DNA from: a virus
Taxonomy: Duplodnaviria > Heunggongvirae > Uroviricota > Caudoviricetes
DNA length: 64,000 bases
IMG/VR virus record: IMGVR_UViG_2721755756_000002
Strand: one strand, 5' to 3'
Positions 1 through 64,000 of the stretch are shown here, in pieces. The notes beneath the pieces are model-generated. The model was not told where the DNA came from. It did no database searches and was given only the letters and a program-made list of their open reading frames with translations. The first letter of the stretch is position 1; each line of letters begins with the position of its first letter. The position numbers and the translations under genes were made by a program.

Positions 1-26
1 TAACGGAAGAAACACTTCCTAAAATA

Positions 27-1400
27 TTGGCAAGGGCAATGGCTATCCATTCTACCAATGCAGCGCAGATACATTATCTTTGGAATTACTATAAGGGAAA
101 GCAACCTATTCTTGAAAGAGTAAAGAGAGTACGACCCGAAATATGCAATAAGCTAGTAATTAATCATGCATATGAAATCATGAATTTCTACATGGGATAT
201 GTTTTTGGTGATCCTATCCAGTATGTGCAGCGAGGAATACACGGTGCAAAAGAAGGATACTCTGATGTAAACAATGTATCTATGCTTAATGAGCTTATGG
301 CTGATGACGATAAAGCTTCAAAAGACCGGGAGTTAGGTGAATGGATGCTTGCATGCGGTGTCGGATACCGGATGACTATGCCGGCAGTTGATGACGATGC
401 AGTATTTGAAACTGAGATATTAGACCCTAGAGTTACATTCGTTGTGAAGGATACTGGCTTTGGTAAGAAGCCTTGGCTTTGTGTGACCTTCAATAAAAAG
501 ATGAACAAAGGATTTGAGTATTATGAAATGTTCGGATATACCAAGGATGTGTTCTTCACCTGTGAGGAATTCAATTCTACTTATCGAAAATACAGAATAG
601 AAAACCATGTTTTGAATCAATTGCCTATTGCTGAATATCCATTAGGTACTGTCAGGCTTGGCGCTTTTGAACCGGTGCACTCTATTTTGAATGCTATTAA
701 TAATGTGGAATCAAATAGAAGTGATGGTATTGAACAAAAAATTCAAAGTTTCTTAAAATTTTTAAATTGTGATATCGTCCCAGAAAAATTCGATGAATTC
801 AGGGAAAAAGGCATGATAAAGATTAAGGTTCCGCAAGGCAGTAGAGGCGATGTTGAATATGTAGAGGTTGATTTAAACCAAACGGATTCACAAATATATG
901 TAGATTCCTTATACCAAAAAATGCTGCAAATCGCAGGCGTGCCAGATAGAAATGCTTCCGCCGGTGGAAATACCGGACAAGCACTTATTATCGGGCAGGG
1001 ATGGTCTAACGCCGAAGCTAGAGCGAAATCCATAGAACTTTCATTCAAGCGTAGTGAAAAATTGTTTTTGAAGATGGTGCTGAGAATTATTCAGGATACG
1101 TTGAATGTAGAGCCACAATTAAGGCAGCTGAAACTTTGGGATATTGATATCAAGTTCACACGAAATAAAACGGACAGCATACTAGTTAAGGCACAAGCGT
1201 TACTTAATCTGTTGGAAGCAGGAGTGCATCCACGTATTGCATTTACTATTTGTGGACTGTTTAACGACCCAGAGCAGGCGTATGTTGATTCACAGCCATA
1301 CTTAAATGCCAAATGGCTAAGAGATTTGAAGACGAATGTACAAGAAGGCGATATCAAAAATGAAAATGATGTCTTGCCAAAATTACCGGTTACCGGATAA
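27..1400 (+). CDS. Phage portal protein, SPP1 gp6-like (5' end probably upstream of window)
   Basis: 457+ aa with SPP1-type portal motifs (NKLVINHA, YMGYVFGDPIQY, SNRSDGIEQ, GNTGQAL); frame is open to the window start. Confidence 0.9.
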   Translation: MARAMAIHSTNAAQIHYLWNYYKGKQPILERVKRVRPEICNKLVINHAYEIMNFYMGYVFGDPIQYVQRGIHGAKEGYSDVNNVSMLNELMADDDKASKDRELGEWMLACGVGYRMTMPAVDDDAVFETEILDPRVTFVVKDTGFGKKPWLCVTFNKKMNKGFEYYEMFGYTKDVFFTCEEFNSTYRKYRIENHVLNQLPIAEYPLGTVRLGAFEPVHSILNAINNVESNRSDGIEQKIQSFLKFLNCDIVPEKFDEFREKGMIKIKVPQGSRGDVEYVEVDLNQTDSQIYVDSLYQKMLQIAGVPDRNASAGGNTGQALIIGQGWSNAEARAKSIELSFKRSEKLFLKMVLRIIQDTLNVEPQLRQLKLWDIDIKFTRNKTDSILVKAQALLNLLEAGVHPRIAFTICGLFNDPEQAYVDSQPYLNAKWLRDLKTNVQEGDIKNENDVLPKLPVTG

Positions 1401-1444
1401 TGACCTGAATAAGTCATTACGAAAATAAACTGTTCATTTTTTAT

Positions 1445-1493
1445 TGCCTGATCCACAGGCATATGTGGATGAATCCTACAGCGTAGCAACGCT
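1445..1493 (+). ncRNA. Structured leader upstream of scaffold gene (GP20-type RNA motif candidate)
   Basis: TGCCTG/CAGGCA stem whose loop ATCCA can pair with downstream TGGAT, then hairpin AGCGT-AGCA-ACGCT before the RBS. Confidence 0.45.
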
Positions 1494-1520
1494 ATATAAA
1501 TGCTAAGGAGAATGATATTT

Positions 1521-2099
1521 ATGGAATGGATTAAAAAGATTATCGAAAAGCACACAGGAGAAGACGGCAAACTGAATCTCGCTGAAGCAATCAAGGAAAT
1601 CAATAAAGAGGCACCTAAAAATGTAGTGCCAAAAGATGTATACAATACCGTTGCAGCGGAGAAAAAGACTGCTGAAGCTAAGGTGAAAGAATACGAAGGA
1701 ACACAATTATCTGAGGCTGAAAAACAGCAGCAGGCCATTGACGAAGCTAATGCTGAAAAAGAAAAATATCAGAAGATGGCAAATAAACTGGAAGTTGAAA
1801 AAGTCCTGATCACTGCCGGCATGCAGGAAGATGATTATAAGGATTTTATCGACGGTATTGTTACAAGTGATAAAGATGCATCTGTATCTGTAGCAACAGC
1901 TATGGCAACGACCTTTAAAACAAAAATGGCGGCCGCTGAAGCGCAGGCAAAGAACGATCAGCTGAAAAATACACCACGCCCAGATGGCGGAGATGGTAGC
2001 AGCGGAGAAACGAAACCAAAAGATGTTCAGTTGGCAGAACAACTGGCTGAAACTGCTAATACGCAGGGTGGATTCACAGCATATTTGAAAGGAGAATGA
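1521..2099 (+). CDS. Capsid scaffolding protein (GP20/DUF4355-like)
   Basis: Charged coiled-coil protein between portal and capsid genes; C-terminal TPRPDGGDG motif; RBS AAGGAG before ATG at 1521. Confidence 0.8.
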   Translation: MEWIKKIIEKHTGEDGKLNLAEAIKEINKEAPKNVVPKDVYNTVAAEKKTAEAKVKEYEGTQLSEAEKQQQAIDEANAEKEKYQKMANKLEVEKVLITAGMQEDDYKDFIDGIVTSDKDASVSVATAMATTFKTKMAAAEAQAKNDQLKNTPRPDGGDGSSGETKPKDVQLAEQLAETANTQGGFTAYLKGE

Positions 2100-2103
2100 A
2101 ATA

Positions 2104-2451
2104 ATGAAGGTGACTTATAGAGAGTTTGGTAGTGGAATCAACGTAGTAAGTAATGAGCATTTTGTTGCTATTCCATATCATGTTGATTTTAGCAAAGTAA
2201 CAGAAATAGCGTATGGTGAAGTAAAAGTAGTTAAGGCAGGAACACCAATGGCAAAGAATGGTATCAAGGCCACGGTAACTGAAGGAAAATCAAACGCTAT
2301 CGGTATACTGATGCATGATGTGTATGATGATAACCCAAATACTTCATTGATAGTTCATGGTTTTGTCGATAAAACAAAGGCAGAGAAAAATACTGGTGAG
2401 ACTTACGATGAAGCTACACTGGCGGCATTGCCGATGATTCAACTTTTATAG
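2104..2451 (+). CDS. Head decoration protein
   Basis: 115 aa, VVKAGTP and GILMHDV motifs, directly upstream of the major capsid gene. Confidence 0.7.
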   Translation: MKVTYREFGSGINVVSNEHFVAIPYHVDFSKVTEIAYGEVKVVKAGTPMAKNGIKATVTEGKSNAIGILMHDVYDDNPNTSLIVHGFVDKTKAEKNTGETYDEATLAALPMIQLL

Positions 2452-2470
2452 GAAAGGAGATTGAAAAAAA

Positions 2471-3535
2471 ATGAGATTGATTGATGTATATAGCGCCAAA
2501 GCGTTAGCAGCTTATTTTACGCATGCGCATAGTAATGACAGACCATATCTTGGACTGACATTATTTCCGAGAAAGAAAAAGATGGGATTGGATTTAAAAT
2601 GGATCAAGGGATATAAGGGGTTGCCTGTACCACTGAACCCAAGCGCATTTGATACGAAATCAAAAGGCAGAGGGAAATTGAAAATGCAGGATGTTAGCAC
2701 ACAGATGCCTTATTTTAAGGAGCATGTAATGGTTGATGAAGAAGATGAACAGGAAATCTTACGTGTTACTGAGGCTGGCGATCCGTATGCTCAGCAGGTA
2801 CTTGACCACATCTATACTAAAGCAGATGATTTAATTATTAGCGCAGATGTCGTAGCTGAACGTATGATTTGGATGCTTCTGGCAGCAGAAAATGGTAAAC
2901 CTGGTATTGATATCACAGCTGATGGTGCGAGCTATCAGTATGATTATGATGAATCTGGAGAGTACAAGGCAGAGCACTTTGTGGAATTGACAGGCACAGA
3001 TATGTGGAGTGACCATGAAAATTGTGATCCTATTGCAGATGCTCAGATGGTAATTGATAAAGCATTGGCAAAAGGTGTTATTCTTAAGGCAATGGTCATT
3101 AGTCCTAAGACGATGAGTAATCTTGTTAAAAGTAAGAAAATTGCTTCATATATCCTTGCTCAGAACTCAACAGCAAACATTTATATGAACAAGGCCAGAG
3201 TCAAAGAAGTCTTTAAAAACGAACTCAATATTGAAATTATTGTTTATGAAAAGCTCTTTAAAGACTATGATGGCAAAGACAAGGCATATTACCCTGATAC
3301 GATGGCCACATTCTTACCAGAAGGCGCATTAGGTAATCTGTGGTATGGAACATCCCCGATTGAGCGAAAGGCGTTGGGATCAAAAGATGCTAATGTATCT
3401 CAGGTTAATACTGGAGTAAACATTATGGTAACTCAGGAACATGATCCTGAAAATACAAAGACAGTGGTAGATGAAATCGTATTGCCGTCATTTGAATGTA
3501 TGGATTCAGTATATTTGCTGAAGCATAGTGCGTAG
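2471..3535 (+). CDS. Major capsid protein (phage capsid E family)
   Basis: 354 aa, LFPRKK..GLDLKWIKG and MPYFKE motifs; position in head module. Confidence 0.9.
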   Translation: MRLIDVYSAKALAAYFTHAHSNDRPYLGLTLFPRKKKMGLDLKWIKGYKGLPVPLNPSAFDTKSKGRGKLKMQDVSTQMPYFKEHVMVDEEDEQEILRVTEAGDPYAQQVLDHIYTKADDLIISADVVAERMIWMLLAAENGKPGIDITADGASYQYDYDESGEYKAEHFVELTGTDMWSDHENCDPIADAQMVIDKALAKGVILKAMVISPKTMSNLVKSKKIASYILAQNSTANIYMNKARVKEVFKNELNIEIIVYEKLFKDYDGKDKAYYPDTMATFLPEGALGNLWYGTSPIERKALGSKDANVSQVNTGVNIMVTQEHDPENTKTVVDEIVLPSFECMDSVYLLKHSA

Positions 3536-3542
3536 GAGGTAA

Positions 3543-3887
3543 ATGAATATGGGAAGACCAACTAATGCTGAAATCGCTGCAAAGAAAGCCGCAGAAGAAG
3601 AAAAACGTAAAGCTGATGCGTTAGCTCAGCAAATTACTGGCGCTGAAGAAAGCGAGAGTGATTCTGCTAACAATGCAAATCCTGATGTCGCTCAGGATGA
3701 CGGTAAAGAGGTTCCGACTGACCTGCCAGAAGATAAACCGGAGCCGGTAACAACAAAACCTGTAGAAGATATGCCAGAATCAACTATCACAGCGCCTACT
3801 TCTAAAGCAGATTATGTAACATATGATCACACGGTCAAAGTAAACGGAAAATTCTACGCAACTGGTGAAAGAGTACCAGTAGACTAG
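3543..3887 (+). CDS. Hypothetical phage protein (acidic, low complexity)
   Basis: RBS GGAGG; within the head-neck operon. Confidence 0.6.
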   Translation: MNMGRPTNAEIAAKKAAEEEKRKADALAQQITGAEESESDSANNANPDVAQDDGKEVPTDLPEDKPEPVTTKPVEDMPESTITAPTSKADYVTYDHTVKVNGKFYATGERVPVD

Positions 3888-3895
3888 GATGATTC

Positions 3896-4294
3896 ATGAT
3901 GACCTATGACGAGCGAAAGCAATTACTCTTCCGCCGGATAAAAGATGGTCTTCCTGCTGAGCTACTTGTGAATCAAGGAGATGTCATGCCATTGAGCATC
4001 GACACTCCTTTTGTTCCTTTTAACGCTGAATTGAGTCAGTATCTTGATGATTTAATGCTCATGGCTAGAGAAATCATCTTTGAAAACCAGTATCCATTTG
4101 ACGATCAAGAGAGACCGGCTGATGTCATGCCAAGATATCACATGCTGCAAATACGTATCGCTATAGAAATCTTCGTCAAAGAAGGGGCGGAAGGAGAAAT
4201 CGTTCATTCTGAAAGTGGTGTATCCAGAACTTACACAAGCTCAGATATTTCACCGGCATTGTTGAATCAGATAACTCCGATGTGCAGCGTATGA
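3896..4294 (+). CDS. Head-tail adaptor (gp15/gp6-like)
   Basis: C-terminal GAEGEIVHSESGVSRTY motif typical of these connectors. Confidence 0.8.
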   Translation: MMTYDERKQLLFRRIKDGLPAELLVNQGDVMPLSIDTPFVPFNAELSQYLDDLMLMAREIIFENQYPFDDQERPADVMPRYHMLQIRIAIEIFVKEGAEGEIVHSESGVSRTYTSSDISPALLNQITPMCSV

Positions 4295-4653
4295 GGATGT
4301 TGAGCAGAAACAAGCAGCGGTTATATATTGCATCACAAATCATGGATGATGAGCTTGTAGATTCACATGGAAATCGACCATTTGATAAACCGTTTTTATT
4401 TTGTGAAAATCTGGCCAGTGTAGATGGGAAATCTGAAAAAGAAGAATATGGTGATCGTGTGAGAAATATGTATAAATCGGTTGTCATGCGTAAGAAGTGG
4501 GCTGGCAGCATCAAAGAAAACGATGTAGCTTATCTGGATGGAATTACACCTGATGGAGAAGCTCAGAACGGTGCATATGCAAATTATCGTGTTGAATCTG
4601 TAAGAAATACATCATTGAACATGATGACGATTTATTTTGAGAAGCTGCCATAA
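4291..4653 (+). CDS. Head closure protein
   Basis: Starts MRMLSRNKQ, ends YRVESVRNTSLN; overlaps the adaptor stop codon. Confidence 0.7.
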   Translation: MRMLSRNKQRLYIASQIMDDELVDSHGNRPFDKPFLFCENLASVDGKSEKEEYGDRVRNMYKSVVMRKKWAGSIKENDVAYLDGITPDGEAQNGAYANYRVESVRNTSLNMMTIYFEKLP

Positions 4654-4669
4654 AGAGAGGGGTGATGCA

Positions 4670-4837
4670 ATGAAATTGGTAAATGTTAAGGATCCGAACA
4701 TTGAAATTGATGTTTGTGATTATATGGTGCCGGACTATCTTGGCACCCATGAATGGAAGTTGCCTGATAAAAAGGTGAATAAGAAACAGTCAAGCAAGCA
4801 ATTTGATATTCAGAAGGATAAGAAAGAAGATAAATAA
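4670..4837 (+). CDS. Small hypothetical phage protein (55 aa)
   Basis: RBS GGGGTGA before ATG 4670; stop overlaps next start. Confidence 0.55.
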   Translation: MKLVNVKDPNIEIDVCDYMVPDYLGTHEWKLPDKKVNKKQSSKQFDIQKDKKEDK

Positions 4838-5346
4838 TGTCTGTAATCAAAAGACACTTTCAAGTCAATTTGAAAGGTATGAAGCTCATGCAGAAGAAAA
4901 TTGATAATCTGCAAAATGCTATGCCGCAACTTGGTCAGAGATTCATAGAAATGTCACTTGATTATCTTTATGAGAGAGCCGCTTTTTACATTGAATCTTC
5001 TACTGGTAACGGTGGATATGAGCCAACTGGTGAGTTATTAGCCGGTTTGAAAAAGGATTATGAGTTAGGAAAAGTATTTAATGACTGCGTTCATGCGGCA
5101 TGGGTTGAATATGGTACTGGAATGATTGGCACTGGTACACATCCAAATCCTCCGACCGGTTATCAGTATGATGTCAATGCACATGGTGAACAAGGATGGA
5201 CATATCTAGGTGATGACGGTAAGTTTTATCATACTCAGGGATTAACCGCACACCGGTTTATGTATAACGCTATAACTGATTATCGAATGAACTACAAAAA
5301 GATTTTCAGCCAAGCATTTAATGAAGTAGTGGGAGGTGCTATCTAA
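4837..5346 (+). CDS. HK97 gp10-like neck protein
   Basis: AAWVEYGTG and GLTAHRFMYNA motifs. Confidence 0.8.
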   Translation: MSVIKRHFQVNLKGMKLMQKKIDNLQNAMPQLGQRFIEMSLDYLYERAAFYIESSTGNGGYEPTGELLAGLKKDYELGKVFNDCVHAAWVEYGTGMIGTGTHPNPPTGYQYDVNAHGEQGWTYLGDDGKFYHTQGLTAHRFMYNAITDYRMNYKKIFSQAFNEVVGGAI

Positions 5347-5756
5347 TGAATCAGAAATACTTTGATATCGTCTTCCAAGGATTGAATGATCATATCATCA
5401 TGCACAGCGAAATTAAAGCAAAGGTATTAGACAGGCCGAACACGGAAATATATCCGAAAATCGTTGTAACTGAAATAACGAATACATCTAAATTAAATCT
5501 TGGTAGGATGGAGTCATATTCGTTTTTGGGGTATGAAATAGGTATTTATGCAAAAAACACAACTATCAATGGAAAGGCTATGGATGCTATGGATATCGCT
5601 CGCTATCTGCAAGGTGTAGTGGCTGATTATATGGATTATGAATTGCATATGAAGCGAGCTATGTCAGACTATAAAGATAACGTTGATAATTCGCTATACT
5701 GCATCATTATGCGATATAACGCAAATGGAAGCGACTATCGAAGTCGCTTCTTTTAA
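5346..5756 (+). CDS. Tail terminator/completion protein
   Basis: 136 aa immediately before the major tail gene; YPKIVVTEI motif. Confidence 0.65.
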   Translation: MNQKYFDIVFQGLNDHIIMHSEIKAKVLDRPNTEIYPKIVVTEITNTSKLNLGRMESYSFLGYEIGIYAKNTTINGKAMDAMDIARYLQGVVADYMDYELHMKRAMSDYKDNVDNSLYCIIMRYNANGSDYRSRFF

Positions 5757-5774
5757 GGAAAGGAGTTCATTATT

Positions 5775-6509
5775 ATGAATGGTTTGGATTTTGGAATTCA
5801 AAAAATGACAGAACGCTTTTTTTCAGGAATGGGTTCATGTCTTTGTTACAAAAATGAAAGTGGTAAATTTTCTGTTCTAGTATTAACAGAAACGGTACCG
5901 GCTTTTGCTTCAACACCTGAAGCTATTGAAGCAAAATATACTACTTCTGATACAACGACAAAAATCGAGGGTATGAAAACATTGGAGGACAAGGAATTTG
6001 AATTTTTTGTTCACCGTGATTCAATCAATCGTTTAGAGAAACTTAAAGGGAAAGAATTAGAATTACTGCGTGTTAACGCTGATCTAACTGGTGAACGTGT
6101 CAATGGTACATTGTCTTATACTATGTCTGATAGTCAGAATGGCGAAGCTCAAAAAGGTAATATCAAGATTACTCCTACGGACTATATTGGTTATGTTGAG
6201 AATGTATTACCTCTGGTACAGGCTACTGTCACCTTTAAAACACCGATTGATTGGAAATGTGAGTTGGATAAAACGGATGGTACGTATACAAAGGATATCG
6301 AATTGAATTTTGCCGAAGGAACATTCACAGCTACAGTAAAAGATTCAACTATTGCTACAGCTGCTGTTTCAGATAATAAATTGACAATCACAGGTAAGGC
6401 AGAAGGCTCTACGATTGTTACCCTGAAAGCTTCTTGTGAAGGTTATGCATCATGGGAAACTACAATCTTAGTTATCGTTCCAAAGGCAGTCGTAGCACCT
6501 GGATCGTAA
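5775..6509 (+). CDS. Major tail protein with C-terminal Ig-like domain
   Basis: Tail-tube N-terminus; C-terminal IATAAVSDNKLTITGKAEGSTIVT resembles a Big_2 Ig fold. Confidence 0.8.
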   Translation: MNGLDFGIQKMTERFFSGMGSCLCYKNESGKFSVLVLTETVPAFASTPEAIEAKYTTSDTTTKIEGMKTLEDKEFEFFVHRDSINRLEKLKGKELELLRVNADLTGERVNGTLSYTMSDSQNGEAQKGNIKITPTDYIGYVENVLPLVQATVTFKTPIDWKCELDKTDGTYTKDIELNFAEGTFTATVKDSTIATAAVSDNKLTITGKAEGSTIVTLKASCEGYASWETTILVIVPKAVVAPGS

Positions 6510-6522
6510 GAATCGAAACAAT

Positions 6523-6546
6523 AGCGCTCGGTCAATGCCGGGCGCT
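6523..6546 (+). terminator. Hairpin after major tail gene (weak terminator)
   Basis: AGCGCTCGG-TCAATG-CCGGGCGCT with a poor U-tract. Confidence 0.4.
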
Positions 6547-6572
6547 TGTAATTAAATAGGAGGAAAACAAAA

Positions 6573-7148
6573 ATGAATATTTGGACATATAAGTATAACG
6601 GAAAGGACTATCCTTTCAAATTGACTCGTGCCGCTCGAAAGGCCATCAATGAATTACAGTTTAAAATCTTTGATGAATTGCAGAATCCTGAAATCCTGAC
6701 AATGGCAGGTGAACTTAGTGAAATCCAGCAGAAACTAAATGCTGCTAAAATGGAAGATAACAAGAGTGAAATGGAAGATAACAAGAGTGAAATGGAAGAT
6801 AACAAGAGTGAAATAGCTCAGTATGAAGCAGAATTGAATGCTCTTTCTATCAAAATGATGCCACTAATGAAAGACTTTGTTAAGTTGCAGTCGAACGACA
6901 TTGATCCTGAAGAAATTGCAGCTATCCTGCTGAAAGAAAATAAAGACCTGAAAGGGGAAATGACGGATCAGTTCATTGATGACATGTTCGATGATATGGT
7001 GAACACTCTTGGTATGGAGAAATTCGATGAAAAGATGGTTGAGATTACCGCTAGAGTTTTTACAGTAATCCAGTTACTGAAAGACAAACTGGAAGCAATC
7101 AACACTGTGAAAAAGGAGAAAACCAAGAATCCTCTGCCGATGTCGTAG
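6573..7148 (+). CDS. Tail assembly chaperone (G-like)
   Basis: Between major tail and TMP genes; the -1 frame stays open across its stop into the next ORF. Confidence 0.75.
   Translation: MNIWTYKYNGKDYPFKLTRAARKAINELQFKIFDELQNPEILTMAGELSEIQQKLNAAKMEDNKSEMEDNKSEMEDNKSEIAQYEAELNALSIKMMPLMKDFVKLQSNDIDPEEIAAILLKENKDLKGEMTDQFIDDMFDDMVNTLGMEKFDEKMVEITARVFTVIQLLKDKLEAINTVKKEKTKNPLPMS
6748..6814 (+). repeat. 3.2 x 21-bp perfect coding tandem repeat (MEDNKSE)
   Basis: AAATGGAAGATAACAAGAGTG at 6748, 6769 and 6790, plus AAAT. Confidence 0.95.
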
Positions 7149-7183
7149 TTTATAAGAGCTATGAAGAATACTGCTATGCAGTA

Positions 7184-7510
7184 ATGATTCCAATAGCTAT
7201 CGAAGCAGGTATGCCATTGGATGAATTTTGGTACGGCGAAGAAGAATTATTCTATTCTTATGTAAAGGCGTATCGTAATCGTGTCAATTACACGTCCTGG
7301 ATGAATAATCTCTATGCCATGAAAGCATTAGAGGTTGTTGTGAATAATCTAATGCCTAACGCTGTAAATATTGGATTTGGTGGCGGAAAAATAACTCCGG
7401 TTCAATATTATGAGAAGCCAATTGACTTTGAAGCTGAAGCAGAGAAGCAGAAACCTGTTACTAAAGAAGACCTTGAATCAGAGTTTAGGCGGAGAATGAG
7501 TGTATTTTGA
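7184..7510 (+). CDS. Tail chaperone GT extension (probably reached by -1 frameshift)
   Basis: AIEAGMPLDEFW motif; in-frame upstream open stretch (YKSYEEYCYAV) overlaps the chaperone 3' end. Confidence 0.7.
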   Translation: MIPIAIEAGMPLDEFWYGEEELFYSYVKAYRNRVNYTSWMNNLYAMKALEVVVNNLMPNAVNIGFGGGKITPVQYYEKPIDFEAEAEKQKPVTKEDLESEFRRRMSVF

Positions 7511-7570
7511 TAGAAAGAGATATTCAGTATTTCTACTACCTGTGCTATGATATTGGTATCTAGGGAGGGC

Positions 7571-8536
7571 ATGGAAATGGAAACAATAGAAATATCATTT
7601 GACAGTAAAAGAGGCAGCAACAAAATATTAAATGATATTGTGTTATTTACAGGAAAAACACATATTGAAAATTTATTTTATGGAGTATGTACATTCGATG
7701 TAAATAAATTAGAATATATTGCATTTTCAAGGAAATATATATATTGTAGATCATTAAACAAATTTAAAATTTCTGGAGAAGATGTCTTTTGTTTGATTAT
7801 AGTTCCATGGATACAAATAAAAAAAGCAATGCTTTATTCTGGTCAAATCAATTTGATTCTGGATAACAATATAGTTGTTGCTTTATATCTTTCCAGCAGT
7901 GATACTAAAGTATTCTTATCAACCATATTGTTAGCCATTAATGATATATTGGATTATTCAGCATTTGAAATCATTAATGACACTTACAATGTGTTTAGAG
8001 CAAAAAGGGATAAAGCGTTAGGAAATATCCCGTATAAAGAACTTGGTATTAAAAATACATTTGTGATTGAACCAGATAAAGTGAAGGACATTAAGCAGGA
8101 TGGCAGTAATGATAAAGCATCAAGCTATAATTATTGTCCTCATTGTGGTAAGGAGCTTGATTCAGCTTTTAGTTACTGCCCTTTCTGCGGAAAAGCAATA
8201 TTGGAGCAAGAAGTGGAAGAAATTAAACAACGTACAGTGTATACAGCTCCTAAAATAAATAAGACTTCTACACCAACGTATAAAGCACATACTGTCTCTC
8301 CCAAAAAACAGTATAAAGCAAACAAAAAGGCAGGTATTGTCTCATGCCCTAAATGTGGTAGTACTTCCATCACAACGACAAATAAGAAAATCTCCATAGG
8401 GAAAGGTGTTGCAGGAGCCGCCGTAGGATCACTTGTTAATCCTGTTGGAACAATAGTAGGCGCAGCTGTTGGCGCTACACATAGTAAGAAAATATACAAT
8501 GTCTGCATGAACTGTGGGCATAAATGGAAACCATAA
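7571..8536 (+). CDS. Moron-like protein with two zinc ribbons and a glycine-rich hydrophobic segment
   Basis: CPHCG..CPFCG and CPKCG..CMNCG; GVAGAAVG..VGAAVGA segment; AT-rich; extended -10 (TGcTATGAT) upstream and terminator downstream. Confidence 0.7.
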   Translation: MEMETIEISFDSKRGSNKILNDIVLFTGKTHIENLFYGVCTFDVNKLEYIAFSRKYIYCRSLNKFKISGEDVFCLIIVPWIQIKKAMLYSGQINLILDNNIVVALYLSSSDTKVFLSTILLAINDILDYSAFEIINDTYNVFRAKRDKALGNIPYKELGIKNTFVIEPDKVKDIKQDGSNDKASSYNYCPHCGKELDSAFSYCPFCGKAILEQEVEEIKQRTVYTAPKINKTSTPTYKAHTVSPKKQYKANKKAGIVSCPKCGSTSITTTNKKISIGKGVAGAAVGSLVNPVGTIVGAAVGATHSKKIYNVCMNCGHKWKP

Positions 8537-8540
8537 AATA

Positions 8541-8570
8541 AAAGACCTCATTCGTTGGGGTCTTTTATTT
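8541..8570 (+). terminator. Rho-independent terminator
   Basis: AAAGACCTCA-TTCG-TTGGGGTCTTT followed by TATTT. Confidence 0.75.
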
Positions 8571-8616
8571 ACATCCAAGGATGCTGTTATTTTTTATAGA
8601 AAGGCAGGTGATATGA

Positions 8617-11600
8617 ATGAGCGAAGAAAATAAAGTCGGATTTGAATTAGAAGTTGAAACCAGAACTGCACAAGAAAATTTAAAGGCATTTAATAAAGTA
8701 CTTGGCGATTATACTAATATGATAGTTAATATGGCTACAAACAGTAAATCTATTAGCAACGTAACAAGAATGATAGAAAGGTTAGGAAATATTAGCACTA
8801 AGAGAGCACAGGATAATCTTAAAGATATAAGCAAAGTCATGCGAGATATGGATTCTGCTTTCAATACTGATATTTTCAAATTACTATCAGGACAGATTAA
8901 CACAATGGATTTAGCTGCTAAATCGTTCTTAAAAACTGCTTCCAGATTCAATAAAACAGATATGTCAGGGTTAGAAAATTTCAATCTTAATCCAATCGTA
9001 AAGCAGCTAGATTTGATTAAGAATGCTGATGTATCTGCTTTGGATAAATTTAAAAGCTTATCAAGCTCCGTTAATGAAATCACATCAGGAATGAAACGAT
9101 TGAATGATATGGAGATATCTACAGCCACAAATAATGGTCTTACTACTAAAATGAGTAAGATTACTGAAATGGTTACTCAATTCACAACCGCTTTTGAAAA
9201 CGTTAAAACCGAAGGTGTAAGCGCTATTGTCAAAGCTTTAACTGAGCTTCCCAAGGCTATGCAGGCTATGGAAAAGCTTGACCATAGCAAGGTTGGCCAA
9301 TCATTCGACACATTAACTCAGAAACTTCAAAAATTCTTGGCTGAATTAAGAGAGAGTTCTTCTGAGATTCATGCGTTTTCAAACATTGTATCCACACTCG
9401 GCAAGGGAACGAATACCAACCCTTTAACTAGTGGATTGCGAAATGTACAGCGTGAAATAAAAAATACCGGTACTGAGAGTGATAAAACAAATAGAAAATT
9501 GAGTAATATGCTTTCATTTGGGAAGGTCTATGCTTTTTACAACCAACTTCGCCATTATGGTACTGGTTTCGCTAACATGCTGAATAAAGCGATAGATTTT
9601 ACGGAGATTGAGAACTACTTCAGCCGTGCCATGGGGAATATGCGTAGTGAGGCTATGAAGTTCCAGAATCAGCTATCTGACATGTACGGACTAGCAATGC
9701 CATCTATGATGCAGGCTCAGGCTACATTTAAAAATCAGCTCGGAGCGCTTGGTGATTTGTCTGAAGATATGTCATATATGCTGTCTGAGCGATTAACAAA
9801 AATGTCTCTTGACTATGCATCGTTGTATAATGTTTCTGTTGACTCCGCTGTTACAAAGTTTCAGGCTGCTCTGAGTAAGCAAGTAAGACCTATACGTAGC
9901 CAATCTGGCTATGATATAACACAAAGTGTACTAGGTGGAACGCTCGAAAGCATAGGAATCTATGACAGGCAGATACGTGATTTGAATGAAGTAGAAAAAC
10001 GTTTAATTATCATCCTTACGTTACAGCAGCAAATGGCTCGATCAGCAGCAATGGGGGATTTTGCCAGGACTATCGAGCAGCCGGCAAACCAGCTTAAAAT
10101 ACTACAGCAGCAGATTGCCGAAGTAGGCCGTTGGATATCTGCTGTTTTTTATGGCGTGATTGGAAAGGTTTTACCGTATATTAACGGTTTTGTGATGGCG
10201 ATAAAGTCATTGATTCAAATGTTTGCTTCATTCCTCGGCTATGAACTGCCTGATTCATCTGGATCTACAGGCAGTATTTTGGACAGCATGGATGATTCGC
10301 TCGGTGGCGTATCTGATGGCATGGATGATGTAAATGCAGGTATTGACGATGCCAATAAAGGATTAGATAGCGCAAAGAAAAAGACTAAGGAATGGAAGAA
10401 TTTTCTTGCAGGTTTTGATGTTGCGAATGTAATCCCCGATCAAAGTACTGATGATTCTTCTTCAGGATCTGGTGGTGGAGGTTCAGGCGCTGGTGGTATG
10501 TCTATTGATCCACGATTATTAAAAGCGTTACAGGATATGGATTATATATTTGACAATATTAGAATGAAAGCTATGGACATTCGTGACCGGCTGCTTGAAT
10601 GGGCGAGTATTCTTGGTAAGGTGGTTGATGATAATATCTTTGAACCTATCCGCAATAGTTGGAATAAATATGGTTCTGGTATATTGAAGAACATTACTGA
10701 AACCAGAGATAACATTGTGCATATTTTAGGCGGGGTTTTTGATGTTGTAGCAAAGAAATGGAAACCATTTTTTCAAGCTGCATCTGATTTGTTCTTTAGC
10801 CTACTAGATACAGCTTCACTTGTTACAGATACGATATCGACATTCTTCCGACATGTATGGGATTCCGGCGGTAAGTATTTATTTGAATCATTGTGGGATT
10901 TAGCTACAGCGTTTTTGGAATTAGCAACCAGTGTAAACGATAACTTTGTTAAGCCAATAATAAACTGGTTTAAAAGAAGTATTGCACCAGTATTCGGTGA
11001 TCTTGTTGGCACTATTCTTAAAGGTGCAGGGAAGATTGTAAAAGGTTTTGCAAACGTTATAACATGGATAGCAAAATGTAAACCCGTAGTTGTTACTTTG
11101 GGATCAGCCTTTACAGCTTTGTTTTTGACGATTAAGATAGCAAAAATTGTAGAACTAGCAACAGCTCTAGGTGGAGCTCATAGTGTATTACGTACTTTTG
11201 GGGCTTTGGCTTTGCAACACAGTAGCACTTTAAGAAAATTATGGCAAGTATTCTCTGATGGTTATTCCAAAATAACAAATACAAAAAGTGTTTTAAATGT
11301 TTTTAATACTACTTTATTAAATACCAAAGCTGGAGAAGCGTTTAAAAAAGTGATGAATGGTATCGGCGATAAACTTCTCAATGTAAGTTCAAATATGTTG
11401 GAAGCAAGTGGGAAAGCAACATCACTAGGATCGACTATTATCGGTAAATTAGGAGCAGCATTTAGCTGGCTTGCAGCAAATCCAGTAGTGGCTGTAGTGG
11501 CAGGTTTAACTGCTGTAATAGCGGCCGTCGCTTTACTTGGTTCAACTCAAAAAGAGAAGAAGTATGAAATGGATGATTATTCCAAATCTGTACAGGATCA

Positions 11601-13422
11601 GATTAATGCTCTTGATGAATTGAAAAAGTCTATGGATGATGCTAAAGCTTCAACAGATAAAGAAATTTCTTCAAAGATGGCTGAATACAAACGACTTGAA
11701 CAAAACGTAGATATATTGCGCCGTATGGCTGGAGAAACAGGCTATGTGGATAGTATCGAGCAAGCTAAGCAAAAAGTAGAAGCTATCAATAAGGAACTTC
11801 CGGGAACAGTAAAACTGACTAAAGAAGGACGTATTGAATGGCTGAAAACACCTGATGCTATTCAGAAGAATATTGATAAGCTTAAGGAAAAGGCCAGACA
11901 AGAAGCATATGAGAAGCTCTATGTTCAGTATATCCAAGCTCAGATTGAAGCAGAAGCAAAACAGGCTGAATCAAGGGATAAGTTGAATAAATTAAGTGAA
12001 CGTAAACTTGAATTGTCTAAGCAGATTCAACAGGCAGCAGCTGATGGTGACAGTGAAAAACTTGGGAAATTGAGTGATGATTTAAACCAAGTGAATGCTG
12101 ATTTAGATGGAACTGAAAAAGCTCTAAAAAAAGCGAATGATGCTGTAGATGCCGCAAAGAAAAAGCAAGATGGTCTTGATAAGACCTTAGGAAATGTTTC
12201 CTCTTCTACAAATGGACTCACTGAGGAACTTGGTAAATTCTACGCACAGTTTGGTTTGAGTGATAAAAAAGCGGCTGAGTTTGAAAAACTTGCTACTAAG
12301 ATGAAAGAAACCAATAAAGTAATGGATTCTTGTATGAAGGATGGCAAGGTAATAAACAAGAAAGAGTATGACGATACAAAAAAGACACGGCAAAAGCTTG
12401 TTAAGGAATATGCAGAGAAAGCAAAAAAGTATAAGTTATCATCTAAAGATATCATTGATATTGCTAAAAAGAATGGTGTTAATTTATCCAAAGAAGAATT
12501 AGAGCAAGCTAGAAATTCTTTAAAGAATGCAGAGCAATCAAAGAAAGATATTACTAAGGTCAAAAAGCAGCAGAACGCAGAGCTGTTATCGCTGTTAGAC
12601 AAACTTGGCATTGACAAGGATTCTAAGCTGGGTAAACAGTATCAGGCTGAACTGAAAAAAGCGCAGGAAAATGGTACGAAATCCGGTGAGGACTATATCA
12701 AGAATATCAAAAAGGGAATCAGCAATGGTGATATATCTCCAGATGCTCAGGCACAATGGAATAAAGGTCAGAAGATTTTCGATAATCCATTGACTGTTCT
12801 TGCTAAAGTTATGGGTGCTGATTCTGCGGGTAATAATGCATGGCAAACAATGAACAGGATACTGTCAAAAACAATATGGGGTAAAGCTGAGATTGGTAAT
12901 AAATCCAATGCTGCATGGGATGCATATAATTGGTTTGATAGTTGGTTCAAGGCAGGATCACACACAATATGGGGGCAGTCAGCACTTGGAAATAAATCTA
13001 ATGCAGCAAATGAAGCTCTTGAATGGTTCCAACAATATTTTAGGAAGCACCCTATTGAAGCAACCCTTTCTATTGTTTCCGGATCAATAGATTTAGCACT
13101 TGGAAAAGTCACAGGTTGGATGCAAAAAAAGGCTGAAGGTGGATTTGTTGATACAGGACAAATGTTTATTGCTCGTGAAGCGGGACCGGAGCTTGTCGGT
13201 ACTATGGGTGGGCGTACAGCCGTTGCAAATAACGATCAGATTACATCCGGTATCTACAGGGCGGTTCTGCAAGCTTTACGTGACGGTGGTGAATTCCAAG
13301 ACCGTGGAGGTGACTTATACATCACTATTCAGAATGAAGATGGTTCTAAGACCACTAAAATCATTAAGGACTACAAAAAACAAATGATATTTTCCGGAGG
13401 TAAAGGAGGAGTGCCAGTATGA
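8617..13422 (+). CDS. Tail tape measure protein
   Basis: 1601 aa helical protein with central hydrophobic stretch; C-terminal KAEGGFVDTGQMFIAREAGPELV motif. Confidence 0.92.
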   Translation: MSEENKVGFELEVETRTAQENLKAFNKVLGDYTNMIVNMATNSKSISNVTRMIERLGNISTKRAQDNLKDISKVMRDMDSAFNTDIFKLLSGQINTMDLAAKSFLKTASRFNKTDMSGLENFNLNPIVKQLDLIKNADVSALDKFKSLSSSVNEITSGMKRLNDMEISTATNNGLTTKMSKITEMVTQFTTAFENVKTEGVSAIVKALTELPKAMQAMEKLDHSKVGQSFDTLTQKLQKFLAELRESSSEIHAFSNIVSTLGKGTNTNPLTSGLRNVQREIKNTGTESDKTNRKLSNMLSFGKVYAFYNQLRHYGTGFANMLNKAIDFTEIENYFSRAMGNMRSEAMKFQNQLSDMYGLAMPSMMQAQATFKNQLGALGDLSEDMSYMLSERLTKMSLDYASLYNVSVDSAVTKFQAALSKQVRPIRSQSGYDITQSVLGGTLESIGIYDRQIRDLNEVEKRLIIILTLQQQMARSAAMGDFARTIEQPANQLKILQQQIAEVGRWISAVFYGVIGKVLPYINGFVMAIKSLIQMFASFLGYELPDSSGSTGSILDSMDDSLGGVSDGMDDVNAGIDDANKGLDSAKKKTKEWKNFLAGFDVANVIPDQSTDDSSSGSGGGGSGAGGMSIDPRLLKALQDMDYIFDNIRMKAMDIRDRLLEWASILGKVVDDNIFEPIRNSWNKYGSGILKNITETRDNIVHILGGVFDVVAKKWKPFFQAASDLFFSLLDTASLVTDTISTFFRHVWDSGGKYLFESLWDLATAFLELATSVNDNFVKPIINWFKRSIAPVFGDLVGTILKGAGKIVKGFANVITWIAKCKPVVVTLGSAFTALFLTIKIAKIVELATALGGAHSVLRTFGALALQHSSTLRKLWQVFSDGYSKITNTKSVLNVFNTTLLNTKAGEAFKKVMNGIGDKLLNVSSNMLEASGKATSLGSTIIGKLGAAFSWLAANPVVAVVAGLTAVIAAVALLGSTQKEKKYEMDDYSKSVQDQINALDELKKSMDDAKASTDKEISSKMAEYKRLEQNVDILRRMAGETGYVDSIEQAKQKVEAINKELPGTVKLTKEGRIEWLKTPDAIQKNIDKLKEKARQEAYEKLYVQYIQAQIEAEAKQAESRDKLNKLSERKLELSKQIQQAAADGDSEKLGKLSDDLNQVNADLDGTEKALKKANDAVDAAKKKQDGLDKTLGNVSSSTNGLTEELGKFYAQFGLSDKKAAEFEKLATKMKETNKVMDSCMKDGKVINKKEYDDTKKTRQKLVKEYAEKAKKYKLSSKDIIDIAKKNGVNLSKEELEQARNSLKNAEQSKKDITKVKKQQNAELLSLLDKLGIDKDSKLGKQYQAELKKAQENGTKSGEDYIKNIKKGISNGDISPDAQAQWNKGQKIFDNPLTVLAKVMGADSAGNNAWQTMNRILSKTIWGKAEIGNKSNAAWDAYNWFDSWFKAGSHTIWGQSALGNKSNAANEALEWFQQYFRKHPIEATLSIVSGSIDLALGKVTGWMQKKAEGGFVDTGQMFIAREAGPELVGTMGGRTAVANNDQITSGIYRAVLQALRDGGEFQDRGGDLYITIQNEDGSKTTKIIKDYKKQMIFSGGKGGVPV

Positions 13423-13790
13423 TAAAGACAGTTGATCCTATTCTGTATCTTGGCGGTGTTAAAGTCAAAGACCCTTCCAGTATTACGATTCAGCGTAATA
13501 AGCTATGGTCACAAGGCTCTGGACGGTCACGCAGTGGTAATTTCTGTGGTAAAGTACAGGCACTCAAATACCGTATTGATGTGCAGTGGTCATGGCTGAC
13601 GGAGGCTGAAGCTGCTCAAATTTGCGCTTTACTTGAACCAGATTATATCGACGTGAAATTCCGTGATCCTAAAACAAAACAAATGAAAACGATTCGTGCA
13701 TATGCCGGCGATGAAGTTTACAGCGTGTACAGTTATGCTATTGAAAAGGCAGTCTATGAAGGGCTGCCTATTTCTTTGGTTGAGAAATAA
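13419..13790 (+). CDS. Distal tail (Dit-like) protein
   Basis: Directly after TMP; SGRSRSG and VKFRDP motifs. Confidence 0.7.
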   Translation: MIKTVDPILYLGGVKVKDPSSITIQRNKLWSQGSGRSRSGNFCGKVQALKYRIDVQWSWLTEAEAAQICALLEPDYIDVKFRDPKTKQMKTIRAYAGDEVYSVYSYAIEKAVYEGLPISLVEK

Positions 13791-13805
13791 GGAAGGGGTG
13801 TCATT

Positions 13806-14072
13806 ATGACAACAACGATTACAGAAAAAGAAGAAGTGAGAAAGACATTGAAATCTGAATCTAAGAATACTGATGGTGTTACTGTGGTGACTATGGAAGC
13901 ATCCGTGACAAATATGGATTATAACACAATTAGTTATCATGTAAATATCGTGAATATTGCTGAATATGCAAAAGATAAGGTGAAGTATGATACTGATATC
14001 GCAGCTTTTAAGAAGCGTTACGATGAGGCTGTTAACGAGCTTGTAGTAACCGCAGAAGGGAGTGCTGAATAA
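13806..14072 (+). CDS. Hypothetical phage protein
   Basis: 88 aa, RBS present, in tail operon. Confidence 0.6.
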   Translation: MTTTITEKEEVRKTLKSESKNTDGVTVVTMEASVTNMDYNTISYHVNIVNIAEYAKDKVKYDTDIAAFKKRYDEAVNELVVTAEGSAE

Positions 14073-14464
14073 TGAAGTTAAGAAGTGGTGAGCTTATTAT
14101 GCTTATGAATGGATTGTCAAACGTGCAGACTGCAATCAGCCCTAAGGTTAATTATAATGTGAGCCGTAATAAGAAAATTCTTATGGATGAAATAAAAGAA
14201 TATCAGGATGAAATCACAAAGTTGCAGAAGAAACACTGTAAACTTGATAAAAATGGTGAACTGGTAACAAAAGAAAAAAGTAATGAAATCACATTTAAGA
14301 GCAAGGAAGATAAAACGGCTCTAACTGCTGCAATCAATGAAATCAATAATACAGAGTGCGAATTGCCAATCAGGATGATCAAGCTTGATGATATTTCTGT
14401 GTCTATTTCTCAGGCTGAAATGGATGCTTTAGAATTTATGATTGAAGAAGAATCTGACAAATAA
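14072..14464 (+). CDS. Hypothetical phage protein (DUF1617-like)
   Basis: 130 aa charged protein, translationally coupled to previous ORF. Confidence 0.55.
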   Translation: MKLRSGELIMLMNGLSNVQTAISPKVNYNVSRNKKILMDEIKEYQDEITKLQKKHCKLDKNGELVTKEKSNEITFKSKEDKTALTAAINEINNTECELPIRMIKLDDISVSISQAEMDALEFMIEEESDK

Positions 14465-14482
14465 GAAAGTGAGGTGGTGTAA

Positions 14483-17400
14483 ATGTATAGCACCTCAGAA
14501 AGATATAAGAAAGCTATAGCAAGAGATATACAATGGTGGGAATCAAAGCTAGTCATAGACGGTACAGAGTATTTTGACTTTATGAAGTTGGATGGTAAGC
14601 TTGGGATTTGCGCTGAAGAACACCTTTCCTTCGGAGGAACTGTTTCTGGATACCTGGATGTACAGATTCCAGAAATGACTTCTTCTGTGCAATTTATAGG
14701 GCGAAAGGCCATTTATTATATTGGATTACATCTGGAGGATTACAATATTGGTGAAGAACCAGACATTGAATGGATCAAAATGGGGGTCTACAACATTGTC
14801 GATCCTCAACTTAATGATGATGTCGTAACATTTACAGCATATGACAATATGTATAAGACACAGCAGGGATTTTTTAGCAGTCTTTCAAATAGTAAGCCTG
14901 TAGCGGCTGTTCTGAGAGAGCAATGTGCCAAGATAGGTATTACATATGCTGGCGGTGATTCTGGTGAATCTATCAACGTAGAAAAGCTACAGGGACTGCA
15001 AATGCGTGATGCTATTAGCTATATAGCATCATTTTGCGGTAAAAACGCAGTTATGGATCGTGATGGTAACTTGGAGTTAAGATGGTTCTCTGCTGTTGAA
15101 TTCACAGCAAGTCCAGATATATGTTCATCAACTTTCAGCGCAGGACAGGAAGATACAATAATCAGAAGAATCACTTGTGCCGTCGATTCTGAAACAAACC
15201 TTAATGCTGGCGGAGATACTGGAAGTCGAATCACTCTATCAAATCCATGTATGACACAAGCACAGCTGAATGCGATATACAACAAAGTGAACGGATTTTC
15301 CTACCGTTCATGTTCTGTGAATATCATTATGGGACATCCTGAGCTTGATGTAGGTGATATTATTTCTGTGCAAGACTTAGATGGATCCATTTATAAAGTG
15401 CCCATCATGATTATGGATATCATAGATGATAGTGGAATTCAACAGACAATAACATCTAGCGCAAAAACAGAGCAGCAAGAGCAGTATTCTTTTCAGGGGA
15501 ATATCTCACAACAAGTACAAACAAATTACAGTGAGTACATAGCCACAAAGCGATTGCTTGCAGACACAATCATTGCATATGATGGTAAGTTTGGAACCAT
15601 TACTACTGATTTTCTTACTGTAAATCAAAAAATTACAGCACATGAAGGTGAGTTCAGTACATTTAAAGCTGATACAGCGGCTTTCAAGATTGCGACAGCT
15701 GAAGAATTTACAGCTATTCATGCTGCAATAGATAATCTGGATGTTAATACAATCAATGCAGCTCTAGCTAAAATAAACGTTATGGAAGGAAATCTAGCCA
15801 CTATTGATACCATCATAAATGGCCATTTTACTTCTGATAGCGTTCACTCACTGATAATCAATGCAGAAAACACCGTATTCTCTAACTCAGTTATAAAGTC
15901 GGCCATGATTGACAGTGTAGCAGCTGATAAAGTAACTGCCGGTACGATTGATGCTAGCAGCATACACTTTAAGTCACAGTCAGGTCGATTAGATATCTTT
16001 GGTGAGACCCTCCAGATTAAAGATATCACAAGGCCAAGAGTACAAATTGGTAAAGATGCATCCGGAGACTACAACATGTATGTCTGGGATGCCGCCGGGA
16101 AGCTGATGTTTGATGCAACTGGCATCACCGCATCCGGTATACAGCGGCCAATTATCGTGGATAGCATGGTGGCTGATAATGCCAATATATCCGGAGATAA
16201 AATAAACATCACCTCATTGGTAAAAGAGATTAACGACGGTACAGAGGTGATAAAGTCTAGCCATATTTTGGTGGATGGAGCTAACCAGTCTCTATCTGTG
16301 GTGTATAATACTATAACCGGTGACATAAGCACGCTGAGCACGGCGTTGTCTGTGGAGCAAGGCAAAATCTCATCATTGATTACTGACGTATCACAGGCTA
16401 AAGGTGATGTGTCAACCTTGCAGACCAATTACAGCAGCCTCACACAGACTGTATTAGGCATTAACAGTACGGTGTCAAGCCACTCCACTAGCATAGATAA
16501 TCTCAATAACATGGAGATAGGCGGACGGAATCTCATCACTAATACAAGACCGGATAAGGCTGCGGTTAACCATGTAACTAGCAAATGGTCTGTACAAATT
16601 GTTGATGAGGCTACAGCAATCAGCGGTAAGGCGATGCAGGAGACTTGTACGCAAGCAGGAACCGGTGGCTTTTATCATGTTATTCCTCGTAAATTAGATC
16701 CTGGAAAAAGATATACGTGGGCAGTATATATTAAATCCTCAAAAAATGTACGACTTAGTACTGGCAGTGAACAAGGGGGACAACGCAATTGTGAAATCAC
16801 AACCGAGTGGAAAAGGTTTGTGCATACCTTCACAGCTTTAGAAAGCGCGCATTATCAATTTACGTTTTATACAGCTGATTCCACCGTTCCTTGGGCAGTT
16901 GGGGATATCGTATGGTACCACAGTCTTATCTTAGTTGAAGGAGACAAAGCTCAAACATGGGTACCAGCCCCTGAGGATATGGATGCATCTATCAAGACAG
17001 TATCAGATAAAACATCAACGTTGGAGCAGACGGTCAATGGATTTGATGCTCGTATTACATCAGCAACAAGTACAGCCAGTAATGCTCTTACTAAGGCTAC
17101 AGAGCTGTCAGCTACCGTTGACGGATACAATATCCGAATAACAAATGCTGAATCTAATGCAAACACCGCTCTCAGCAAAACCAACACGTTAGAGCAAAAA
17201 GTTACGGCAACATCCTTAATCACTACCATATCATCCGGCATCAGCGGAGGCACAGCATTATCAACGACAAAATTTGTAATGGATGCATCTGGATTACATA
17301 TCAAAAACGGCGGCTTTGACATCAGCAATAACGCTGGTACAAAGGTGTTTAGCGCAGATACAGCCGGTAATCTGAGTATTACAGCTGCTATAAATGCTGC

Positions 17401-18658
17401 CAGCGGTAAAATAGGCAAGTTTACGCTTAATGATGGGTTGATCTATGAAGGGCAATCAACATATAAAGGTATAAGTGGTCAAGTAACCGAGAAATACTAT
17501 TTCAATATTAGTCCTAATTCTGCACATAAAGATGTTGGGAATGTAGAACGCAATTTTGTTAGTAGCTGGACTCTACCTTTATTAAAAGTAAATACCTCTG
17601 GTGAAAATAGTTTCGAGGTATATCCAGATGGATTTTTGCAATCTAGACAAATCAAAATGGGGGATGGAGTTGTTGAGGGGACATTGTATTTTGGATCATC
17701 ACAGTATTCAAACAGTGCATTTATAAATTCTGGAGGTAATATCTGGGCTGCTGGGGGTGTACAAGCCAAAAATTTTGTTGCTGCTAATGGTCAGGGGCTA
17801 AGAGTCTTGAATTCTTCTGGAGTCCCAACAACTCTTATTTATACAGATAGCAGCGATAACGCGCGAATCCCTAATAATAATTTTATTGTATCTAAAGCCA
17901 TGACGGTTAACGGCTCACTTCATGCAAAAGCGGCATCTTGGATAGGCTCGAATTATTCAACTGGTGGTTGGATTGGAATATATGATTCTTATGGTGGTAC
18001 ACGAAAAGGCTATATTGGTTACGGAACCGCCACTGAAACTCAGTTTAACATTTATAACAACGAGGGTGCTCATAATGGCGTAGCTCTGGATGCTACCGCG
18101 AATGGTAACTGGACACATGGGCGATTTATACCACTTTATGGCGGCATGGCACTTGGTTCATCCAGTAATCGTTGGTACAGGCTCTACTCCTCAGCGGGAT
18201 GTGATACATCATCGGATATACGACTAAAAAACAGCATAAGAGGGTACGATGATCGTTACGAAGCAATGTATATGGATATGCAGCCGGTCACTTTCGAGCT
18301 TAATGCAGTACCCGGTCAACGGCAAGGCGGTTTAATAGCACAATGGACAAAAGATGCCATGACCAAGCACGGTATAACCGATAGCGAATTCGGCGCATAC
18401 AATTACCATCCAGAGGATGATACGTATGGAATCATCTATGAGCAATTAACCTCCCTAAACATGCACATGGTGCAAAAGACCATAAAGCGAGTGGATAAAC
18501 ACGATGAAGAAATTATGTCAATTTGTCATAGTATGAGCAACCACGAAAATGAAACTGAACAATTGCGAAGGGAAGTGAGAGAGTTGAAGGGCGAAGTATT
18601 CCGTTTAAACAATGAGTTATTTGATGCAAAATCCGCTTTATCTGCTTTACGGAGTTGA
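14483..18658 (+). CDS. Tail spike / receptor-binding protein with C-terminal intramolecular chaperone (peptidase S74-like)
   Basis: 1391 aa: baseplate-hub N-terminus, coiled-coil, GGRNLITN carbohydrate-binding-like insert, SSDIRLKNSI..QGGLIAQ chaperone motif. Confidence 0.85.
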   Translation: MYSTSERYKKAIARDIQWWESKLVIDGTEYFDFMKLDGKLGICAEEHLSFGGTVSGYLDVQIPEMTSSVQFIGRKAIYYIGLHLEDYNIGEEPDIEWIKMGVYNIVDPQLNDDVVTFTAYDNMYKTQQGFFSSLSNSKPVAAVLREQCAKIGITYAGGDSGESINVEKLQGLQMRDAISYIASFCGKNAVMDRDGNLELRWFSAVEFTASPDICSSTFSAGQEDTIIRRITCAVDSETNLNAGGDTGSRITLSNPCMTQAQLNAIYNKVNGFSYRSCSVNIIMGHPELDVGDIISVQDLDGSIYKVPIMIMDIIDDSGIQQTITSSAKTEQQEQYSFQGNISQQVQTNYSEYIATKRLLADTIIAYDGKFGTITTDFLTVNQKITAHEGEFSTFKADTAAFKIATAEEFTAIHAAIDNLDVNTINAALAKINVMEGNLATIDTIINGHFTSDSVHSLIINAENTVFSNSVIKSAMIDSVAADKVTAGTIDASSIHFKSQSGRLDIFGETLQIKDITRPRVQIGKDASGDYNMYVWDAAGKLMFDATGITASGIQRPIIVDSMVADNANISGDKINITSLVKEINDGTEVIKSSHILVDGANQSLSVVYNTITGDISTLSTALSVEQGKISSLITDVSQAKGDVSTLQTNYSSLTQTVLGINSTVSSHSTSIDNLNNMEIGGRNLITNTRPDKAAVNHVTSKWSVQIVDEATAISGKAMQETCTQAGTGGFYHVIPRKLDPGKRYTWAVYIKSSKNVRLSTGSEQGGQRNCEITTEWKRFVHTFTALESAHYQFTFYTADSTVPWAVGDIVWYHSLILVEGDKAQTWVPAPEDMDASIKTVSDKTSTLEQTVNGFDARITSATSTASNALTKATELSATVDGYNIRITNAESNANTALSKTNTLEQKVTATSLITTISSGISGGTALSTTKFVMDASGLHIKNGGFDISNNAGTKVFSADTAGNLSITAAINAASGKIGKFTLNDGLIYEGQSTYKGISGQVTEKYYFNISPNSAHKDVGNVERNFVSSWTLPLLKVNTSGENSFEVYPDGFLQSRQIKMGDGVVEGTLYFGSSQYSNSAFINSGGNIWAAGGVQAKNFVAANGQGLRVLNSSGVPTTLIYTDSSDNARIPNNNFIVSKAMTVNGSLHAKAASWIGSNYSTGGWIGIYDSYGGTRKGYIGYGTATETQFNIYNNEGAHNGVALDATANGNWTHGRFIPLYGGMALGSSSNRWYRLYSSAGCDTSSDIRLKNSIRGYDDRYEAMYMDMQPVTFELNAVPGQRQGGLIAQWTKDAMTKHGITDSEFGAYNYHPEDDTYGIIYEQLTSLNMHMVQKTIKRVDKHDEEIMSICHSMSNHENETEQLRREVRELKGEVFRLNNELFDAKSALSALRS

Positions 18659-18714
18659 GAAAGGAAGTGATCAAAAGTATCTCGTTTTAAAGGGTGTACG
18701 TCAACACCCTTTTA
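18659..18714 (+). other. Conserved post-tail motif (extended anti-16S sequence + GTATCTCGT + hairpin), copy 1
   Basis: GAAAGGAAGTGATCAAAAGTATCTCGT..AAAGGGTGT-ACGTCA-ACACCCTTT; homologous copy at 36444-36490. Confidence 0.6.
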
Positions 18715-18745
18715 ATTTGCTCAAGAGAGTGAAAGGAGAAGAAAT

Positions 18746-19156
18746 ATGGATATGCTTTACACTGTTTTACTGGCAGATCTCAGCATGGTGCTGGTCTGCT
18801 ACGCTATTTTACTGCTGGCTTTTGCAGCCAACGTGGTGCTGAGCCTGTACCACAACATCAATATCACAGGGGAGCATTTTGATGCCAAGCGATTGTGGCA
18901 GGGAGTCAAAAAAGCTTTGGTGCTGGTCTTTGGCACTATGCTGATGGTTGCCGCCGTAGATGCAGCCACAACGCTGCTCACACAGTATGTGCCAGATATC
19001 AATGAGCAGGTGCATGACCTCATCACCGTGGCTATGATTGCAGCCACAATCGGTGTAGCAGCATGGCGATATATCAAGGATGCATACAGTACGTTTATCA
19101 ATATCCTTAATGGCAAGCCCTCTGAGGTCGCAGCTGCGGTGGATACAAAGGAGTAA
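18746..19156 (+). CDS. Holin-like membrane protein
   Basis: Three hydrophobic segments; first gene of the lysis module. Confidence 0.7.
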   Translation: MDMLYTVLLADLSMVLVCYAILLLAFAANVVLSLYHNINITGEHFDAKRLWQGVKKALVLVFGTMLMVAAVDAATTLLTQYVPDINEQVHDLITVAMIAATIGVAAWRYIKDAYSTFINILNGKPSEVAAAVDTKE

Positions 19157-19159
19157 GAC

Positions 19160-19387
19160 ATGTCGGATGTAATTATTGTGGCTCTGATTGGAGGCGTATG
19201 CACAGCCATACCGTCATTGATAGCAACGGTAGTGATCAACAACAAATCGACAGCTGTCATGCAGTATAAAATAGACGACCTTACAAAAAAAGTGGAAAAA
19301 CACAACAATGTTGTAGAACGTATGGCGGTTGCAGAAAACAGTATCAAATCGGCTCATCATAGAATCGATGACCTTATGGAAAAATAG
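19160..19387 (+). CDS. Small lysis-module membrane/coiled-coil protein (holin/XhlA-like)
   Basis: N-terminal TM then YKIDDLTKKVEKHNNVVERM..HHRID motif common in Firmicutes phages. Confidence 0.7.
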   Translation: MSDVIIVALIGGVCTAIPSLIATVVINNKSTAVMQYKIDDLTKKVEKHNNVVERMAVAENSIKSAHHRIDDLMEK

Positions 19388-19399
19388 GAGGAAACAAAA

Positions 19400-20227
19400 A
19401 TGGCATTTAAGAAAAGAACAAGCCTGTCCGGATTAACAGGCAGTAATTGGATGGATTGGGCGCTACGGCGTACAGGAGTGGCAATGCCAAACTGCTTTAC
19501 CTATGCTACAGCTCGTATCAGCGAGATTTTAGGGCGAGAGGAGTATTTGGATAGCCCACGGGTAAACGGCGCACAGGAGCTGTGGGATAACTACTCAGAC
19601 GGCTTTAAACGCTCAAAATATGCTGTAGAGGGTGCACTCATGATCTGGCAGTCAGGACAGTGGGGGCATGTAGCAGTTTGTGAGGAACTTATTGACACCA
19701 ACACGATCGCATGGAGCCAGTCCAACTACGGCGGGGCAATGTTTGAATATGTGAAAGGAAATCCGAACGGGTACAAAGGCATGAAATTTTTAGGATATCT
19801 GGTACATGATAAACTGCCGAAAGCAGAGGCAGCAAAACCATCTACTAGTAAGCCGACTACTACTGGCATTAAGGCGGGCAATAAGGTCAAAATCAAGTCC
19901 AGCGCTAAAAAGTACGCTACTGGTCAGACAATCCCCGCATGGGCTAAAGGCAAGACATATACCGTACAGCAGGTATCTGGCAGTAAGGCGCTGATTAAAG
20001 AGCTTGTGTCATGGGTTAAAACATCCGATTTACAGATGACCGGCGCAGCTGCGGTGATTGCAGTCGGCAAAAAGGTCAAAGTTAAAAAGACGGCCAAGAC
20101 CTATGCAACAGGGCAGAGCATTCCGGCGTTTGTAAAAGGTACGACTTACACAGTCATGCAGATCAGCGGGGATAAGGTACTACTGAAAGAAATCATGAGC
20201 TGGGTACGTAAATCTGATTTGGAATAA
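19400..20227 (+). CDS. Endolysin, CHAP domain plus two SH3-like cell-wall-binding repeats
   Basis: MPNCFTYA (Cys) and WGHVAV (His); two KVKIK..YATGQ.IP..VKG..YTV.Q.SG repeats. Confidence 0.9.
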   Translation: MAFKKRTSLSGLTGSNWMDWALRRTGVAMPNCFTYATARISEILGREEYLDSPRVNGAQELWDNYSDGFKRSKYAVEGALMIWQSGQWGHVAVCEELIDTNTIAWSQSNYGGAMFEYVKGNPNGYKGMKFLGYLVHDKLPKAEAAKPSTSKPTTTGIKAGNKVKIKSSAKKYATGQTIPAWAKGKTYTVQQVSGSKALIKELVSWVKTSDLQMTGAAAVIAVGKKVKVKKTAKTYATGQSIPAFVKGTTYTVMQISGDKVLLKEIMSWVRKSDLE

Positions 20228-20234
20228 GAAAAAT

Positions 20235-20269
20235 AACCACTCATTCCTTCGGGGATGGGTGGTTTTTTT
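20235..20269 (+). terminator. Rho-independent terminator after endolysin
   Basis: AACCACTCATTCC-TTC-GGGGATGGGTGGTT followed by T-run. Confidence 0.85.
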
Positions 20270-20278
20270 ATGTATAGT

Positions 20279-20307
20279 TTGACAAAAAATTACAAAAAAT
20301 GTATTAT
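20279..20307 (+). promoter_or_regulatory. SigA-type promoter of moron
   Basis: TTGACA-17-TATTAT. Confidence 0.75.
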
Positions 20308-20335
20308 TTAGGTGTGATAATCATGAGGTGAGGGT

Positions 20336-20599
20336 ATGGATTGGACGGGTTTAAATCAAATAAATACTATTTTAGGTATAATCAATGGTGTGGTTGGTAT
20401 CATTAATATAGGAACAGCTTTTTGGGGGTGGCTAAATCATAAAAATAAGAAACAGTTTATGGAAAAGCTAGAAAAAGAGCGTATATCTGCTCAAAAAGAA
20501 AATGCAAGAGTATGCCGTACTTGCAAAAGCAATTTCAAGGCACGTATCACCTCACTAGAACAGACCAATAATAAGTTATTAGAAAAAGTTTCAGGATAG
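20336..20599 (+). CDS. Moron membrane protein (N-terminal TM, coiled coil, CxxC)
   Basis: 87 aa with hydrophobic N-terminus. Confidence 0.65.
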   Translation: MDWTGLNQINTILGIINGVVGIINIGTAFWGWLNHKNKKQFMEKLEKERISAQKENARVCRTCKSNFKARITSLEQTNNKLLEKVSG

Positions 20600-20610
20600 G
20601 AGGGGGTTTT

Positions 20611-21177
20611 ATGATATACATCATTATAATAAGCTTGATTATAATTATTGTTCCGCCTATTTTTATAATACTCAGTAATTTAGATTATAGGAAAACGATT
20701 ATAAGTGAATGTTCACAAGTTTACGGTATAGAATTAAATACCATAAGTGTAAAATATACAATATTAGAAGACAGGGTAGCTAAATATCCTATGATGAATA
20801 AAGAAATAAAAAGACTCATCAAACTGGAAAAAGATAAATATGTAGATATAAATAAGCTAGTAGTTGGTAAATTTAAAATATCTGATTTGGTACCTTTGTG
20901 TAAAAGTATACAGTTGTTTAATGAAATTGAAGAGTGTAAGGATAAGGGCGTTATTGATTTATTTGATGATGTGAGAGAAATGAATCATAAGATAGCAACA
21001 GTAAGGTCGCCTTTAAAATGCAAGATTAATGGTATGAAATCAAAAATACAATTCTTTATTATATTGATTATAGTTAAGCTATTTAACAAATTTAAGGATT
21101 TTACCCGGCAAGATATAGAACAAGTTGAGAAAGATAACGATTTTACAGTTGATTCAAATTTAGGTTTACTTAATTAG
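20611..21177 (+). CDS. Moron membrane protein
   Basis: 188 aa, very AT-rich, hydrophobic segments near both ends; RBS GGAGGGG. Confidence 0.65.
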   Translation: MIYIIIISLIIIIVPPIFIILSNLDYRKTIISECSQVYGIELNTISVKYTILEDRVAKYPMMNKEIKRLIKLEKDKYVDINKLVVGKFKISDLVPLCKSIQLFNEIEECKDKGVIDLFDDVREMNHKIATVRSPLKCKINGMKSKIQFFIILIIVKLFNKFKDFTRQDIEQVEKDNDFTVDSNLGLLN

Positions 21178-21206
21178 CTACTCTCCACACAAGAGAGTGG
21201 CTTTTT

Positions 21207-22992
21207 GGCTATCCAAATTTTTTAGGGGTTTTCGCCAGAAATTTGGGGGTCAACTTTGGGGGAGAGAAAAAATAAAGGCTAAAAATTAAGACCCCTAAAG
21301 TTAAAATCAAGAGAATCAGTGAAAAAACATTCTGATTCTCTTTTTTTGGTTATGCTTCTGTACAAATTCTTAATCTCTTTATTCTTTTACTTTATATTTA
21401 CCACGTTTCTTTCCAACATAGCTATGTACTTCATTAGATGATTTGGGCGTATTTCTCAATGCAGGTCTATTTCTGGTAGACCATAAGATTCGATTTCTAG
21501 TATAATTAAAATTAGAGGAACCTCGTGAGTTTCTCTTATAATCTTTCGGCTTTCGGTTGAATGATTCCATAGGTCCATTGGATAAACGTGCATAGTAACG
21601 CTCATTATCCTTTGCACTACGTCTTGATACCTCAGTTATAGTAAATGAGCGGGCAATCTCATGCTTATATTTATCAAGGTATTGTGAGAAAAGACAAGGA
21701 ATGTAACCTCTGAGAGCCTTAAATTCTTCAATCATTTTTAATAATTCTTGCATTACTTCATCTTCAGAACTAAAGTGAGTATTATTGAATCTAATATATT
21801 TTTCTTTCACATCTCTGATTATATTGAACTTAGGATCTAGTGAGAGAAATAGTTTTTCAATAGTATATGTATCTGCGTACATTCTAAGAGAGCTGTGGTA
21901 ATACCTTTTGTCAGAGTAATTGATATTGTCTTGATTCTTCAAAAGCACCCAGCGATATTTTCTAAGCAAGATAACTTCTTGTGATTCCTGAATCGTTTTA
22001 TTGTCTCTATTGGTGTCATGATTTTGTTTTTCAAGCCTTTTAAGATCTCTATCTTTATATGCTTTCATTACTGAATTGATATAAGTATTAATCAATCCTA
22101 ATAAATATTTAACAACATGAAAACTATCTAAAATCGACACAGCATTTGGAAAGAAATGCTTGGGTAATTCAAGATAAGGCTTATATGCATCAGAAATAAT
22201 ATAACGAACATGTTTTCTTTCTTCGTATGGAATGGAGAAGAAGTAGTTTTCAATGGTATGATGCCATCGGTTATGCAAGATGTCAACAATCTCTCCAGAA
22301 GTAAAGTCCATAAGAATCAAGGCATATTTCTCTTTTTCAGAAATATCAATATGTACTTCATCAACGGAAAGAAACTCAGGAAGAGTTAAACGTGGCAAAT
22401 CCACGTAAGCAGTGAAAAGATCGTGAACTTGAGTATCAGATAAATTGAATTGTCTGGCAATAGATGCGGTAGAACGATCAAGGTCTTTCATAGCCTCTAA
22501 AACTAGTAGAGGAGTAATATCAGAGGATTGTTTATAACGCTGAAAGAATGGGAAATCTTCATTAACATATGTGGAACAGTTAGTGCATTTCCACTTTCTT
22601 TGGCTCACGATAAAGATGATGCAAGTTCCGTCTTGTAAGACAGGGTGTTTGATTTTGCGCTTATAAATACCTTTTGAGTGCATTCTGCAAGAACAATTAG
22701 GGCAATAAGACGGGATAGATGGTCGAGAGATATATACATACTTGGTATCAGCGATGATTTCAACATCGTTGATGATAATAGAACCATCATCGGGAATGTT
22801 TAATAATTTAAATAGATAAGAATGATCCATGATTACCTCCTTCACAGAAGCATAACCAATAGAACATTATAGAAAAAGAAACAGATGAATGCCACCTGTT
22901 TCTTTTGGGATTTATCCCCCTAAAGTGTCCCTCAAAGTTCAGACCCCTAAATTGACCCCTAAAGTTTAGCCCCCCAAATATTTTGGATACCC
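21207..22992 (-). mobile_element. ISL3-family insertion sequence
   Basis: Imperfect terminal IRs (GGCTATCCAAA / GGGTATCCAAA); 8-bp target duplication GGCTTTTT at 21199-21206 and 22993-23000; subterminal CCCCTAAA repeats. Confidence 0.9.
21379..22845 (-). CDS. ISL3 transposase
   Basis: CPNC zinc finger, LSVDEV, DAYKPY, LDSFHVV and SNGPMESFN motifs. Confidence 0.92.
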   Translation of the reverse strand: MKEVIMDHSYLFKLLNIPDDGSIIINDVEIIADTKYVYISRPSIPSYCPNCSCRMHSKGIYKRKIKHPVLQDGTCIIFIVSQRKWKCTNCSTYVNEDFPFFQRYKQSSDITPLLVLEAMKDLDRSTASIARQFNLSDTQVHDLFTAYVDLPRLTLPEFLSVDEVHIDISEKEKYALILMDFTSGEIVDILHNRWHHTIENYFFSIPYEERKHVRYIISDAYKPYLELPKHFFPNAVSILDSFHVVKYLLGLINTYINSVMKAYKDRDLKRLEKQNHDTNRDNKTIQESQEVILLRKYRWVLLKNQDNINYSDKRYYHSSLRMYADTYTIEKLFLSLDPKFNIIRDVKEKYIRFNNTHFSSEDEVMQELLKMIEEFKALRGYIPCLFSQYLDKYKHEIARSFTITEVSRRSAKDNERYYARLSNGPMESFNRKPKDYKRNSRGSSNFNYTRNRILWSTRNRPALRNTPKSSNEVHSYVGKKRGKYKVKE

Positions 22993-23037
22993 GGCTTTTT
23001 TATTTACATTTCAACATATAAGTAGTATAGTATATAA

Positions 23038-23121
23038 GCAATCACTTAATGATTGTATCGCCCTTTTTCCCCCATTATTTGTTCATGAGGACGATAAGCC
23101 GGCTTTATGTCGGCTTTTTTT
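23038..23121 (+). ncRNA. sRNA cassette 1 (candidate)
   Basis: TTTACA-17-TATAGT (23003-23031); C/U-rich loop; terminator AAGCCGGC-TTTAT-GTCGGCTT-T5; no ORF. Confidence 0.6.
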
Positions 23122-23195
23122 GTTAAACATGGAACTTCCAATATTTTACTACGATAATGATTTGCAATTTTTGAAGAAATGCTATATAATTTCGT

Positions 23196-23260
23196 AGTCA
23201 CTCTTTCATACAGTTTATGCAGCGACAATGGGACAAAAGCCAGCTTATAGCCGGCTTTTT
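23196..23260 (+). ncRNA. sRNA cassette 2 (candidate)
   Basis: TTGCAA-17-TATAAT (23162-23190); terminator AAAAGCCAGC-TTATA-GCCGGCTTTTT. Confidence 0.6.
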
Positions 23261-23334
23261 ATTATCGGATTAAAATTAAGGAAAATTAAATAATTTAGAA
23301 TTTACATACGGAGGAAATATGATAGAATGATATT

Positions 23335-23416
23335 GGCATAATTATATGCTTCTGCCTAGGTATCTTTATGCTATCCATCTAAAAAGATGGGGAACCGGTT
23401 CTATACCGGTTTTTTT
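23335..23416 (+). ncRNA. sRNA cassette 3 (candidate)
   Basis: TTTACA-16-TAGAAT with TG extension (23301-23328); hairpins GCATA/TATGC and CCATCT/AGATGG; terminator AACCGGT/ACCGGTT-T-run. Confidence 0.55.
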
Positions 23417-23489
23417 GTAAAGTTTTATAACATTTAATAAAATAGTATCAATGTATTTACAAATAGTTGATTGAGGTATATAATGATTA

Positions 23490-23564
23490 CGTTGCCGCCC
23501 ATTAAAAAGAAAGGGATACCTAGGCAGTATTTTGCGGCACTTGACCACCTTAATGGTGGTTTTT
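23490..23564 (+). ncRNA. sRNA cassette 4 (candidate)
   Basis: TTTACA-17-TATAAT (23456-23484); TGCCGC/GCGGCA closing stem; terminator ACCACC/GGTGGT-TTTT. Confidence 0.6.
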
Positions 23565-23577
23565 CATTTATTTTATA

Positions 23578-23603
23578 AAAAATCCCGTATTTGATGATTT
23601 ATT
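23578..23603 (+). promoter_or_regulatory. 26-bp box upstream of shared sRNA, copy 1
   Basis: AAAAATCCCGTATTTGATGATTTATT, identical to the reverse complement of 34467-34492. Confidence 0.7.
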
Positions 23604-23638
23604 TACCTTTTTAAATTTTTATGTGAGATAATGTGCAC

Positions 23639-23728
23639 AGCAGCACAGATATCTTACTCTCCCCCCAAGTCCGTATCATATCTTCTTCCTAGCTGCCAGC
23701 TCCTGTCTATGTGCAGGAGTCTTTTTTT
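23639..23728 (+). ncRNA. sRNA cassette 5, shared between the two prophages (copy 1)
   Basis: GCAGCA.AGATATCTTACT...CCCAA.TCCGTATCATATCTTCTTCCTAGCTG plus terminator CTCCTG/CAGGAG-T-run; homologue at 34346-34431. Confidence 0.7.
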
Positions 23729-23990
23729 ATGGTCTTAAGCTCTCAATAAACCATCTATATTTATAAGGTGGCATATATTCATAGTATATAGTTCGAGTTG
23801 CTCCATTTATTTGTATCACAAACATTTGACCACCGCCGCCACAGTTTTTGCTATGGCATTGTGGTTTATGACGTATGATCTTGTCTATTTCATAGCGTTC
23901 GTCGTTCCAGATAACCGCAAGGGGCGTAATGTCTCCCATTTTATTAACGAGCATAACAACATCTATATATTTTTTATACAGGCGCTGCAT
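23727..23990 (-). CDS. Small protein resembling the family usually found beside Y-family (DinB/UmuC) polymerases
   Basis: KKYIDV..GDITPLAVIWNDERYEIDKI..GGGG..RWFIE pattern; RBS GAGGTGA. Confidence 0.55.
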   Translation of the reverse strand: MQRLYKKYIDVVMLVNKMGDITPLAVIWNDERYEIDKIIRHKPQCHSKNCGGGGQMFVIQINGATRTIYYEYMPPYKYRWFIESLRP

Positions 23991-24091
23991 TTGATCACCT
24001 CATTGTTTATGATGAACAGCTTTTACCATATTATACCAATGAAAAAATTCTACATCGTATATTACAATTAGTGTAACAGATAAGACTTGAG

Positions 24092-24403
24092 GTGAGAATT
24101 TTGAAGTTGAGAAAAAATATTGCATGGAATATATTATGCAACGCAAGACTTAAAATGCTTGTTAATGGTGATATAAGTGTGGAAAAGGCTGCATCTATCA
24201 TTTTTGATACAGAAAAACTCTTCACGGATGTAATCCAGAATATGGAGACCATGAGCATAGCTGAATATAATAACAAACGTATCATATTCGATGATGGCCG
24301 CCGTCTGTACTATAATGATTTCAATGCAGCTTTTTTAAACGGTGATATCCTGTATTTGTGTGGCAGCAGGAAAACCTATGTGTTTTACGTATATACGAAG
24401 TAG
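24092..24403 (+). CDS. Hypothetical protein
   Basis: 103 aa ORF with RBS GAGG, GTG start. Confidence 0.5.
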   Translation: MRILKLRKNIAWNILCNARLKMLVNGDISVEKAASIIFDTEKLFTDVIQNMETMSIAEYNNKRIIFDDGRRLYYNDFNAAFLNGDILYLCGSRKTYVFYVYTK

Positions 24404-24671
24404 TACCCCCTGTTTATTACCTCATGTTATCCGATAACATTATAACATATAATCGTTAATAGCAATGCTTTTTCGTACTAAGTGGATGCTTTTTCCTCAT
24501 TTATCGGATAGTTTCAAATTTTTTATAAAACAATCAAGTTATAGGGTAAATATACCAATTTTTACCAATTTGTGATATTATCTTTATTTTTTAGCAAAAT
24601 ATGGTAATATTTAATTGCTGATATATATTAAGCATCTCATGTTATCCAAAACAGAAAAAGGAGATGCAATC

Positions 24672-24836
24672 ATGAATATCGTTAAATTAAATAGAAAGAT
24701 CAAGGGGATAAGTGTATCAGATTTAGCAAAGGAGTTAGGGATGCCATTATTGCTGTACATATTTCATGAAAGGCGTATGGACTTCACAGTTGAACAATTC
24801 CGAATGCTTTGTGGTTTATTAAATATACTGTATTGA
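24672..24836 (+). CDS. Small XRE-type HTH protein
   Basis: RKIKGISVSDLAKELGM helix-turn-helix pattern; RBS AAAGGAG. Confidence 0.7.
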   Translation: MNIVKLNRKIKGISVSDLAKELGMPLLLYIFHERRMDFTVEQFRMLCGLLNILY

Positions 24837-24854
24837 TGTATCTAATATGAAGTG

Positions 24855-24883
24855 AAAAATGGTGAGCAATCACCATTTTTTTT
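24855..24883 (+). terminator. Rho-independent terminator
   Basis: AAAAATGGTGA-GCAA-TCACCATTTTT followed by T-run. Confidence 0.75.
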
Positions 24884-25127
24884 GTTATAATATCTGTAAT
24901 AAATTGTTAACATATATAATGTATATAATGCTTATAATAATCAAGCAAAAACATATAATCTAACAAATAAGCTAACAAAAATACCGATAATCCCATAAAT
25001 AAAGGATAAATTTTAACAAAATTATAACATTTCCTGTTTATCTTTTCTTTATAATGGAAACGAAGGAGGATAGCATTCACAGGCATAAAACCTCACGCAC
25101 AAACGTATTTTGTATAGAGGTGAGAGT

Positions 25128-25328
25128 ATGCTTTCCATAGATAAGAATCAGGTCATGATTGAACATTACCGGGAACTGACCCTGGTGAGCGAAACGAGAA
25201 TACAGGTGACGATGAAATCCTACCGTATCACGATAGACGGGGAGCAGCTGCATGTGCTGGCACTGGGAAAGGATGAGATCCTGCTGGAGGGCAGTGTGCA
25301 GAATCTGGCGTTCGCATATGAAAAATAG
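25128..25328 (+). CDS. yqfC: YabP/YqfC-family sporulation protein
   Basis: IEHYRELTLVSE..EILLEG motif; upstream of yqfD-phoH as in Bacillus; RBS GAGGTGA. Confidence 0.75.
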   Translation: MLSIDKNQVMIEHYRELTLVSETRIQVTMKSYRITIDGEQLHVLALGKDEILLEGSVQNLAFAYEK

Positions 25329-26244
25329 AAAGGGTTTCGGTCTTGATCAATGGAAAGTGCAGGCCTCTTGCGATGAGTTTTTATGGATTATAAAGAAAAA
25401 TCAGCTGGAACTATATGATATTACTCTACATCGAAACTATATTCAGTTCTACGCATCCATTCTGCAGCGCCCGAAAATCTACCGCTGCTTTGAAGCATGT
25501 GATCTGATCACAACCACCGGTATGCTGGGATATGCACTGCGCAGCCTGAAAAAGCCCTATCGCGTTGCGGCAATTCTGCTTTCTATCCTGCTGTGGTACG
25601 GTCTTTCGTCCATGGTATTTGAAATACAAATCAAGGGAGAAAAGGATGAAAGCCGGAAGCTGATTGCGGATACCCTGAAAAAACTGGAGGTTGTACCACC
25701 CTTTAAAAGCAGGGATGTCTCACAGCTGAAGGCACAGCTGAAAAAGAATCTGGAAAATGATATCGCCTGGCTGGAAATCGAGAAACAGGGCAGCCGGTAT
25801 CTGATTACCTATACGCCAAAGGAATTTGCCTCCTTATCCCAGCTGGGACATGAAGAGCTGATTGCACAGGAGGACGGTATGATTGAGCGCTTTGATATAC
25901 AGCATGGAAACAAGCTGCACAAGGTCAATGAATTTGTGCATAAGGGTGATGTGCTGGTAAGCAATGTGCTGGAGGATTCCAAGGGCGGCAAGCAGGAGGT
26001 ATATGTCAAGGGACGTGTCTTTGCCTATGTCTGGAAGGATATCACCGTGACGATGGACAAGACAAGGGAACCGAAGGCCTTTCAGTATTTTCAGCTGCTG
26101 TTTGATGCCAGACGCAAGGTGAGCGAGGACTTTCACAAGGACGATCGCATTTACAAGGAAAATATTTTGCAATTCTCTACAGATATGGGTAAAATAAAGA
26201 TGGTGATTCATTACACACTGATCAAGGACATCACCACACCATAA
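25318..26244 (+). CDS. yqfD: Sporulation protein YqfD
   Basis: IAWLEIEKQGSRY, ELIAQEDGMI and VHKGDVLVS motifs; yqfC-yqfD-phoH synteny. Confidence 0.85.
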   Translation: MKNRKGFGLDQWKVQASCDEFLWIIKKNQLELYDITLHRNYIQFYASILQRPKIYRCFEACDLITTTGMLGYALRSLKKPYRVAAILLSILLWYGLSSMVFEIQIKGEKDESRKLIADTLKKLEVVPPFKSRDVSQLKAQLKKNLENDIAWLEIEKQGSRYLITYTPKEFASLSQLGHEELIAQEDGMIERFDIQHGNKLHKVNEFVHKGDVLVSNVLEDSKGGKQEVYVKGRVFAYVWKDITVTMDKTREPKAFQYFQLLFDARRKVSEDFHKDDRIYKENILQFSTDMGKIKMVIHYTLIKDITTP

Positions 26245-26259
26245 CGATAAGGAGCGCCT

Positions 26260-27246
26260 ATGAGTGAACAATTTCGTATTGCATTAGAAGAATACCCGAT
26301 GGAATGGATCGTAAAATTATGCGGAGCACAGGATAAGCATCTGGAGCTGCTGCGAAACGCCTTTTCCTGTGATATCATCATGCGGGACAATGAGCTGCGC
26401 ATTCTCAGTGAGGATGCAGTTACCTTTCACAGCATTGAATCTGTGGTAAAGGCCCTGTTTGATATGATGGAGGCACATATTGATGTGAGTGGACGCGATA
26501 TTGAATATGCCTGCCGTCTGGCGAAGCTGAATCGGCTGCAGGAGCTTTCCACGACATATCAGAAGGCGATCGGTAAAACGGTCAACGGGAAGCTGATTTA
26601 TCCCAAAACGATCGGACAGCGGCATCTGTTTAAATGCATGTGCAACAGTGAAATCGTCTTTGCGACCGGAGTGGCCGGTACCGGAAAAACCTACCTCGCT
26701 GTTGTATATGCGACCGATCTGCTGAAAAAGGGAGAAATCCGCAAGATTATTTTGACCAGACCCGCCGTGGAGGCCGGAGAGAATCTGGGCTTTCTGCCGG
26801 GCGATCTAAAGGAAAAGGTGGATCCGTATCTGCGACCGCTCTATGATGCCCTGTATGATACGCTGGGACAGGAACAGGTGGAGAAGCTGCTGGAAAAGGA
26901 AGTCATCGAAATCGCGCCGCTTGCTTATATGCGCGGACGGACGCTGGACAATGCCTTCATTATACTGGATGAGGCGCAGAATACAACTCGTGCACAGATG
27001 AAGATGTTTCTGACGAGGATGGGATTTCATTCCCGCATCGTCATTACCGGGGATGTAACACAGATTGATCTGATTAAAAAACGTGATTCCGGCCTGCTGA
27101 ATGCCAAGCATCTGCTGTCCGGGATAGAGGGAATCTCCTTTGTGGAGCTAACCAGCCTCGATGTAGTTCGTAATCCGTTGGTTCAGAAGATCATTGAACG
27201 ATATGAGCAGGAGGAAGAACGATATGGCAAGGATTTTATTGATTGA
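26260..27246 (+). CDS. phoH: PhoH family ATPase
   Basis: GVAGTGKT P-loop, RPAVEAGENLGFLPG, AYMRGRTL, DEAQN. Confidence 0.97.
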   Translation: MSEQFRIALEEYPMEWIVKLCGAQDKHLELLRNAFSCDIIMRDNELRILSEDAVTFHSIESVVKALFDMMEAHIDVSGRDIEYACRLAKLNRLQELSTTYQKAIGKTVNGKLIYPKTIGQRHLFKCMCNSEIVFATGVAGTGKTYLAVVYATDLLKKGEIRKIILTRPAVEAGENLGFLPGDLKEKVDPYLRPLYDALYDTLGQEQVEKLLEKEVIEIAPLAYMRGRTLDNAFIILDEAQNTTRAQMKMFLTRMGFHSRIVITGDVTQIDLIKKRDSGLLNAKHLLSGIEGISFVELTSLDVVRNPLVQKIIERYEQEEERYGKDFID

Positions 27247-27904
27247 AGACGAAGATAACATCCGCAAGATCATTGCATATGATTTGAAAAAAGCGGATTT
27301 TGATATCGTGGAATGCGGTGATGGTAGAACGGCTGTCGATCTGGCGATGAAAGAGGATTTTGATGTGCTGATCATCGACTGGATGCTGCCTCATGTCAGC
27401 GGAATCGATATCGTGAAAAAACTGCGCAGTGAGCACATTGACGCTATCTTTATCATGCTGACGGCAAGGGATGATGAAACGGATATCCTGTATGCCTTTG
27501 AGCAGGGCGTGGATGATTATATCACAAAGCCGTTTTCTCCAAGAGAGCTGCTGGCCAGGGTGAATGCCCATCTGAAGCGGCAGAACCGCAAGCAGGAAAA
27601 GCGGCTCAGTGTAGGTGATCTGTCCATGGATATGAAGCGGCGTGAGGCATATATCGGAGAGCGGATGATGACGCTGACAAAGAAGGAATTTGACCTGCTG
27701 GAGTATTTTATCCAGAACAAGGATATCGTATTGTCCCGTGACAGCATCCTGAACGATATCTGGGGTTTTGATTATGACGGAGATACACGGATTGTGGATG
27801 TGCATGTATTCAAGCTGAGAAACAAGCTGAATGCGTCGCATGTACATATCAGGTCATCCCGCGGAGTCGGTTATCTGCTGGAGGAAGTGCATGAAACGCA
27901 ATAA
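27224..27904 (+). CDS. phoP: OmpR-family response regulator, PhoP-like
   Basis: Receiver (DWMLP, TKPFSPREL) and winged helix with GDTRIVDVH; start ATG 27224 after AGGAGGAAG. Confidence 0.75.
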   Translation: MARILLIEDEDNIRKIIAYDLKKADFDIVECGDGRTAVDLAMKEDFDVLIIDWMLPHVSGIDIVKKLRSEHIDAIFIMLTARDDETDILYAFEQGVDDYITKPFSPRELLARVNAHLKRQNRKQEKRLSVGDLSMDMKRREAYIGERMMTLTKKEFDLLEYFIQNKDIVLSRDSILNDIWGFDYDGDTRIVDVHVFKLRNKLNASHVHIRSSRGVGYLLEEVHETQ

Positions 27905-29111
27905 ATACGGGTATCTGGGATTGATTCTGGCCTGCATTGCGGTTGTGCAGTACAATTATCATTTGAATGAATATGTACTGCTGCTGCTCGTGGTAGTTTC
28001 GATTGCTTTGCTCTGGGAGTTTCTGGATCAGAAAAATCTGAACGTGCATCGCCGGGAGAATATCGAGCTGCAGGAGGAAATCAAATCGACTGCCAAGGAT
28101 GCGCATTTGAAGAATAAACAGCTGCTGACGGTCGTGACCAGTATACCGTTTCCGATGCTGCTGGTCGATCAGTTCGGCAATATCGTCATGCATAACAATG
28201 TCAGTGAGCTGTGTGAGGACGGTCCTGTCGGTGAGCATATGACCTATATGAGCAACGCCTATCTGCATCCTGTGCGGGAGTTTATCAAGGATGCCTTTAT
28301 TCTGGAAAAGCCGATGGATAAAATCATCGATATCAACGGTGTGGAATACCAGTCTATCAGTGTACCGGTGACAGCAAAGAAGAAGTACAGCGGCTGTCTG
28401 GTTCTGTTTCAGGATATTTCAAAAACACTGGAGGGGGAGAAGATGCAGAAGCGTTTTATCGCAGATGCGTCGCATGAATTGAAGACACCGATCGCCGTTA
28501 TCAAGGGCATGGTGGAAATTCTAAACCGCAAGGATTTTGATGATGAGGAAACACGCCGCGAATTTATGGATCAGATTGAACAGGAAATCAACCGTCTGGA
28601 TATTCTGGTGAAGGATTTGCTTCAGCTGTCCCGCCTCAGCCTGTCCACGGTTTTGCTGGAACGAGAGAAAACCGATCTTTGCCTTGTTATTGACAAGGCG
28701 GTGAAGTCACTGGAGAAAAAGGCGGAGAAAAAGGGACTGCGCATCGTGAAGGAATATCAGAATCATGATCTGGTATTCTGTGATCCTTTGAAAATGAGTC
28801 AGGTTGTGTTGAATCTGCTGTCGAATGCCATCAAGTACAGCGATCGAGGCACGATTACCCTAAAAACGAGGGAAGAAGGCTCCTGGTATGTTTTGCAGGT
28901 AAGGGATGAGGGCCATGGTATTGCCGCAGAGGATTTGGAGAAAATTTTTGACCGCTTTTATCGGGTGGATGATGATCGCTCCCGAAGCAGCGGCGGCTCA
29001 GGACTGGGACTTTCCATTGTGAAATCCATTGTCGAGGCTCACCATGGGGAAATAAAGGTAGAGAGTGAATTTGATAAGGGAACGACATTTACGGTCAGAT
29101 TGAAGAACTGA
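27891..29111 (+). CDS. phoR: Sensor histidine kinase, PhoR-like
   Basis: Two TMs, DASHELKTP H-box, NLLSNAIKYS, GGSGLGLSIV. Confidence 0.75.
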   Translation: MKRNKYGYLGLILACIAVVQYNYHLNEYVLLLLVVVSIALLWEFLDQKNLNVHRRENIELQEEIKSTAKDAHLKNKQLLTVVTSIPFPMLLVDQFGNIVMHNNVSELCEDGPVGEHMTYMSNAYLHPVREFIKDAFILEKPMDKIIDINGVEYQSISVPVTAKKKYSGCLVLFQDISKTLEGEKMQKRFIADASHELKTPIAVIKGMVEILNRKDFDDEETRREFMDQIEQEINRLDILVKDLLQLSRLSLSTVLLEREKTDLCLVIDKAVKSLEKKAEKKGLRIVKEYQNHDLVFCDPLKMSQVVLNLLSNAIKYSDRGTITLKTREEGSWYVLQVRDEGHGIAAEDLEKIFDRFYRVDDDRSRSSGGSGLGLSIVKSIVEAHHGEIKVESEFDKGTTFTVRLKN

Positions 29112-29183
29112 TTTTCCAATGCTGATCGTGAATGTCATTTCTTTACTGAAAAAATTTATATAAATTGTATGAATTGTATGAAA

Positions 29184-30935
29184 GCTGAAGTGAAAAGTTA
29201 AATTCCACTTTCAAAAGGCGAATAAAAAATGTGGAACTTTCTTCTACAAAAGTCTATACAGAGCATAAATATAGCGTTAGAAAGGGTTTCAAATAGGTAG
29301 AAGTAAGTAAAAATGTGAAGAAAGTGGTCATTGTGCGAATGATAGATAAAATAAATAAGCGCACTGAAAATAGGCTCCATTATGCCTATGTATAACTAAA
29401 TTCCACTTCCAGTTTATAGTTACACTATAAATAACTGTTCTTCCCGCTGCTCTTATCATTCTTTATATCATCTGTTTGTTACTTATGAGTCAATACGCTT
29501 GGACGAAGTATCACTTCGTCCTTTTCTATTTTCTGTAGACCAAATTCATAAAGTTTCTGCGCTAATTCCGGACACATGAACTCACATAGCTCAAATGGGG
29601 ATTTTCCATTCAAATGTTCCTTGGCACTGGAATTGATATGTGAGATGGCTACATTCAAGGAAGTCTGATCGGTCAGGCCGATACTGCGTAAGTCTACTTC
29701 GTTAGGTAATATATAACGTAATTCACGATGCATATTTTCCAGGCTTCCTTTCTGCCCGGACTGCATAGGGTCGCAATAGAAGACTCGTGTCCTTCTGGTA
29801 CCATCGTCTCTTTTTTCCATATGCTCAGCATCAGTAAATTCACCTCCGCGATCAGTGAGTGTTATATGAGCTTCCTGTTCAAACAGGCTTTTTCCAAGGA
29901 TGGAATCAAGAACAGCTAGTCCGTCAACCATATCTGCAGCAGTCTTCGTGTCGTGATATACAGCAAACAGGAGCCCATATTTGATGAATTTGAAAGTCTG
30001 GATAAACGGTCCATTGGAAATGTCATTATAGACTGTATCCATTTGTAAAATGTGTGTGATTTCCTCAGACTCAACATAGGATTGGTAATCTGTGTAAAGC
30101 CGTCCAACAAGGAATTTACGGTCTTGTCGTTTTTTATAGATCGTCTTCTTCTTAGCGGTCATTTTTCTTTTGACTTTTATACGAAGGTCAATATTAGCAA
30201 TGCCAACACATTCGAATACACCTTGTTCAATATAGTTGTAGAGTGTCTTCTCACTGATTCCAAGTTCGGGATGTGCAGCTATGATCTGATAAGGTGAATG
30301 ACCTTTTAATAGAAGAGGCTTGATGGTATTGCCTAGCTCTACAGCTTCTGATGAGGTCAGATTGATTCCGGTTCGAGACTCAACGAGTTCGCTACGGTAT
30401 TCCTCATAGGCGATCGTAGGTTTATAGAGGTATTTATCAAAGCGGCAGCTTTTCAGTTTCTCACAGCCATTACAAGCTCCCGGAGTACGATCTCTGCGTT
30501 TACAGCGGAACTTAGAATAATCAGGGCAGTTGACAGTACAATTCTTTCTCTTAAACTTACAGTGAGCATAGTTCTCGCATTCTAGAGAAAGTGTAGATTT
30601 ATGAGAGAGATAACGGTGAGCACGGATTTCCTTACCTATCGTAGATTTATCTTTGCCTAGATTATCAGCAATAGCTTTTTTAGAAGAACCATTAACGATG
30701 CCGATCGCGATGACATTGCGATCGTCCTGAGTCAGATGTTTGTTTTTGTTCGTTGCCATATTCATCACCCTTTGTAATGTGTATGATAATAACCAGCGGT
30801 TACCTTCATCATAGATATAAAAAAGGATATATGAAAGACTAAATGCAATTGTAAGTGTAAATTCAACTAGATTGTTGTGTAAGAGTCTTTTCTACTTGGT
30901 TACTTTGAAAGTGGAATTTAACTTTTCACTTCAGC
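29184..30935 (-). mobile_element. IS30-family insertion sequence
   Basis: Perfect ~32-bp terminal IRs GCTGAAGTGAAAAGTTAAATTCCACTTTCAAA; 13-bp flanking direct repeat GAATTGTATGAAA (29171-29183, 30936-30948). Confidence 0.9.
29479..30768 (-). CDS. IS30 transposase
   Basis: N-terminal HLTQDDR HTH, Cys-rich insert, LQMDTV, TDRGGEF, QKGSLENMH DDE motifs. Confidence 0.92.
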   Translation of the reverse strand: MMNMATNKNKHLTQDDRNVIAIGIVNGSSKKAIADNLGKDKSTIGKEIRAHRYLSHKSTLSLECENYAHCKFKRKNCTVNCPDYSKFRCKRRDRTPGACNGCEKLKSCRFDKYLYKPTIAYEEYRSELVESRTGINLTSSEAVELGNTIKPLLLKGHSPYQIIAAHPELGISEKTLYNYIEQGVFECVGIANIDLRIKVKRKMTAKKKTIYKKRQDRKFLVGRLYTDYQSYVESEEITHILQMDTVYNDISNGPFIQTFKFIKYGLLFAVYHDTKTAADMVDGLAVLDSILGKSLFEQEAHITLTDRGGEFTDAEHMEKRDDGTRRTRVFYCDPMQSGQKGSLENMHRELRYILPNEVDLRSIGLTDQTSLNVAISHINSSAKEHLNGKSPFELCEFMCPELAQKLYEFGLQKIEKDEVILRPSVLTHK

Positions 30936-30961
30936 GAATTGTATGAAATGTAAATTTGCTC

Positions 30962-30990
30962 TTGCGTTTGAAAAAGAATAATGCTATAAT
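30962..30990 (+). promoter_or_regulatory. SigA promoter of tRNA-Glu
   Basis: TTGCGT-17-TATAAT. Confidence 0.7.
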
Positions 30991-31008
30991 ATTCAAGCAA
31001 ACAAAGAT

Positions 31009-31083
31009 GTCGCGTTCGGCAAGCGGTCAAGCCACAGCCCTCTCAAGGCTGTATCACGGGTTCGAATCCCGTACGCGATACCA
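31009..31083 (+). tRNA. tRNA-Glu (anticodon CTC), probable integration site of prophage 2
   Basis: Cloverleaf with anticodon arm CAGCC-CTCTCAA-GGCTG, T-arm ACGGG-TTCGAAT-CCCGT and encoded CCA. Confidence 0.95.
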
Positions 31084-31091
31084 TGCTAATT

Positions 31092-31115
31092 AAGCCTTGA
31101 ATAAAGGCTTTTTTT
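31092..31115 (+). terminator. Terminator after tRNA-Glu
   Basis: AAGCCTT-GAATA-AAGGCTT followed by TTTTT. Confidence 0.75.
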
Positions 31116-31144
31116 AATGTTCATTTTATAGTTCACACATGTTG

Positions 31145-31165
31145 TCTCTAGATTTTCTCTAGATT
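31145..31165. repeat. Direct repeat TCTCTAGATT x2, putative integrase arm-type sites
   Basis: Copies at 31145 and 31156 (11-bp period), between the tRNA and the Xis-like gene. Confidence 0.5.
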
Positions 31166-31183
31166 ATAAAATAAAAGCACTGC

Positions 31184-31429
31184 TTAGACAGTGCCGTTTA
31201 TCATTGTATGGTATAGTTCTGAAAGCTCCTTATTCCCATAATATTCAAGAAATTTGTCAAGTCTAACCTTTGTTTTGACCTTTTTATTGTCAATAGGAAG
31301 ATATGTCATAAGCGCTTCTATTCTTAAGCGCCTTGCTTCGACTGTGGAACAACCTGTCAAGGTCTTTATCTCTGACAGCCCTAAATAAGCCTTTTCTTTA
31401 AAAATTTTTCTGATAGCTTCTACATCCAT
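31184..31429 (-). CDS. Excisionase-like small DNA-binding protein
   Basis: 81 aa basic protein, YLGLSEIKTLTGCS wHTH-like; last phage gene before the att region. Confidence 0.5.
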   Translation of the reverse strand: MDVEAIRKIFKEKAYLGLSEIKTLTGCSTVEARRLRIEALMTYLPIDNKKVKTKVRLDKFLEYYGNKELSELYHTMINGTV

Positions 31430-31689
31430 TAAATACTTTCTTCACCTTCCTTTTTGATATTACGTACTTTATACCATTTACAGAATGGTCGTGGAATGTC
31501 AGGGAACGATACTAATCTATCTTTTAACCTGCATTCCTTTAATTCACCTCCGCAATCTAAAATCTTATATCTATAGTGAGCACAAAATTTACATTTTGGA
31601 TGTTTACCTCGATACTCTGTTAACTTGTCTTTTCGCTTTGATGAGACTTTAGATGTTCTGCAGGGACGGCTTGATGTTTTATACTCCAT
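31429..31689 (-). CDS. Small Cys-rich phage protein
   Basis: CKFCAH..C..C..C pattern. Confidence 0.55.
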   Translation of the reverse strand: MEYKTSSRPCRTSKVSSKRKDKLTEYRGKHPKCKFCAHYRYKILDCGGELKECRLKDRLVSFPDIPRPFCKWYKVRNIKKEGEESI

Positions 31690-31692
31690 TCT

Positions 31693-32538
31693 TTATGCTG
31701 CCTCAATTTGTATACCATACATCTCTTCACATAAAGCTTTAACATCATTTTCGTACAACTTACATGCTATCTCATATAATTCAGGGATTTTATTCATGAC
31801 TTTGTCAATGTAATCAATCTTGTTTCTTACTTTTGGCTTGTTTTCACGATTGTATTTATCAACTCGTAATTTTAGATTGATGTGATATTTCATTTCGAAC
31901 TGTTTGTATAGTTCTGCATACCTTTCTCTGTAATCAGCTCCTTTGAATCTAACAACACGATTAAGGACTTGACGTTTTTCTGCAGTATCAATGTTATCTA
32001 CAAGGCCGATGATTACATCTTCTTTATGTTCGACTTCTTTTTCAAGTTGTTTATTCTGTAATAGCAACTTTTCGTTCTCTTCTATTTGATCAGCATAGAG
32101 CCTTAGTGCCTGAGAAAATGTCTGAGGAAGGTTGAAACTATCCTTAACCTTAAAATAAGTTTCTTCCAGATTATCGAACTGTTCCCATGCCTTATCGGTA
32201 TCCAGAATTTTGCAGTGACGGTCTGCACCCTTTTCTGTCCAGAGCATCAACTCTTTAGCATGTTTTAACTGCGTATCATTTAGATACTCTGTTTTAAACT
32301 TTCTTAATTCATTACCGATAAGTTTATAATAATGTTTTCCTTCGATGAATCTTTCTTTGTTTCTGCTAAATGATTGGCGGATTCTTTCTTCGCCACATTC
32401 ATATACCTGTGCTAGTTGCTGTGTAGTTAAAACTCTTTGATTTGAATATTCGATAACAGCTAATTCTTTTCTTTCTGTTTTCCCAAATCCTAATGATACG
32501 GGGTTATCATAATTATTTCCATTCATTTGTAATTCCAT
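31693..32538 (-). CDS. ORF6N-domain antirepressor-like protein
   Basis: QRVLTTQQLAQVYE..FIEGKHYYKL..LMLWTEKGADRHCKILDTDKAW is the ORF6N signature. Confidence 0.85.
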   Translation of the reverse strand: MELQMNGNNYDNPVSLGFGKTERKELAVIEYSNQRVLTTQQLAQVYECGEERIRQSFSRNKERFIEGKHYYKLIGNELRKFKTEYLNDTQLKHAKELMLWTEKGADRHCKILDTDKAWEQFDNLEETYFKVKDSFNLPQTFSQALRLYADQIEENEKLLLQNKQLEKEVEHKEDVIIGLVDNIDTAEKRQVLNRVVRFKGADYRERYAELYKQFEMKYHINLKLRVDKYNRENKPKVRNKIDYIDKVMNKIPELYEIACKLYENDVKALCEEMYGIQIEAA

Positions 32539-32555
32539 ATATTCATCCTTCCCAT

Positions 32556-32606
32556 AAAATAAAAGGCTTGTCTAGTGGTTTTGCCTTCGTCCACATCTGA
32601 CAAGCC
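32556..32606 (-). promoter_or_regulatory. Terminator/attenuator-like hairpin in antirepressor leader
   Basis: GGCTTGTC..GTGG/CCAC..GACAAGCC followed by TTTTATTTT just before the RBS. Confidence 0.55.
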
Positions 32607-32755
32607 AGTGATAGCCTTACCACCTACTACTATCTCTACCCATTGCGTTACTGATTGAATGTACTTGAGCAAATAATCAACATAAACGTGCCATTTTCTA
32701 GGCTTCTTTTTTTTTATTGAATATTCAATCAGATTAGGATACCCACTTTTTGTTT

Positions 32756-32852
32756 TGTAGACAGGCAGGATCGAACTGCCGACAGTTTACAGGTATTACA
32801 GCTGATAAACCTGTAAGTGTCTCACCCTATGCGCAAGTTTGTGATTACTACA
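32756..32852 (-). ncRNA. tRNA-like element B (extended arms)
   Basis: Acceptor-like TGTAG/CTACA; canonical T-arm GGCAG-TTCGATC-CTGCC; long arm TTACAGGT/ACCTGTAA; no encoded CCA. Confidence 0.55.
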
Positions 32853-32856
32853 TATT

Positions 32857-32922
32857 TGGTGACTCCAAGTGGAATCTAACCACTATATCTCACAACCGAA
32901 TGGTCAGTTCAAGAAGGAGTCA
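32857..32922 (-). ncRNA. tRNA-like element A (66-nt mini-tRNA)
   Basis: TGACTCC/GGAGTCA acceptor followed by CCA; T-arm AGTGG-TTAGATT-CCACT; only ~30 nt in place of D and anticodon arms. Confidence 0.6.
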
Positions 32923-33370
32923 TATGTGCAGCACATCTACTTCTGTATCCCAGATAGCGGGCAGTTTTGACGTGCTGCTGATGGCTTTACCACCTGCCAA
33001 AGAGGGGAAGTGTTCAGCATACACTCCGGTGGAACGGTCTTCAGCCTGCCGCCACGGCCGCAGATAAGTCCCGTAGGATTCCTTATCGCTGTTACCAAAC
33101 AAACATACACAGCTTCCATGACTGTGTACTTGGGCGTTGTGGATCAATGGAATGTATTTATCTCCGACAACATGACCTCCGGAAGATTTCCAGACACCAA
33201 GCTAAGCCATATACAAGGCTGAGTGGGACACTTCGACGAGAGGTGTTCAGTCTAAAGTCATAGGGGCGAACCCTCTATATTTGTAACATCTGTCTTAACC
33301 AGTCACGCCACGGGGAGGCTGTTACATGTGACCATATGTACATTACATGGGATGTACAGTCATGAAAAGA
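32923..33370 (-). ncRNA. ROOL-like large structured ncRNA (ends approximate)
   Basis: ORF-poor, stem-rich block directly downstream of a phage tRNA. Motifs GGCTTAGCTTGGTGTCT..TTCCGGA..ATGTT, TCTTTGGC and GTCAAAACTGC match my recollection of ROOL conserved segments; not verified by search. Confidence 0.65.
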
Positions 33371-33418
33371 GAGGGGAATGGTATTCATTGATTGCCATGT
33401 CAATCGGAAATATCTTAT

Positions 33419-33494
33419 TGGCTGGACGAACTGGGATCGAACCAGTGGAATGCCAGATTCAAAGTCTGGTGCCTTACCGCTTGGCTACCGTCCA
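33419..33494 (-). tRNA. Phage tRNA-Gln (anticodon TTG)
   Basis: TGGACGG/TCGTCCA acceptor, CAGA-CTTTGAA-TCTG anticodon arm, CTGG-TTCGATC-CCAG T-arm, encoded CCA. Confidence 0.93.
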
Positions 33495-33555
33495 ATTTGT
33501 TGTGGAGTTTTGTGGTACCTCCTCCACAGCTGTTTAAATACGATATACGCCTCCA

Positions 33556-33635
33556 ATTAGCCTGTTATAAGGGGCTTAGTGTGCTGTATGGATAAATACA
33601 ACACATCAAGGTAAATCTTTCTCAAACAGGCTAAT
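33556..33635 (-). ncRNA. Structured element upstream of tRNA-Gln (candidate)
   Basis: 11-bp closing stem ATTAGCCTGTT/AACAGGCTAAT enclosing TGTGTTGTAT/ATACAGCACA; the G-U pair favours the minus strand. Confidence 0.4.
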
Positions 33636-33645
33636 AAAAGGTGAA

Positions 33646-33831
33646 TCACATTAAGTCTTTCAAAGTGCTAAGAGGACAGTTACCTCGTCCGAAATCCTTG
33701 TCCACATAAGCCATTCTGTCATGACGGCATCCCGTGAAAGGTATTTGCCCTTTCTTAACAGGCATACAATCCTTAGAATCGTATGGACGTCTAATGCTTT
33801 TGTCTGTGTGAATCATGTTTGTTTTCTCCAT
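33646..33831 (-). CDS. Small hypothetical protein (61 aa)
   Basis: RBS AAGGAGG before ATG 33831; downstream of the promoter at 33932-33960. Confidence 0.5.
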   Translation of the reverse strand: MEKTNMIHTDKSIRRPYDSKDCMPVKKGQIPFTGCRHDRMAYVDKDFGRGNCPLSTLKDLM

Positions 33832-33931
33832 AATATATCCTCCTTCGTCTACATTTTCCGTAAAAATGGAACGTGATTTTTTACCCCTCAACATTTGTGA
33901 GTTGAGGGGAGGTGTTCCTTTATTTGTCTAC

Positions 33932-33960
33932 ATTTTACACAATTCTGGGGTGTGTGTCAA
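33932..33960 (-). promoter_or_regulatory. SigA-type promoter probably driving the tRNA/ROOL cluster
   Basis: TTGACA-17-TAAAAT on the minus strand. Confidence 0.7.
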
Positions 33961-33985
33961 CACAAAACTAAAACTTTTTTTCTTA

Positions 33986-34297
33986 TCACCAAATAACTCC
34001 ATAGATTTCCTTGATGTTTGCTTCTTTTTCATTTAATTCATGAATATCTATCAGACCATTGTCATATTGATTCCACGCCATTCGTAATTCATAATTCATA
34101 CATTCATCGTCTATCAAATCTTTTTCACTTGCATAATTGTACTTCTTACATATTTGCATATAGTGCTGTCTACGTGCTTTCCATATTTTTGCTTTATACA
34201 TTATGTCGGTCTGCCATAATCTTTTATTGTATGGGTAACGCATCTTTTGCATGAAGACTTCAAAAGATAGAAACTTTTGCTCTAGCATGTATATCAC
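33986..34297 (-). CDS. Hypothetical protein
   Basis: 103 aa ORF, RBS GAGGTGA. Confidence 0.55.
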   Translation of the reverse strand: MIYMLEQKFLSFEVFMQKMRYPYNKRLWQTDIMYKAKIWKARRQHYMQICKKYNYASEKDLIDDECMNYELRMAWNQYDNGLIDIHELNEKEANIKEIYGVIW

Positions 34298-34345
34298 CTC
34301 ATAGATATTCTATACTGTATTGTTACAAGAATACTGTCACAATAT

Positions 34346-34431
34346 AAAAAAATCCCACCAAAGGTGGGAAGTGACAGCTAGGAAGAAGATATGATACGGA
34401 TTTGGGTGTTAAGTAAGATATCTTTGCTGCC
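34346..34431 (-). ncRNA. Shared prophage sRNA, copy 2
   Basis: Homologous to 23639-23728; different terminator (TCCCACC/GGTGGGA followed by T7). Confidence 0.7.
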
Positions 34432-34466
34432 ATAAACATTATTGCACAAAATTCAATGAGGTGGGG

Positions 34467-34492
34467 AATAAATCATCAAATACGGGATTTTT
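34467..34492 (-). promoter_or_regulatory. 26-bp box upstream of shared sRNA, copy 2
   Basis: Identical to 23578-23603, with the same 18-nt spacing to TGTGnnATAAT. Confidence 0.7.
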
Positions 34493-34505
34493 CTTGAATA
34501 AATAT

Positions 34506-34676
34506 AAAAAAAGGAACGACCGTCCTTTTTCTAAAATCCATTATGATAATTTGTTCTTTTGATCCACTAGTTCCAAAGAGCTAGTCTGCTTCTACCAACG
34601 GCGATATGTAGACTTGTATATTTTAGATCTACAGAACCTCAATAGAGGTTACTGACACTGGATACGCTTATCCTAT
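34506..34676 (-). ncRNA. ~170-nt multi-hairpin ncRNA (candidate)
   Basis: TTGCAT-17-TATAAT promoter (34711-34683); hairpins GGATA/TATCC, AACCTC/GAGGTT, TGTAGA/TCTACA, CTAG/CTAG; terminator AAAAAGGA/TCCTTTTT. Confidence 0.6.
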
Positions 34677-34716
34677 GTACACATTATATATCAACGGAGA
34701 AAAATATGCAATACAC

Positions 34717-34754
34717 AAAAAAAAGACCTTTACTCGAATAAAAGAATGAAGGTC
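34717..34754 (-). terminator. Terminator after endolysin
   Basis: GACCTT..AAGGTC followed by a long T-run. Confidence 0.7.
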
Positions 34755-34760
34755 GTGTCA

Positions 34761-35660
34761 TTAAGCAACTTCTGTGAGATCTTTTGGGTGTGCCCACATA
34801 TCTGCCTCTTTCAGGTATACATCACCAGAAGCAGAATCATACTTCGATACGGTGAAGTAGTTCTTTGTAAAATAGCATTTATCCTTCAGATAAAGAATCT
34901 GATTCTTACCTTTTTTAGTCAAATGTTTAGGCCATGCCCAAGCATCAATCTCCTTCAAAAATACACAACCTGAAGGCTGGTCGTAATCTGTGACAGTCAT
35001 CGTATTCTTTGTATACTTACAGTGGCTACCAACATGCAGAATCTGGTCGACCTTTTCTTTGCTTGGTTTAGACGGAGTAGGGGAAGGCTTAGATGCTGTA
35101 GATACTTTTACGTCTGCCAGCTTCTTCCACTTCATTCCATTACCATTGAGAATAGTGGTATTGTCTACGAAGCACGCCTTGTCTGCGCTGATAGATTTTG
35201 GCAAATGAAATACACCAAATTTATTCTGGTCGTATTTGTGATTAAATTTTCCCTTCGCAATCTCAAAGTGGTTGTGATTTCCAGTTGCGAAGCCAGCTGT
35301 ACCTTCTTGACCAATCTGAGTGCCCTGAGTATAACGTACACCGGGGTAGATGCCAGACAGGGAATTGTCATGTAGCACCATGATTGTGGCATAGTCGATC
35401 GTGCCATCAGCAAAGCGTACCTTTTGAGTAGATTCCCAGAATGCAGCATTACCTTCCGTATTACGATCACCTGTTGCTACACATTTTACATCAAAAGGGG
35501 CATAGAACAGGTCACGGCCTGTGTCCTTACCTGCGAGATCAAGTGCATTTACACCCATATGAGAGAACTGTCCATTGTTTCCCTGTGTAACGTTCATATA
35601 TTCCATGGGAAACAGCACATCTTGGTAGCATCCACGTTTACTAGTTTGTCCTTTTTTCAT
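34761..35660 (-). CDS. Endolysin, M23-like peptidase with C-terminal repeats
   Basis: SHMGVNALD (HxxxxxD) and GNHNHFE (HxH) motifs; lysis module position. Confidence 0.8.
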   Translation of the reverse strand: MKKGQTSKRGCYQDVLFPMEYMNVTQGNNGQFSHMGVNALDLAGKDTGRDLFYAPFDVKCVATGDRNTEGNAAFWESTQKVRFADGTIDYATIMVLHDNSLSGIYPGVRYTQGTQIGQEGTAGFATGNHNHFEIAKGKFNHKYDQNKFGVFHLPKSISADKACFVDNTTILNGNGMKWKKLADVKVSTASKPSPTPSKPSKEKVDQILHVGSHCKYTKNTMTVTDYDQPSGCVFLKEIDAWAWPKHLTKKGKNQILYLKDKCYFTKNYFTVSKYDSASGDVYLKEADMWAHPKDLTEVA

Positions 35661-35676
35661 TGTTATTTTCCTCCTG

Positions 35677-36135
35677 CTAATTTAAAAAAGAGTTGTCCTT
35701 TAGACACTCTTGATATTTCATTTCAATATATTTGTAATCATTATCAATAACTCCATTTGTAAAGCCATGCTCGGTGATTATGTCATGATATTTCTTATTC
35801 AAGTCTACGATAGAATGGAATTTTTCTCTTGAAAATTTGTCACCGTGGCGTAAGGCATCAGCAAAGTCCAGAATCGTTTGACGTACTCTATCAATCTCAT
35901 TTCCATCAACCTTCAAATTTAGTTTGTCTATTTCAGTTCTAAGTGTGCTAATGTCCTGCGTGAGAGACTTTAACTGCTCTACCGCCTGTTTATCAGAGTG
36001 GTAGTTAAAGTTCTTTCCAAGCCACCTAATGAAGGCTGATATCGGATTAAGCTTTATAGGAGTTATTTCAATCAGCCCTAATAGAGCTGTGATAATGAGT
36101 GGTATGTATTTTTCTAATTCCTTCACATATCGCAC
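35677..36135 (-). CDS. Holin-associated membrane/coiled-coil protein
   Basis: LIEITPIKLNPIS TM; RQTILDFAD..FTNGVID..YI motif common before Firmicutes endolysins. Confidence 0.7.
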   Translation of the reverse strand: MRYVKELEKYIPLIITALLGLIEITPIKLNPISAFIRWLGKNFNYHSDKQAVEQLKSLTQDISTLRTEIDKLNLKVDGNEIDRVRQTILDFADALRHGDKFSREKFHSIVDLNKKYHDIITEHGFTNGVIDNDYKYIEMKYQECLKDNSFLN

Positions 36136-36318
36136 CTACTCTTTTTTAGTTGCCTGTGTACCGAAATAGAAACCGACTATCATAGTATAAATAGCCATAA
36201 ACTTGTCTCCGTCAACAGTTTTGTTCGCTACGAGACTGACGAATGCACCTGTTAAAACAAGTGTCATAATGGACTTTACGTCGATTAGTTTTGTGACTTT
36301 TGTAAGTAATTCTTTCAT
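36136..36318 (-). CDS. Small two-TM holin
   Basis: LIDVKSIMTL..FMAIYTMIVGFYFGTQ motif. Confidence 0.75.
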   Translation of the reverse strand: MKELLTKVTKLIDVKSIMTLVLTGAFVSLVANKTVDGDKFMAIYTMIVGFYFGTQATKKE

Positions 36319-36443
36319 AAGTTTTCCTCCGTTCAAAATAAAAATAAGACTGTTTTTAATCTTATATAGTTAAAAATGTTGCTCCCCCCGTATTCCAAAA
36401 GAAGAGAGAAGGGGATTTTGTCAATTTTATAACTTTTCCACAT

Positions 36444-36490
36444 AAGGGCGTTTAACGCACGCCCATACGAGATACTTGGATCACTTCCTT
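36444..36490 (-). other. Conserved post-tail motif, copy 2
   Basis: AAGGAAGTGATCCAAGTATCTCGTATGGGCGT-GCGTTAA-ACGCCCTT beginning at the stop codon of 36490-36825. Confidence 0.6.
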
Positions 36491-36825
36491 TACAAATCCC
36501 TTTGCCCCCATGTGCCATTATTTTTATAAAAATAAGTAGCACCATAGTGTGTTATAAACCAGAATCCACCATAGTTTCCGCCTGCATACATCTGTCCGCA
36601 TATCCTTGCTTTCATTGTCGTACGGAGCATAATGTCAAACATAACATCATTATCTTTAAATGATTCAGCAAGCAGCTTTGCTTGATCTTGTGTTGACAAT
36701 CCGGAATAAGGATCTGGAACCGTGTAATAACCTTGGATTATTTTTACTGGATTTGAGTCAATCTTAGAATCTTCCAATACTGGCTCTGCATTTCTAATTG
36801 TTAAATTTGTTGGTAATTCAATCAT
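36490..36825 (-). CDS. Small tail-fibre-tip-like module, paralogue 2
   Basis: Clearly paralogous to 37155-37493 (LPTNLTI, GYY, VMFDI, GxMY..G.YG.F.F, NG.W..RDL). Confidence 0.7.
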   Translation of the reverse strand: MIELPTNLTIRNAEPVLEDSKIDSNPVKIIQGYYTVPDPYSGLSTQDQAKLLAESFKDNDVMFDIMLRTTMKARICGQMYAGGNYGGFWFITHYGATYFYKNNGTWGQRDL

Positions 36826-36852
36826 AAACAGCGGATGCTGTTCCTGTTGGTG

Positions 36853-37128
36853 TCAGATATATTCCTGCCATACAATCTCAAACTGCAGATATTGTGTAAT
36901 ATTTGTAACAAATGATACTGTCCCATTGGTGTATAAATACAAGTTATACATAAATCCCTCATTTGAGGATATACCACTAAACAAGCGTATACCTACTGAG
37001 CTAGCTAATGCATTTTTATTCATACCTATATCCGCAGCAGTAAAATTAACTGCTTGATTAGCCATAAATTGTTGCCTTGGAACAGCATACTTTTTGGTGA
37101 CTGTAGGCTTTAAAGTTATTTTAAACAT
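36853..37128 (-). CDS. Small beta-rich hypothetical protein between the paralogues
   Basis: Probable start MFKITL at 37128; YLYTNGTVSF motif resembles tail-fibre C-termini. Confidence 0.5.
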   Translation of the reverse strand: MFKITLKPTVTKKYAVPRQQFMANQAVNFTAADIGMNKNALASSVGIRLFSGISSNEGFMYNLYLYTNGTVSFVTNITQYLQFEIVWQEYI

Positions 37129-37154
37129 AAATACGCTATTGATAGCGTGATGTA

Positions 37155-37493
37155 TTATAAATCCCTTGCTGACCATACGCCATTCAGTTTCGTATAAAAA
37201 GTGATAATGCTATAACGCATAAATAAAAATTCACCATAGGATCCTTCTTGGTACATATGCCCCATAATTCTGCTCCGTGCATCGGCATGCAAAACAATAT
37301 CAAACATGACCTCTGTACCTGCGAGTGAATCCGCAAATCTTCTTGCCTGTTCTCCGTCGCTTAACCCCGTAGTGGCACTGCCTTGAACAGAATAATATCC
37401 TGAAATAACCTTTATAGGATACGGGAAGGTACGGGAATCACTTTTTGCTTTTCCCGCTGGCTGTATGGTCAAATTGGTTGGTAGCTTTACCAT
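37155..37493 (-). CDS. Small tail-fibre-tip-like module, paralogue 1
   Basis: Paralogous to 36490-36825 (same shared motifs); RBS AGGTGA. Confidence 0.7.
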   Translation of the reverse strand: MVKLPTNLTIQPAGKAKSDSRTFPYPIKVISGYYSVQGSATTGLSDGEQARRFADSLAGTEVMFDIVLHADARSRIMGHMYQEGSYGEFLFMRYSIITFYTKLNGVWSARDL

Positions 37494-37553
37494 AATACAT
37501 CACCTGTCATGCTATCTAAATAGCTGACACCACCCTTCTGTGGGTGCAGGAAA

Positions 37554-37631
37554 CTACATCCTGCACCCCCTTTCGGGATTGTAAAGAGACGGTAAAATCC
37601 GCCCCCGACTATTTATAGTTATTTTGTGCAT
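37554..37631 (-). CDS. Micro-ORF MHKITINSRGRILPSLYNPERGCRM containing two G5 tracts
   Basis: Strong RBS AGGAGG; overlaps hairpin GGGTGCAGGA/TCCTGCACCC. Confidence 0.35.
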   Translation of the reverse strand: MHKITINSRGRILPSLYNPERGCRM

Positions 37632-37646
37632 ATGCTTTTCCTCCTG

Positions 37647-37886
37647 TTATTCAAAATTCGATGGTGCTGCAGGCTTCCCGGCAGCTACCCATTCATCATA
37701 ATTTCCAAATGTCACTGATTCTCCGGGTATGTGAGATATGTAAAACATTCTGCCTATTCTGGCGGCGGATATTTCTTCGTTTACTGCATTTATACTCGGT
37801 GCATCCTTTGTGCTGCCGGAATCTAGGGAATCAATTATAGTCCCGTTGGTGGCAGTTATATCTGAGTCTTTCTGTATCCACTTCAT
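37647..37886 (-). CDS. Small protein with tail-fibre repeat-like motif
   Basis: IIDSLDSGSTKDAPSINAVN resembles the phage tail repeat. Confidence 0.55.
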   Translation of the reverse strand: MKWIQKDSDITATNGTIIDSLDSGSTKDAPSINAVNEEISAARIGRMFYISHIPGESVTFGNYDEWVAAGKPAAPSNFE

Positions 37887-38008
37887 ACCTTTAACTCCTT
37901 AATCTCATTAGCCTGCTCCTGCGAGATTGCTCCCAAAATCACATAGCGTTCAAGCTGAGCATCTGTTACCCAGTTTTTTAAGTAACGCTCTTTTATTGAT
38001 TCAAACAT
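37883..38008 (-). CDS. XkdX-family small protein (41 aa, not in ORF track)
   Basis: MFESIKERYLKNWVTDAQLERYVILGAISQEQANEI pattern; RBS GGAGG. Confidence 0.75.
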   Translation of the reverse strand: MFESIKERYLKNWVTDAQLERYVILGAISQEQANEIKELKV

Positions 38009-38381
38009 TTAATGTTCCTCCTTCTAAGACCATCAGCTCATAATCTGTCATACGCTGTCCTAACTCCATACGCTCAATTTCGGCATCTGTGGCCATCTGG
38101 CCGAGTAATTCTATATCGGATAGTGTCGGCGTAGAGACAGGGAACAGTTCTTCTTTCTCGGCTTCTGTCAGTTTGACAACAATTCCATCATGCAGTTTGT
38201 AATTGTATCTACGACGTTCATCAAATAATCCACATTCAAGATAATTTCCTTGTGCATGAGCAAATCTATCTCCATTACCTTCACCAATCAACGTGTATTC
38301 TTCTACTGTGTGAAGGAAGATATCACTGTTAATCTCTGTGATTACATCATTTGCATCTGTCTTAACATATACTTTCGCCAT
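38001..38381 (-). CDS. Tail-fibre-associated protein (XkdW-like position)
   Basis: MAKVYVKTD..GDRFAHAQGNY..YNYKL motif; precedes XkdX. Confidence 0.65.
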   Translation of the reverse strand: MAKVYVKTDANDVITEINSDIFLHTVEEYTLIGEGNGDRFAHAQGNYLECGLFDERRRYNYKLHDGIVVKLTEAEKEELFPVSTPTLSDIELLGQMATDAEIERMELGQRMTDYELMVLEGGTLNV

Positions 38382-38391
38382 ATTTCCCTCC

Positions 38392-40371
38392 TTAATAGAT
38401 TTCCGCATCTAACGTTGTTGCTATTTTTACACCAAAACAATGATTTTGTAGTCTAGCCCCGCCAGCACTTGTCCTTGCTGTTAAATAACCGTTATATGCC
38501 TGTGCGCTAACACAAATTCCACTTACGTTATTTCCAGCCCCATCGTAATAATTAAAATGTATATCGGAAGCTATCGAAGGTGTTGCTCTCATTTTTGCAA
38601 ATCTAGGCTCAATTAAGTATGCATACCCACTAGAATCATTACCATACTCATACATAATTGGTGTTGCGACATCCAATAGCTGAAAATATCTCTGACATAA
38701 CATTGATTCTTCTGCGTATGGTCTAGGCATGTAAGGTGTTGCAATCTCTCCAAGCTCTAATTTTGCATAATCTATATATACAGCAGATGATATCCCTGTT
38801 GAAGAGATAATAATTTGTAAGGATTTGACATTGTCAAAATCCGCATCATCCGATACATCGAAGGTCATCTTTATAGTCGTATATTTGTTTACTAAAATCG
38901 TGTGTGTCTTTCTCGCTAGCAATACAGATGGTTTATCACTCGAATTATACAAGATTGTTGCTGATGTGCTGATTTCTTGTGCATTGCTTGATATTATTTT
39001 CACGCTCAATGTCAATTTCTTTCCTAAGATTTTACGTATAATAGAATTATTCAATTCTACATGTTGAAATATCAAAAACTTACATTCACCAGCGGTTGAT
39101 GAAATTTTCATCCTTCTACTACTATTGGTTATAGTATATGGCACATATCCATCAGAAGCATTCATATAAGCAATCCATCTGTCTGCTGTATACATCCTAT
39201 TGCTAGTTATATTAAATTCATTTCCTCTTTGCCACACTTGAAAATCTCCATTGATCAACAGATTGGGATTGCTGAATGGAGGAGTAGTTTCTTTATACCC
39301 CGGTGGAACTGTATCACCGGATATTAGATATCCAGCTCCTACCGGTACGGTGTCTGTACCATCGTTTCCTTTTGTCTTCCAGAGTGGTATCCATTTACCG
39401 CCATCTTTTAAGTACAGCCATTCAGAGTACTGTCCTTCATGTGATTTGTTTAAGTATGTATCACCATCTTTGCCTAAAACAACTGGAGGATCACCAATTC
39501 CGTTATGCATCGTTCTTCCATTAAAATCACCATTTGCAAGCTTTTGCTGTACTGTCTGTGTAAGTGTATTTGCACTATCTCTTGCTGCATTCGCTTCTGA
39601 TGCAGCGGCGGCGGCTTCTCCAGCCTTTGTGTTTGCATTACTAGCTGCAGTATTAGCATCTGATGCTGCCTTATTTGCCTTTCCTGCAGCTGTATCAGCA
39701 TCACTTTTTGCCTTGTTTGCTGCAGTAGTTGCCGTATTGGCAGCTTGTGCTTTTGCATCTGCATTAGCTGCAGCGGTGTTAGCATCACTTGTGGCTTTAA
39801 CAGCATTATTTATTGCTGTGGTCACTTGTCCTTGCTGTGTCTGAGCGTTCTGTTGCAGCTGTGTAGCGGTATTTTCATGGTCTTTAGTCTGTTGTATCAA
39901 GTCATTTAAAGTCTTCGTACTCGCTGTAAAGTAAGGGTCTACGACTTCCTTATACCAAACTTTCATAGCAGTCAGTATACGAATTTCCATATATGACTCA
40001 GATTGTGAAATGCTAGATTCAAAAGAGTTCGATTCTCTAATTCGTAGCTCTAACATATTCGATGTTACAACAACCTTATCTTTACTAATTCCACCTATGG
40101 ATAGCCTGACGATTCCATCTTCTCTGAAAACATCTTCCGTTAGAAGGATATATTTTTTATTATCTATTTCTTCAATAGGACATATATCAGGCATTTCAGA
40201 ATCCCATCTACTGCAAGCTGCAGTTATAACACAATCTTTAAATGGACTACTGCTAGAAGGATCCATTGTCAATTGTACATACAGATTGCACGAATGTTGA
40301 TATCCAATCGTTTTAGCTCCATCAAGGACTATTTCATATCCTACCTGTTTGATTTTTGATACTACGTTCAT
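38392..40371 (-). CDS. Baseplate upper / tail fibre protein
   Basis: BppU-like N-terminus, Ala-rich coiled-coil repeats, GKDGDTYL, NLLINGDFQVWQRG receptor-binding domain. Confidence 0.8.
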   Translation of the reverse strand: MNVVSKIKQVGYEIVLDGAKTIGYQHSCNLYVQLTMDPSSSSPFKDCVITAACSRWDSEMPDICPIEEIDNKKYILLTEDVFREDGIVRLSIGGISKDKVVVTSNMLELRIRESNSFESSISQSESYMEIRILTAMKVWYKEVVDPYFTASTKTLNDLIQQTKDHENTATQLQQNAQTQQGQVTTAINNAVKATSDANTAAANADAKAQAANTATTAANKAKSDADTAAGKANKAASDANTAASNANTKAGEAAAAASEANAARDSANTLTQTVQQKLANGDFNGRTMHNGIGDPPVVLGKDGDTYLNKSHEGQYSEWLYLKDGGKWIPLWKTKGNDGTDTVPVGAGYLISGDTVPPGYKETTPPFSNPNLLINGDFQVWQRGNEFNITSNRMYTADRWIAYMNASDGYVPYTITNSSRRMKISSTAGECKFLIFQHVELNNSIIRKILGKKLTLSVKIISSNAQEISTSATILYNSSDKPSVLLARKTHTILVNKYTTIKMTFDVSDDADFDNVKSLQIIISSTGISSAVYIDYAKLELGEIATPYMPRPYAEESMLCQRYFQLLDVATPIMYEYGNDSSGYAYLIEPRFAKMRATPSIASDIHFNYYDGAGNNVSGICVSAQAYNGYLTARTSAGGARLQNHCFGVKIATTLDAEIY

Positions 40372-42932
40372 TGTTCACCTTCTTTTGCTATATTAAAAAG
40401 ACCCTCTAGGTCTTTGAGTTTTTCTAACAATTTTTCACATTTATCTTCAAGAGCATTTATTCTTTTATCCTGTTCTTGCACGGTCTTAACCAATAAAGGA
40501 ATAAATTCAATATAATTCAACCCCCATGATAATTTAGAATCGTCTATATCTTCACCACTATAGACTGATTCAGATCCATCTTCATTAACAATAGATGCTT
40601 GTACAAGGGACAGGTCACCAAGGTTTAAATCTTTAATGAGCTTAGCAACGGATTGAGCACCAAAACCCATATGGATACGTTTACCCGTATCTCCTTCACC
40701 TGTTCGGTGATAAGCGATAGGGGAGAGGGACATGATAAATTCATAGGCTCTCATGTCATAATCAAGAACATCTTTTTCTTTCAAGTCAGAAGCGGTGATT
40801 TGATTTGTGAAAAAGCCTGTATTCCATCGGAATGTTGTTGTTCCTATGTAAGCTCCTCCATTTATAACAGGCCGAAGAATACTACGTGTCTGTCCAGCTA
40901 ATTCGCGGAAAATTTGGATAGCATTACCACCATTTTCAAACTGGATATATTTCCCTGCAGGGACAGTAATGCCCGCTCTAACATCATCACCAATCCAAGT
41001 CCAAACAGAAGAGCCATCAACATTTATACTTGATCTATAATTACTGTACATTTGTATCCAACTACCAAAACCAAATGTGGTTCGTCTGATATAAGTTTCT
41101 GGACTTAAGTAAATGAATTTAGTTGCGCCAGCATTCTTTCCAACGGTAAGGTTATTACCAATAGTTACGTCAGTATCAACATCAATGCTTGAACCAGTTA
41201 TATTCGAACCGGTGATATTACCTGTAAAATTTCCATCAGTTGCTTTCATATTGCCTGCAGCATCAACAATAAATTTTCCCCCGATATTTATTGACCCTTT
41301 CTTTATAGCAATATTACCAGCTGCATCAACTGAAAAATTTCCTCCTATACTAATGGTTCCTTTCTTAATCGTCACATTCCCATTACCGTCAACAAGAAAA
41401 CTACTATTGCCGATATTGATTGAACCACCATTAAATGCCGAACCCTGTAAAGTACCTGTGAATGTCCCATCTTTCATTCTTAATTCTCCAGTATCCATAT
41501 TAAGGTAGAATTTACCAAAACGGTCTGATAGGATGCCTGTGATGATAGCTGTTGCAATAATACCGTTAGCATTCATAGCTGTATCCCAAACCCAATCGTT
41601 ACCGCTTCTCCGTTTTGAAAACTCTATCCCATTCGTTCCCCAACATGTAGCACCGAATAGGGGACTGTTAGGGTCGATATCTTCCATGAATAACGGTCGT
41701 GCTTCGATTTTCTTTGCAGCATTTCTTTGTACTTTTAATTGAGCATTTATACCATTGATAATACCAACGATTTTATCTGCTATCAGTGTATTAGTGTTCT
41801 TATCTACTACCTGAGAAACACTATTGATAATATTTGTGACGATGCTATCAGTTACTAATTCCTCTGTGACTTCAATGTTGATGAGCCAGTATTCGTCATG
41901 TGTATATGAGATTGAAGAGACATTACACAAGATTGTAACATCCAAATCTTCATTATAGACCTTTACGCAATCTCCGACTTTTAGAGCAGCCAGTTTCTCA
42001 CCAAACGCTGTGTCTGTATGAATACCTGTAATGTTGATTGTTGTTTTAGGCATTGAATATTTTTCTGACTGTTTTTTGCCTTCGTTGAAAACATCCTGAG
42101 CGGAAGAATAAGAACTGTTCTCCCATATATTCTGTCGCACAAACATCTCTGGATGAGACTTAATATAAGCATCCGTATATCCGAGGGCTTTAAAGTAGGA
42201 GAAGTTGTCAATGTAGGGAAGCCCAGTAGGATTCACAGACATGATATCAACTTTATTTCCTTCGCTGTCTTCAGCTCCAAAACAGTATAACCGTGTATAC
42301 AATTCCGATGTATCATATTTAATATCAAACTCTTTTAAATTACGAGAGGCTTTAAATACGGCAACAGGATTTGACTTGTCATTTGCTGCACGCATATTGA
42401 CTTTCATATCAACGCTGTCAAATTCCAACACGCCATCATATTTTGAAGCTATTTCAGATAGGGTAGTGAAGACACTCTCATCTGCTTCCTCTAAACCTCT
42501 ATAAGCTGAAGGATCTTTCACCGTGATTTCTCCTACACGCCATCCCAATGTTGGAGTATCACCATAATAACAAAGGGCAGCTTTCATCAGGTTGACTAAT
42601 GGCACTGGCTCGATTTCATCATGGGATATTAACTGGTCTGCCAAGGTTGATGATAGGTGACGGCAAATTACTGATACAAGCCTTGTACCATCATTGCCAT
42701 AAACAATATCGCTTTCTTTGATTAAATAATACTGATTGTTCGCGAATACCATGTTCTCATTTTGGATGAATTCAGATTTAGGATTATCCATAGGTAAATC
42801 AAAAGTCAATTCGCTTATTTCATTTGCGGTTTCTTTTAATTCAATGTTTCTAGGAATCTTATCTGTATTATCTAATAATTCACACAACCTCTTCCTATCA
42901 AGATTAGTGATTAAAATTGATTCAAATATCAT
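40368..42932 (-). CDS. Tail spike (Tal-like) with C-terminal peptidase S74-like chaperone
   Basis: TRLYCFG hub motif, repeated GSINIG..F.VD..GN units, ASDLKEKD..HMGFGAQ. Confidence 0.85.
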   Translation of the reverse strand: MIFESILITNLDRKRLCELLDNTDKIPRNIELKETANEISELTFDLPMDNPKSEFIQNENMVFANNQYYLIKESDIVYGNDGTRLVSVICRHLSSTLADQLISHDEIEPVPLVNLMKAALCYYGDTPTLGWRVGEITVKDPSAYRGLEEADESVFTTLSEIASKYDGVLEFDSVDMKVNMRAANDKSNPVAVFKASRNLKEFDIKYDTSELYTRLYCFGAEDSEGNKVDIMSVNPTGLPYIDNFSYFKALGYTDAYIKSHPEMFVRQNIWENSSYSSAQDVFNEGKKQSEKYSMPKTTINITGIHTDTAFGEKLAALKVGDCVKVYNEDLDVTILCNVSSISYTHDEYWLINIEVTEELVTDSIVTNIINSVSQVVDKNTNTLIADKIVGIINGINAQLKVQRNAAKKIEARPLFMEDIDPNSPLFGATCWGTNGIEFSKRRSGNDWVWDTAMNANGIIATAIITGILSDRFGKFYLNMDTGELRMKDGTFTGTLQGSAFNGGSINIGNSSFLVDGNGNVTIKKGTISIGGNFSVDAAGNIAIKKGSINIGGKFIVDAAGNMKATDGNFTGNITGSNITGSSIDVDTDVTIGNNLTVGKNAGATKFIYLSPETYIRRTTFGFGSWIQMYSNYRSSINVDGSSVWTWIGDDVRAGITVPAGKYIQFENGGNAIQIFRELAGQTRSILRPVINGGAYIGTTTFRWNTGFFTNQITASDLKEKDVLDYDMRAYEFIMSLSPIAYHRTGEGDTGKRIHMGFGAQSVAKLIKDLNLGDLSLVQASIVNEDGSESVYSGEDIDDSKLSWGLNYIEFIPLLVKTVQEQDKRINALEDKCEKLLEKLKDLEGLFNIAKEGEQ

Positions 42933-43711
42933 ATATATTTCTCCCTGTACTCAATTGAGACGTTTGACAATGTTTCAGAAGATGTTGCTTGTACGTAAAA
43001 TGTTCCCGGAGGGACAAGTGGATATTTGCCACTAATATCATTTGTAAGATACACATTCGTCAAAGAATAGATGTCCTTCGTATAGCTGTCAATTATGACA
43101 CCTCCAGATACATCAGAAACATGTAATTGATTATCAATTACTCTCCCTTGCATATCTTCACCATAAATCCTCACTGTCATATTCCCAGTGCCTTTAAGTG
43201 TGATTCTGGGGCAGCAGGGGACATTAGCATAATTATTGAAACAATACGATTCAGACGTATTCAATGGGGTTATAGTGTGAGTCGTATTATCATCAAAATA
43301 GTAATAAGGATCATGAGCAATAAATTTCAAAGTTAATTCAGAATCAACACCTGTAATCGTATCAGCATCAAATGCGTCCGAATCTAAGGTACACATTATG
43401 TAGATTGATTCACCCTTAAAATAAAATTTTGAAGGAGTAGGGGAGTTAAGCCATCCTGAAATACGTCTAATTCCAATAGTAGATAAATCTTCAAAGACAA
43501 TCGGCACCTCAAACACTCGTGGTTCAAGTCTTGAAGCATATTCTGTTTCGCCATCCTGTGTAAGAGCGTGATCGGTTATATGCTCACGAGAAGGTAAGAA
43601 TGAATATTTTTTGAACCCACCGTCGGTTGAACCGACATAACCGTTAAATTCAGATAAATAATGTCCGTTGAAGTAAAAGTCATCATATGATGCCATCTTA
43701 AGTTTGTCCAT
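42929..43711 (-). CDS. Distal tail protein (Dit)
   Basis: DFYFNGHYLSEF, LKFIAHDPYYY; follows TMP. Confidence 0.8.
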   Translation of the reverse strand: MDKLKMASYDDFYFNGHYLSEFNGYVGSTDGGFKKYSFLPSREHITDHALTQDGETEYASRLEPRVFEVPIVFEDLSTIGIRRISGWLNSPTPSKFYFKGESIYIMCTLDSDAFDADTITGVDSELTLKFIAHDPYYYFDDNTTHTITPLNTSESYCFNNYANVPCCPRITLKGTGNMTVRIYGEDMQGRVIDNQLHVSDVSGGVIIDSYTKDIYSLTNVYLTNDISGKYPLVPPGTFYVQATSSETLSNVSIEYREKYI

Positions 43712-43763
43712 TGTCCATCTCCTTTCCTATGAGAAAGAACCGGTTCATTTTAAGAGCCAGTTC

Positions 43764-46700
43764 TTATAATTTTTTAGTAAAGCCATTTTTCTTTAAAGTG
43801 TTATTGATGAGTCTATCAAGGTTGTCCTGACTATTCCGCTCATCAAATTTTGTGTTGTGTTCAACTTTGTCTACGTTGACTTGCACGAAAGGTTTGTTAA
43901 ACTGGATACTTTTGTTGTTAGAGACATTGCTATTGACAGATGAAAAACGCTTTGTAATGCGTGGCAGCATATCGTATACAAACTTATCGAAAGCTTTAGT
44001 TTGACTGCTGTTTAATACACGTTCTTTCTTGTGCAATAGGGCAATCCCTTCATCGTCACCTGTGTACCCACCACTTTTAAAGGGAATTACTAGTTTTGAA
44101 CCAATTCGTAATTTCCGAGGGTTAACATTCCCATTTGCCTTCTGAATCTTTGTCCATTTATATGGATTTCCATAATACTTTTGTGCTAAGTCCCATAAGG
44201 TCATTCCTGCTGTAACAGTTACAGTAGCTTTGTTTTTAGGCTTAGATGTAGTTGCAGGTTTTTTGTTAGAAGAACTTGAAGATGAACCCTTGTTTGAAGA
44301 CGAACTAGAGCTTGTTGTGCTTGTGCTTCCTCCTGTTATCTGATTTGTATAAACACCGCCATTTGGAGTGATAGAACCCTTTACGACATCAACAAAATTT
44401 GCAATAGCAAGTTTGACTTGTTCAGCAATGATTTCTCCTGCTGATTTACCCATAAGGGTAGCCCAACCATCCCATTGAGCATCATATTTTGTAAGTAAAT
44501 CTGTAATTTCCTGAATCTTCCCATTACGAATAAGATCATTGGCTTCCTTATACAGGTGTTCATCATCCATCTTTTTCGTGAGGGTTTGAAGGATTTTGTC
44601 ACAGTTCACATTCTCTGTGTCAATCAGATCATCAAAGCTCTTATTCTCTTTCTCAAGTTGTTCCTCAAGAGCATCAATTTTGATTTCTTTTTCAAGCTCT
44701 TTTATCTGATCTAAATATTCCTTCTGTTTAGCTTTACCTAAAGAGCTATCATCCTTTGTCCATTGTTCAAATTTATCTTTAAGTTTCGATAGCTCGTCCT
44801 TCTTGTTTTGAGGTGTGTTGCCTTGAAGACGATCAATCTCATCTTGAATTTGTTTTACTCGCTCGTTATGCTCTTTTTCAAGCAATTTTTTGCGCTCGTT
44901 GTATTGCTCTTCATATTTTTTCTTAAGAGCTTTTGCAATCCTGCTTTGCAGTTCTTCAACATTGGAAATGTAAGATTCTGTTATGGATTCAATTGCTTTT
45001 CGCTCTTCCTCTGCAGCTTTAGCAGCTTCTTTGGCTGCTTTTTCTGCTTCCTTAGCAGCTTTCTCTGCATCTTTGGCTGCTTGTTTTGCAGCTTTATCAG
45101 CAGCGGATGAACCTTTGTTTCCAGAACCACTAGAAGATCCATTATTAGTATTAAAATCTTTCAAATCAAGTTTCTTGAAAGCTTCTAAATTTCCAATAGC
45201 AATATCAATTTTTCCAATTTGAGATTGGATTTTTGATATTTCACCTTCTACCTTTTCGATTTGTTGGTTTTTCCACGTACCAACATCTTTTCCATCTACA
45301 GTGAGCTTCCCACCTTGATATCCGGCTTTATGGTATGTTGAAGAAGTAGCGTGAGTAAATGCAGTTGCCATCCCACCTGCAAGTCCACCTGACACACCTT
45401 CAGGCTTACCAGCCATTGCATTTGCTAAACTGCTTGCAAATGAAGCGATACCGGGCAAAGCGCTTTGAAGTGCTGATATAATATTATTGACACCACCACT
45501 TAAAGAGGTTGATCCAGAAGAAGCAGCGCTTGCAAGTGACTCTGCGTACACACGAGCTGCATCGTTAACGGAATCAGCAATATTCTTACCTGCTTTAAAG
45601 GCATTATTACTTTGAGCATCTGCTGACTTCTTTGACTTCTCAGCCTTTTGCTTCTCTTTTTCTGTAAACGACTTGCCTTCAGCATTATTGTATTTCTCAA
45701 GAAATTCCAATAAATCAGTTTGAGTTCCTATATAGTTTTCTGCACTGTCAAAACGCAACTGATTAAGCAAATCTTCTTTTTTCTGTTCAGCAGTTAATTG
45801 AGACTTTAATTTCTCTTTATCAGCTTTCAACTCCTGTATTTTTGCATCAATTGAAACATTCAGCTTTTCCTGCTCCATCCCAAGAATCGCAGAAATTGCT
45901 GTTTTTTGAGCTTCTACTGATCCATCTGTAAACAAATTGGCTTGAGATAAGAGTTCTGGATATGCTTGAGCAAGACTTAATAGTTCACTTTTGCTTAAAG
46001 CAGTACCTTCAGCTAGCTTAGCTTGTGCATTTATCAAATCTTGTGTAGAAGATACTGCACTATCTAGTTGTGAAACAATACCGGTTAAATCGATATTGTT
46101 GTTTGTTGAAATATTCAATTGAATATCTCTTTGAGCTTGTAATATACTTAATTTTTCATTACATTGTTCAAGCTCTTGCTTTGCTTTTACAACTTCTTCG
46201 CTATTAACACTTATTTTCTGTTTTTCAAAAGAAGTCAATTTGCTTTCAAGGTCAGACTTTATTTTGTTATAGTCGTTTATTGTAGAGTCGATTGTCTCAA
46301 TAACGTTTTGCTTTGCCTCATTTTTTAAACTTTGAATATACTCAATCTGTGATACTGTTGATTCTCCAATTTTATTAGCAAAGCCATCATACTCCTGAGC
46401 CATACGTGTTAAATCTTCTGTTGTTGCAGTTCCTGATGTCAATTTTTCGATATCTGACTGCATGTTATTGATTCCAACTATAGCCTCATTAACACTTTTA
46501 TTGAATTCATCAAGCCCATTATCTGCCAGCATTTGTGCAGCGTTAGCCACACCACCAATAGCATCTTCACCTTGACCAGCTGTTGCAACAAGTTTTTCAG
46601 CAGTAGGGTATATTTTATCCAATGAAGCGAGTAGTTCTTCAGCTTCTTTTTTTCCCTTACCTGTAAATTGGTCGTTATCTAATAGCTCTTTTAAAGCATT

Positions 46701-49700
46701 ATATTGCGAAACAACATCACTTGCTGTTGTAAGCATATCTTCATTTGAACTATTTATGTTATTAGTTAATTCTTCTTGATATCGCAAACTTTGGTTTAGG
46801 TCGTTATTAAGCTTTTGAATTCCTGCATCATCTAAAGTACCAACGTTATCAAGTTTCTTCCTCAATTCACTAGCTTTATTCTTCGCATTATCTAATCTGG
46901 ATGAATAAATCTCAACTTGTTTTTGAGCATCCTTGAAAGCTGATACTGTATCCTCGATGATATCAGATTGGTCTTCTTTCTTTCCAATTCCTAGAAAACC
47001 GTTTGAGCCACCGAAATAATCATCTGTATTTTGCTGCTGTTTTTTTAACTGTAAGGCTTTCTCTTCAAGAGCTATCTTACTTTGTAAATATGATAATTCC
47101 TTTTCTTCAGTGCCAGATAACCCACTACGTGTCTGCTGATCCTTAAGCTCTTGTACACGCTCTCTTGCTTTTGAAACAGATTCGCTTAGATCATTGATAG
47201 AATCATCAAGCTTTTGAGACTCCTCATCAGCTTTGGATGAAGCAAAAGTGAATAGACCAATTGCAGCAGTTATCAAACCCATAGGGGAGAGGAAGGCGCT
47301 GACAACGGCTTTTACACCGCTTATGGCAACACCCAATCCCGTCATAGCTCCTGTTAGAACTTTTGTTGCGACTGTCTCAGCAGTTTTAGCTACTGTGCTT
47401 GCTCCATGAGCTACCGTGTTTGTCTTTGTGAATTTTCCTACCAACGATTTTGCAATAGCAGATGCTTTATCGGCAATAGTCTCTTTTTCAGTCAGAAGAA
47501 TACCTGTTTTCTGCAATGTATTCTCAGCTGTCCTTGTGGCCTTTTGTTTTACAAGAGTTGCAAGCTTGGACTTTTTAGCAGCTGTATTACTGTTTTCTGC
47601 TCGTGTTTCTTGTTGTAAAGCTTGTTCAGTCCGCTTTATTGCCCCTTGCTCACCAGCTAATCCTGCTGTTTCTTGTGCAATGGCAGAAATATTACGCTGA
47701 TATGCACCAGTTAAATTGTCTAGGTTACTTCTATATGTATCTGCATCTATAGAACCATTTACAAATAAATCATTTTGTTTAGCAACAGCAGATTCATAAG
47801 CTGTTAGTTCGGCTAATTGTCTGTTATAACTTTCAGTAAGTTTATCCTGACTACTTGCAGTAGTGAAGATTACTTTTTGCTGATTTAAGTATGAATCTGT
47901 GGCTTGCCGAGTTGCATTCGCAGCTTCAATTTGAGACTTAGTACCACTATTCAATGACTGCCATAGTTTTTCAGTAAGACCTGTTATTTCACCAATCTTA
48001 TTCAATCCTGCGATTGCAGTCTTTAGAGTAACGAAGCCTGTTATGAGAGACATTACAGGTTGAGGTATCTTATTAACAAGATCAAGAACCTTTGATAGAC
48101 CTCCCATGAAAATATTAACACCAGTTAAAATACCGGAGTTTCCTAATGCCATTCCTGCCTGTTGCAGTGAAGCAACAAAAGAAGCATACTGCTTCTTAAG
48201 AGATGTCATCAATACTTCATTCTGCTGTTCAAGGTAATTACCTTTTCCAACAGCTTCGTCTATCTTTTCATAATAATAATCAAGATTCTGTCCTTCACTG
48301 CTTGAAATAGCATCCAGCATTGCGTACGCTGCATCTCTACGACGGGTGGCACCTAGAGCATTAACTAAACTTAATACACCTTGGTCATCACCTTCAGCCT
48401 TTAATCGACTATATGCAACAGCAATAGAATTTAAAGTACCCTTAAAATCTTTTAGACCTTCAGTTCCTTGACGGATTCTAACAGAATTATCATTCCACTT
48501 ATCCGCTAACTCGTCCATTAGATCAAGTGTCTGATCACGTTGCATATAGGTACTAAATGTCTTGATTGCAGCACCGGCCTCTTTACCATTCTTGGCCAGC
48601 TTATCTCCAACAATAGATGTTAATGCGATTGCATCATCAACATCACCTTTCATGTTTTTGATATTAGCACCAATCTGAGCAATAGACTCTGCATATTCAT
48701 CTGCTGTACCCATTGCTGTAACGTCAGCCATATAGGCAAATTTATTTGCGATAAGTTCAGCATTCTTGGCTACATCTTGACCCGTTAAATTGAATTGAAG
48801 TAGGGTAGAGTTTAATAATTTTACAGCATCTTCAGCATTTTCAATTTCTCCAACAGACATGAATTTGGCTGTCGTATCACTGATTTTAGCTAATAACTCA
48901 GGGGACTTTGCATACTGCTCATTTATACGAATCCATGCACCTTGAATTTCTTGAGCATCTGTAATAAGGATACCTGTATTCTTTGCTGTTTCTGCAGCGC
49001 TGTTATTAAGTTGATCTCTCAGTGTTTTACTAAAATCACCCATAAGACGCTGATTGTTTATCGTGTTATAGTTTATATCTATAATAGCGCGACCAAGGTT
49101 TTCAACCTCATTTACCAGTTGTCTTACACCTGTGATTTGTACAGCTGTATTAAATAGTTGGTTGTTTAATCCAGATTTAGTATTAGAGAATGCCTGCTCG
49201 ACAGCCTTACTAGAAGAAACACGCTCTTGTAACGCTTGTTTGTACTGTGCTGTCTCTTTCCTTAAGTTATCAGCTGCATTTTTATATACATCATTTGCCA
49301 TCTGTTTATAAAAAGCTGATTTTTCTTTTGCGGAAGATTTTTGTTTATTATGTTCAGAAATAGTCGTTGAAGTGATTTTCTTTTCGCTCTGTTCTGTGTG
49401 TTTTTGAACTTCTTCTTGAATTTTTTGTTCCTGCTTTTTTATTTGATTCTTTGCAGAAACGATATTTTTCATTTCAGCTACTATTTTGCTTGTATCATTA
49501 CCTGAAGACTTCGCACTTGAATATTGTTTTTGAAGTTTTTCATACTCATCTTCAAGCCTTTTGAGTGCAGTTACTGCAGAAGTAACGTTAGCATCATATT
49601 CATTTTTAATGTTCTTTGCAAATGATGAAACACTCTGATTCGCTGATTGAGTTTGCTTACTAAAAAGACCTTGTTTTTCAAGGACTTTTTGGACGCTCTT

Positions 49701-49847
49701 TTCAATATCAGCCATACTTTCTGCAAGCTTTTTACTTCCGTTGTTGAATTCGGTGATATTTTGTAATATGTTTTCTAGCCCCTGATTTGAGTCAGAGACA
49801 TTCATGCCAACACCTATATGTAACTGACGTTTAACAGAATCGTCCAT
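43764..49847 (-). CDS. Tail tape measure protein with C-terminal LysM
   Basis: 2027 aa; TP901-like core; GMTLWDLAQKYYGN..IPF LysM; FKSGGYTG motif. Confidence 0.92.
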   Translation of the reverse strand: MDDSVKRQLHIGVGMNVSDSNQGLENILQNITEFNNGSKKLAESMADIEKSVQKVLEKQGLFSKQTQSANQSVSSFAKNIKNEYDANVTSAVTALKRLEDEYEKLQKQYSSAKSSGNDTSKIVAEMKNIVSAKNQIKKQEQKIQEEVQKHTEQSEKKITSTTISEHNKQKSSAKEKSAFYKQMANDVYKNAADNLRKETAQYKQALQERVSSSKAVEQAFSNTKSGLNNQLFNTAVQITGVRQLVNEVENLGRAIIDINYNTINNQRLMGDFSKTLRDQLNNSAAETAKNTGILITDAQEIQGAWIRINEQYAKSPELLAKISDTTAKFMSVGEIENAEDAVKLLNSTLLQFNLTGQDVAKNAELIANKFAYMADVTAMGTADEYAESIAQIGANIKNMKGDVDDAIALTSIVGDKLAKNGKEAGAAIKTFSTYMQRDQTLDLMDELADKWNDNSVRIRQGTEGLKDFKGTLNSIAVAYSRLKAEGDDQGVLSLVNALGATRRRDAAYAMLDAISSSEGQNLDYYYEKIDEAVGKGNYLEQQNEVLMTSLKKQYASFVASLQQAGMALGNSGILTGVNIFMGGLSKVLDLVNKIPQPVMSLITGFVTLKTAIAGLNKIGEITGLTEKLWQSLNSGTKSQIEAANATRQATDSYLNQQKVIFTTASSQDKLTESYNRQLAELTAYESAVAKQNDLFVNGSIDADTYRSNLDNLTGAYQRNISAIAQETAGLAGEQGAIKRTEQALQQETRAENSNTAAKKSKLATLVKQKATRTAENTLQKTGILLTEKETIADKASAIAKSLVGKFTKTNTVAHGASTVAKTAETVATKVLTGAMTGLGVAISGVKAVVSAFLSPMGLITAAIGLFTFASSKADEESQKLDDSINDLSESVSKARERVQELKDQQTRSGLSGTEEKELSYLQSKIALEEKALQLKKQQQNTDDYFGGSNGFLGIGKKEDQSDIIEDTVSAFKDAQKQVEIYSSRLDNAKNKASELRKKLDNVGTLDDAGIQKLNNDLNQSLRYQEELTNNINSSNEDMLTTASDVVSQYNALKELLDNDQFTGKGKKEAEELLASLDKIYPTAEKLVATAGQGEDAIGGVANAAQMLADNGLDEFNKSVNEAIVGINNMQSDIEKLTSGTATTEDLTRMAQEYDGFANKIGESTVSQIEYIQSLKNEAKQNVIETIDSTINDYNKIKSDLESKLTSFEKQKISVNSEEVVKAKQELEQCNEKLSILQAQRDIQLNISTNNNIDLTGIVSQLDSAVSSTQDLINAQAKLAEGTALSKSELLSLAQAYPELLSQANLFTDGSVEAQKTAISAILGMEQEKLNVSIDAKIQELKADKEKLKSQLTAEQKKEDLLNQLRFDSAENYIGTQTDLLEFLEKYNNAEGKSFTEKEKQKAEKSKKSADAQSNNAFKAGKNIADSVNDAARVYAESLASAASSGSTSLSGGVNNIISALQSALPGIASFASSLANAMAGKPEGVSGGLAGGMATAFTHATSSTYHKAGYQGGKLTVDGKDVGTWKNQQIEKVEGEISKIQSQIGKIDIAIGNLEAFKKLDLKDFNTNNGSSSGSGNKGSSAADKAAKQAAKDAEKAAKEAEKAAKEAAKAAEEERKAIESITESYISNVEELQSRIAKALKKKYEEQYNERKKLLEKEHNERVKQIQDEIDRLQGNTPQNKKDELSKLKDKFEQWTKDDSSLGKAKQKEYLDQIKELEKEIKIDALEEQLEKENKSFDDLIDTENVNCDKILQTLTKKMDDEHLYKEANDLIRNGKIQEITDLLTKYDAQWDGWATLMGKSAGEIIAEQVKLAIANFVDVVKGSITPNGGVYTNQITGGSTSTTSSSSSSNKGSSSSSSNKKPATTSKPKNKATVTVTAGMTLWDLAQKYYGNPYKWTKIQKANGNVNPRKLRIGSKLVIPFKSGGYTGDDEGIALLHKKERVLNSSQTKAFDKFVYDMLPRITKRFSSVNSNVSNNKSIQFNKPFVQVNVDKVEHNTKFDERNSQDNLDRLINNTLKKNGFTKKL

Positions 49848-49856
49848 TTTTACCTC

Positions 49857-50477
49857 CTAAAACAAGTTCATATCTTGAATGTCTTTTAATGTTGTATATT
49901 TCTTTTTTACTTCCTTCTTCTTTGGTGATAAAGGGAAGTCTTCATCATTGATATATTCTGAAGGCTCTAACGATAAAGCAATTGTATTTGTCTTATACTC
50001 AAACGCTATTTCCTTGTTTATGTACTCTAATAAATTATTGAATTGATATAGAGTTAATTTTTTAATTGTTTCAGGAAGATGAGATGTGTGTACTGTTATT
50101 GCACTGATAGCAGTAGACCAATCTAAGCCTTCTTCATTATTTGAACCGACATTCATACCTGATATACCACTAACCATTTTTATATCAGACATAATGTCAC
50201 CGAAGTTTTCTTCTGTTATGTTTGAAAAAAGAGCTTTTAGTTCTCGCTTGTCATTGACATGAAAGCTTTTTTGAAAGAGCCATGTAATAGCAGCGTAATT
50301 GGTTTCATTAGAGAAATTATTGAATAGATTATTACAATCAATATTTTCTAAATACATATTCAACTCTTTTACATCTTCCAAATAGAATGGATAACAAACT
50401 CTAGGAATTCCATCAGAGAAGCCATATATACTGACTGGCATTCCTAACTCTAATTCCATTTCCTGTCCTTGTATCAT
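49857..50477 (-). CDS. Tail assembly chaperone-like protein
   Basis: Between major tail and TMP; ETIKKLTLYQF motif. Confidence 0.6.
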   Translation of the reverse strand: MIQGQEMELELGMPVSIYGFSDGIPRVCYPFYLEDVKELNMYLENIDCNNLFNNFSNETNYAAITWLFQKSFHVNDKRELKALFSNITEENFGDIMSDIKMVSGISGMNVGSNNEEGLDWSTAISAITVHTSHLPETIKKLTLYQFNNLLEYINKEIAFEYKTNTIALSLEPSEYINDEDFPLSPKKKEVKKKYTTLKDIQDMNLF

Positions 50478-50546
50478 GTAATACCTCCCAAAATAATTGA
50501 AAACAAGCCAACAACTCTATTGAATTGTCGGCATGTTAATTTCATA

Positions 50547-51296
50547 CTACTTCTTCATGTCCAAGAAATAGTCCCAAATATGCTTGTCAGCACGCTTAGG
50601 GTCTAGTGCCTTAGCTTCAAATTTTGGTGCCATTGGTGTTAAATGTTTAGGATCGATACTAAAGCCAGATGTACAGCGGGCTTTATAGATCACGATAACC
50701 AATGTTCCAACAATCTGAGAATCTTCATCATGAATAGAATGTTTGTAGATAAACTCAAACGGCTTCTTCATAGAAGTTTGTTTTACACCATACCCTAACG
50801 TATCAGCACTAGAGTTGTATTCATAAAAGATTACAATATCCTTGCCAATATCGTCAGCACTGAACGTGATAGTTTTTGTAGCAGTATCGACCTTGTATTT
50901 ACCAGCTTCAACGTCAGCTGCATCGCCTGTTACTTCTGTAAAATCGTTGATGATAATACTGTTTTCAAGCGGAGTATCTTCCAAGACTACCTTTGCTGTT
51001 TCGTCGATTGTCAGTTCCATGATACCAGGGAATACTACAGTACCAACTGTCTGATCTGCACCTTCAAGATAATCCATCATTCTTTCTTCGAATGTTGCGT
51101 TAGTTGCAGAAATTTTTACTTCCTTTTCTTTATCAAAAGATGCAATAGGGGTAATCTTATCACCACCAGTAACATCTTCCTGACTTGCACTTGATTCAAT
51201 TGTTAAATCCTGCATATCGCATAATGTGATGAGCTTCTTTTTATCACGGAAATCACGCATGATACCCTGTCCGACACCATAAAAAATTTTCTTCAT
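50547..51296 (-). CDS. Major tail protein
   Basis: 249 aa; position and beta-rich character. Confidence 0.75.
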   Translation of the reverse strand: MKKIFYGVGQGIMRDFRDKKKLITLCDMQDLTIESSASQEDVTGGDKITPIASFDKEKEVKISATNATFEERMMDYLEGADQTVGTVVFPGIMELTIDETAKVVLEDTPLENSIIINDFTEVTGDAADVEAGKYKVDTATKTITFSADDIGKDIVIFYEYNSSADTLGYGVKQTSMKKPFEFIYKHSIHDEDSQIVGTLVIVIYKARCTSGFSIDPKHLTPMAPKFEAKALDPKRADKHIWDYFLDMKK

Positions 51297-51304
51297 TTGT
51301 CCTC

Positions 51305-51784
51305 CTATATTAAAAATCTGTATTCAAAAACCACAGAATATTTTTCCCATCCTGTGTTGGTTAGATTTTTGCTTTGTAAATGCTTTTTATATCTAAAACC
51401 GATTAGCCCGACAGAAAGCTTTGGCAGTCCTTGTTTTCGCCGTTGTTTAGCATCAAGAACTTCAATAAGCCGTCTCATAATCTGCAAGGCTCTTCGGTCT
51501 TTTTCGTTTTTATCTTTTGATATATGTATATCAACTGCTAAATAACTAATCTCTTGATTCATCCCTTGATAACTTCCATCTTCCTCATGAATACATAATC
51601 TTGTGTAATATTCTGTCAGAATACCATCTGGATTGGATGCATCAATTATTGATTTTCGTAATTTCAACATTCGCTCATTTTCATCAGAGACATCCGATAA
51701 ATCAATCTCTAAGAGATCTATTAGCTTTTGGTCATTTGTCAAAGCAATGAAAGCTTGAACAAATACATCTTTAAAATCGACCAT
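51305..51784 (-). CDS. Tail terminator-like protein
   Basis: Directly before the major tail gene. Confidence 0.55.
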   Translation of the reverse strand: MVDFKDVFVQAFIALTNDQKLIDLLEIDLSDVSDENERMLKLRKSIIDASNPDGILTEYYTRLCIHEEDGSYQGMNQEISYLAVDIHISKDKNEKDRRALQIMRRLIEVLDAKQRRKQGLPKLSVGLIGFRYKKHLQSKNLTNTGWEKYSVVFEYRFLI

Positions 51785-52347
51785 TATTTTATTACCACAT
51801 CCTTGATAGTAAAATAATCCTGAATCCTATTTTCCATATCCCTTATTATTACATTAGATTCTGTCCCAAACAATATCCATATTTCTTTAAACAGTCTGTC
51901 AATAAAAGGAGTAGGGGAAACCCCTTGTGCCCACTGAGGAACTTCCAAGTCAGGATTGCCTTTACCTGTAGTTGTATATGAACCATTACCAGAACCATAA
52001 TCAAGCTGCGTATACTCATTTCCATTTCCTCTGTATAGGATTGCATTATTATGTGATTCTCTTTTTTGGTTCCAATATACTGTATTTTTATAGTCTTCTA
52101 AGTAAGGGTTAGACGTATCCAGATATTTACCCTTACCATATTCAAGTATCCATGCTTTAAAATCAGTGGAATGTATGTCATATTCAAATCCACCAAATAC
52201 TTCATTTTTTTCAAAACTGTTGCCATTGAAATATTTTTGTGAGCTAAACGCGATAGTGATTGCATCTTCAAGTGCCTTGTCTAAATTTAACATTAAGTCA
52301 TGTTGGAATAGTTCTTTATTGAATATAAGCTGTTGACATGTACTCAT
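51784..52347 (-). CDS. Neck protein (gp10-like)
   Basis: AWILEYGKG motif. Confidence 0.6.
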   Translation of the reverse strand: MSTCQQLIFNKELFQHDLMLNLDKALEDAITIAFSSQKYFNGNSFEKNEVFGGFEYDIHSTDFKAWILEYGKGKYLDTSNPYLEDYKNTVYWNQKRESHNNAILYRGNGNEYTQLDYGSGNGSYTTTGKGNPDLEVPQWAQGVSPTPFIDRLFKEIWILFGTESNVIIRDMENRIQDYFTIKDVVIK

Positions 52348-52970
52348 ATTCTATAATAAGTCATATAGCAGGTTAGAATGTCTTGATCTAATTCTGCAAT
52401 ATCAATAACTCTATATCTTTCTTTTCCAACACGTAGAATATCGTCTACCTTTATATCCATATTCTTTAATGTAATTAACTCGTTTACTGATTCTCGATCT
52501 ATACCAGAATCAACTTGCCTTTGTCGTGCTGAAATGCGTTGGATGAAGCAGGGGATTTCTTCTTGTGAAATTACTTCTGTCCCTATTGTATCGCCATTAG
52601 GTGCTATCATAGGGCGTGTTCGTTCACAAATGACAGTATTGTTAAACATTAAGGTCGTATAATAATAGTCAACCAAAGTTTTATTAGGAATCGTCATTAC
52701 AATGCCTTTGAGACTATAATCAGCATCGTCAGGAGATTCTTTTACCTCTACAAGGCTTCCACGTTTTATAGGAACGTCATCCATACATGTCATAGTCTTT
52801 GTATACTCTTCTTTGGTATTTGTCATTCGTTCCTTATCGACTAGTTGTCCTCTAGTTTCAACGCCATCTATACGTAAATATGATGCAACATAAGAGGATT
52901 GCATAACTTCTTCATAACTTTCTTTAGCAAGACGGACAACACGATCAATGTTTTTTAAATCAATAGCCAT
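52344..52970 (-). CDS. Head closure-like protein
   Basis: C-terminal DDILRVGKERYRVIDI motif. Confidence 0.6.
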   Translation of the reverse strand: MAIDLKNIDRVVRLAKESYEEVMQSSYVASYLRIDGVETRGQLVDKERMTNTKEEYTKTMTCMDDVPIKRGSLVEVKESPDDADYSLKGIVMTIPNKTLVDYYYTTLMFNNTVICERTRPMIAPNGDTIGTEVISQEEIPCFIQRISARQRQVDSGIDRESVNELITLKNMDIKVDDILRVGKERYRVIDIAELDQDILTCYMTYYRI

Positions 52971-53107
52971 TACTCAATACGCTTTACATCATTTGCGATG
53001 TCTAATACTTTTTTCCTAATAATGCTCCACTGTGATTCATCTTTCATCACCAATTCCAACATGCTTAGCAGTTGAATCGTTTCTTTATAAACAATATTCT
53101 TGTCCAT
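52970..53107 (-). CDS. Small hypothetical protein (45 aa, not in ORF track)
   Basis: MDKNIVYKETIQLL..KRIE; RBS GGAGG; stop overlaps next start. Confidence 0.55.
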   Translation of the reverse strand: MDKNIVYKETIQLLSMLELVMKDESQWSIIRKKVLDIANDVKRIE

Positions 53108-53109
53108 CC

Positions 53110-53580
53110 TTAACCTCCAAATTTTCTTGCAATACCTACAACAGACTTGCCGCCAAGAGCATTAGCCAATTCATCTTTGATGTAACGCTTAAGCATATAT
53201 ATTTTATTGTTGATTTGCTCAGGCTGTTTTTCTAAAGATTTTAATTCAAATGTCAGTGATTTAAAATTGATAGCACCTCTAGTTAATTCTTCATGGAGTC
53301 TCTCTAAATAAGCTTCATAAGAATAAAGGGCTGCTATCCATTTTTGAGACATGGTTAAATCTAAAGAGCAATAGCCGGTTCTTTTGTAAGACTCTTTTCC
53401 TGTCTCAGGATCAGTTTCTTTTACTTCTTCTGTGTATAGGTGCGCATCTTCAATTCCCAGTGTTACACACATTTTATAACATCCAGTGTAGGCATAACTT
53501 TCATCTGTTGTTAAAAGCATCTTATAATCGTCTGGAATGTAAGATGCAATGATTTCTAAAATCTCGTAAAAAGGTGTCAT
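53110..53580 (-). CDS. Head-tail adaptor-like protein
   Basis: Position in neck module. Confidence 0.5.
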   Translation of the reverse strand: MTPFYEILEIIASYIPDDYKMLLTTDESYAYTGCYKMCVTLGIEDAHLYTEEVKETDPETGKESYKRTGYCSLDLTMSQKWIAALYSYEAYLERLHEELTRGAINFKSLTFELKSLEKQPEQINNKIYMLKRYIKDELANALGGKSVVGIARKFGG

Positions 53581-53590
53581 AAAACACCTT

Positions 53591-54010
53591 TTAGATCAAT
53601 ACAACATCGCCGTTTAAAGCTTTGATTCGTTCATCAATAACGTCAAGGAATTTTTTTGTTTTTCCTTCATCCATAGATTTCTGGCGAATGACCTTTAAGA
53701 CATCCAGATTCTCAATTTTGTCTATAGCCGTTTTAAATTTCCCAGCTGTTAAAGCAACTATCTTATTTATATCTTCATCTGAATATACGTTCTTTGCTTT
53801 AACTATTTCAAGTCCATCAGCATCAACTGTGTCAATGTCACCAAATTCAAACATCTTTTTACACGATGTCGTTAAATACTCATACTCTGCATGACTAATC
53901 GTCAAAATCGCCTCTGGCTTAATCAATACTTCTTTGCCCGGTGTAACAGCACCAAAATCAAGGATCAACTGTCCTTTGGAAACGTTTTTAATTCTTGCAA
54001 AATTACTCAT
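53591..54010 (-). CDS. Hypothetical virion protein
   Basis: 139 aa directly after the capsid gene. Confidence 0.55.
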   Translation of the reverse strand: MSNFARIKNVSKGQLILDFGAVTPGKEVLIKPEAILTISHAEYEYLTTSCKKMFEFGDIDTVDADGLEIVKAKNVYSDEDINKIVALTAGKFKTAIDKIENLDVLKVIRQKSMDEGKTKKFLDVIDERIKALNGDVVLI

Positions 54011-54045
54011 AATTACCTTCCTTTCAATTCAAAAGAAGAAGCGAC

Positions 54046-55005
54046 TTACGCTTCTTCTCCTATTACATGTACTACAGCTAAACCTTCTGGTTTTGTTACA
54101 ACATGGCCAATCTGCTTATCATAACGATACTCCCAAGATTTGTCATCAAAGTTGTTTCTATGATCTGTTTCTGCATCACCTAATGTAGCTGCATAACCAA
54201 TTTTCTGTCCAACGACCATAATTTTATCTGTTGGGACAATGGACTCTTGAGTAACAGGGTTTAATATTTCAGGCATATAAACCATCTTACATGCACGATA
54301 AGTTCCTAAAAGACCATAATTCTTAATTTCCTTATAAACCTCTTCAAGACCTTTAAACTCTTCAAATTTTTCAATTTCAGTCATCAAATCGTAATCACCC
54401 ATGATTGTAGGGCGGCCGCCGACTTTCTTACGGACTCTATTGATAGCTCCGTCAAGGGAGGTTTTGTTAACGGTATTTGTTTTGAAATAATTTTCCTTAT
54501 TAGAAGTTGCATTATATACCTGAGCAAGCAATTCCCAAACCATCTCAATACGCTTGATGTCAACTGCTTCCATTGCATCTTTGATTAAGGTAGCAAAAGA
54601 GTCTACACGACCAGTCTTCAAGTCACGTTTTAAACATGTAGGATGTACACCTAAATTGTAAAATGACATTTCTACCTCAGTTTCGTAATTTTGTGACATA
54701 GGCACTAATGAATCTGGTGCAGTTTTATATGCAACGATTCCTTTCTTATGTGTCTTGAACAAAGGGCGCTGACCAAGCTTAAAATGCTTCATATCAAAAA
54801 CCAATTGTGTAATATCATTTTTATTGAAGTTGTCTTCGAGATACTGAGTGATGATTTCTGATATGTCTATCTGTCCATCACTGGTTCGATACATATTACT
54901 AAGCGCCTTTTCTGCTTTTTTAATAAGAGGATCATTTTCACTAATCTCGCCAGTATTTAACTTATTCGCAAGTTCCATAATCCCATTTGTAAATTTACTG
55001 TCCAT
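54046..55005 (-). CDS. Major capsid protein
   Basis: 319 aa after scaffold and decoration genes; size and position consistent. Confidence 0.75.
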   Translation of the reverse strand: MDSKFTNGIMELANKLNTGEISENDPLIKKAEKALSNMYRTSDGQIDISEIITQYLEDNFNKNDITQLVFDMKHFKLGQRPLFKTHKKGIVAYKTAPDSLVPMSQNYETEVEMSFYNLGVHPTCLKRDLKTGRVDSFATLIKDAMEAVDIKRIEMVWELLAQVYNATSNKENYFKTNTVNKTSLDGAINRVRKKVGGRPTIMGDYDLMTEIEKFEEFKGLEEVYKEIKNYGLLGTYRACKMVYMPEILNPVTQESIVPTDKIMVVGQKIGYAATLGDAETDHRNNFDDKSWEYRYDKQIGHVVTKPEGLAVVHVIGEEA

Positions 55006-55013
55006 ATTGCCTC

Positions 55014-55487
55014 CTATAACATCCGCACTGCAACCATAGCTTCTTCGTAACCTGCCATAGCCGCAAATACTTCCATAACTTCCATAGTTACGGTTTCTCC
55101 ATCTTTTGCTTTTCTTACTTTTCCTGCATCTGCTGATTCATGTCCAATGACACACTTATCTCCAACAGTTAATTCACCAACAAATTCAGTGGTTTTAAAA
55201 GCAACGTTATGAGCTCTTGTATAACAAACTACAGGCTCAAGCGTGTCCAACATATCATAATAACTTTCCTTGTGTTCTTTAAATTCAATTGCTAAAGTTA
55301 CAAAACCAAAAAAATCTTTTGCTTCATCTGCAGTTGTTGGTTTTGTAAGTACAAATTTTGCAGGCTCATTATCAGTAGCAGCTACGAATTTTAAATATAC
55401 TGCAGTACCTTTCTTCATATCTTCATTTACATGATAAAGACCAATTGGTACTGATCTATTTTCTACTGCTAAATATTTCTGTAACAT
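55014..55487 (-). CDS. Head decoration/structural protein
   Basis: 157 aa between scaffold and capsid genes. Confidence 0.6.
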   Translation of the reverse strand: MLQKYLAVENRSVPIGLYHVNEDMKKGTAVYLKFVAATDNEPAKFVLTKPTTADEAKDFFGFVTLAIEFKEHKESYYDMLDTLEPVVCYTRAHNVAFKTTEFVGELTVGDKCVIGHESADAGKVRKAKDGETVTMEVMEVFAAMAGYEEAMVAVRML

Positions 55488-56587
55488 TATTCTTCCTCCA
55501 TCAATTTTTTGAGGGCTTCATCTAAGATTTCCTTATCAGACTTCTTGCCATGGCTTGTGAATCGTTGCTCTGCTACTTCGATATCATCATCTTCATCACT
55601 TGTTTTGAAGTTTTCTGATTCCTTGATAATCAACTCAGCGAATTCTATCACGGTCAATTCAGAAAGTTCTTTTTCATCTTTCTCAACACCAAGTTTTTTC
55701 AGCTTTTCAGCTCGCTCTTTGCCGATAGCCTTTTTTTTAGCGACCTCGAACTTATCTTTATACTCTTTAAGTGCTTCACATGAAGTTTTTACCTCAGCCA
55801 GTTCCTTTGTCAGGTCAGCAATCTTTTCAGATGCTTTTTCAAGTTTCTCAGCCGTTTCTTTCTCTTTCTTCTCATCTTCTGGATTTTTTTTAGAACGAGA
55901 AGACTCAAGTTGTCTCTTTAGAGCATCGTATTTTTCTTTCAGCTCATTATACGCTTTTTCGTAATCCACTTTCTTTTCCTCCTTTTTTATGATCTTTTCC
56001 GCAATTTCTATTGATTTTGCCTCAACAAATGCAGGATTTGCAACAACAGCTAATCCCATAAAATGTATTTTTTCGCATTCATGGTCATTTTTGATTACAA
56101 GAGATTCAATGCTAAAGAAAAGGTCGTTGATGTTATGTAGATATTCAATAACATCAGCGATCTTTATTAGGTAATCCTTGTAAACCACCATTTCTACAAT
56201 AATTCTAAGTTGCCCATCAGGGAACTTGTAGCTATCGTCATTCAATTTTTGTTCGTCAATACAGGTTATTAGTGTGTCTTTGACAATTACAGGGTAAGCA
56301 TTTGTTATATGACCAATTCTTTTTCTTTTATCTTCATTAAATGTACCTGTGTTAAAGTCAAAGGCGTGTCCCGTAGGGAAACCATATTTGTCAGGAACAA
56401 TGATAACAGGCTTATCTATCAATGTTTTGTAGGAACTGAGTATTTTATCTCTTGGAAAGACCGTCCCGTTTTCATTTTTCCCTTCATTTAAGGCATAACA
56501 TTTTATCCGCATTAAATCTATGTCAGAAATTGAAGCAATCTCAATATTTTTTTTGCTTGTAAGATCAACGCTTGTAATTTGATCCAA
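55487..56587 (-). CDS. Prohead protease-scaffold fusion-like protein
   Basis: N-terminal NENGTVF..FFSIES..HFMGLAVVANPAF; C-terminal charged coiled coil. Confidence 0.7.
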   Translation of the reverse strand: MDQITSVDLTSKKNIEIASISDIDLMRIKCYALNEGKNENGTVFPRDKILSSYKTLIDKPVIIVPDKYGFPTGHAFDFNTGTFNEDKRKRIGHITNAYPVIVKDTLITCIDEQKLNDDSYKFPDGQLRIIVEMVVYKDYLIKIADVIEYLHNINDLFFSIESLVIKNDHECEKIHFMGLAVVANPAFVEAKSIEIAEKIIKKEEKKVDYEKAYNELKEKYDALKRQLESSRSKKNPEDEKKEKETAEKLEKASEKIADLTKELAEVKTSCEALKEYKDKFEVAKKKAIGKERAEKLKKLGVEKDEKELSELTVIEFAELIIKESENFKTSDEDDDIEVAEQRFTSHGKKSDKEILDEALKKLMEEE

Positions 56588-56621
56588 GTAACTATCACCA
56601 CCTTCGTGATAAAAAAGCTCT

Positions 56622-56670
56622 TACACTATATATGTTGAAATTTCACGAAAAAATCAGGTTTTTTATTGAA
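56622..56670 (-). promoter_or_regulatory. 49-bp putative late promoter, copy 1
   Basis: 45/49 identical to 61652-61700; ends ..AACATATATAGTGTA just upstream of an RBS. Confidence 0.7.
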
Positions 56671-56692
56671 AAAAGTTTAAAAACTTTATTTT

Positions 56693-58159
56693 CTACTTCA
56701 TTCCTGTCTTTCTCTTGCCTTCCGGACGAGCTTGTTTGTTGTTCGATTTGCTTTTATCTGTTTTTCTTTCGGACTCATTTTTTTCTGGCGCACCACCGTC
56801 ATTTACAGTTTGCTGCCCTTGGAAAGGCTGTGCGTGGAGCTTGAAAACGTCTTCTGTATCATCACTGTTTTCTTTCTTCCGCAACAACTTAACATGGTCA
56901 TAATCAAAACCACAACCTTCATACAGTAGTTCATATGGTAATCCTGCTTCTGTAAATAACTTTGCTAACAATTCAGTTTTTGCGGCCTTATCTATAACAA
57001 CCTCTTCAAATCTCAGTGAGGGAGCGTATTTAGCATCAATCTTATGCCGCCTTAGTTCTGCTTTCCATAGTCCTTCAATAATAGGGATAATAGGTTGTCT
57101 TACTGCTTCAATAGATTTACACAAACCTGTAAAATTTACAATTCCATCAGAATATGATCCTCCTCCTTCACCACGTAATAAGGACACAGAGACACCTAAC
57201 GTGTTGAGGATATCTTTATCTATCTCGATAAACTTTTCAGCTCCGAATACGGCTGTTTCAGGCTCTATGAACTTCATATTAACATAGTAGGGGACAGTCA
57301 TTGATATAGAACCAGACATGTTCTGTAGGATTTTGTCATATTGTTGAATCAATGGTGTTGTAGGCATATTATCCTTATCACCAATTTGTGTAAGCATAAT
57401 CTTGTCGATTATTGCTGTTGCAGTAGATTTTTCCGCAGCTTTAAGCAAATTCTTATGCGCAAGATCTTCAAAGGCAGGAAGAAGAACTGTAATGCCATAT
57501 TTTTCGTATTGGGAAGAATTTATTTTCGCAAAATATGCTTTATCAATGTCTAAAATAGCTATTCTATCGCCATTTTTCTGTGCTTTTAAAACCTCTTTTG
57601 GATAGGCTTTACTTATCTTTTGAAGGGTTTTTGAATCATAATCGTTGTTTTCATAGTCTTGATTTATCTTGTATGCTATGACTTGCTTATTGTTCACAAT
57701 GTAGGGGACTACTTCTATCTGGTCAATAGGGTATATATCCACTCTTTTTCCATTCCTATCATAACAAGCCAAGTTTCCTGTTTCTGCTAGTTCAAATATC
57801 ATTTCTCTTATCAGCTGTACCAGTCCAACCTTCTTATTATAGTTCTTTATAACTTCAGTAGCCTTTTCATTGTCTGAAGTATAGTCCATGTGTATCGCTG
57901 TACAGCCAAAATCTCTATACATATTGATTAACCGCATAATAACGCCATACTTACGATAACTATATTTGCTGTATGAAACAATATCCGCTATGTTATCTTG
58001 GGGGCTAGCAAACATTTCTTCCAAATCATAATCAGTAGGGCTGCCGTCAAAATTAAATGTGTTTTTATAATATGTTGAATATTCATTGTCTAGGGATGAA
58101 GCGATTCCACATACCATGGGTTCTTTTTTCGATACATTTCTATTTTTTTTATCTGCCAT
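56693..58159 (-). CDS. Portal protein
   Basis: 488 aa directly after the large terminase; NDGGAPEK tail. Confidence 0.8.
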   Translation of the reverse strand: MADKKNRNVSKKEPMVCGIASSLDNEYSTYYKNTFNFDGSPTDYDLEEMFASPQDNIADIVSYSKYSYRKYGVIMRLINMYRDFGCTAIHMDYTSDNEKATEVIKNYNKKVGLVQLIREMIFELAETGNLACYDRNGKRVDIYPIDQIEVVPYIVNNKQVIAYKINQDYENNDYDSKTLQKISKAYPKEVLKAQKNGDRIAILDIDKAYFAKINSSQYEKYGITVLLPAFEDLAHKNLLKAAEKSTATAIIDKIMLTQIGDKDNMPTTPLIQQYDKILQNMSGSISMTVPYYVNMKFIEPETAVFGAEKFIEIDKDILNTLGVSVSLLRGEGGGSYSDGIVNFTGLCKSIEAVRQPIIPIIEGLWKAELRRHKIDAKYAPSLRFEEVVIDKAAKTELLAKLFTEAGLPYELLYEGCGFDYDHVKLLRKKENSDDTEDVFKLHAQPFQGQQTVNDGGAPEKNESERKTDKSKSNNKQARPEGKRKTGMK

Positions 58160-58167
58160 AAAACCTC

Positions 58168-59799
58168 CTATCTTTTATGAAAGGCGATTAGCACCTCTCC
58201 ACGTTTATTTCTATCGTCTCTTTCTTTTTTTATTAACTGGATTCCATATAAACCGTAACCAAGTGCAGACCAACGGTCTTTACGTTTACCTTTGCAAATA
58301 AATTTAACGAAGCCACTATAAACACCATTTGTTTCCATAAGCATAACTTCTTCTTGTGTAGCCTTTGTTTCCTCTAAAAGTTTCTCTTCTTCAACAGTGA
58401 AGTCTTTACCTGTTTTCATATGTTCATCGTCTCCTGCATTTTGCGCATAAAGGTGTAACCATCTTTTTTCAGTAAAGTTTTTGATAGCATATCCACATCT
58501 ATGGTTTATCTCAGGAGTTGCCCTAAAACCATAAATAATAGGGACCCCTCCTGTAACTTCACGATTTTTCATTGCTACAGGGTCATTCATGTCGATAAGT
58601 GGAGGATACCATTCATCTTCTAATTCATTATAATAATGTTTAGCCAATTCATCAGTTAGTCCTTGTCCTATAGTCATAGTATCCATAAATATCCTTATAA
58701 CTTTTGGGAATTTTCTTAAGAGATTTCTTAATTGTGTAGCTTGTTCACTGAAGCTCGCTCCATTTAATGGAACAATGTAAATTAAATCAGCTTCTACGTG
58801 ATCAGAAAACCAATGCAGTTTAAATATCATCATGATTGTATTATCTTGGCCGTCAATACGAGCAACGTCAACTGCCATTACATATTCAAATTCATCAACA
58901 CCTTTAGTTTCTATATGTAGTAAATCAGAGCAATTCATTAGGTCATCGTAATTTACCCATGCTTTTTCAGAAATCCTCGGGAACAAACCGAGATACTCCA
59001 TTGCAAACTCTGATTCGATCATCGTTTTTTTAGCATCTTCGATATTACTTCTTTCCAATAGCCCACATTTAAGTCCTACTTGATAGGGGAGAGTCATTGT
59101 AAAATGCTTATTATCACCTTCAAGCATTGCTTTTGCCCATTCTACATACACCTTATAAAGCCAATTTGAGCGTCTGTCAGCAGTTGAAGCTAAAATAATC
59201 TTATTATTTGCTCCTTCGCCTTCTTTTTGCCCCACTTTATAATCACGTTTTACGACAAGCATTGGCTTTATAACTTTTTCGTAAATGAACTTTGGAACAT
59301 AAGCAGCTTCATCTACAAGAACGATATGAAGTCTAGCACCTCTAATTTTTGCCCCATCCGTACCAAGTGGGAATCCTGTAATTTTTGACTCATTGAAAAA
59401 TTTAATTTCTGCAACCTGAACACTGCATTTATAATCCTCTTCTTCTTGCTGAAGGAAAGGGGATAGATTACATAAACTATCTTTATACTTTTCCTGAACT
59501 ACCTGTTTCGCCTGTCTAAAACTAGGGGCGATTATACCAGCTAATGTATTTGGATTAAGTAGACAAAATACGACCAATATCAACATCGAAAGCCATGACT
59601 TACCAAGACCACGACACATAATGAAAATTGTGAAGTCATATCTAAAAGCAGCTCTCATCATTATGCATTGATATAGATTCAATTTGATTCCTAAGACATC
59701 TTCACAAAATTCATCAGGATGGCTCTGATAATAGACTAGAGCATCTTTATAGATTTCTTTTTTTAGCTTGTTTAAAGCTTTTTGAGACATCTTTTTCAT
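58168..59799 (-). CDS. Terminase large subunit
   Basis: CRGLGKS Walker A, VLVDEA Walker B, AVDVAR and KDRWSALGY nuclease motifs. Confidence 0.92.
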   Translation of the reverse strand: MKKMSQKALNKLKKEIYKDALVYYQSHPDEFCEDVLGIKLNLYQCIMMRAAFRYDFTIFIMCRGLGKSWLSMLILVVFCLLNPNTLAGIIAPSFRQAKQVVQEKYKDSLCNLSPFLQQEEEDYKCSVQVAEIKFFNESKITGFPLGTDGAKIRGARLHIVLVDEAAYVPKFIYEKVIKPMLVVKRDYKVGQKEGEGANNKIILASTADRRSNWLYKVYVEWAKAMLEGDNKHFTMTLPYQVGLKCGLLERSNIEDAKKTMIESEFAMEYLGLFPRISEKAWVNYDDLMNCSDLLHIETKGVDEFEYVMAVDVARIDGQDNTIMMIFKLHWFSDHVEADLIYIVPLNGASFSEQATQLRNLLRKFPKVIRIFMDTMTIGQGLTDELAKHYYNELEDEWYPPLIDMNDPVAMKNREVTGGVPIIYGFRATPEINHRCGYAIKNFTEKRWLHLYAQNAGDDEHMKTGKDFTVEEEKLLEETKATQEEVMLMETNGVYSGFVKFICKGKRKDRWSALGYGLYGIQLIKKERDDRNKRGEVLIAFHKR

Positions 59800-60638
59800 T
59801 CAAGCATTTTCCTTTGCGCTTCAATGGATGTTTCAATAATAAAATCTACTTCATCAGGTTCGTAATGTTTAGGGTTAGGCACAAATTCACCTTCTTTTAC
59901 CATATTGTCTAACCATACAGTAAATTTGTTTTGTGCAAGTTCCTCTCTTATATTTCTTTGCTTCTTATTCCATTTTAAGGCTTCAAACGTTTCTCTAAGA
60001 GCCTTTCTTAGCTTTTCCTCTTCTGCAACTACTGATGACTTTCCAGCAGCTCTATCGGCATCAATACGATATAATGCAAGTTCTAGGCTCAACACACCTT
60101 TTAATGATGATTTATCAGCGCCATCATTGATTTCATAGTTGTTCATGTAATTGATATATCTGCCTTTTACATATTCACGCTCAGACGGGTTTACTATACT
60201 TCCAATCCATTGTGCTATTTCATCATTTAGCTTTTCAGAGTTATCAGAGAAGTACGTTTCTACAATTTCCTGTTCATGCTCATCAAGATGCTCTGTCAAT
60301 CGTTTCTGTGTTTTAATTTCCATAGCTTTCTTCTTATAGACATTTAATCCACACATCTTAAAATATTGCTTAACTGGGTCAGTTATCAACTTAATCGTTT
60401 TTTCTTCCTTGATGACATCACCATCAGCGGTTTTTGTGATTATGTTTTTTGTAGAGACTTCTTTCTTACTGTTCTCAGTTGCTTTTATAACAGCTGCATT
60501 CCAACAATCTTCTACGAAAGGTAATTCACTGTCTTCATGAGAATTAAGATAGAATATTAAATCTTCTTTCGTCTTGATACTATCAGGTCTGTTCTTTCTT
60601 CTGTATTTAGTTTTAGGAGCGCTTGCTATTCTGCCCAT
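59796..60638 (-). CDS. Putative terminase small subunit / packaging protein
   Basis: Overlaps the large terminase start; helical. Confidence 0.5.
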   Translation of the reverse strand: MGRIASAPKTKYRRKNRPDSIKTKEDLIFYLNSHEDSELPFVEDCWNAAVIKATENSKKEVSTKNIITKTADGDVIKEEKTIKLITDPVKQYFKMCGLNVYKKKAMEIKTQKRLTEHLDEHEQEIVETYFSDNSEKLNDEIAQWIGSIVNPSEREYVKGRYINYMNNYEINDGADKSSLKGVLSLELALYRIDADRAAGKSSVVAEEEKLRKALRETFEALKWNKKQRNIREELAQNKFTVWLDNMVKEGEFVPNPKHYEPDEVDFIIETSIEAQRKMLE

Positions 60639-60684
60639 AACGTATCACACCACCTTTACAAAAAGAAAAGATAGGCAGAGCCTA

Positions 60685-61629
60685 TCAAGTGTTAAGTGTA
60701 ATTTGTTTACTATCGTTGATTGCATATTTACCTTCTTTAAATACTGCCAAATGATAACCGTTTAATTGCATAGTATAAGAGAGTTTCCCTTTGTTAGCAT
60801 ATTCTTGCTCCTTACACATACAACCTATCTCAACCGACAATTTACCATACTTATAGCAGCTTGCTATCTTGTGGGTGTGTGCGATCAAAGCGACATTAAA
60901 ATTTTCACCATGTTCTACAAAATAATCTAATGCCATTGAGCTTGTCTTTGCTGCAACCCTTGAAAAATTTAAAGGATGAGCCACTATTAGGTCACGGTAA
61001 TTCATGTACCATTTATTGATCACAATATAATCAAGAGGATCATATTTTGTCGTAATCCCTTTGATCCTATCATGCCATGAGAAGCCATTAACAATTTCAT
61101 GCAAAATGTTTTCAGAATGAAGCGTATTAAGTTCACTTGAATTTTTTGCTATGTAATTCGACCACCGCTGTTCATGATTTCCAATAATCATAAATTTCCG
61201 GATGTTGGGTGTGATATCCTGAATCTGCTTTAAAAGCTTATGAGTCTCCACCATCTCATATACGAGTGGATTTGTTTCGAGGTGGGGGAAGGAGCTTATG
61301 GCAAAGCAATCGACCACATCACCTCCAAGGATTATTGTTGATATCTCATGTTTATGCTTTTTGACAATATCCAATATGTCATCACGCTGGAATGGGATAT
61401 GCAAATCGGATAAGATAAGAACCTTTTCAATACCATCATCTGTTAACTTTTGACGATATGTCCTTTTCACTTTCTTTTTTCTTGTAACAAAATACCGAAT
61501 TGTGTCACTGGAAACAGATATTCCGAATTTCAAAGCTAGATCCATAGCTATCTGAGTATATGTCTTGCCCTCATGATGATATTGATTCTCCATGAAAGCT
61601 ATTTGTTCCTTACTGATTTTTCTATGCAA
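60685..61629 (-). CDS. Metallophosphoesterase with N-terminal HTH
   Basis: LSDLHIP, GGDVVD, IGNHE and AHTH calcineurin-like motifs. Confidence 0.85.
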   Translation of the reverse strand: MHRKISKEQIAFMENQYHHEGKTYTQIAMDLALKFGISVSSDTIRYFVTRKKKVKRTYRQKLTDDGIEKVLILSDLHIPFQRDDILDIVKKHKHEISTIILGGDVVDCFAISSFPHLETNPLVYEMVETHKLLKQIQDITPNIRKFMIIGNHEQRWSNYIAKNSSELNTLHSENILHEIVNGFSWHDRIKGITTKYDPLDYIVINKWYMNYRDLIVAHPLNFSRVAAKTSSMALDYFVEHGENFNVALIAHTHKIASCYKYGKLSVEIGCMCKEQEYANKGKLSYTMQLNGYHLAVFKEGKYAINDSKQITLNT

Positions 61630-61651
61630 AATTTCACCATCCTTATGTTCC

Positions 61652-61700
61652 TACACTATATATGTTGATATTTTGCGAAAAAATCAGGTTTTTTCTTGAA
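61652..61700 (-). promoter_or_regulatory. 49-bp putative late promoter, copy 2
   Basis: 45/49 identical to 56622-56670; sits just upstream of the phosphoesterase-terminase operon. Confidence 0.7.
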
Positions 61701-61702
61701 TT

Positions 61703-61996
61703 TTATTCATAATTGCTAAAATTTGGCTCATGTAGCTTCGCTTTTCTTTCTCCATAATATGTTTGAACGGGGTATTCAGCATCCTTTTTATCTGCCGCTA
61801 AGATATACGATGCTAACGTGCTTAAACGGTGTTCAACAAGGTCTGCAGCATAATTTTCTTTGGTACTGGCAAGTAGGAATCGGAAATATTGCTCGTGGGA
61901 TGTAATAAGGTCATCCACATAGTCAATACGTTCCTGAAGTGAATATTCACTAGGTAATAAAATTTTCAAAGAACCTAAATAGATGAAATACTGCAT
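61703..61996 (-). CDS. Hypothetical phage protein
   Basis: 97 aa, overlaps the sigma-like gene. Confidence 0.5.
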   Translation of the reverse strand: MQYFIYLGSLKILLPSEYSLQERIDYVDDLITSHEQYFRFLLASTKENYAADLVEHRLSTLASYILAADKKDAEYPVQTYYGERKAKLHEPNFSNYE

Positions 61997-62397
61997 TTAC
62001 TGTCTAAAGCCTCCATTCTGTATAATTCTAAAATCAATTTGTCTATTGCTCTTTGAATCGTTTCGCCAACAGACTGATGTTTCACCGTCTTTCTATCTAC
62101 CTTGGTGTAATGGTCAGCAATTTCTTTGTAGGTATATCCTCTCATATACATTTTTAAGAATTTCCTTTGCCGCACAGACAGCTCTACTTTTTTCAAAGCA
62201 TATTCTAAAAAATATAAAATCTCGACTGTTGTTTCATTCATTTCGGTTTTATCCGTCACTTGTAAAGTATAATAAAATTTTAAAATCTTACTCATCATTC
62301 TGTTATCTAATTTGTGCTGATGGATTATAGATGCAAAATCTAATGACGATCCCTTTTTGTGCTGATAATTCACGTATTCAATCTTTTCTAAACGCAT
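61975..62397 (-). CDS. Sigma-70 region 4-like HTH protein (candidate late activator)
   Basis: LSVRQRKFLKMYMRGYTYKEIADH..QSVGETIQRAIDKL. Confidence 0.7.
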   Translation of the reverse strand: MRLEKIEYVNYQHKKGSSLDFASIIHQHKLDNRMMSKILKFYYTLQVTDKTEMNETTVEILYFLEYALKKVELSVRQRKFLKMYMRGYTYKEIADHYTKVDRKTVKHQSVGETIQRAIDKLILELYRMEALDSKCSISSI

Positions 62398-62543
62398 TGT
62401 CCTCCTTCCGAAAATAGGGTATTTATATGTTAGATATATTATATACCTGATAATCGTAAAAGGTTATTTTCTCTCAATATAATATGTACATTCTAACGTA
62501 TGTATGGTATAATAATAGTGTAAATAAAAGGAGAAAGCAAAAT

Positions 62544-63539
62544 ATGAACAATTTGAATTTGCACGATAACAACGTGCCATCAAACACAGTATTTAATCCA
62601 GTAGGATATACAAACACACTTAGCGATAAAACGAAACTTGTATACGTGAGTACGATACTTGAATTCTTTAACGTCAAAAAGTTAGAAGATGTAACACTCG
62701 ACAAAATCCAGAATGTAGATACAGATATGGCCAATGCATGGGCTGTGTCAATGTTAGAACAAGGATTGAAAAAATCTACTATCAACAAAAAAATGTGCGC
62801 ACTTAGAAACTTTTATAAGTTTTTATGCAGACGCTCCGTCGGAGTCATGACATTCAATCCCTTCGATACTGATGAAGGTGCTATCAGATATAAAAATGCT
62901 GTTTCTGCAATAAGTTCCTGCAAGACTTTATCTCCGGATGAAATTCAAACAATGGTTTCCGTAGCAAGTTCAAAAAAGGGAATAGAAGGCTTAAGAAACA
63001 AGATCATCATGAATCTACTGTGGTCTACAGGAATGAGAAGAGAGGAAATTATAAATTTGAGGATTGGAAATATTCAGCAGCAGTATGATGATGGGAAGTT
63101 ATGTCATGTGTTTTCATTTTATGGGAAAGGCGATAAACTTAGAATTGCAGGTATTACAGATGAAGTGTATGCCGATATTATGACTTACATCGAGAAACGA
63201 AAACTTACAATCCGAGACAAAGATGAACCCATGTTCATATCTCACTCATCGAATAGTGATAAATCAAAGCCTCTTAGCGATGACACAATTTACAGAATTG
63301 TAAAGGATGCTGCAAAAGGAGCTGGACTAGATCCAAGTTATATTCACCCTCATACACTCAGACATACATTTGCGACAATAACCTACAGGAGTGGAATGGG
63401 AATAAATGAGCTGAAAGACGTAATGGGGCATTCTTCTATTAACACGACAAACAGGTACATTCATACCAATGACACAATGTCCAAAGCAGTCGAAGCTGCA
63501 GATCAGATGATGAATATGATAAATGAAAAGACCGTGTAA
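62544..63539 (+). CDS. Tyrosine recombinase (XerC/D-like)
   Basis: TGMRREE, GKGDK, HPHTLRHTFAT, MGHSSINTTNRY; RBS AAAGGAG; promoter TGTACA-17-TATAAT. Confidence 0.92.
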   Translation: MNNLNLHDNNVPSNTVFNPVGYTNTLSDKTKLVYVSTILEFFNVKKLEDVTLDKIQNVDTDMANAWAVSMLEQGLKKSTINKKMCALRNFYKFLCRRSVGVMTFNPFDTDEGAIRYKNAVSAISSCKTLSPDEIQTMVSVASSKKGIEGLRNKIIMNLLWSTGMRREEIINLRIGNIQQQYDDGKLCHVFSFYGKGDKLRIAGITDEVYADIMTYIEKRKLTIRDKDEPMFISHSSNSDKSKPLSDDTIYRIVKDAAKGAGLDPSYIHPHTLRHTFATITYRSGMGINELKDVMGHSSINTTNRYIHTNDTMSKAVEAADQMMNMINEKTV

Positions 63540-63606
63540 TAATTACATGGTCTTTTAAATGTGTGATAATGATGTTATAATGTCACATATAGATGGAGGG
63601 AATTTT

Positions 63607-64000
63607 ATGAAAATTGGGATATCAGCACTATGCTTAACTATTTGTTTAGGTCTGGCAGGGTGCGAAAGCTCAAAGCAAGGGGGACCGGCTAAAAGTAAAG
63701 CAGATACTAAACGTGATAGGGCTATAGAACTACTAGATCAAGGAAAATTAGAACAATCAAAAAAAATATTTACTGAAATAAAAAATGATGGGAATAGTGA
63801 GTATTTTCTGTCATTCATTGATGCTTTTGAAAATTACGAAAAAACAGATTTATCTAAAGTTAACAATCTCGAAAAGTTGGGACAACTATACCGTGATGTT
63901 AGTGAACAAAAACTATACACTGATTCAATGAAAAAAATGGCTGATAATGCTACAAAAAAAGTAAAAAAGAGATACAATGAAGCATATTTAGAAAAGCTGT
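63607..64000 (+). CDS. Lipoprotein, truncated by window end (not in ORF track)
   Basis: MKIGISALCLTICLGLAG-C lipobox; RBS GGAGGG; frame open to the end. Confidence 0.75.
   Translation, partial: MKIGISALCLTICLGLAGCESSKQGGPAKSKADTKRDRAIELLDQGKLEQSKKIFTEIKNDGNSEYFLSFIDAFENYEKTDLSKVNNLEKLGQLYRDVSEQKLYTDSMKKMADNATKKVKKRYNEAYLEKL

Follow-up and report, generated by a model that had tools for sequence, protein, structure and literature searches.

Five candidate small-RNA genes in a row close to attR of a Clostridium innocuum prophage

Position of the array and anatomy of its units

The DNA analysed here, referred to as the window, is a stretch of 64,000 nucleotides from a virus of the class Caudoviricetes (IMG/VR record IMGVR_UViG_2721755756_000002). 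Its source was identified as Clostridium innocuum I46 (DSM 26113), as locus L037 of CP022722.1, the sequence of strain I46 (PMC5646386), is 100% identical to positions 23260–26259; by extrapolation from L037, positions 23000–23730 correspond to about 737,150–737,880 of CP022722.1. Comparison with prophage-free contigs, in which the homology to the chromosome starts at 25011, placed attR close to this position, and the array described below therefore lies within prophage 1, 1.3–2 kb from its right end. The genes ahead of it are, in order, a CHAP lysin gene, an 87-aa gene and a 188-aa gene. An ISL3-family insertion sequence, flanked by the 8-bp direct repeats GGCTTTTT at 21201–21208 and 22993–23000 (target duplications), was inserted upstream of the array in a recent event. 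In the related provirus L006 the junction between the 188-aa gene and unit 1 is free of the insertion sequence; the array therefore originally came straight after the terminator of the 188-aa gene.

Five consecutive units (U1–U5) were located at 23003–23728 (about 730 bp), each consisting of a promoter, an ORF-less body of 65–90 nt and an intrinsic terminator (Table 1). The promoters of U1–U4 score 10–11 out of 12 and are near-consensus sigma-A sites, and that of U5 has an extended −10 element of the Gram-positive TRTGn type (TGTGaGATAAT). Six terminator-like sites were found in 3 kb, compared with 1.3 ± 1.1 in shuffled sequences, three of the six being inside the array; a second terminator scan recovered the terminators of all five units. 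A stricter scan for a promoter followed by a terminator on both strands of the entire window gave ten matches, namely U1–U4 in a row, the tRNA-Glu gene and five sites inside coding regions. The density of promoters and terminators in the array is far above chance.

Table 1. Features of the window in and around the array.
Feature	Position	Strand	Details
188-aa gene, unknown function, and its terminator	20611–21208	+	directly precedes unit 1 in the uninterrupted phage
ISL3-family insertion sequence	21209–22992	−	directly upstream of unit 1; does not belong to the array
Unit 1 (U1)	23003–23121, RNA ~23038–23121	+	promoter 23003–23031, TTTACA-17-TATAGT; terminator 23096–23116
Unit 2 (U2)	23161–23262, RNA ~23196–23262	+	promoter 23162–23190, TTGCAA-17-TATAAT; terminator 23236–23258
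Unit 3 (U3)	23301–23418, RNA ~23335–23418	+	promoter 23301–23328, TTTACA-16-TAGAAT with TG; terminator 23392–23412
Unit 4 (U4)	23456–23566, RNA ~23490–23566	+	promoter 23456–23484, TTTACA-17-TATAAT; terminator 23543–23561
Unit 5 (U5)	23578–23728, RNA ~23639–23728	+	26-bp box 23578–23603; extended −10 23622–23632; terminator 23699–23720
attR, right end of prophage 1	24995–25015 (approximate)		from comparison with prophage-free contigs
U5 paralogue in prophage 2	34346–34492	−	identical 26-bp box (34467–34492); different terminator

In the predicted folds every unit forms a 5′ hairpin with a loop of 20–35 nt, followed by the terminator; the folding z-scores against shuffled sequences were −4.6, −1.6, −4.5, −2.0 and −4.0 for U1–U5, respectively. 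U1 begins with a small 5′ hairpin, after which come a hairpin with the C/U-rich loop CCCUUUUUCCCCC and the terminator. The loop of U2, UCUUUCAUACAGUUUAUGCA, is rich in U and C, has no C-run and is closed by the stem GUCAC/GCGAC. In U3 the stem GGCAUAA/UUAUGCU carries the loop motif CUGCCUAGGUAUC (23352–23364), with a small hairpin and the terminator behind it. The stem UGCCGC/GCGGCA of U4 encloses a purine-rich loop of 35 nt with the motif GAUACCUAGGCAG (23515–23527). U5 has two stems, GCAGC/GCUGC and AGAUAU/AUAUCU, around a C-rich apical loop, and CUUCUUCCUA forms an asymmetric bulge between them.

No ORF with a ribosome-binding site was found on the transcribed strand of the units. A search of Rfam 15 with the five units returned sub-threshold chance matches only, mostly to terminators (AgrB, STnc430), and ARAGORN found no tRNA in the array. 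A tRNA-like or rRNA-derived reading was rejected on the ARAGORN result and because the motif TGCCTAGGTAT occurs nowhere else in the metagenome-assembled genome (MAG) G001 above the control level. A mini-ORF with a Shine–Dalgarno sequence and ATG in the U3 promoter (GGAGGAAATATGATAGAATGA) was also rejected, since the homologous promoters of the related units X2 and U3″ (see below) lack it.

A preliminary description of the array had been made from the letters of the window. Its five promoter–body–terminator units were recovered, with promoters and terminators found for all five, and the C/U-rich loops that it gave for units 1, 2 and 5 are real. The absence of a usable ORF was likewise borne out: there is none with a ribosome-binding site, and the frames are broken by changes in loop homopolymers. 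Two of its statements hold in part. The bodies, which it called different sequences and hence no repeat array, are indeed unrelated, but the terminators of U1, U2 and U3 are related (family D1). The boxed promoter that it assigned to U5 has its 26-bp box repeated identically in prophage 2, but in the relative L016 the first half of the box is the 3′ arm of an upstream terminator hairpin.

Related arrays and signs of selection on the RNA

When IMG/VR was scanned for exact words from the cores of U5, U2 and U4, seven, 16 and 12 contigs were found, respectively, and look-ups around host genes reached at least eight further assembly contigs. In all, copies of the units were found in about 20 IMG/VR proviruses, in a single MAG contig and in at least eight assembly contigs, all in C. 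innocuum-type DNA and 87–100% identical. The INPHARED phage collection held no relative beyond promoter-like noise. The array on the MAG contig (contig C2 of G001) is 99% identical to that of the window; the phoH region of G001 is only 72% identical, and G001 is therefore not the same organism as the window host.

The order U1-U2-U3-U4-U5 is common to the window and L006. In L009, L013, L022, L077 and similar loci U1-U2-U3-U4 is followed by small protein genes, a paralogue of U4 termed U4b and sometimes U5. Two further unit types of the same build as U1–U5, X1 and X2, appear in other arrays together with two diverged alleles of U3 (U3′ and U3″): X1-U2-X2-U3′-U4 in L005 and L011, U2-X2-U3′-U4 in L010 and L015, U2-X2-U3″-U4-ORF-U5 in L016 and, up to the end of the locus compared, U2-X2-U3″-U4 in L017. 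L012 and L018 have U2-U3-U4, and in L008 and L019 U1 is separated by about 370 nt from U2-X2-U3′. A promoter-like site and a terminator are kept by every unit in every array mapped; a decayed U5 copy that has no promoter is present in L001, L004 and L005.

The surroundings of the arrays change as well. The units are the sole sequence that the L005-like phages have in common with the window, their flanking genes being unrelated, and the gene just upstream may encode the 188-aa protein, a Panacea antitoxin with its partner (L012, L017), PBECR2/DUF2283 (L016) or DUF3800 (L079). From the varying order and combination and the unrelated flanks it follows that the units are exchangeable cassettes in an accessory hotspot behind the lysis genes. 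Cassette arrays of varying order, which the preliminary description had predicted, were thus found in many related proviruses, and the units are not confined to one strain.

The pattern of change among relatives fits selection on structured RNA. The C-run in the U1 loop has a length of 4, 5, 6 or 7 and that of U5 of 5 or 6; because the length of the loop homopolymers varies and breaks any frame, coding is excluded. The closing stem of U2 is GUCAC/GUGAC in L006 (A–U) and GUCGC/GCGAC in L005 (G–C), the window having the one-step intermediate; going by the sequences, the replacement of A–U by G–C between L006 and L005 is a compensatory change in the predicted stem. The terminator hairpin of U2 occurs in both orientations among alleles, the G–C pair of the U4 closing stem is replaced by A–U in U4b, and compensatory pairs are present in the terminators of U5, X1 and U3 alleles. 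As all copies come from one host species and have the high identity given above, the number of independent events behind this covariation is small. The three diverged alleles U3, U3′ and U3″ have unrelated stems, promoters and terminators, and the loop UGCCUAGGUAU is kept in all of them. The earlier proposal of independently expressed, modular sRNA genes in a moron position is supported by these comparative results, as the units are kept with promoters, terminators and stems and frame-breaking insertions and deletions are tolerated.

Complementarity of U3 and U4 and a chromosomal paralogue

The U3 loop motif CUGCCUAGGUAUC is the exact complement of GAUACCUAGGCAG in the U4 loop. The complementarity of the two loops spans 13–16 nt and is kept in all three diverged U3 alleles; the chance of such a 13-mer match within 1 kb was estimated to be below 0.01. 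The energy calculated for the U3–U4 duplex was −31.8 kcal/mol (shuffled sequences, −20.2 ± 3.9 kcal/mol), which makes it the sole outlier among the ten unit pairs. Across phages the pairing is kept or extended: a G–U pair is changed to A–U in L006 (14 nt), and 15 nt are complementary in L005. With the exception of L021, all complete arrays have a U3-type unit directly ahead of U4. In the predicted folds of U3′, U3″ and the U4 of L021 the motif is at the tip of an apical hairpin (UGCCUAG versus CUAGGCA), a modelled geometry that is the one of kissing-loop antisense pairs; for the U3 and U4 of the window its predicted position is inside the large loop. The RNAs would make contact through seven nucleotides of these loops, UGCCUAG with CUAGGCA, and the contact would extend to 13–16 bp.

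Two paralogues of U4 were found. U4b (GAUAUCUAGGCAG) is phage-borne and is located about 1 kb downstream of U4 in many phages. The other, cU4, is chromosomal; it is found downstream of a PNPOx/ferredoxin gene and has an extended −10 promoter and a terminator of its own. Neither the U3–U4 complementarity nor this chromosomal paralogue had been mentioned in the preliminary description of the array. It is 100% identical in every intact copy retrieved, including those of the prophage-free contigs L046–L048, L080 and L084. The loop AGAAAGRGAUACCUAGGCA is common to U4 and cU4, the stems and terminators of which differ, and a covariance model of the family recovers U4, U4b and cU4 at E-values of 1e-24 to 1e-12. 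The only complementary site found in the neighbourhood of cU4 is its own antisense strand. When viral contigs were scanned for U4 scaffolds with other loops, by way of the junction GCGGCACTTGACCACC, the known copies and unrelated high-GC chance matches were the only results. In one assembly, L074, the loop region of cU4 is interrupted, after ...CAAATAGAAA, by an element that carries a large serine recombinase.

Since its loop is common to a stand-alone chromosomal gene, U4 can be taken as a phage copy of the seed of a host sRNA. Between the U3 loop and cU4, 12–13 nt are complementary. In E. coli, the prophage RNA AgvB neutralises a core-genome sRNA (GcvB) by target mimicry (PMC4104026). Judged by the same token, U3 is complementary to the seed of a core-genome sRNA, provided that cU4 is itself expressed as such an RNA. 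U3 is thus most likely an anti-sRNA or target mimic for the cU4 seed: U4 and U4b would copy this seed, and U3, as its complement, could work against cU4 and U4 as AgvB does against GcvB.

Proposed function, alternative readings and known systems

All five units, together with all their alleles in relatives, have the promoter and terminator around 50–300 nt that characterise a stand-alone trans-acting sRNA gene of the Firmicutes type. The lack of a conserved frame, the compensatory changes in structure and the conserved, predicted single-stranded seed also agree with such genes. We regard it as probable that the array is a cluster of five separate sRNA genes, predicted to be base-pairing regulators, which a temperate C. 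innocuum phage carries as accessory cargo (morons). From each housekeeping-type promoter an RNA of 65–90 nt would be made, with a loop displayed on a 5′ hairpin and a Rho-independent terminator, and the RNAs would act by base pairing through the displayed loops. C-rich loops are used against Shine–Dalgarno regions by RsaE, RoxS and LhrC, and those of U1, U5 and X2 appear to be of this type, which is found in Firmicutes sRNAs. The units recombine as cassettes among phages that are otherwise unrelated.

Candidate targets were sought in several ways. Exact complementary words of at least 11 nt in the window and two complete related proviruses gave nothing beyond U3–U4. RNAduplex comparisons with 711 translation-initiation regions from the retrieved loci gave best z-scores of −3 to −4, as expected for extremes. 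The invariant segment of U5 is the complement of an idealised start region, AGGAAG-N5-AUG; it had no match in the retrieved loci except for its own opposite strand. The pairing of U5 with the phoP start region (−25.4 kcal/mol, z about −2.3) is not exceptional. A bolder proposal, which we put forward as speculation and consider rather doubtful, is that U3 and U4 form a matched phage sRNA/anti-sRNA pair aimed at a host regulon, that tuning of their promoters would boost or silence the host circuit, and that phages swap regulatory RNAs as integrons swap genes.

The same RNAs could instead serve in conflict, as decoys of RNA-guided or RNA-antitoxin defence or as antisense RNAs against superinfecting phages, with U3 and U4 as an RNA immunity pair similar to the c4 RNA of P1 or the CI RNA of P4. 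The position of the array would suit such a role, as it lies in a variable post-lysis hotspot beside changing toxin–antitoxin-like morons (Panacea and its partner, PBECR2/DUF2283, DUF3800); such units are present in two or more prophages of the same lysogen, and the complementary sites of U3 and U4 are on the same strand. Against it, the complementarity of the units to prophage 2 and to the genomes of related phages is not above chance, and the chromosomal cU4 points to host physiology rather than phage warfare. The preliminary description had offered orphan decoys of RNA antitoxins and anti-defence RNAs, by analogy with pseudo-ToxI and RNA anti-CRISPRs, and this found no support: tandem repeats of about 36 nt, as in ToxI, were sought in the bodies and no internal repeats were found, the phage neighbours are not ToxN-like, and no Rfam CRISPR-repeat family was matched. 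As to its question whether homologues sit beside defence toxins, DUF3800, Panacea and PBECR2/DUF2283 genes adjoin some arrays and change from phage to phage. As the defence-like neighbours vary while the RNA units stay, the units have no fixed protein partner. Apart from the position, nothing specific speaks for a conflict role, and we consider it unlikely.

Elements acting as DNA, among them the motif conserved in U3, U4 and cU4, would be another explanation: the inverted repeat CTGCCTAGGTATC...GATACCTAGGCAG might serve as an operator or as the site of a recombinase (for example an invertible promoter or an attachment-site mimic), and the promoter–terminator pairs could be insulators or decayed morons. 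This repeat of 13 bp surrounds 150 bp that hold the U4 promoter; the recombinase element inside the cU4 loop region of the single assembly L074 and the promoterless U5 copies mentioned above agree with such a reading. The segment, however, has the same orientation in all of the more than 20 copies examined, and no invertase or recombinase gene is nearby; of the features of an inverton, only the inverted repeats around a promoter are present. U4-type genes without a U3 partner also exist (the U4 of L021, U4b and cU4). The stems around the motif change in a compensatory manner and every diverged allele keeps its own promoter and terminator, a pattern that fits selection on a transcript and not on a protein-binding site; action at the level of DNA is accordingly quite unlikely. 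Tiny proteins, or a type I toxin–antitoxin pair in which the mRNA of a hydrophobic toxin is checked by a complementary sRNA, are highly improbable. U3 and U4 do resemble trans-encoded pairs of this kind in being adjacent, predicted to be separately transcribed and complementary over 13–16 nt, and a good ribosome-binding site with an ATG exists on the strand opposite U5. On the transcribed strand, however, no unit ORF has a ribosome-binding site, and such ORFs as exist are broken by homopolymer length changes; the antisense ORF of U5 has 22, 14 or 8 codons among copies, and the reading frame of U3 is absent from the allele U3″. Both readings, tiny proteins and a type I pair, were rejected on this ORF evidence.

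The preliminary description knew of no named system with this layout, but the layout has precedents, as prophage sRNA clusters and arrays of sibling sRNAs in Firmicutes (PMC5880928) are already known. LhrC1–5 of Listeria monocytogenes are tandem genes with their own promoters and terminators, the C-rich loops of which pair with ribosome-binding sites; these copies are homologous to one another, belong to the core genome and are governed by a single regulator. The present units are likewise small tandem genes that have a promoter and a terminator apiece, and U1 and U5 have C-rich loops predicted to be single-stranded, but unlike LhrC1–5 their bodies are unrelated families, which are borne by prophages and exchanged as cassettes. 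In the c4 RNA of P1/P7 and the CI RNA of P4 an antisense RNA and its target sites lie in tandem on one strand, the target being in an mRNA leader that controls downstream genes and the RNA being processed from the same transcript. The similarity lies in a small structured RNA and complementary sites on the same strand with a loop interaction, which is predicted in the present case; unlike in P1/P7 and P4, U3 and U4 are separately promoted and terminated and no ORF follows.

Prophage sRNAs of enterohaemorrhagic E. coli (EcOnc01–03, AgvB and AsxR) have lengths of 51–60 nt and lie in moron insertion sites (Tree et al. 2014, PMC4104026). The units resemble the EcOnc/AgvB RNAs as short sRNA genes in moron sites of temperate phages, and the EcOnc RNAs in forming related groups whose members keep the 3′ part and differ in the seed. 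To EcOnc, AgvB or AsxR the units are related neither in sequence nor by Rfam family (no Rfam match at E-values up to 10 except noise), and the host, unlike that of these Hfq-bound RNAs, is a Gram-positive member of the Erysipelotrichia. Five unrelated bodies placed head to tail, and a phage that carries both the copy of a seed (U4) and its complement (U3), also set the array apart from the E. coli set. The C. innocuum units are predictions from sequence.

Prophage sRNA genes, anti-sRNAs and tandem sRNA arrays are thus known already. The RNA families appear to be new, without a match in Rfam, and a row of unrelated cassettes swapped between phages, with a phage-borne complementary pair and a host paralogue, is apparently new as well. 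No described sRNAs were found in the literature on C. innocuum. If expressed, the units would be a first set of candidate riboregulators for this species, would show an exchange of sRNA-gene cassettes among the temperate phages of Gram-positive gut bacteria and would provide an example, open to direct testing, of a phage RNA that is complementary to a host sRNA seed.

The OMM12 mouse community, which is in wide use, includes strain I46, and the prophages of I46 undergo induction in vivo (PMC10197239). C. innocuum is a common gut bacterium and an opportunist.

Chromosomal paralogue of unit 4

The predicted sRNA gene unit 4 of the phage array has a paralogue, cU4, in the C. innocuum chromosome, where a PNPOx/ferredoxin gene lies upstream of it. 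An extended −10 promoter and a terminator of its own are present, and the loop is common to cU4 and the phage unit. All intact copies of cU4 were identical, whether or not a prophage was nearby. cU4 is a predicted stand-alone sRNA-like gene of the chromosome.

In one Logan assembly (L074) an element encoding a large serine recombinase of 493 amino acids is inserted within the cU4 loop, directly 3′ of ...CAAATAGAAA; the sRNA-like gene is therefore the attachment site of the element in this assembly, and it is interrupted there.

Locations of the features (L-numbers, fetched loci of related proviruses or assembly contigs)
Feature	Location	Remarks
cU4, C. innocuum chromosome	L022:7171-7248; L043-L048, about 6242-6318; L077-L086, at 10823	
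Large serine recombinase element within cU4	L074:2106-2500	One Logan assembly
Promoter-to-terminator non-coding stretch, prophage 2	Window 34506-34711	(−) strand; ~170 nt
Unit 5 copies, promoterless, 5′-truncated	L005:3930-4030; L004:7219-7297; L001:1057-1135	
Terminator hairpin overlapping the box upstream of unit 5	L016, oriented coordinates 2690-2740	Reverse strand
Slot genes, lysis genes to RNA array	L012:5084-5978; L017:891-2331; L016:1797-2364; L079:2109-3336	
ISL3-family insertion sequence	Window 21209-22992	8-bp target duplication GGCTTTTT
Contig C2 of G001 (MAG JBKTJB01)		Labelled Streptococcus sp.; 217 kb

Unit 5 and its upstream box

The motif TGTG(A/T)GATAATGTGC is common to the promoters of unit 5 (window 23622-23636) and cU4 (L022:7146-7160), with 14 of 15 positions matching. 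The match could mean that both promoters have an extended −10 element of the TRTGn type, or that one regulator recognizes a site in both. For the conserved 26-bp box upstream of unit 5, locus L016 was informative: the 3′ arm of a hairpin (CGGGATTTTTAACAAGAAATCCCG) that terminates a 42-codon ORF constitutes the first half of the box. Instead of an operator, the box may represent what is left of a terminator, joined to DNA from upstream of the promoter.

Three truncated copies of unit 5 lack the box along with the −10 element and the 5′ stem, all lost in a deletion of ~55 nt, and are apparently decayed cassettes. In prophage 2 the non-coding stretch is located behind the lysis genes and directly upstream of the unit 5 copy, and is predicted to be a second post-lysis RNA cluster.

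Surroundings of the array

The ISL3-family element was inserted into the T-tract of the terminator immediately upstream of unit 1. The insertion is recent, because it is missing from the otherwise identical provirus L006.

Contig C2, which carries a 99% identical array, contains a C. innocuum prophage together with C. innocuum chromosomal genes. The remainder of the MAG is unlike the host genes of the window (the phoH region is only 72% identical), and the contig may have been mis-binned.

Between the lysis genes and the array there is a slot whose toxin–antitoxin-like or defence-like genes differ from phage to phage. The variants were a Panacea antitoxin with its partner, a PBECR2 nuclease-like gene with DUF2283, and DUF3800 with a 173-amino-acid protein.

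Follow-up and report, generated by a model that had tools for sequence, protein, structure and literature searches.

Small RNAs (sRNAs) encoded by prophages are well documented in enterobacteria and staphylococci. In Bacillus prophages, type I toxin-antitoxin pairs are made of convergent RNAs that overlap at their 3' ends (txpA/RatA and bsrG/SR4). The lambdoid prophages of EHEC carry AgvB, AsxR, and related short sRNAs, which act as "anti-sRNAs" and are encoded at moron sites (Tree et al. 2014, PMC4104026). The SprD RNA of Staphylococcus aureus comes from a converting phage, where its gene sits between scn and chp; it base-pairs with a core-genome mRNA at the Shine-Dalgarno sequence and start codon (Chabelskaya et al. 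2010, PMC2880579). The moron of temperate phages, a concept of Juhala and Hendrix, is treated by Cumby et al. (2012, PMC3594210). For gut bacteria of the Erysipelotrichaceae or Clostridium innocuum type, our literature search found no description of a prophage sRNA, nor did it find a paper matching the RNA family reported here.

We analyzed DNA of the virus IMGVR_UViG_2721755756_000002. The window, which is the whole stretch of 64,000 nt, holds two copies of one module, copy A on the plus strand and copy B on the minus strand. The best reading of this module is a new family of prophage-borne sRNA "morons" in which the promoter lacks a -35 and has a sequence-specific element upstream of it. Like AgvB and AsxR, the module RNAs are short and terminator-ended, occupy a conserved accessory position in several prophages per genome, and are related but not identical, with a conserved and a variable part (PMC4104026). 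However, they belong to a different phylum and have no sequence relation to the EHEC RNAs, as the module RNA has no Rfam match. The EHEC RNAs are 51-60 nt long and bind Hfq, whereas a 90-nt bulged hairpin is predicted here, and no equivalent of the invariant upstream box was found described for the EHEC anti-sRNAs (PMC4104026). The module RNA resembles SprD as a Gram-positive, phage-borne sRNA in the lysogenic-conversion region (PMC2880579), and the RBS pairing of SprD is the mechanism that we propose for it. In contrast, the two RNAs match in neither sequence nor structure, and the target and phenotype of SprD are experimentally proven, whereas the module RNA has a candidate target only. SprD is not known as a multi-copy mosaic family. 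Morons are independent transcription units with their own promoter and terminator (PMC3594210); they are inserted amid the conserved modules of a phage and occur across unrelated phages. Likewise, our module is an autonomous unit in unrelated phage backbones and the only one common to the two window prophages. Classic morons are protein-coding, whereas the cargo here is an RNA, with a fixed upstream control element travelling along.

The two copies comprise the following features, in which the 5' end of the copy A sRNA was inferred from the position of the -10.

23578-23603, plus strand: copy A upstream box, at about -61 to -36 from the predicted start, core at 23580-23599.
23604-23621, plus strand: copy A variable spacer of 18 nt, without a usable -35 (family alignment, promoter scan).
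23622-23632, plus strand: copy A TRTG-extended -10 (TGTGAGATAAT), kept in all intact copies with 11 invariant columns.
23639-23728, plus strand: copy A predicted sRNA of about 90 nt (fold z = -3.6; consensus fold; model R1, 110.6 bits; terminator scan).
23640-23644 with 23692-23696, plus strand: copy A outer stem (predicted fold).
23647-23652 with 23678-23683, plus strand: copy A inner stem (predicted fold).
23655-23657 with 23673-23675, plus strand: copy A UAC/GUA stem (predicted fold).
23658-23672, plus strand: copy A apical loop (predicted fold).
23684-23691, plus strand: copy A internal loop (predicted fold).
23699-23728, plus strand: copy A terminator (terminator scan).
34467-34492, minus strand: copy B upstream box (identity to copy A; box-core scan).
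34438-34448, minus strand: copy B TRTG-extended -10 (TGTGCAATAAT), for which the scan finds no -35.
34346-34433, minus strand: copy B predicted sRNA of about 88 nt (fold z = -4.65; model R1, 90.6 bits; terminator scan).
34369-34346, minus strand: copy B terminator, with its stem at 34369-34353 and U-run at 34352-34346 (terminator scan).

The earlier note had claimed that the same sRNA and an identical upstream box occur in two unrelated prophages, and every detail of this observation was borne out by the sequence. The 26-nt box is identical at 26/26 positions between 23578-23603 (plus) and 34492-34467 (minus). It is followed by 18 divergent nt (23604-23621 in copy A and 34466-34449 in copy B; 6/18 matching by hand count) and then by TGTGAGATAATGT in copy A and TGTGCAATAATGT in copy B. 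The body of about 57 nt is the same in both copies save at the positions already marked in that note, and the terminators are unlike, each being found by the scan on the strand proposed. Both prophage arms encode phage tail and endolysin proteins. Outside the module, no DNA (E 1e-3) or protein (E 1e-4) is common to the two arms: blastn of 1-25010 against 31085-64000 gave a sole match, 23560-23698 with 34509-34372 (79.6% over 142 nt), and no ORF of at least 50 aa was shared at E 1e-4. With up to three mismatches allowed, the window holds two matches to the 20-nt box core, whereas 0.03 would be expected by chance. Copies identical to copy B are present in two further loci (L026 and L037).

The proposed RNA structure was recovered by RNAfold for both copies. 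The outer stem is GCAGC/GCTGC in copy A, with GCTGT replacing GCTGC in copy B; both copies share the inner stem AGATAT/ATATCT plus UAC/GUA, a 15-nt C-rich apical loop, and a TCTTCCTA internal loop. Fold z-scores were -3.6 (copy A) and -4.7 (copy B), with 0/200 shuffles folding as well. The hairpin was stable in three variants (z = -3.6 to -4.7), RNAalifold returned the same structure from 31 sequences, and the predicted start coincides with the foot of the outer stem. As in a stand-alone sRNA gene, the module has a predicted promoter of its own and a rho-independent terminator, and neither strand has a conserved ORF. A micro-peptide from the opposite strand would have AGGAAGAAGAT ahead of an ATG, and by eye the invariant 3' half, reverse-complemented, does resemble an RBS with a start codon. 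However, that frame has 8, 14, or 22 codons in the three main types, loop indels shift it, and the RBS spacing is lost in some variants, with only 2 nt between SD and ATG where the internal loop is UCCUAUU. The promoter and terminator also face the other way, which makes such a peptide an extremely improbable product.

Searches of IMG/VR proviruses and human-gut metagenome contigs with three independent pattern types yielded 46 module instances (31 distinct), all scoring 79-125 bits with model R1. They fall into 15 upstream and 8 downstream flank classes. This agrees with the claim that the module is gene-sized, is under purifying selection, and moves from phage to phage. Eighteen of the 20 box-core columns are invariant (30 distinct intact copies), and both hairpin stems are invariant across the family. 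The terminator, the spacer, and the 5' and internal loops are variable, with pairwise identities down to 0.11-0.37; the spacer goes as low as 0.11, yet its length is constant within 1 nt. A recombination scar confined to two uniformly diverged copies is ruled out, because invariant segments alternate with segments only 11-37% identical. The spacer, loop, internal-loop, and terminator types recombine independently, and two loci (L035 and L019) join the spacer of one type to the body of another. Variants of the internal loop include UCCUAUU, UACAAGC, and UCCGAGC; this proposed seed is not conserved in all variants, which counts against RBS pairing.

No intact copy of the RNA lacks the box; this is true of the metagenome set as well, for which the search pattern did not include it, and an independent box-plus-(-10) pattern scan recovered the same pairing of box and -10. 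Four of the five full provirus records carry the box once (two of these are at least 99% complete), and the fifth (99% complete) lacks it and carries a promoterless copy. Across 457 kb of module loci, the only further boxes were one decayed copy and chance matches. Several genomes hold multiple copies in different prophages (the window; L002; L003/L004/L032; contigs OBWZ01000127 and OASS01000024). The family is narrow, a point against the sRNA "moron" reading: the 50,697 phage records of INPHARED gave no match, and one genome per GTDB species gave only two chance matches. With Rfam 15, whose families include SprD, RsaE-type RNAs, riboswitches, and ROOL, at the gathering threshold, the whole window returned two tRNAs only and no family for the sRNA. 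At E up to 5, nothing in 22900-24400 overlapped the sRNA body (23639-23698). A 19-bit match to the lncRNA DLEU2_4 at 23700-23752, overlapping the copy A terminator, was rejected as spurious.

The terminator is the only part of the RNA with compensatory changes, two covarying pairs with double changes of UA/CG 14:11 and GC/AU 17:8 (25 distinct rows). G-U pairs at both of its ends are possible on the proposed sense strand only and would be A-C on the strand of the micro-peptide. In the main hairpin, none of the 16 pairs changed on both sides and 10 never vary; the functional hairpin is without covariation because both stems never vary, an invariance partly imposed by the search patterns used. 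In trans-acting sRNAs, the usual pattern is the reverse of invariant paired parts with variable seed-like loops. Here, the paired parts and UCCGUAUCAU are invariant and the "seed-like" loops vary, as would suit a protein-binding or decoy RNA (a sponge, anti-defence decoy, or anti-sRNA) whose stems and 3' half of the loop formed the recognition surface for a host or phage protein. The carriage of several copies per genome in different prophages fits this reading, and the EHEC prophage anti-sRNAs are likewise present in multiple copies that combine a conserved and a variable part (PMC4104026). However, such an RNA has no known partner, the window has no CRISPR array whose repeat could be compared with it as for an RNA anti-CRISPR (Racr or solitary repeat unit), no GGA-type or repeat-like motif was seen by eye, and the stem invariance that favors it is partly a search artefact. 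We consider a protein-binding or decoy RNA distinctly unlikely.

The -10 conserved in the family is TGTG-N-(G/A)ATAAT. Neither copy has a -35, and the promoter scan found no -35/-10 pair. In Firmicutes, TRTG-extended -10 promoters can function without a -35, and the weakness ascribed to this promoter in the earlier note was an assumption. The AAATC-N11-GATTT dyad proposed there is not conserved, as the commoner box type has GATTA on the right, so the dyad arm is of 4 bp only. The box is nevertheless a conserved site at a fixed distance upstream of a -35-less promoter, as the operator of an activator-dependent promoter would be. Its binding by a host factor is plausible, and we consider its most likely ligand to be either the alpha subunit of RNA polymerase or a host transcription factor.

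The box and inverted repeats could instead act as DNA, as a protein-binding site or a recombination "linker" for module exchange with no RNA function. Homology begins sharply at the box and stops after the outer stem, direct copies flank a 2.7-kb HTH-gene module in one locus (L002), an AAATCC(C)GTAT motif is seen by eye in both box and body, and invariant stems are expected of DNA sites. Against this, the extended -10 at a fixed distance, the start at the hairpin foot, and the covarying terminator directly after describe a transcription unit. In addition, the distance from the module to the prophage ends ranges from 150 nt to 3.3 kb, with different recombinase types alongside, and the 7-mer recurrence has, by our own estimate, a chance expectation of about 10%. 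A DNA element without an RNA function is, in our view, quite improbable.

The genomic context involves the following neighbors.

19400-20227, plus strand: prophage 1 endolysin (CHAP), the lysis-module marker upstream of copy A (Pfam CHAP, 2e-8; PHROG endolysin).
21199-22992, minus strand: ISL3 insertion between the lysis module and the sRNA region (Pfam DDE_Tnp_ISL3).
23727-23990, minus strand: 87-aa gene of cluster c2, convergent and tail-to-tail with copy A (codon-position variation).
33986-34297, minus strand: 103-aa gene of cluster c76, co-oriented, after the copy B terminator (gene call).
34761-35660, minus strand: prophage 2 endolysin, upstream of copy B (PHROG endolysin, 1e-25; weak Peptidase_M23 match).

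The post-lysis position claimed for the module is constant across loci, behind at least five endolysin types (CHAP, Amidase_3, NlpC/P60-like, SH3_5-bearing, and M23-like) and near the attachment end of the prophage, with integrase or host DNA just downstream. The ISL3 insertion is strain-specific, as contigs of other strains join 21198 straight to 22993. Since the same module lies behind the lysis genes of many gut prophages, we take it to be a real, mobile, and probably regulatory RNA gene; its independent transcription is probable.

The minus frame of c2 is coding because its variable sites fall at codon positions 1/2/3 as 18/11/60 (60 of 87 third positions vary, beside module segments that stay invariant in the same loci); its product has no Pfam or PHROG match. 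The sRNA could be a cis-acting element of such a neighbor, either the convergent antisense partner of c2 or a terminator-containing leader of the gene after copy B. The c2 gene, which follows the sRNA in 17/46 loci, has its end within the terminator T-run of the sRNA, with no terminator of its own apparent before the sRNA antisense; the c76 gene starts on the same strand 48 nt past copy B. However, c2 is absent from 29/46 loci, c76, without a family match, is restricted to the copy-B type of locus, and the eight downstream contexts include integrases and host genes, with no co-oriented gene common to all. The absence of any riboswitch or leader family match, and of anything common to the window copies beyond the module, likewise argues against a cis element, to which we give little probability. 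The prophage location and, in some loci, a small antisense RNA convergent with a small gene recall txpA/RatA and bsrG/SR4, but the partner gene is missing from most loci and from copy B, and c2 encodes an 87-aa protein that is not a small hydrophobic peptide. A type I toxin-antitoxin system was rejected on these grounds, the RNA module alone being common to A and B, and a cis-regulatory leader or riboswitch was rejected for want of a constant co-oriented downstream gene class.

Four RNA-library runs, available as unstranded contigs only, cover 23609-24779 and also structural phage genes, with no information on start, end, or strand; copy B was not covered in any of them. Pairing prediction pointed to one candidate target in the window.

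27205-27229, plus strand: RBS and start codon (27224) of a host OmpR-type response-regulator gene, a candidate target (pairing prediction).

Among 81 start regions in the window, this site gave the strongest pairing (-26.8 kcal/mol) with the 26-nt 3' half of the sRNA, a segment chosen after the fact whose pairing there needs both stems opened. The shuffle-best had a mean of -20.0 kcal/mol (sd 2.3), and 3/300 shuffles matched the candidate. The full-length body paired with window start regions no better than shuffled sRNAs, and no complementary stretch of at least 12 nt was found within the window.

In the mechanism that we propose, temperate phages of a gut spore-forming Bacillota host would carry the unit in an accessory slot that has the lysis genes on one side and the attachment site on the other. 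It would begin with a sequence-specific element of 20-26 bp (about -61 to -36), followed by a promoter that has a TRTG-extended -10 but no -35, then by a long, bulged hairpin (about 57 nt) and a rho-independent terminator. We infer that the RNA is made from the prophage, as we do its strand and 5' end. Its pyrimidine-rich single strands, the C-rich apical loop and the UCUUCCUA internal loop, possibly joined by the adjoining CAUAUC, would pair with purine-rich RBSs and start codons of host or rival-phage mRNAs and block translation. A factor on the box would make the gene respond to a host signal, and variation in the loops may serve to diversify the targets while the scaffold stays fixed. Control of translation through RBS pairing, as modeled here, is a tentative proposal. 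For the reading as a whole, an autonomous non-coding "moron" of temperate phages with this box, promoter, RNA, and pairing mechanism, we lean toward acceptance. The module may also be a plug-in regulatory cassette, an idea that we regard as unlikely. The box would then be a host-factor operator wiring the phage RNA into a host signalling regulon, and recombination would swap the apical and internal loops of the hairpin scaffold to retarget the RNA, so that several prophages per cell would provide different "specificities" under one control signal.

The family offers a compact, testable case, with one invariant promoter element, one invariant scaffold, few natural loop variants, and frequent multi-copy carriage. 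Should the box be a site for a host factor, it would reveal how lysogenic-conversion RNAs are coupled by phages to signals of the host, and should the loops set target choice, the family would amount to a modular sRNA design of natural origin. If both ideas fail, the family would still be a new yet ordinary one of phage sRNAs, worth an Rfam entry.

We compared the sRNA module, which comprises an upstream box, a TRTG-extended -10, a bulged-hairpin sRNA (~90 nt predicted) and a rho-independent terminator, between its two copies, copy A at 23578-23728 (+) in prophage 1 and copy B at 34492-34346 (-) in prophage 2. The 26-nt box was identical in both, 23578-23603 (+) matching 34492-34467 (-), as the earlier note had claimed, and its 20-nt core, with up to 3 mismatches allowed, occurred exactly 2 times in the 64 kb versus 0.03 expected. 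Each copy has 18 unrelated nt between the box and TGTG-NN-ATAATGT. Between the bodies (~57 nt), differences are limited to the apical loop's first half and 3-4 other positions, and the distinct intrinsic terminators that follow were both called on the expected strand by the terminator scan.

Both flanking regions are prophage, with tail proteins, a tape-measure protein and endolysins on each side, and the two prophages face each other over ~6 kb of host DNA carrying yqfD, phoH and a two-component system. They proved to be unrelated, as had been proposed; the module was all they had in common (blastn E 1e-3, blastp E 1e-4). According to contigs of other strains, host DNA starts again near 25011, and prophage 2 is bounded by a tRNA-Glu near 31084. 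These boundaries therefore place copies A and B inside their own prophages, in the arm that lies past the lysis genes. An RNA that is a host gene serving as attachment site was rejected, as both copies lie 1.3-3.3 kb within the boundaries at ~25011 and ~31084. The features of the region are as follows.

Features around the two copies
21199-22992, ISL3 transposase element, a strain-specific insertion (contigs of other strains join its flanks directly)
23727-23990 (-), 87-aa orphan protein (protein cluster c2) with a CGGGG motif, converging on the sRNA at 17 loci
~29162-30387, HTH_38 (IS30-like) element, a strain-specific insertion (contigs of other strains join its flanks directly)
31009-31083 (+), tRNA-Glu(CTC), the prophage 2 end, with loose contig ends of other strains at 30943 and 31084
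33419-33494 (-), tRNA-Gln(TTG), within the prophage accessory arm

A 27-nt tandem repeat (22917-22979) stands at one end of the ISL3 element. The stretch next to the tRNA-Gln, 32923-33418, had no Rfam match at gathering threshold. The tape-measure protein of prophage 2 (2027 aa, 43764-49847 (-)) has a domain resembling endolysins close to its C-terminus (phrog_380, residues 1855-1926).

The search for the module in further phages used four scan patterns, built on the body's 3' half, the box by itself, the box with the -10, and both inner-stem halves. The scans resulted in 46 instances, 31 of them distinct, from 13 IMG/VR provirus loci and 29 metagenome-assembly loci, several titled human gut; the runs containing the module region were mainly mouse-gut metatranscriptomes. 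R1, a covariance model built from module instances, gave each instance 79-125 bits and no additional match in the sequence examined. No match was found among the 50,697 deposited phage genomes of INPHARED (blastn, distant mode) or in Rfam, and two scans of one genome per GTDB species returned none and then two chance matches (Nitrospirota and Bacteroidota MAGs). The literature search found no published work with the motif strings of the module or on the topic. Diverged members were also sought with looser viral scans, based on the promoter and outer stem only, on the loop and the 3' half, or on a relaxed box. These yielded chance matches alone, at loci L044, L049-L057 and L012, and R1 recognized none of the nine matches tried (L012, L044, L049-L054). 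The family is real but narrow, being limited to prophages of one host group. This group is sporulating gut Bacillota, for which the YqfD look-up resolves the phylum Bacillota only; the endolysins weakly match Clostridium_AQ innocuum phages, a weak hint of Clostridium innocuum-type bacteria as the hosts.

Conservation was then measured segment by segment.

Mean pairwise identity per segment among 30 distinct intact copies
Upstream flank: 0.47
Box core: 0.98 (18 of 20 columns invariant)
Spacer: 0.67 (minimum 0.11)
Extended -10: 0.94 (11 invariant columns)
Discriminator: 0.66
Outer stem, 5' arm: 0.99
5' half of loop: 0.68
3' loop plus inner stem: 1.00 (all columns invariant, which the search pattern forces)
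Internal loop: 0.70 (minimum 0.22)
Terminator: 0.70
Downstream flank: 0.51

Such an alternation is expected if short functional segments are under purifying selection, and it runs opposite to a uniform divergence between two copies alone, which the earlier note had set against its own reading. All metagenome loci with intact copies had the box, though the metagenome pattern did not contain it, and the body was present at every true match of the box-only scans, though absent from that pattern, so that both associations are free of search bias. At the loci bearing c2, third codon positions of that gene vary at 60/87, with box and stems unchanged. The variable segments fall into discrete types (3 spacers, 3 loops, at least 6 internal loops and 5 terminators), and these occur in differing combinations; the module itself is therefore mosaic.

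The promoter scan found no -35/-10 pair at copy A or copy B, and the same scan found the promoters of four neighbouring cassettes. The conserved promoter element is TGTG-N-(G/A)ATAAT, a TRTG-extended -10, and we infer that the copy A transcript starts at 23639, ~7 nt downstream of it. Relative to this inferred start, the box spans -61 to -36, directly upstream of the would-be -35. The region directly upstream of a -35 is the location of UP elements and class I/II activator sites. The strict sequence of the box, CCCG and GATGA included, would point to a specific binder and not to a UP element defined by A+T richness alone. The AAATC-N11-GATTT dyad once read into it was left without support; only 4 bp of it remain in the commoner type. 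The box occurs singly in four of five full provirus records (the fifth has none), and because there is one box per provirus, it is not among the multiple operators of a phage repressor. As for a phage-encoded regulator common to the copies, an XRE protein (cluster c1) and a multi-HTH protein (cluster c9) adjoin many module copies in other loci, and both are absent from the window. Their absence favours a host factor over a phage regulator at the box.

The left half of the box also forms the 3' arm of a perfect palindrome, TACGGGATTT-N8-AAATCCCGTA, at L009:11198-11225 and in L013, L017, L020, L031 and L034. It belongs to one upstream context, with T-runs on both sides, and could be a bidirectional terminator or a full dimer site.

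The predicted transcript would begin with the foot of the outer stem and continue through an asymmetric internal loop, the inner stem, UAC/GUA and a C-rich loop (15-16 nt); the terminator lies 2 nt after the hairpin. The proposed hairpin fold was recovered with z-scores of -3.6 to -4.7 and an identical RNAalifold consensus. The hairpin stems show zero variation across copies and are hence uninformative on covariation, which was seen in the terminator only (two pairs with double changes); the terminator G-U pairs are present on the sense strand alone. There is no conserved ORF on either strand of the module, and an RBS-like AGGAAGAAGAT-ATG on the reverse strand opens a frame of 8, 14 or 22 codons across the three main types. 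In four RNA-library runs (X1, X3, X8 and X12, unstranded contigs), copy B fell outside the coverage; the contig of X12, an isolate transcriptome, spans the neighbouring cassette at 23364-23554, not the copy A RNA.

The post-lysis slot was upheld, with the module standing behind at least 5 non-homologous endolysin types, and its flanks fall into 15 upstream and 8 downstream classes. Depending on the locus, the downstream neighbours are the convergent gene for the 87-aa orphan protein (17 loci), recombinases of the tyrosine or serine type, or host genes; loci of the copy-B type have a co-oriented 103-aa gene. In three provirus records the module lies 0.4-1.1 kb from the record end, and the phage and integrated forms of one subfamily part ~255 nt past the sRNA start. 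The c2 protein has no Pfam or PHROG match, and its variable sites, 18/11/60 by codon position, are clear coding-type variation; its gene has no obvious terminator before the transcript would run antisense through the sRNA gene.

Several non-coding stretches were observed alongside. In L006, L033 and L036, ~150 nt at +110 to +260 from the sRNA start are conserved, with two promoter-like TATAAT boxes, and terminate in ...GGTACCGGCACCA; right after this ending the two forms split, the phage form having an integrase next and the integrated form host genes. This block probably serves as the attachment core and may derive from the 3' end of a tRNA. Upstream of copy A, four more ORF-less units occupy 23003-23564 (+), with near-consensus promoters (first hexamers at 23003, 23161, 23301 and 23456) and intrinsic terminators called for two of them (23096-23116 and 23543-23561). 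Another ORF-less promoter-to-terminator stretch, ~170 nt at 34506-34711 (-), separates the prophage 2 endolysin from copy B.

Two or more module copies per genome or contig were common. Five loci had a copy lacking the promoter, the box's right half and the outer-stem 5' arm (L003:7207 type). At L004:6746 the box, with 2 mismatches, and a homologous promoter stand before another body, which is unstructured (z = 0.07); as a sign of a box regulon this locus was rejected, being a single case, and was read as a decayed copy. In L002:9711-12608 and L003:4879-7314, two direct module copies bracket a 2.3-2.8-kb opposite-strand insert encoding a 430-580-aa protein (AP2 domain, many HTH repeats) and a 123-aa XRE protein (phrog_25567). 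The second copy is promoterless in L003, L004 and L032.

Regarding function, a leader was rejected as no constant gene lies downstream, and a type I toxin-antitoxin pair was rejected as nothing but the module is common to copies A and B. The single-stranded parts of the RNA, the C-run loop and UCUUCCUA, are pyrimidine-rich, like those of Firmicute sRNAs that occlude Shine-Dalgarno sequences. SprD is a precedent on a phage (PMC2880579). Against 74 start regions in the window, the full-length sRNA paired no better than shuffled sequences, and no perfect complementarity of at least 12 nt to it was found there. Nor did it pair with the four neighbouring cassettes or the 170-nt RNA upstream of copy B (z -0.3 to +1.6). 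For the invariant 26-nt 3' half one site stood out, namely the RBS and AUG (27205-27229) of the adjacent gene for an OmpR-type response regulator, with a duplex of 20 bp in three blocks (-26.8 kcal/mol) that 3/300 shuffles equalled, among sites in the window only, the whole genome holding ~50 times more. This start region is a predicted target and a candidate only; the pairing demands the opening of both sRNA stems, and at other loci the RNA does not have this gene close by. A serious rival is that the RNA binds a protein or serves as a sponge, to which the invariant stems and variable loops would be suited; prophage anti-sRNAs are like the module RNA in having conserved plus variable parts (PMC4104026).

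The earlier note had outlined an sRNA gene that is under selection and mobile, occupies the post-lysis slot and has a conserved element upstream, and this outline was borne out; the weak promoter, dyad and host factor of that note are proposed details of mechanism. Judged from sequence, the module appears to be a prophage sRNA moron, of a new family and an already known kind. What is unusual in this family is that the control box travels with the gene, and that a scaffold with variable loops forms a mosaic.
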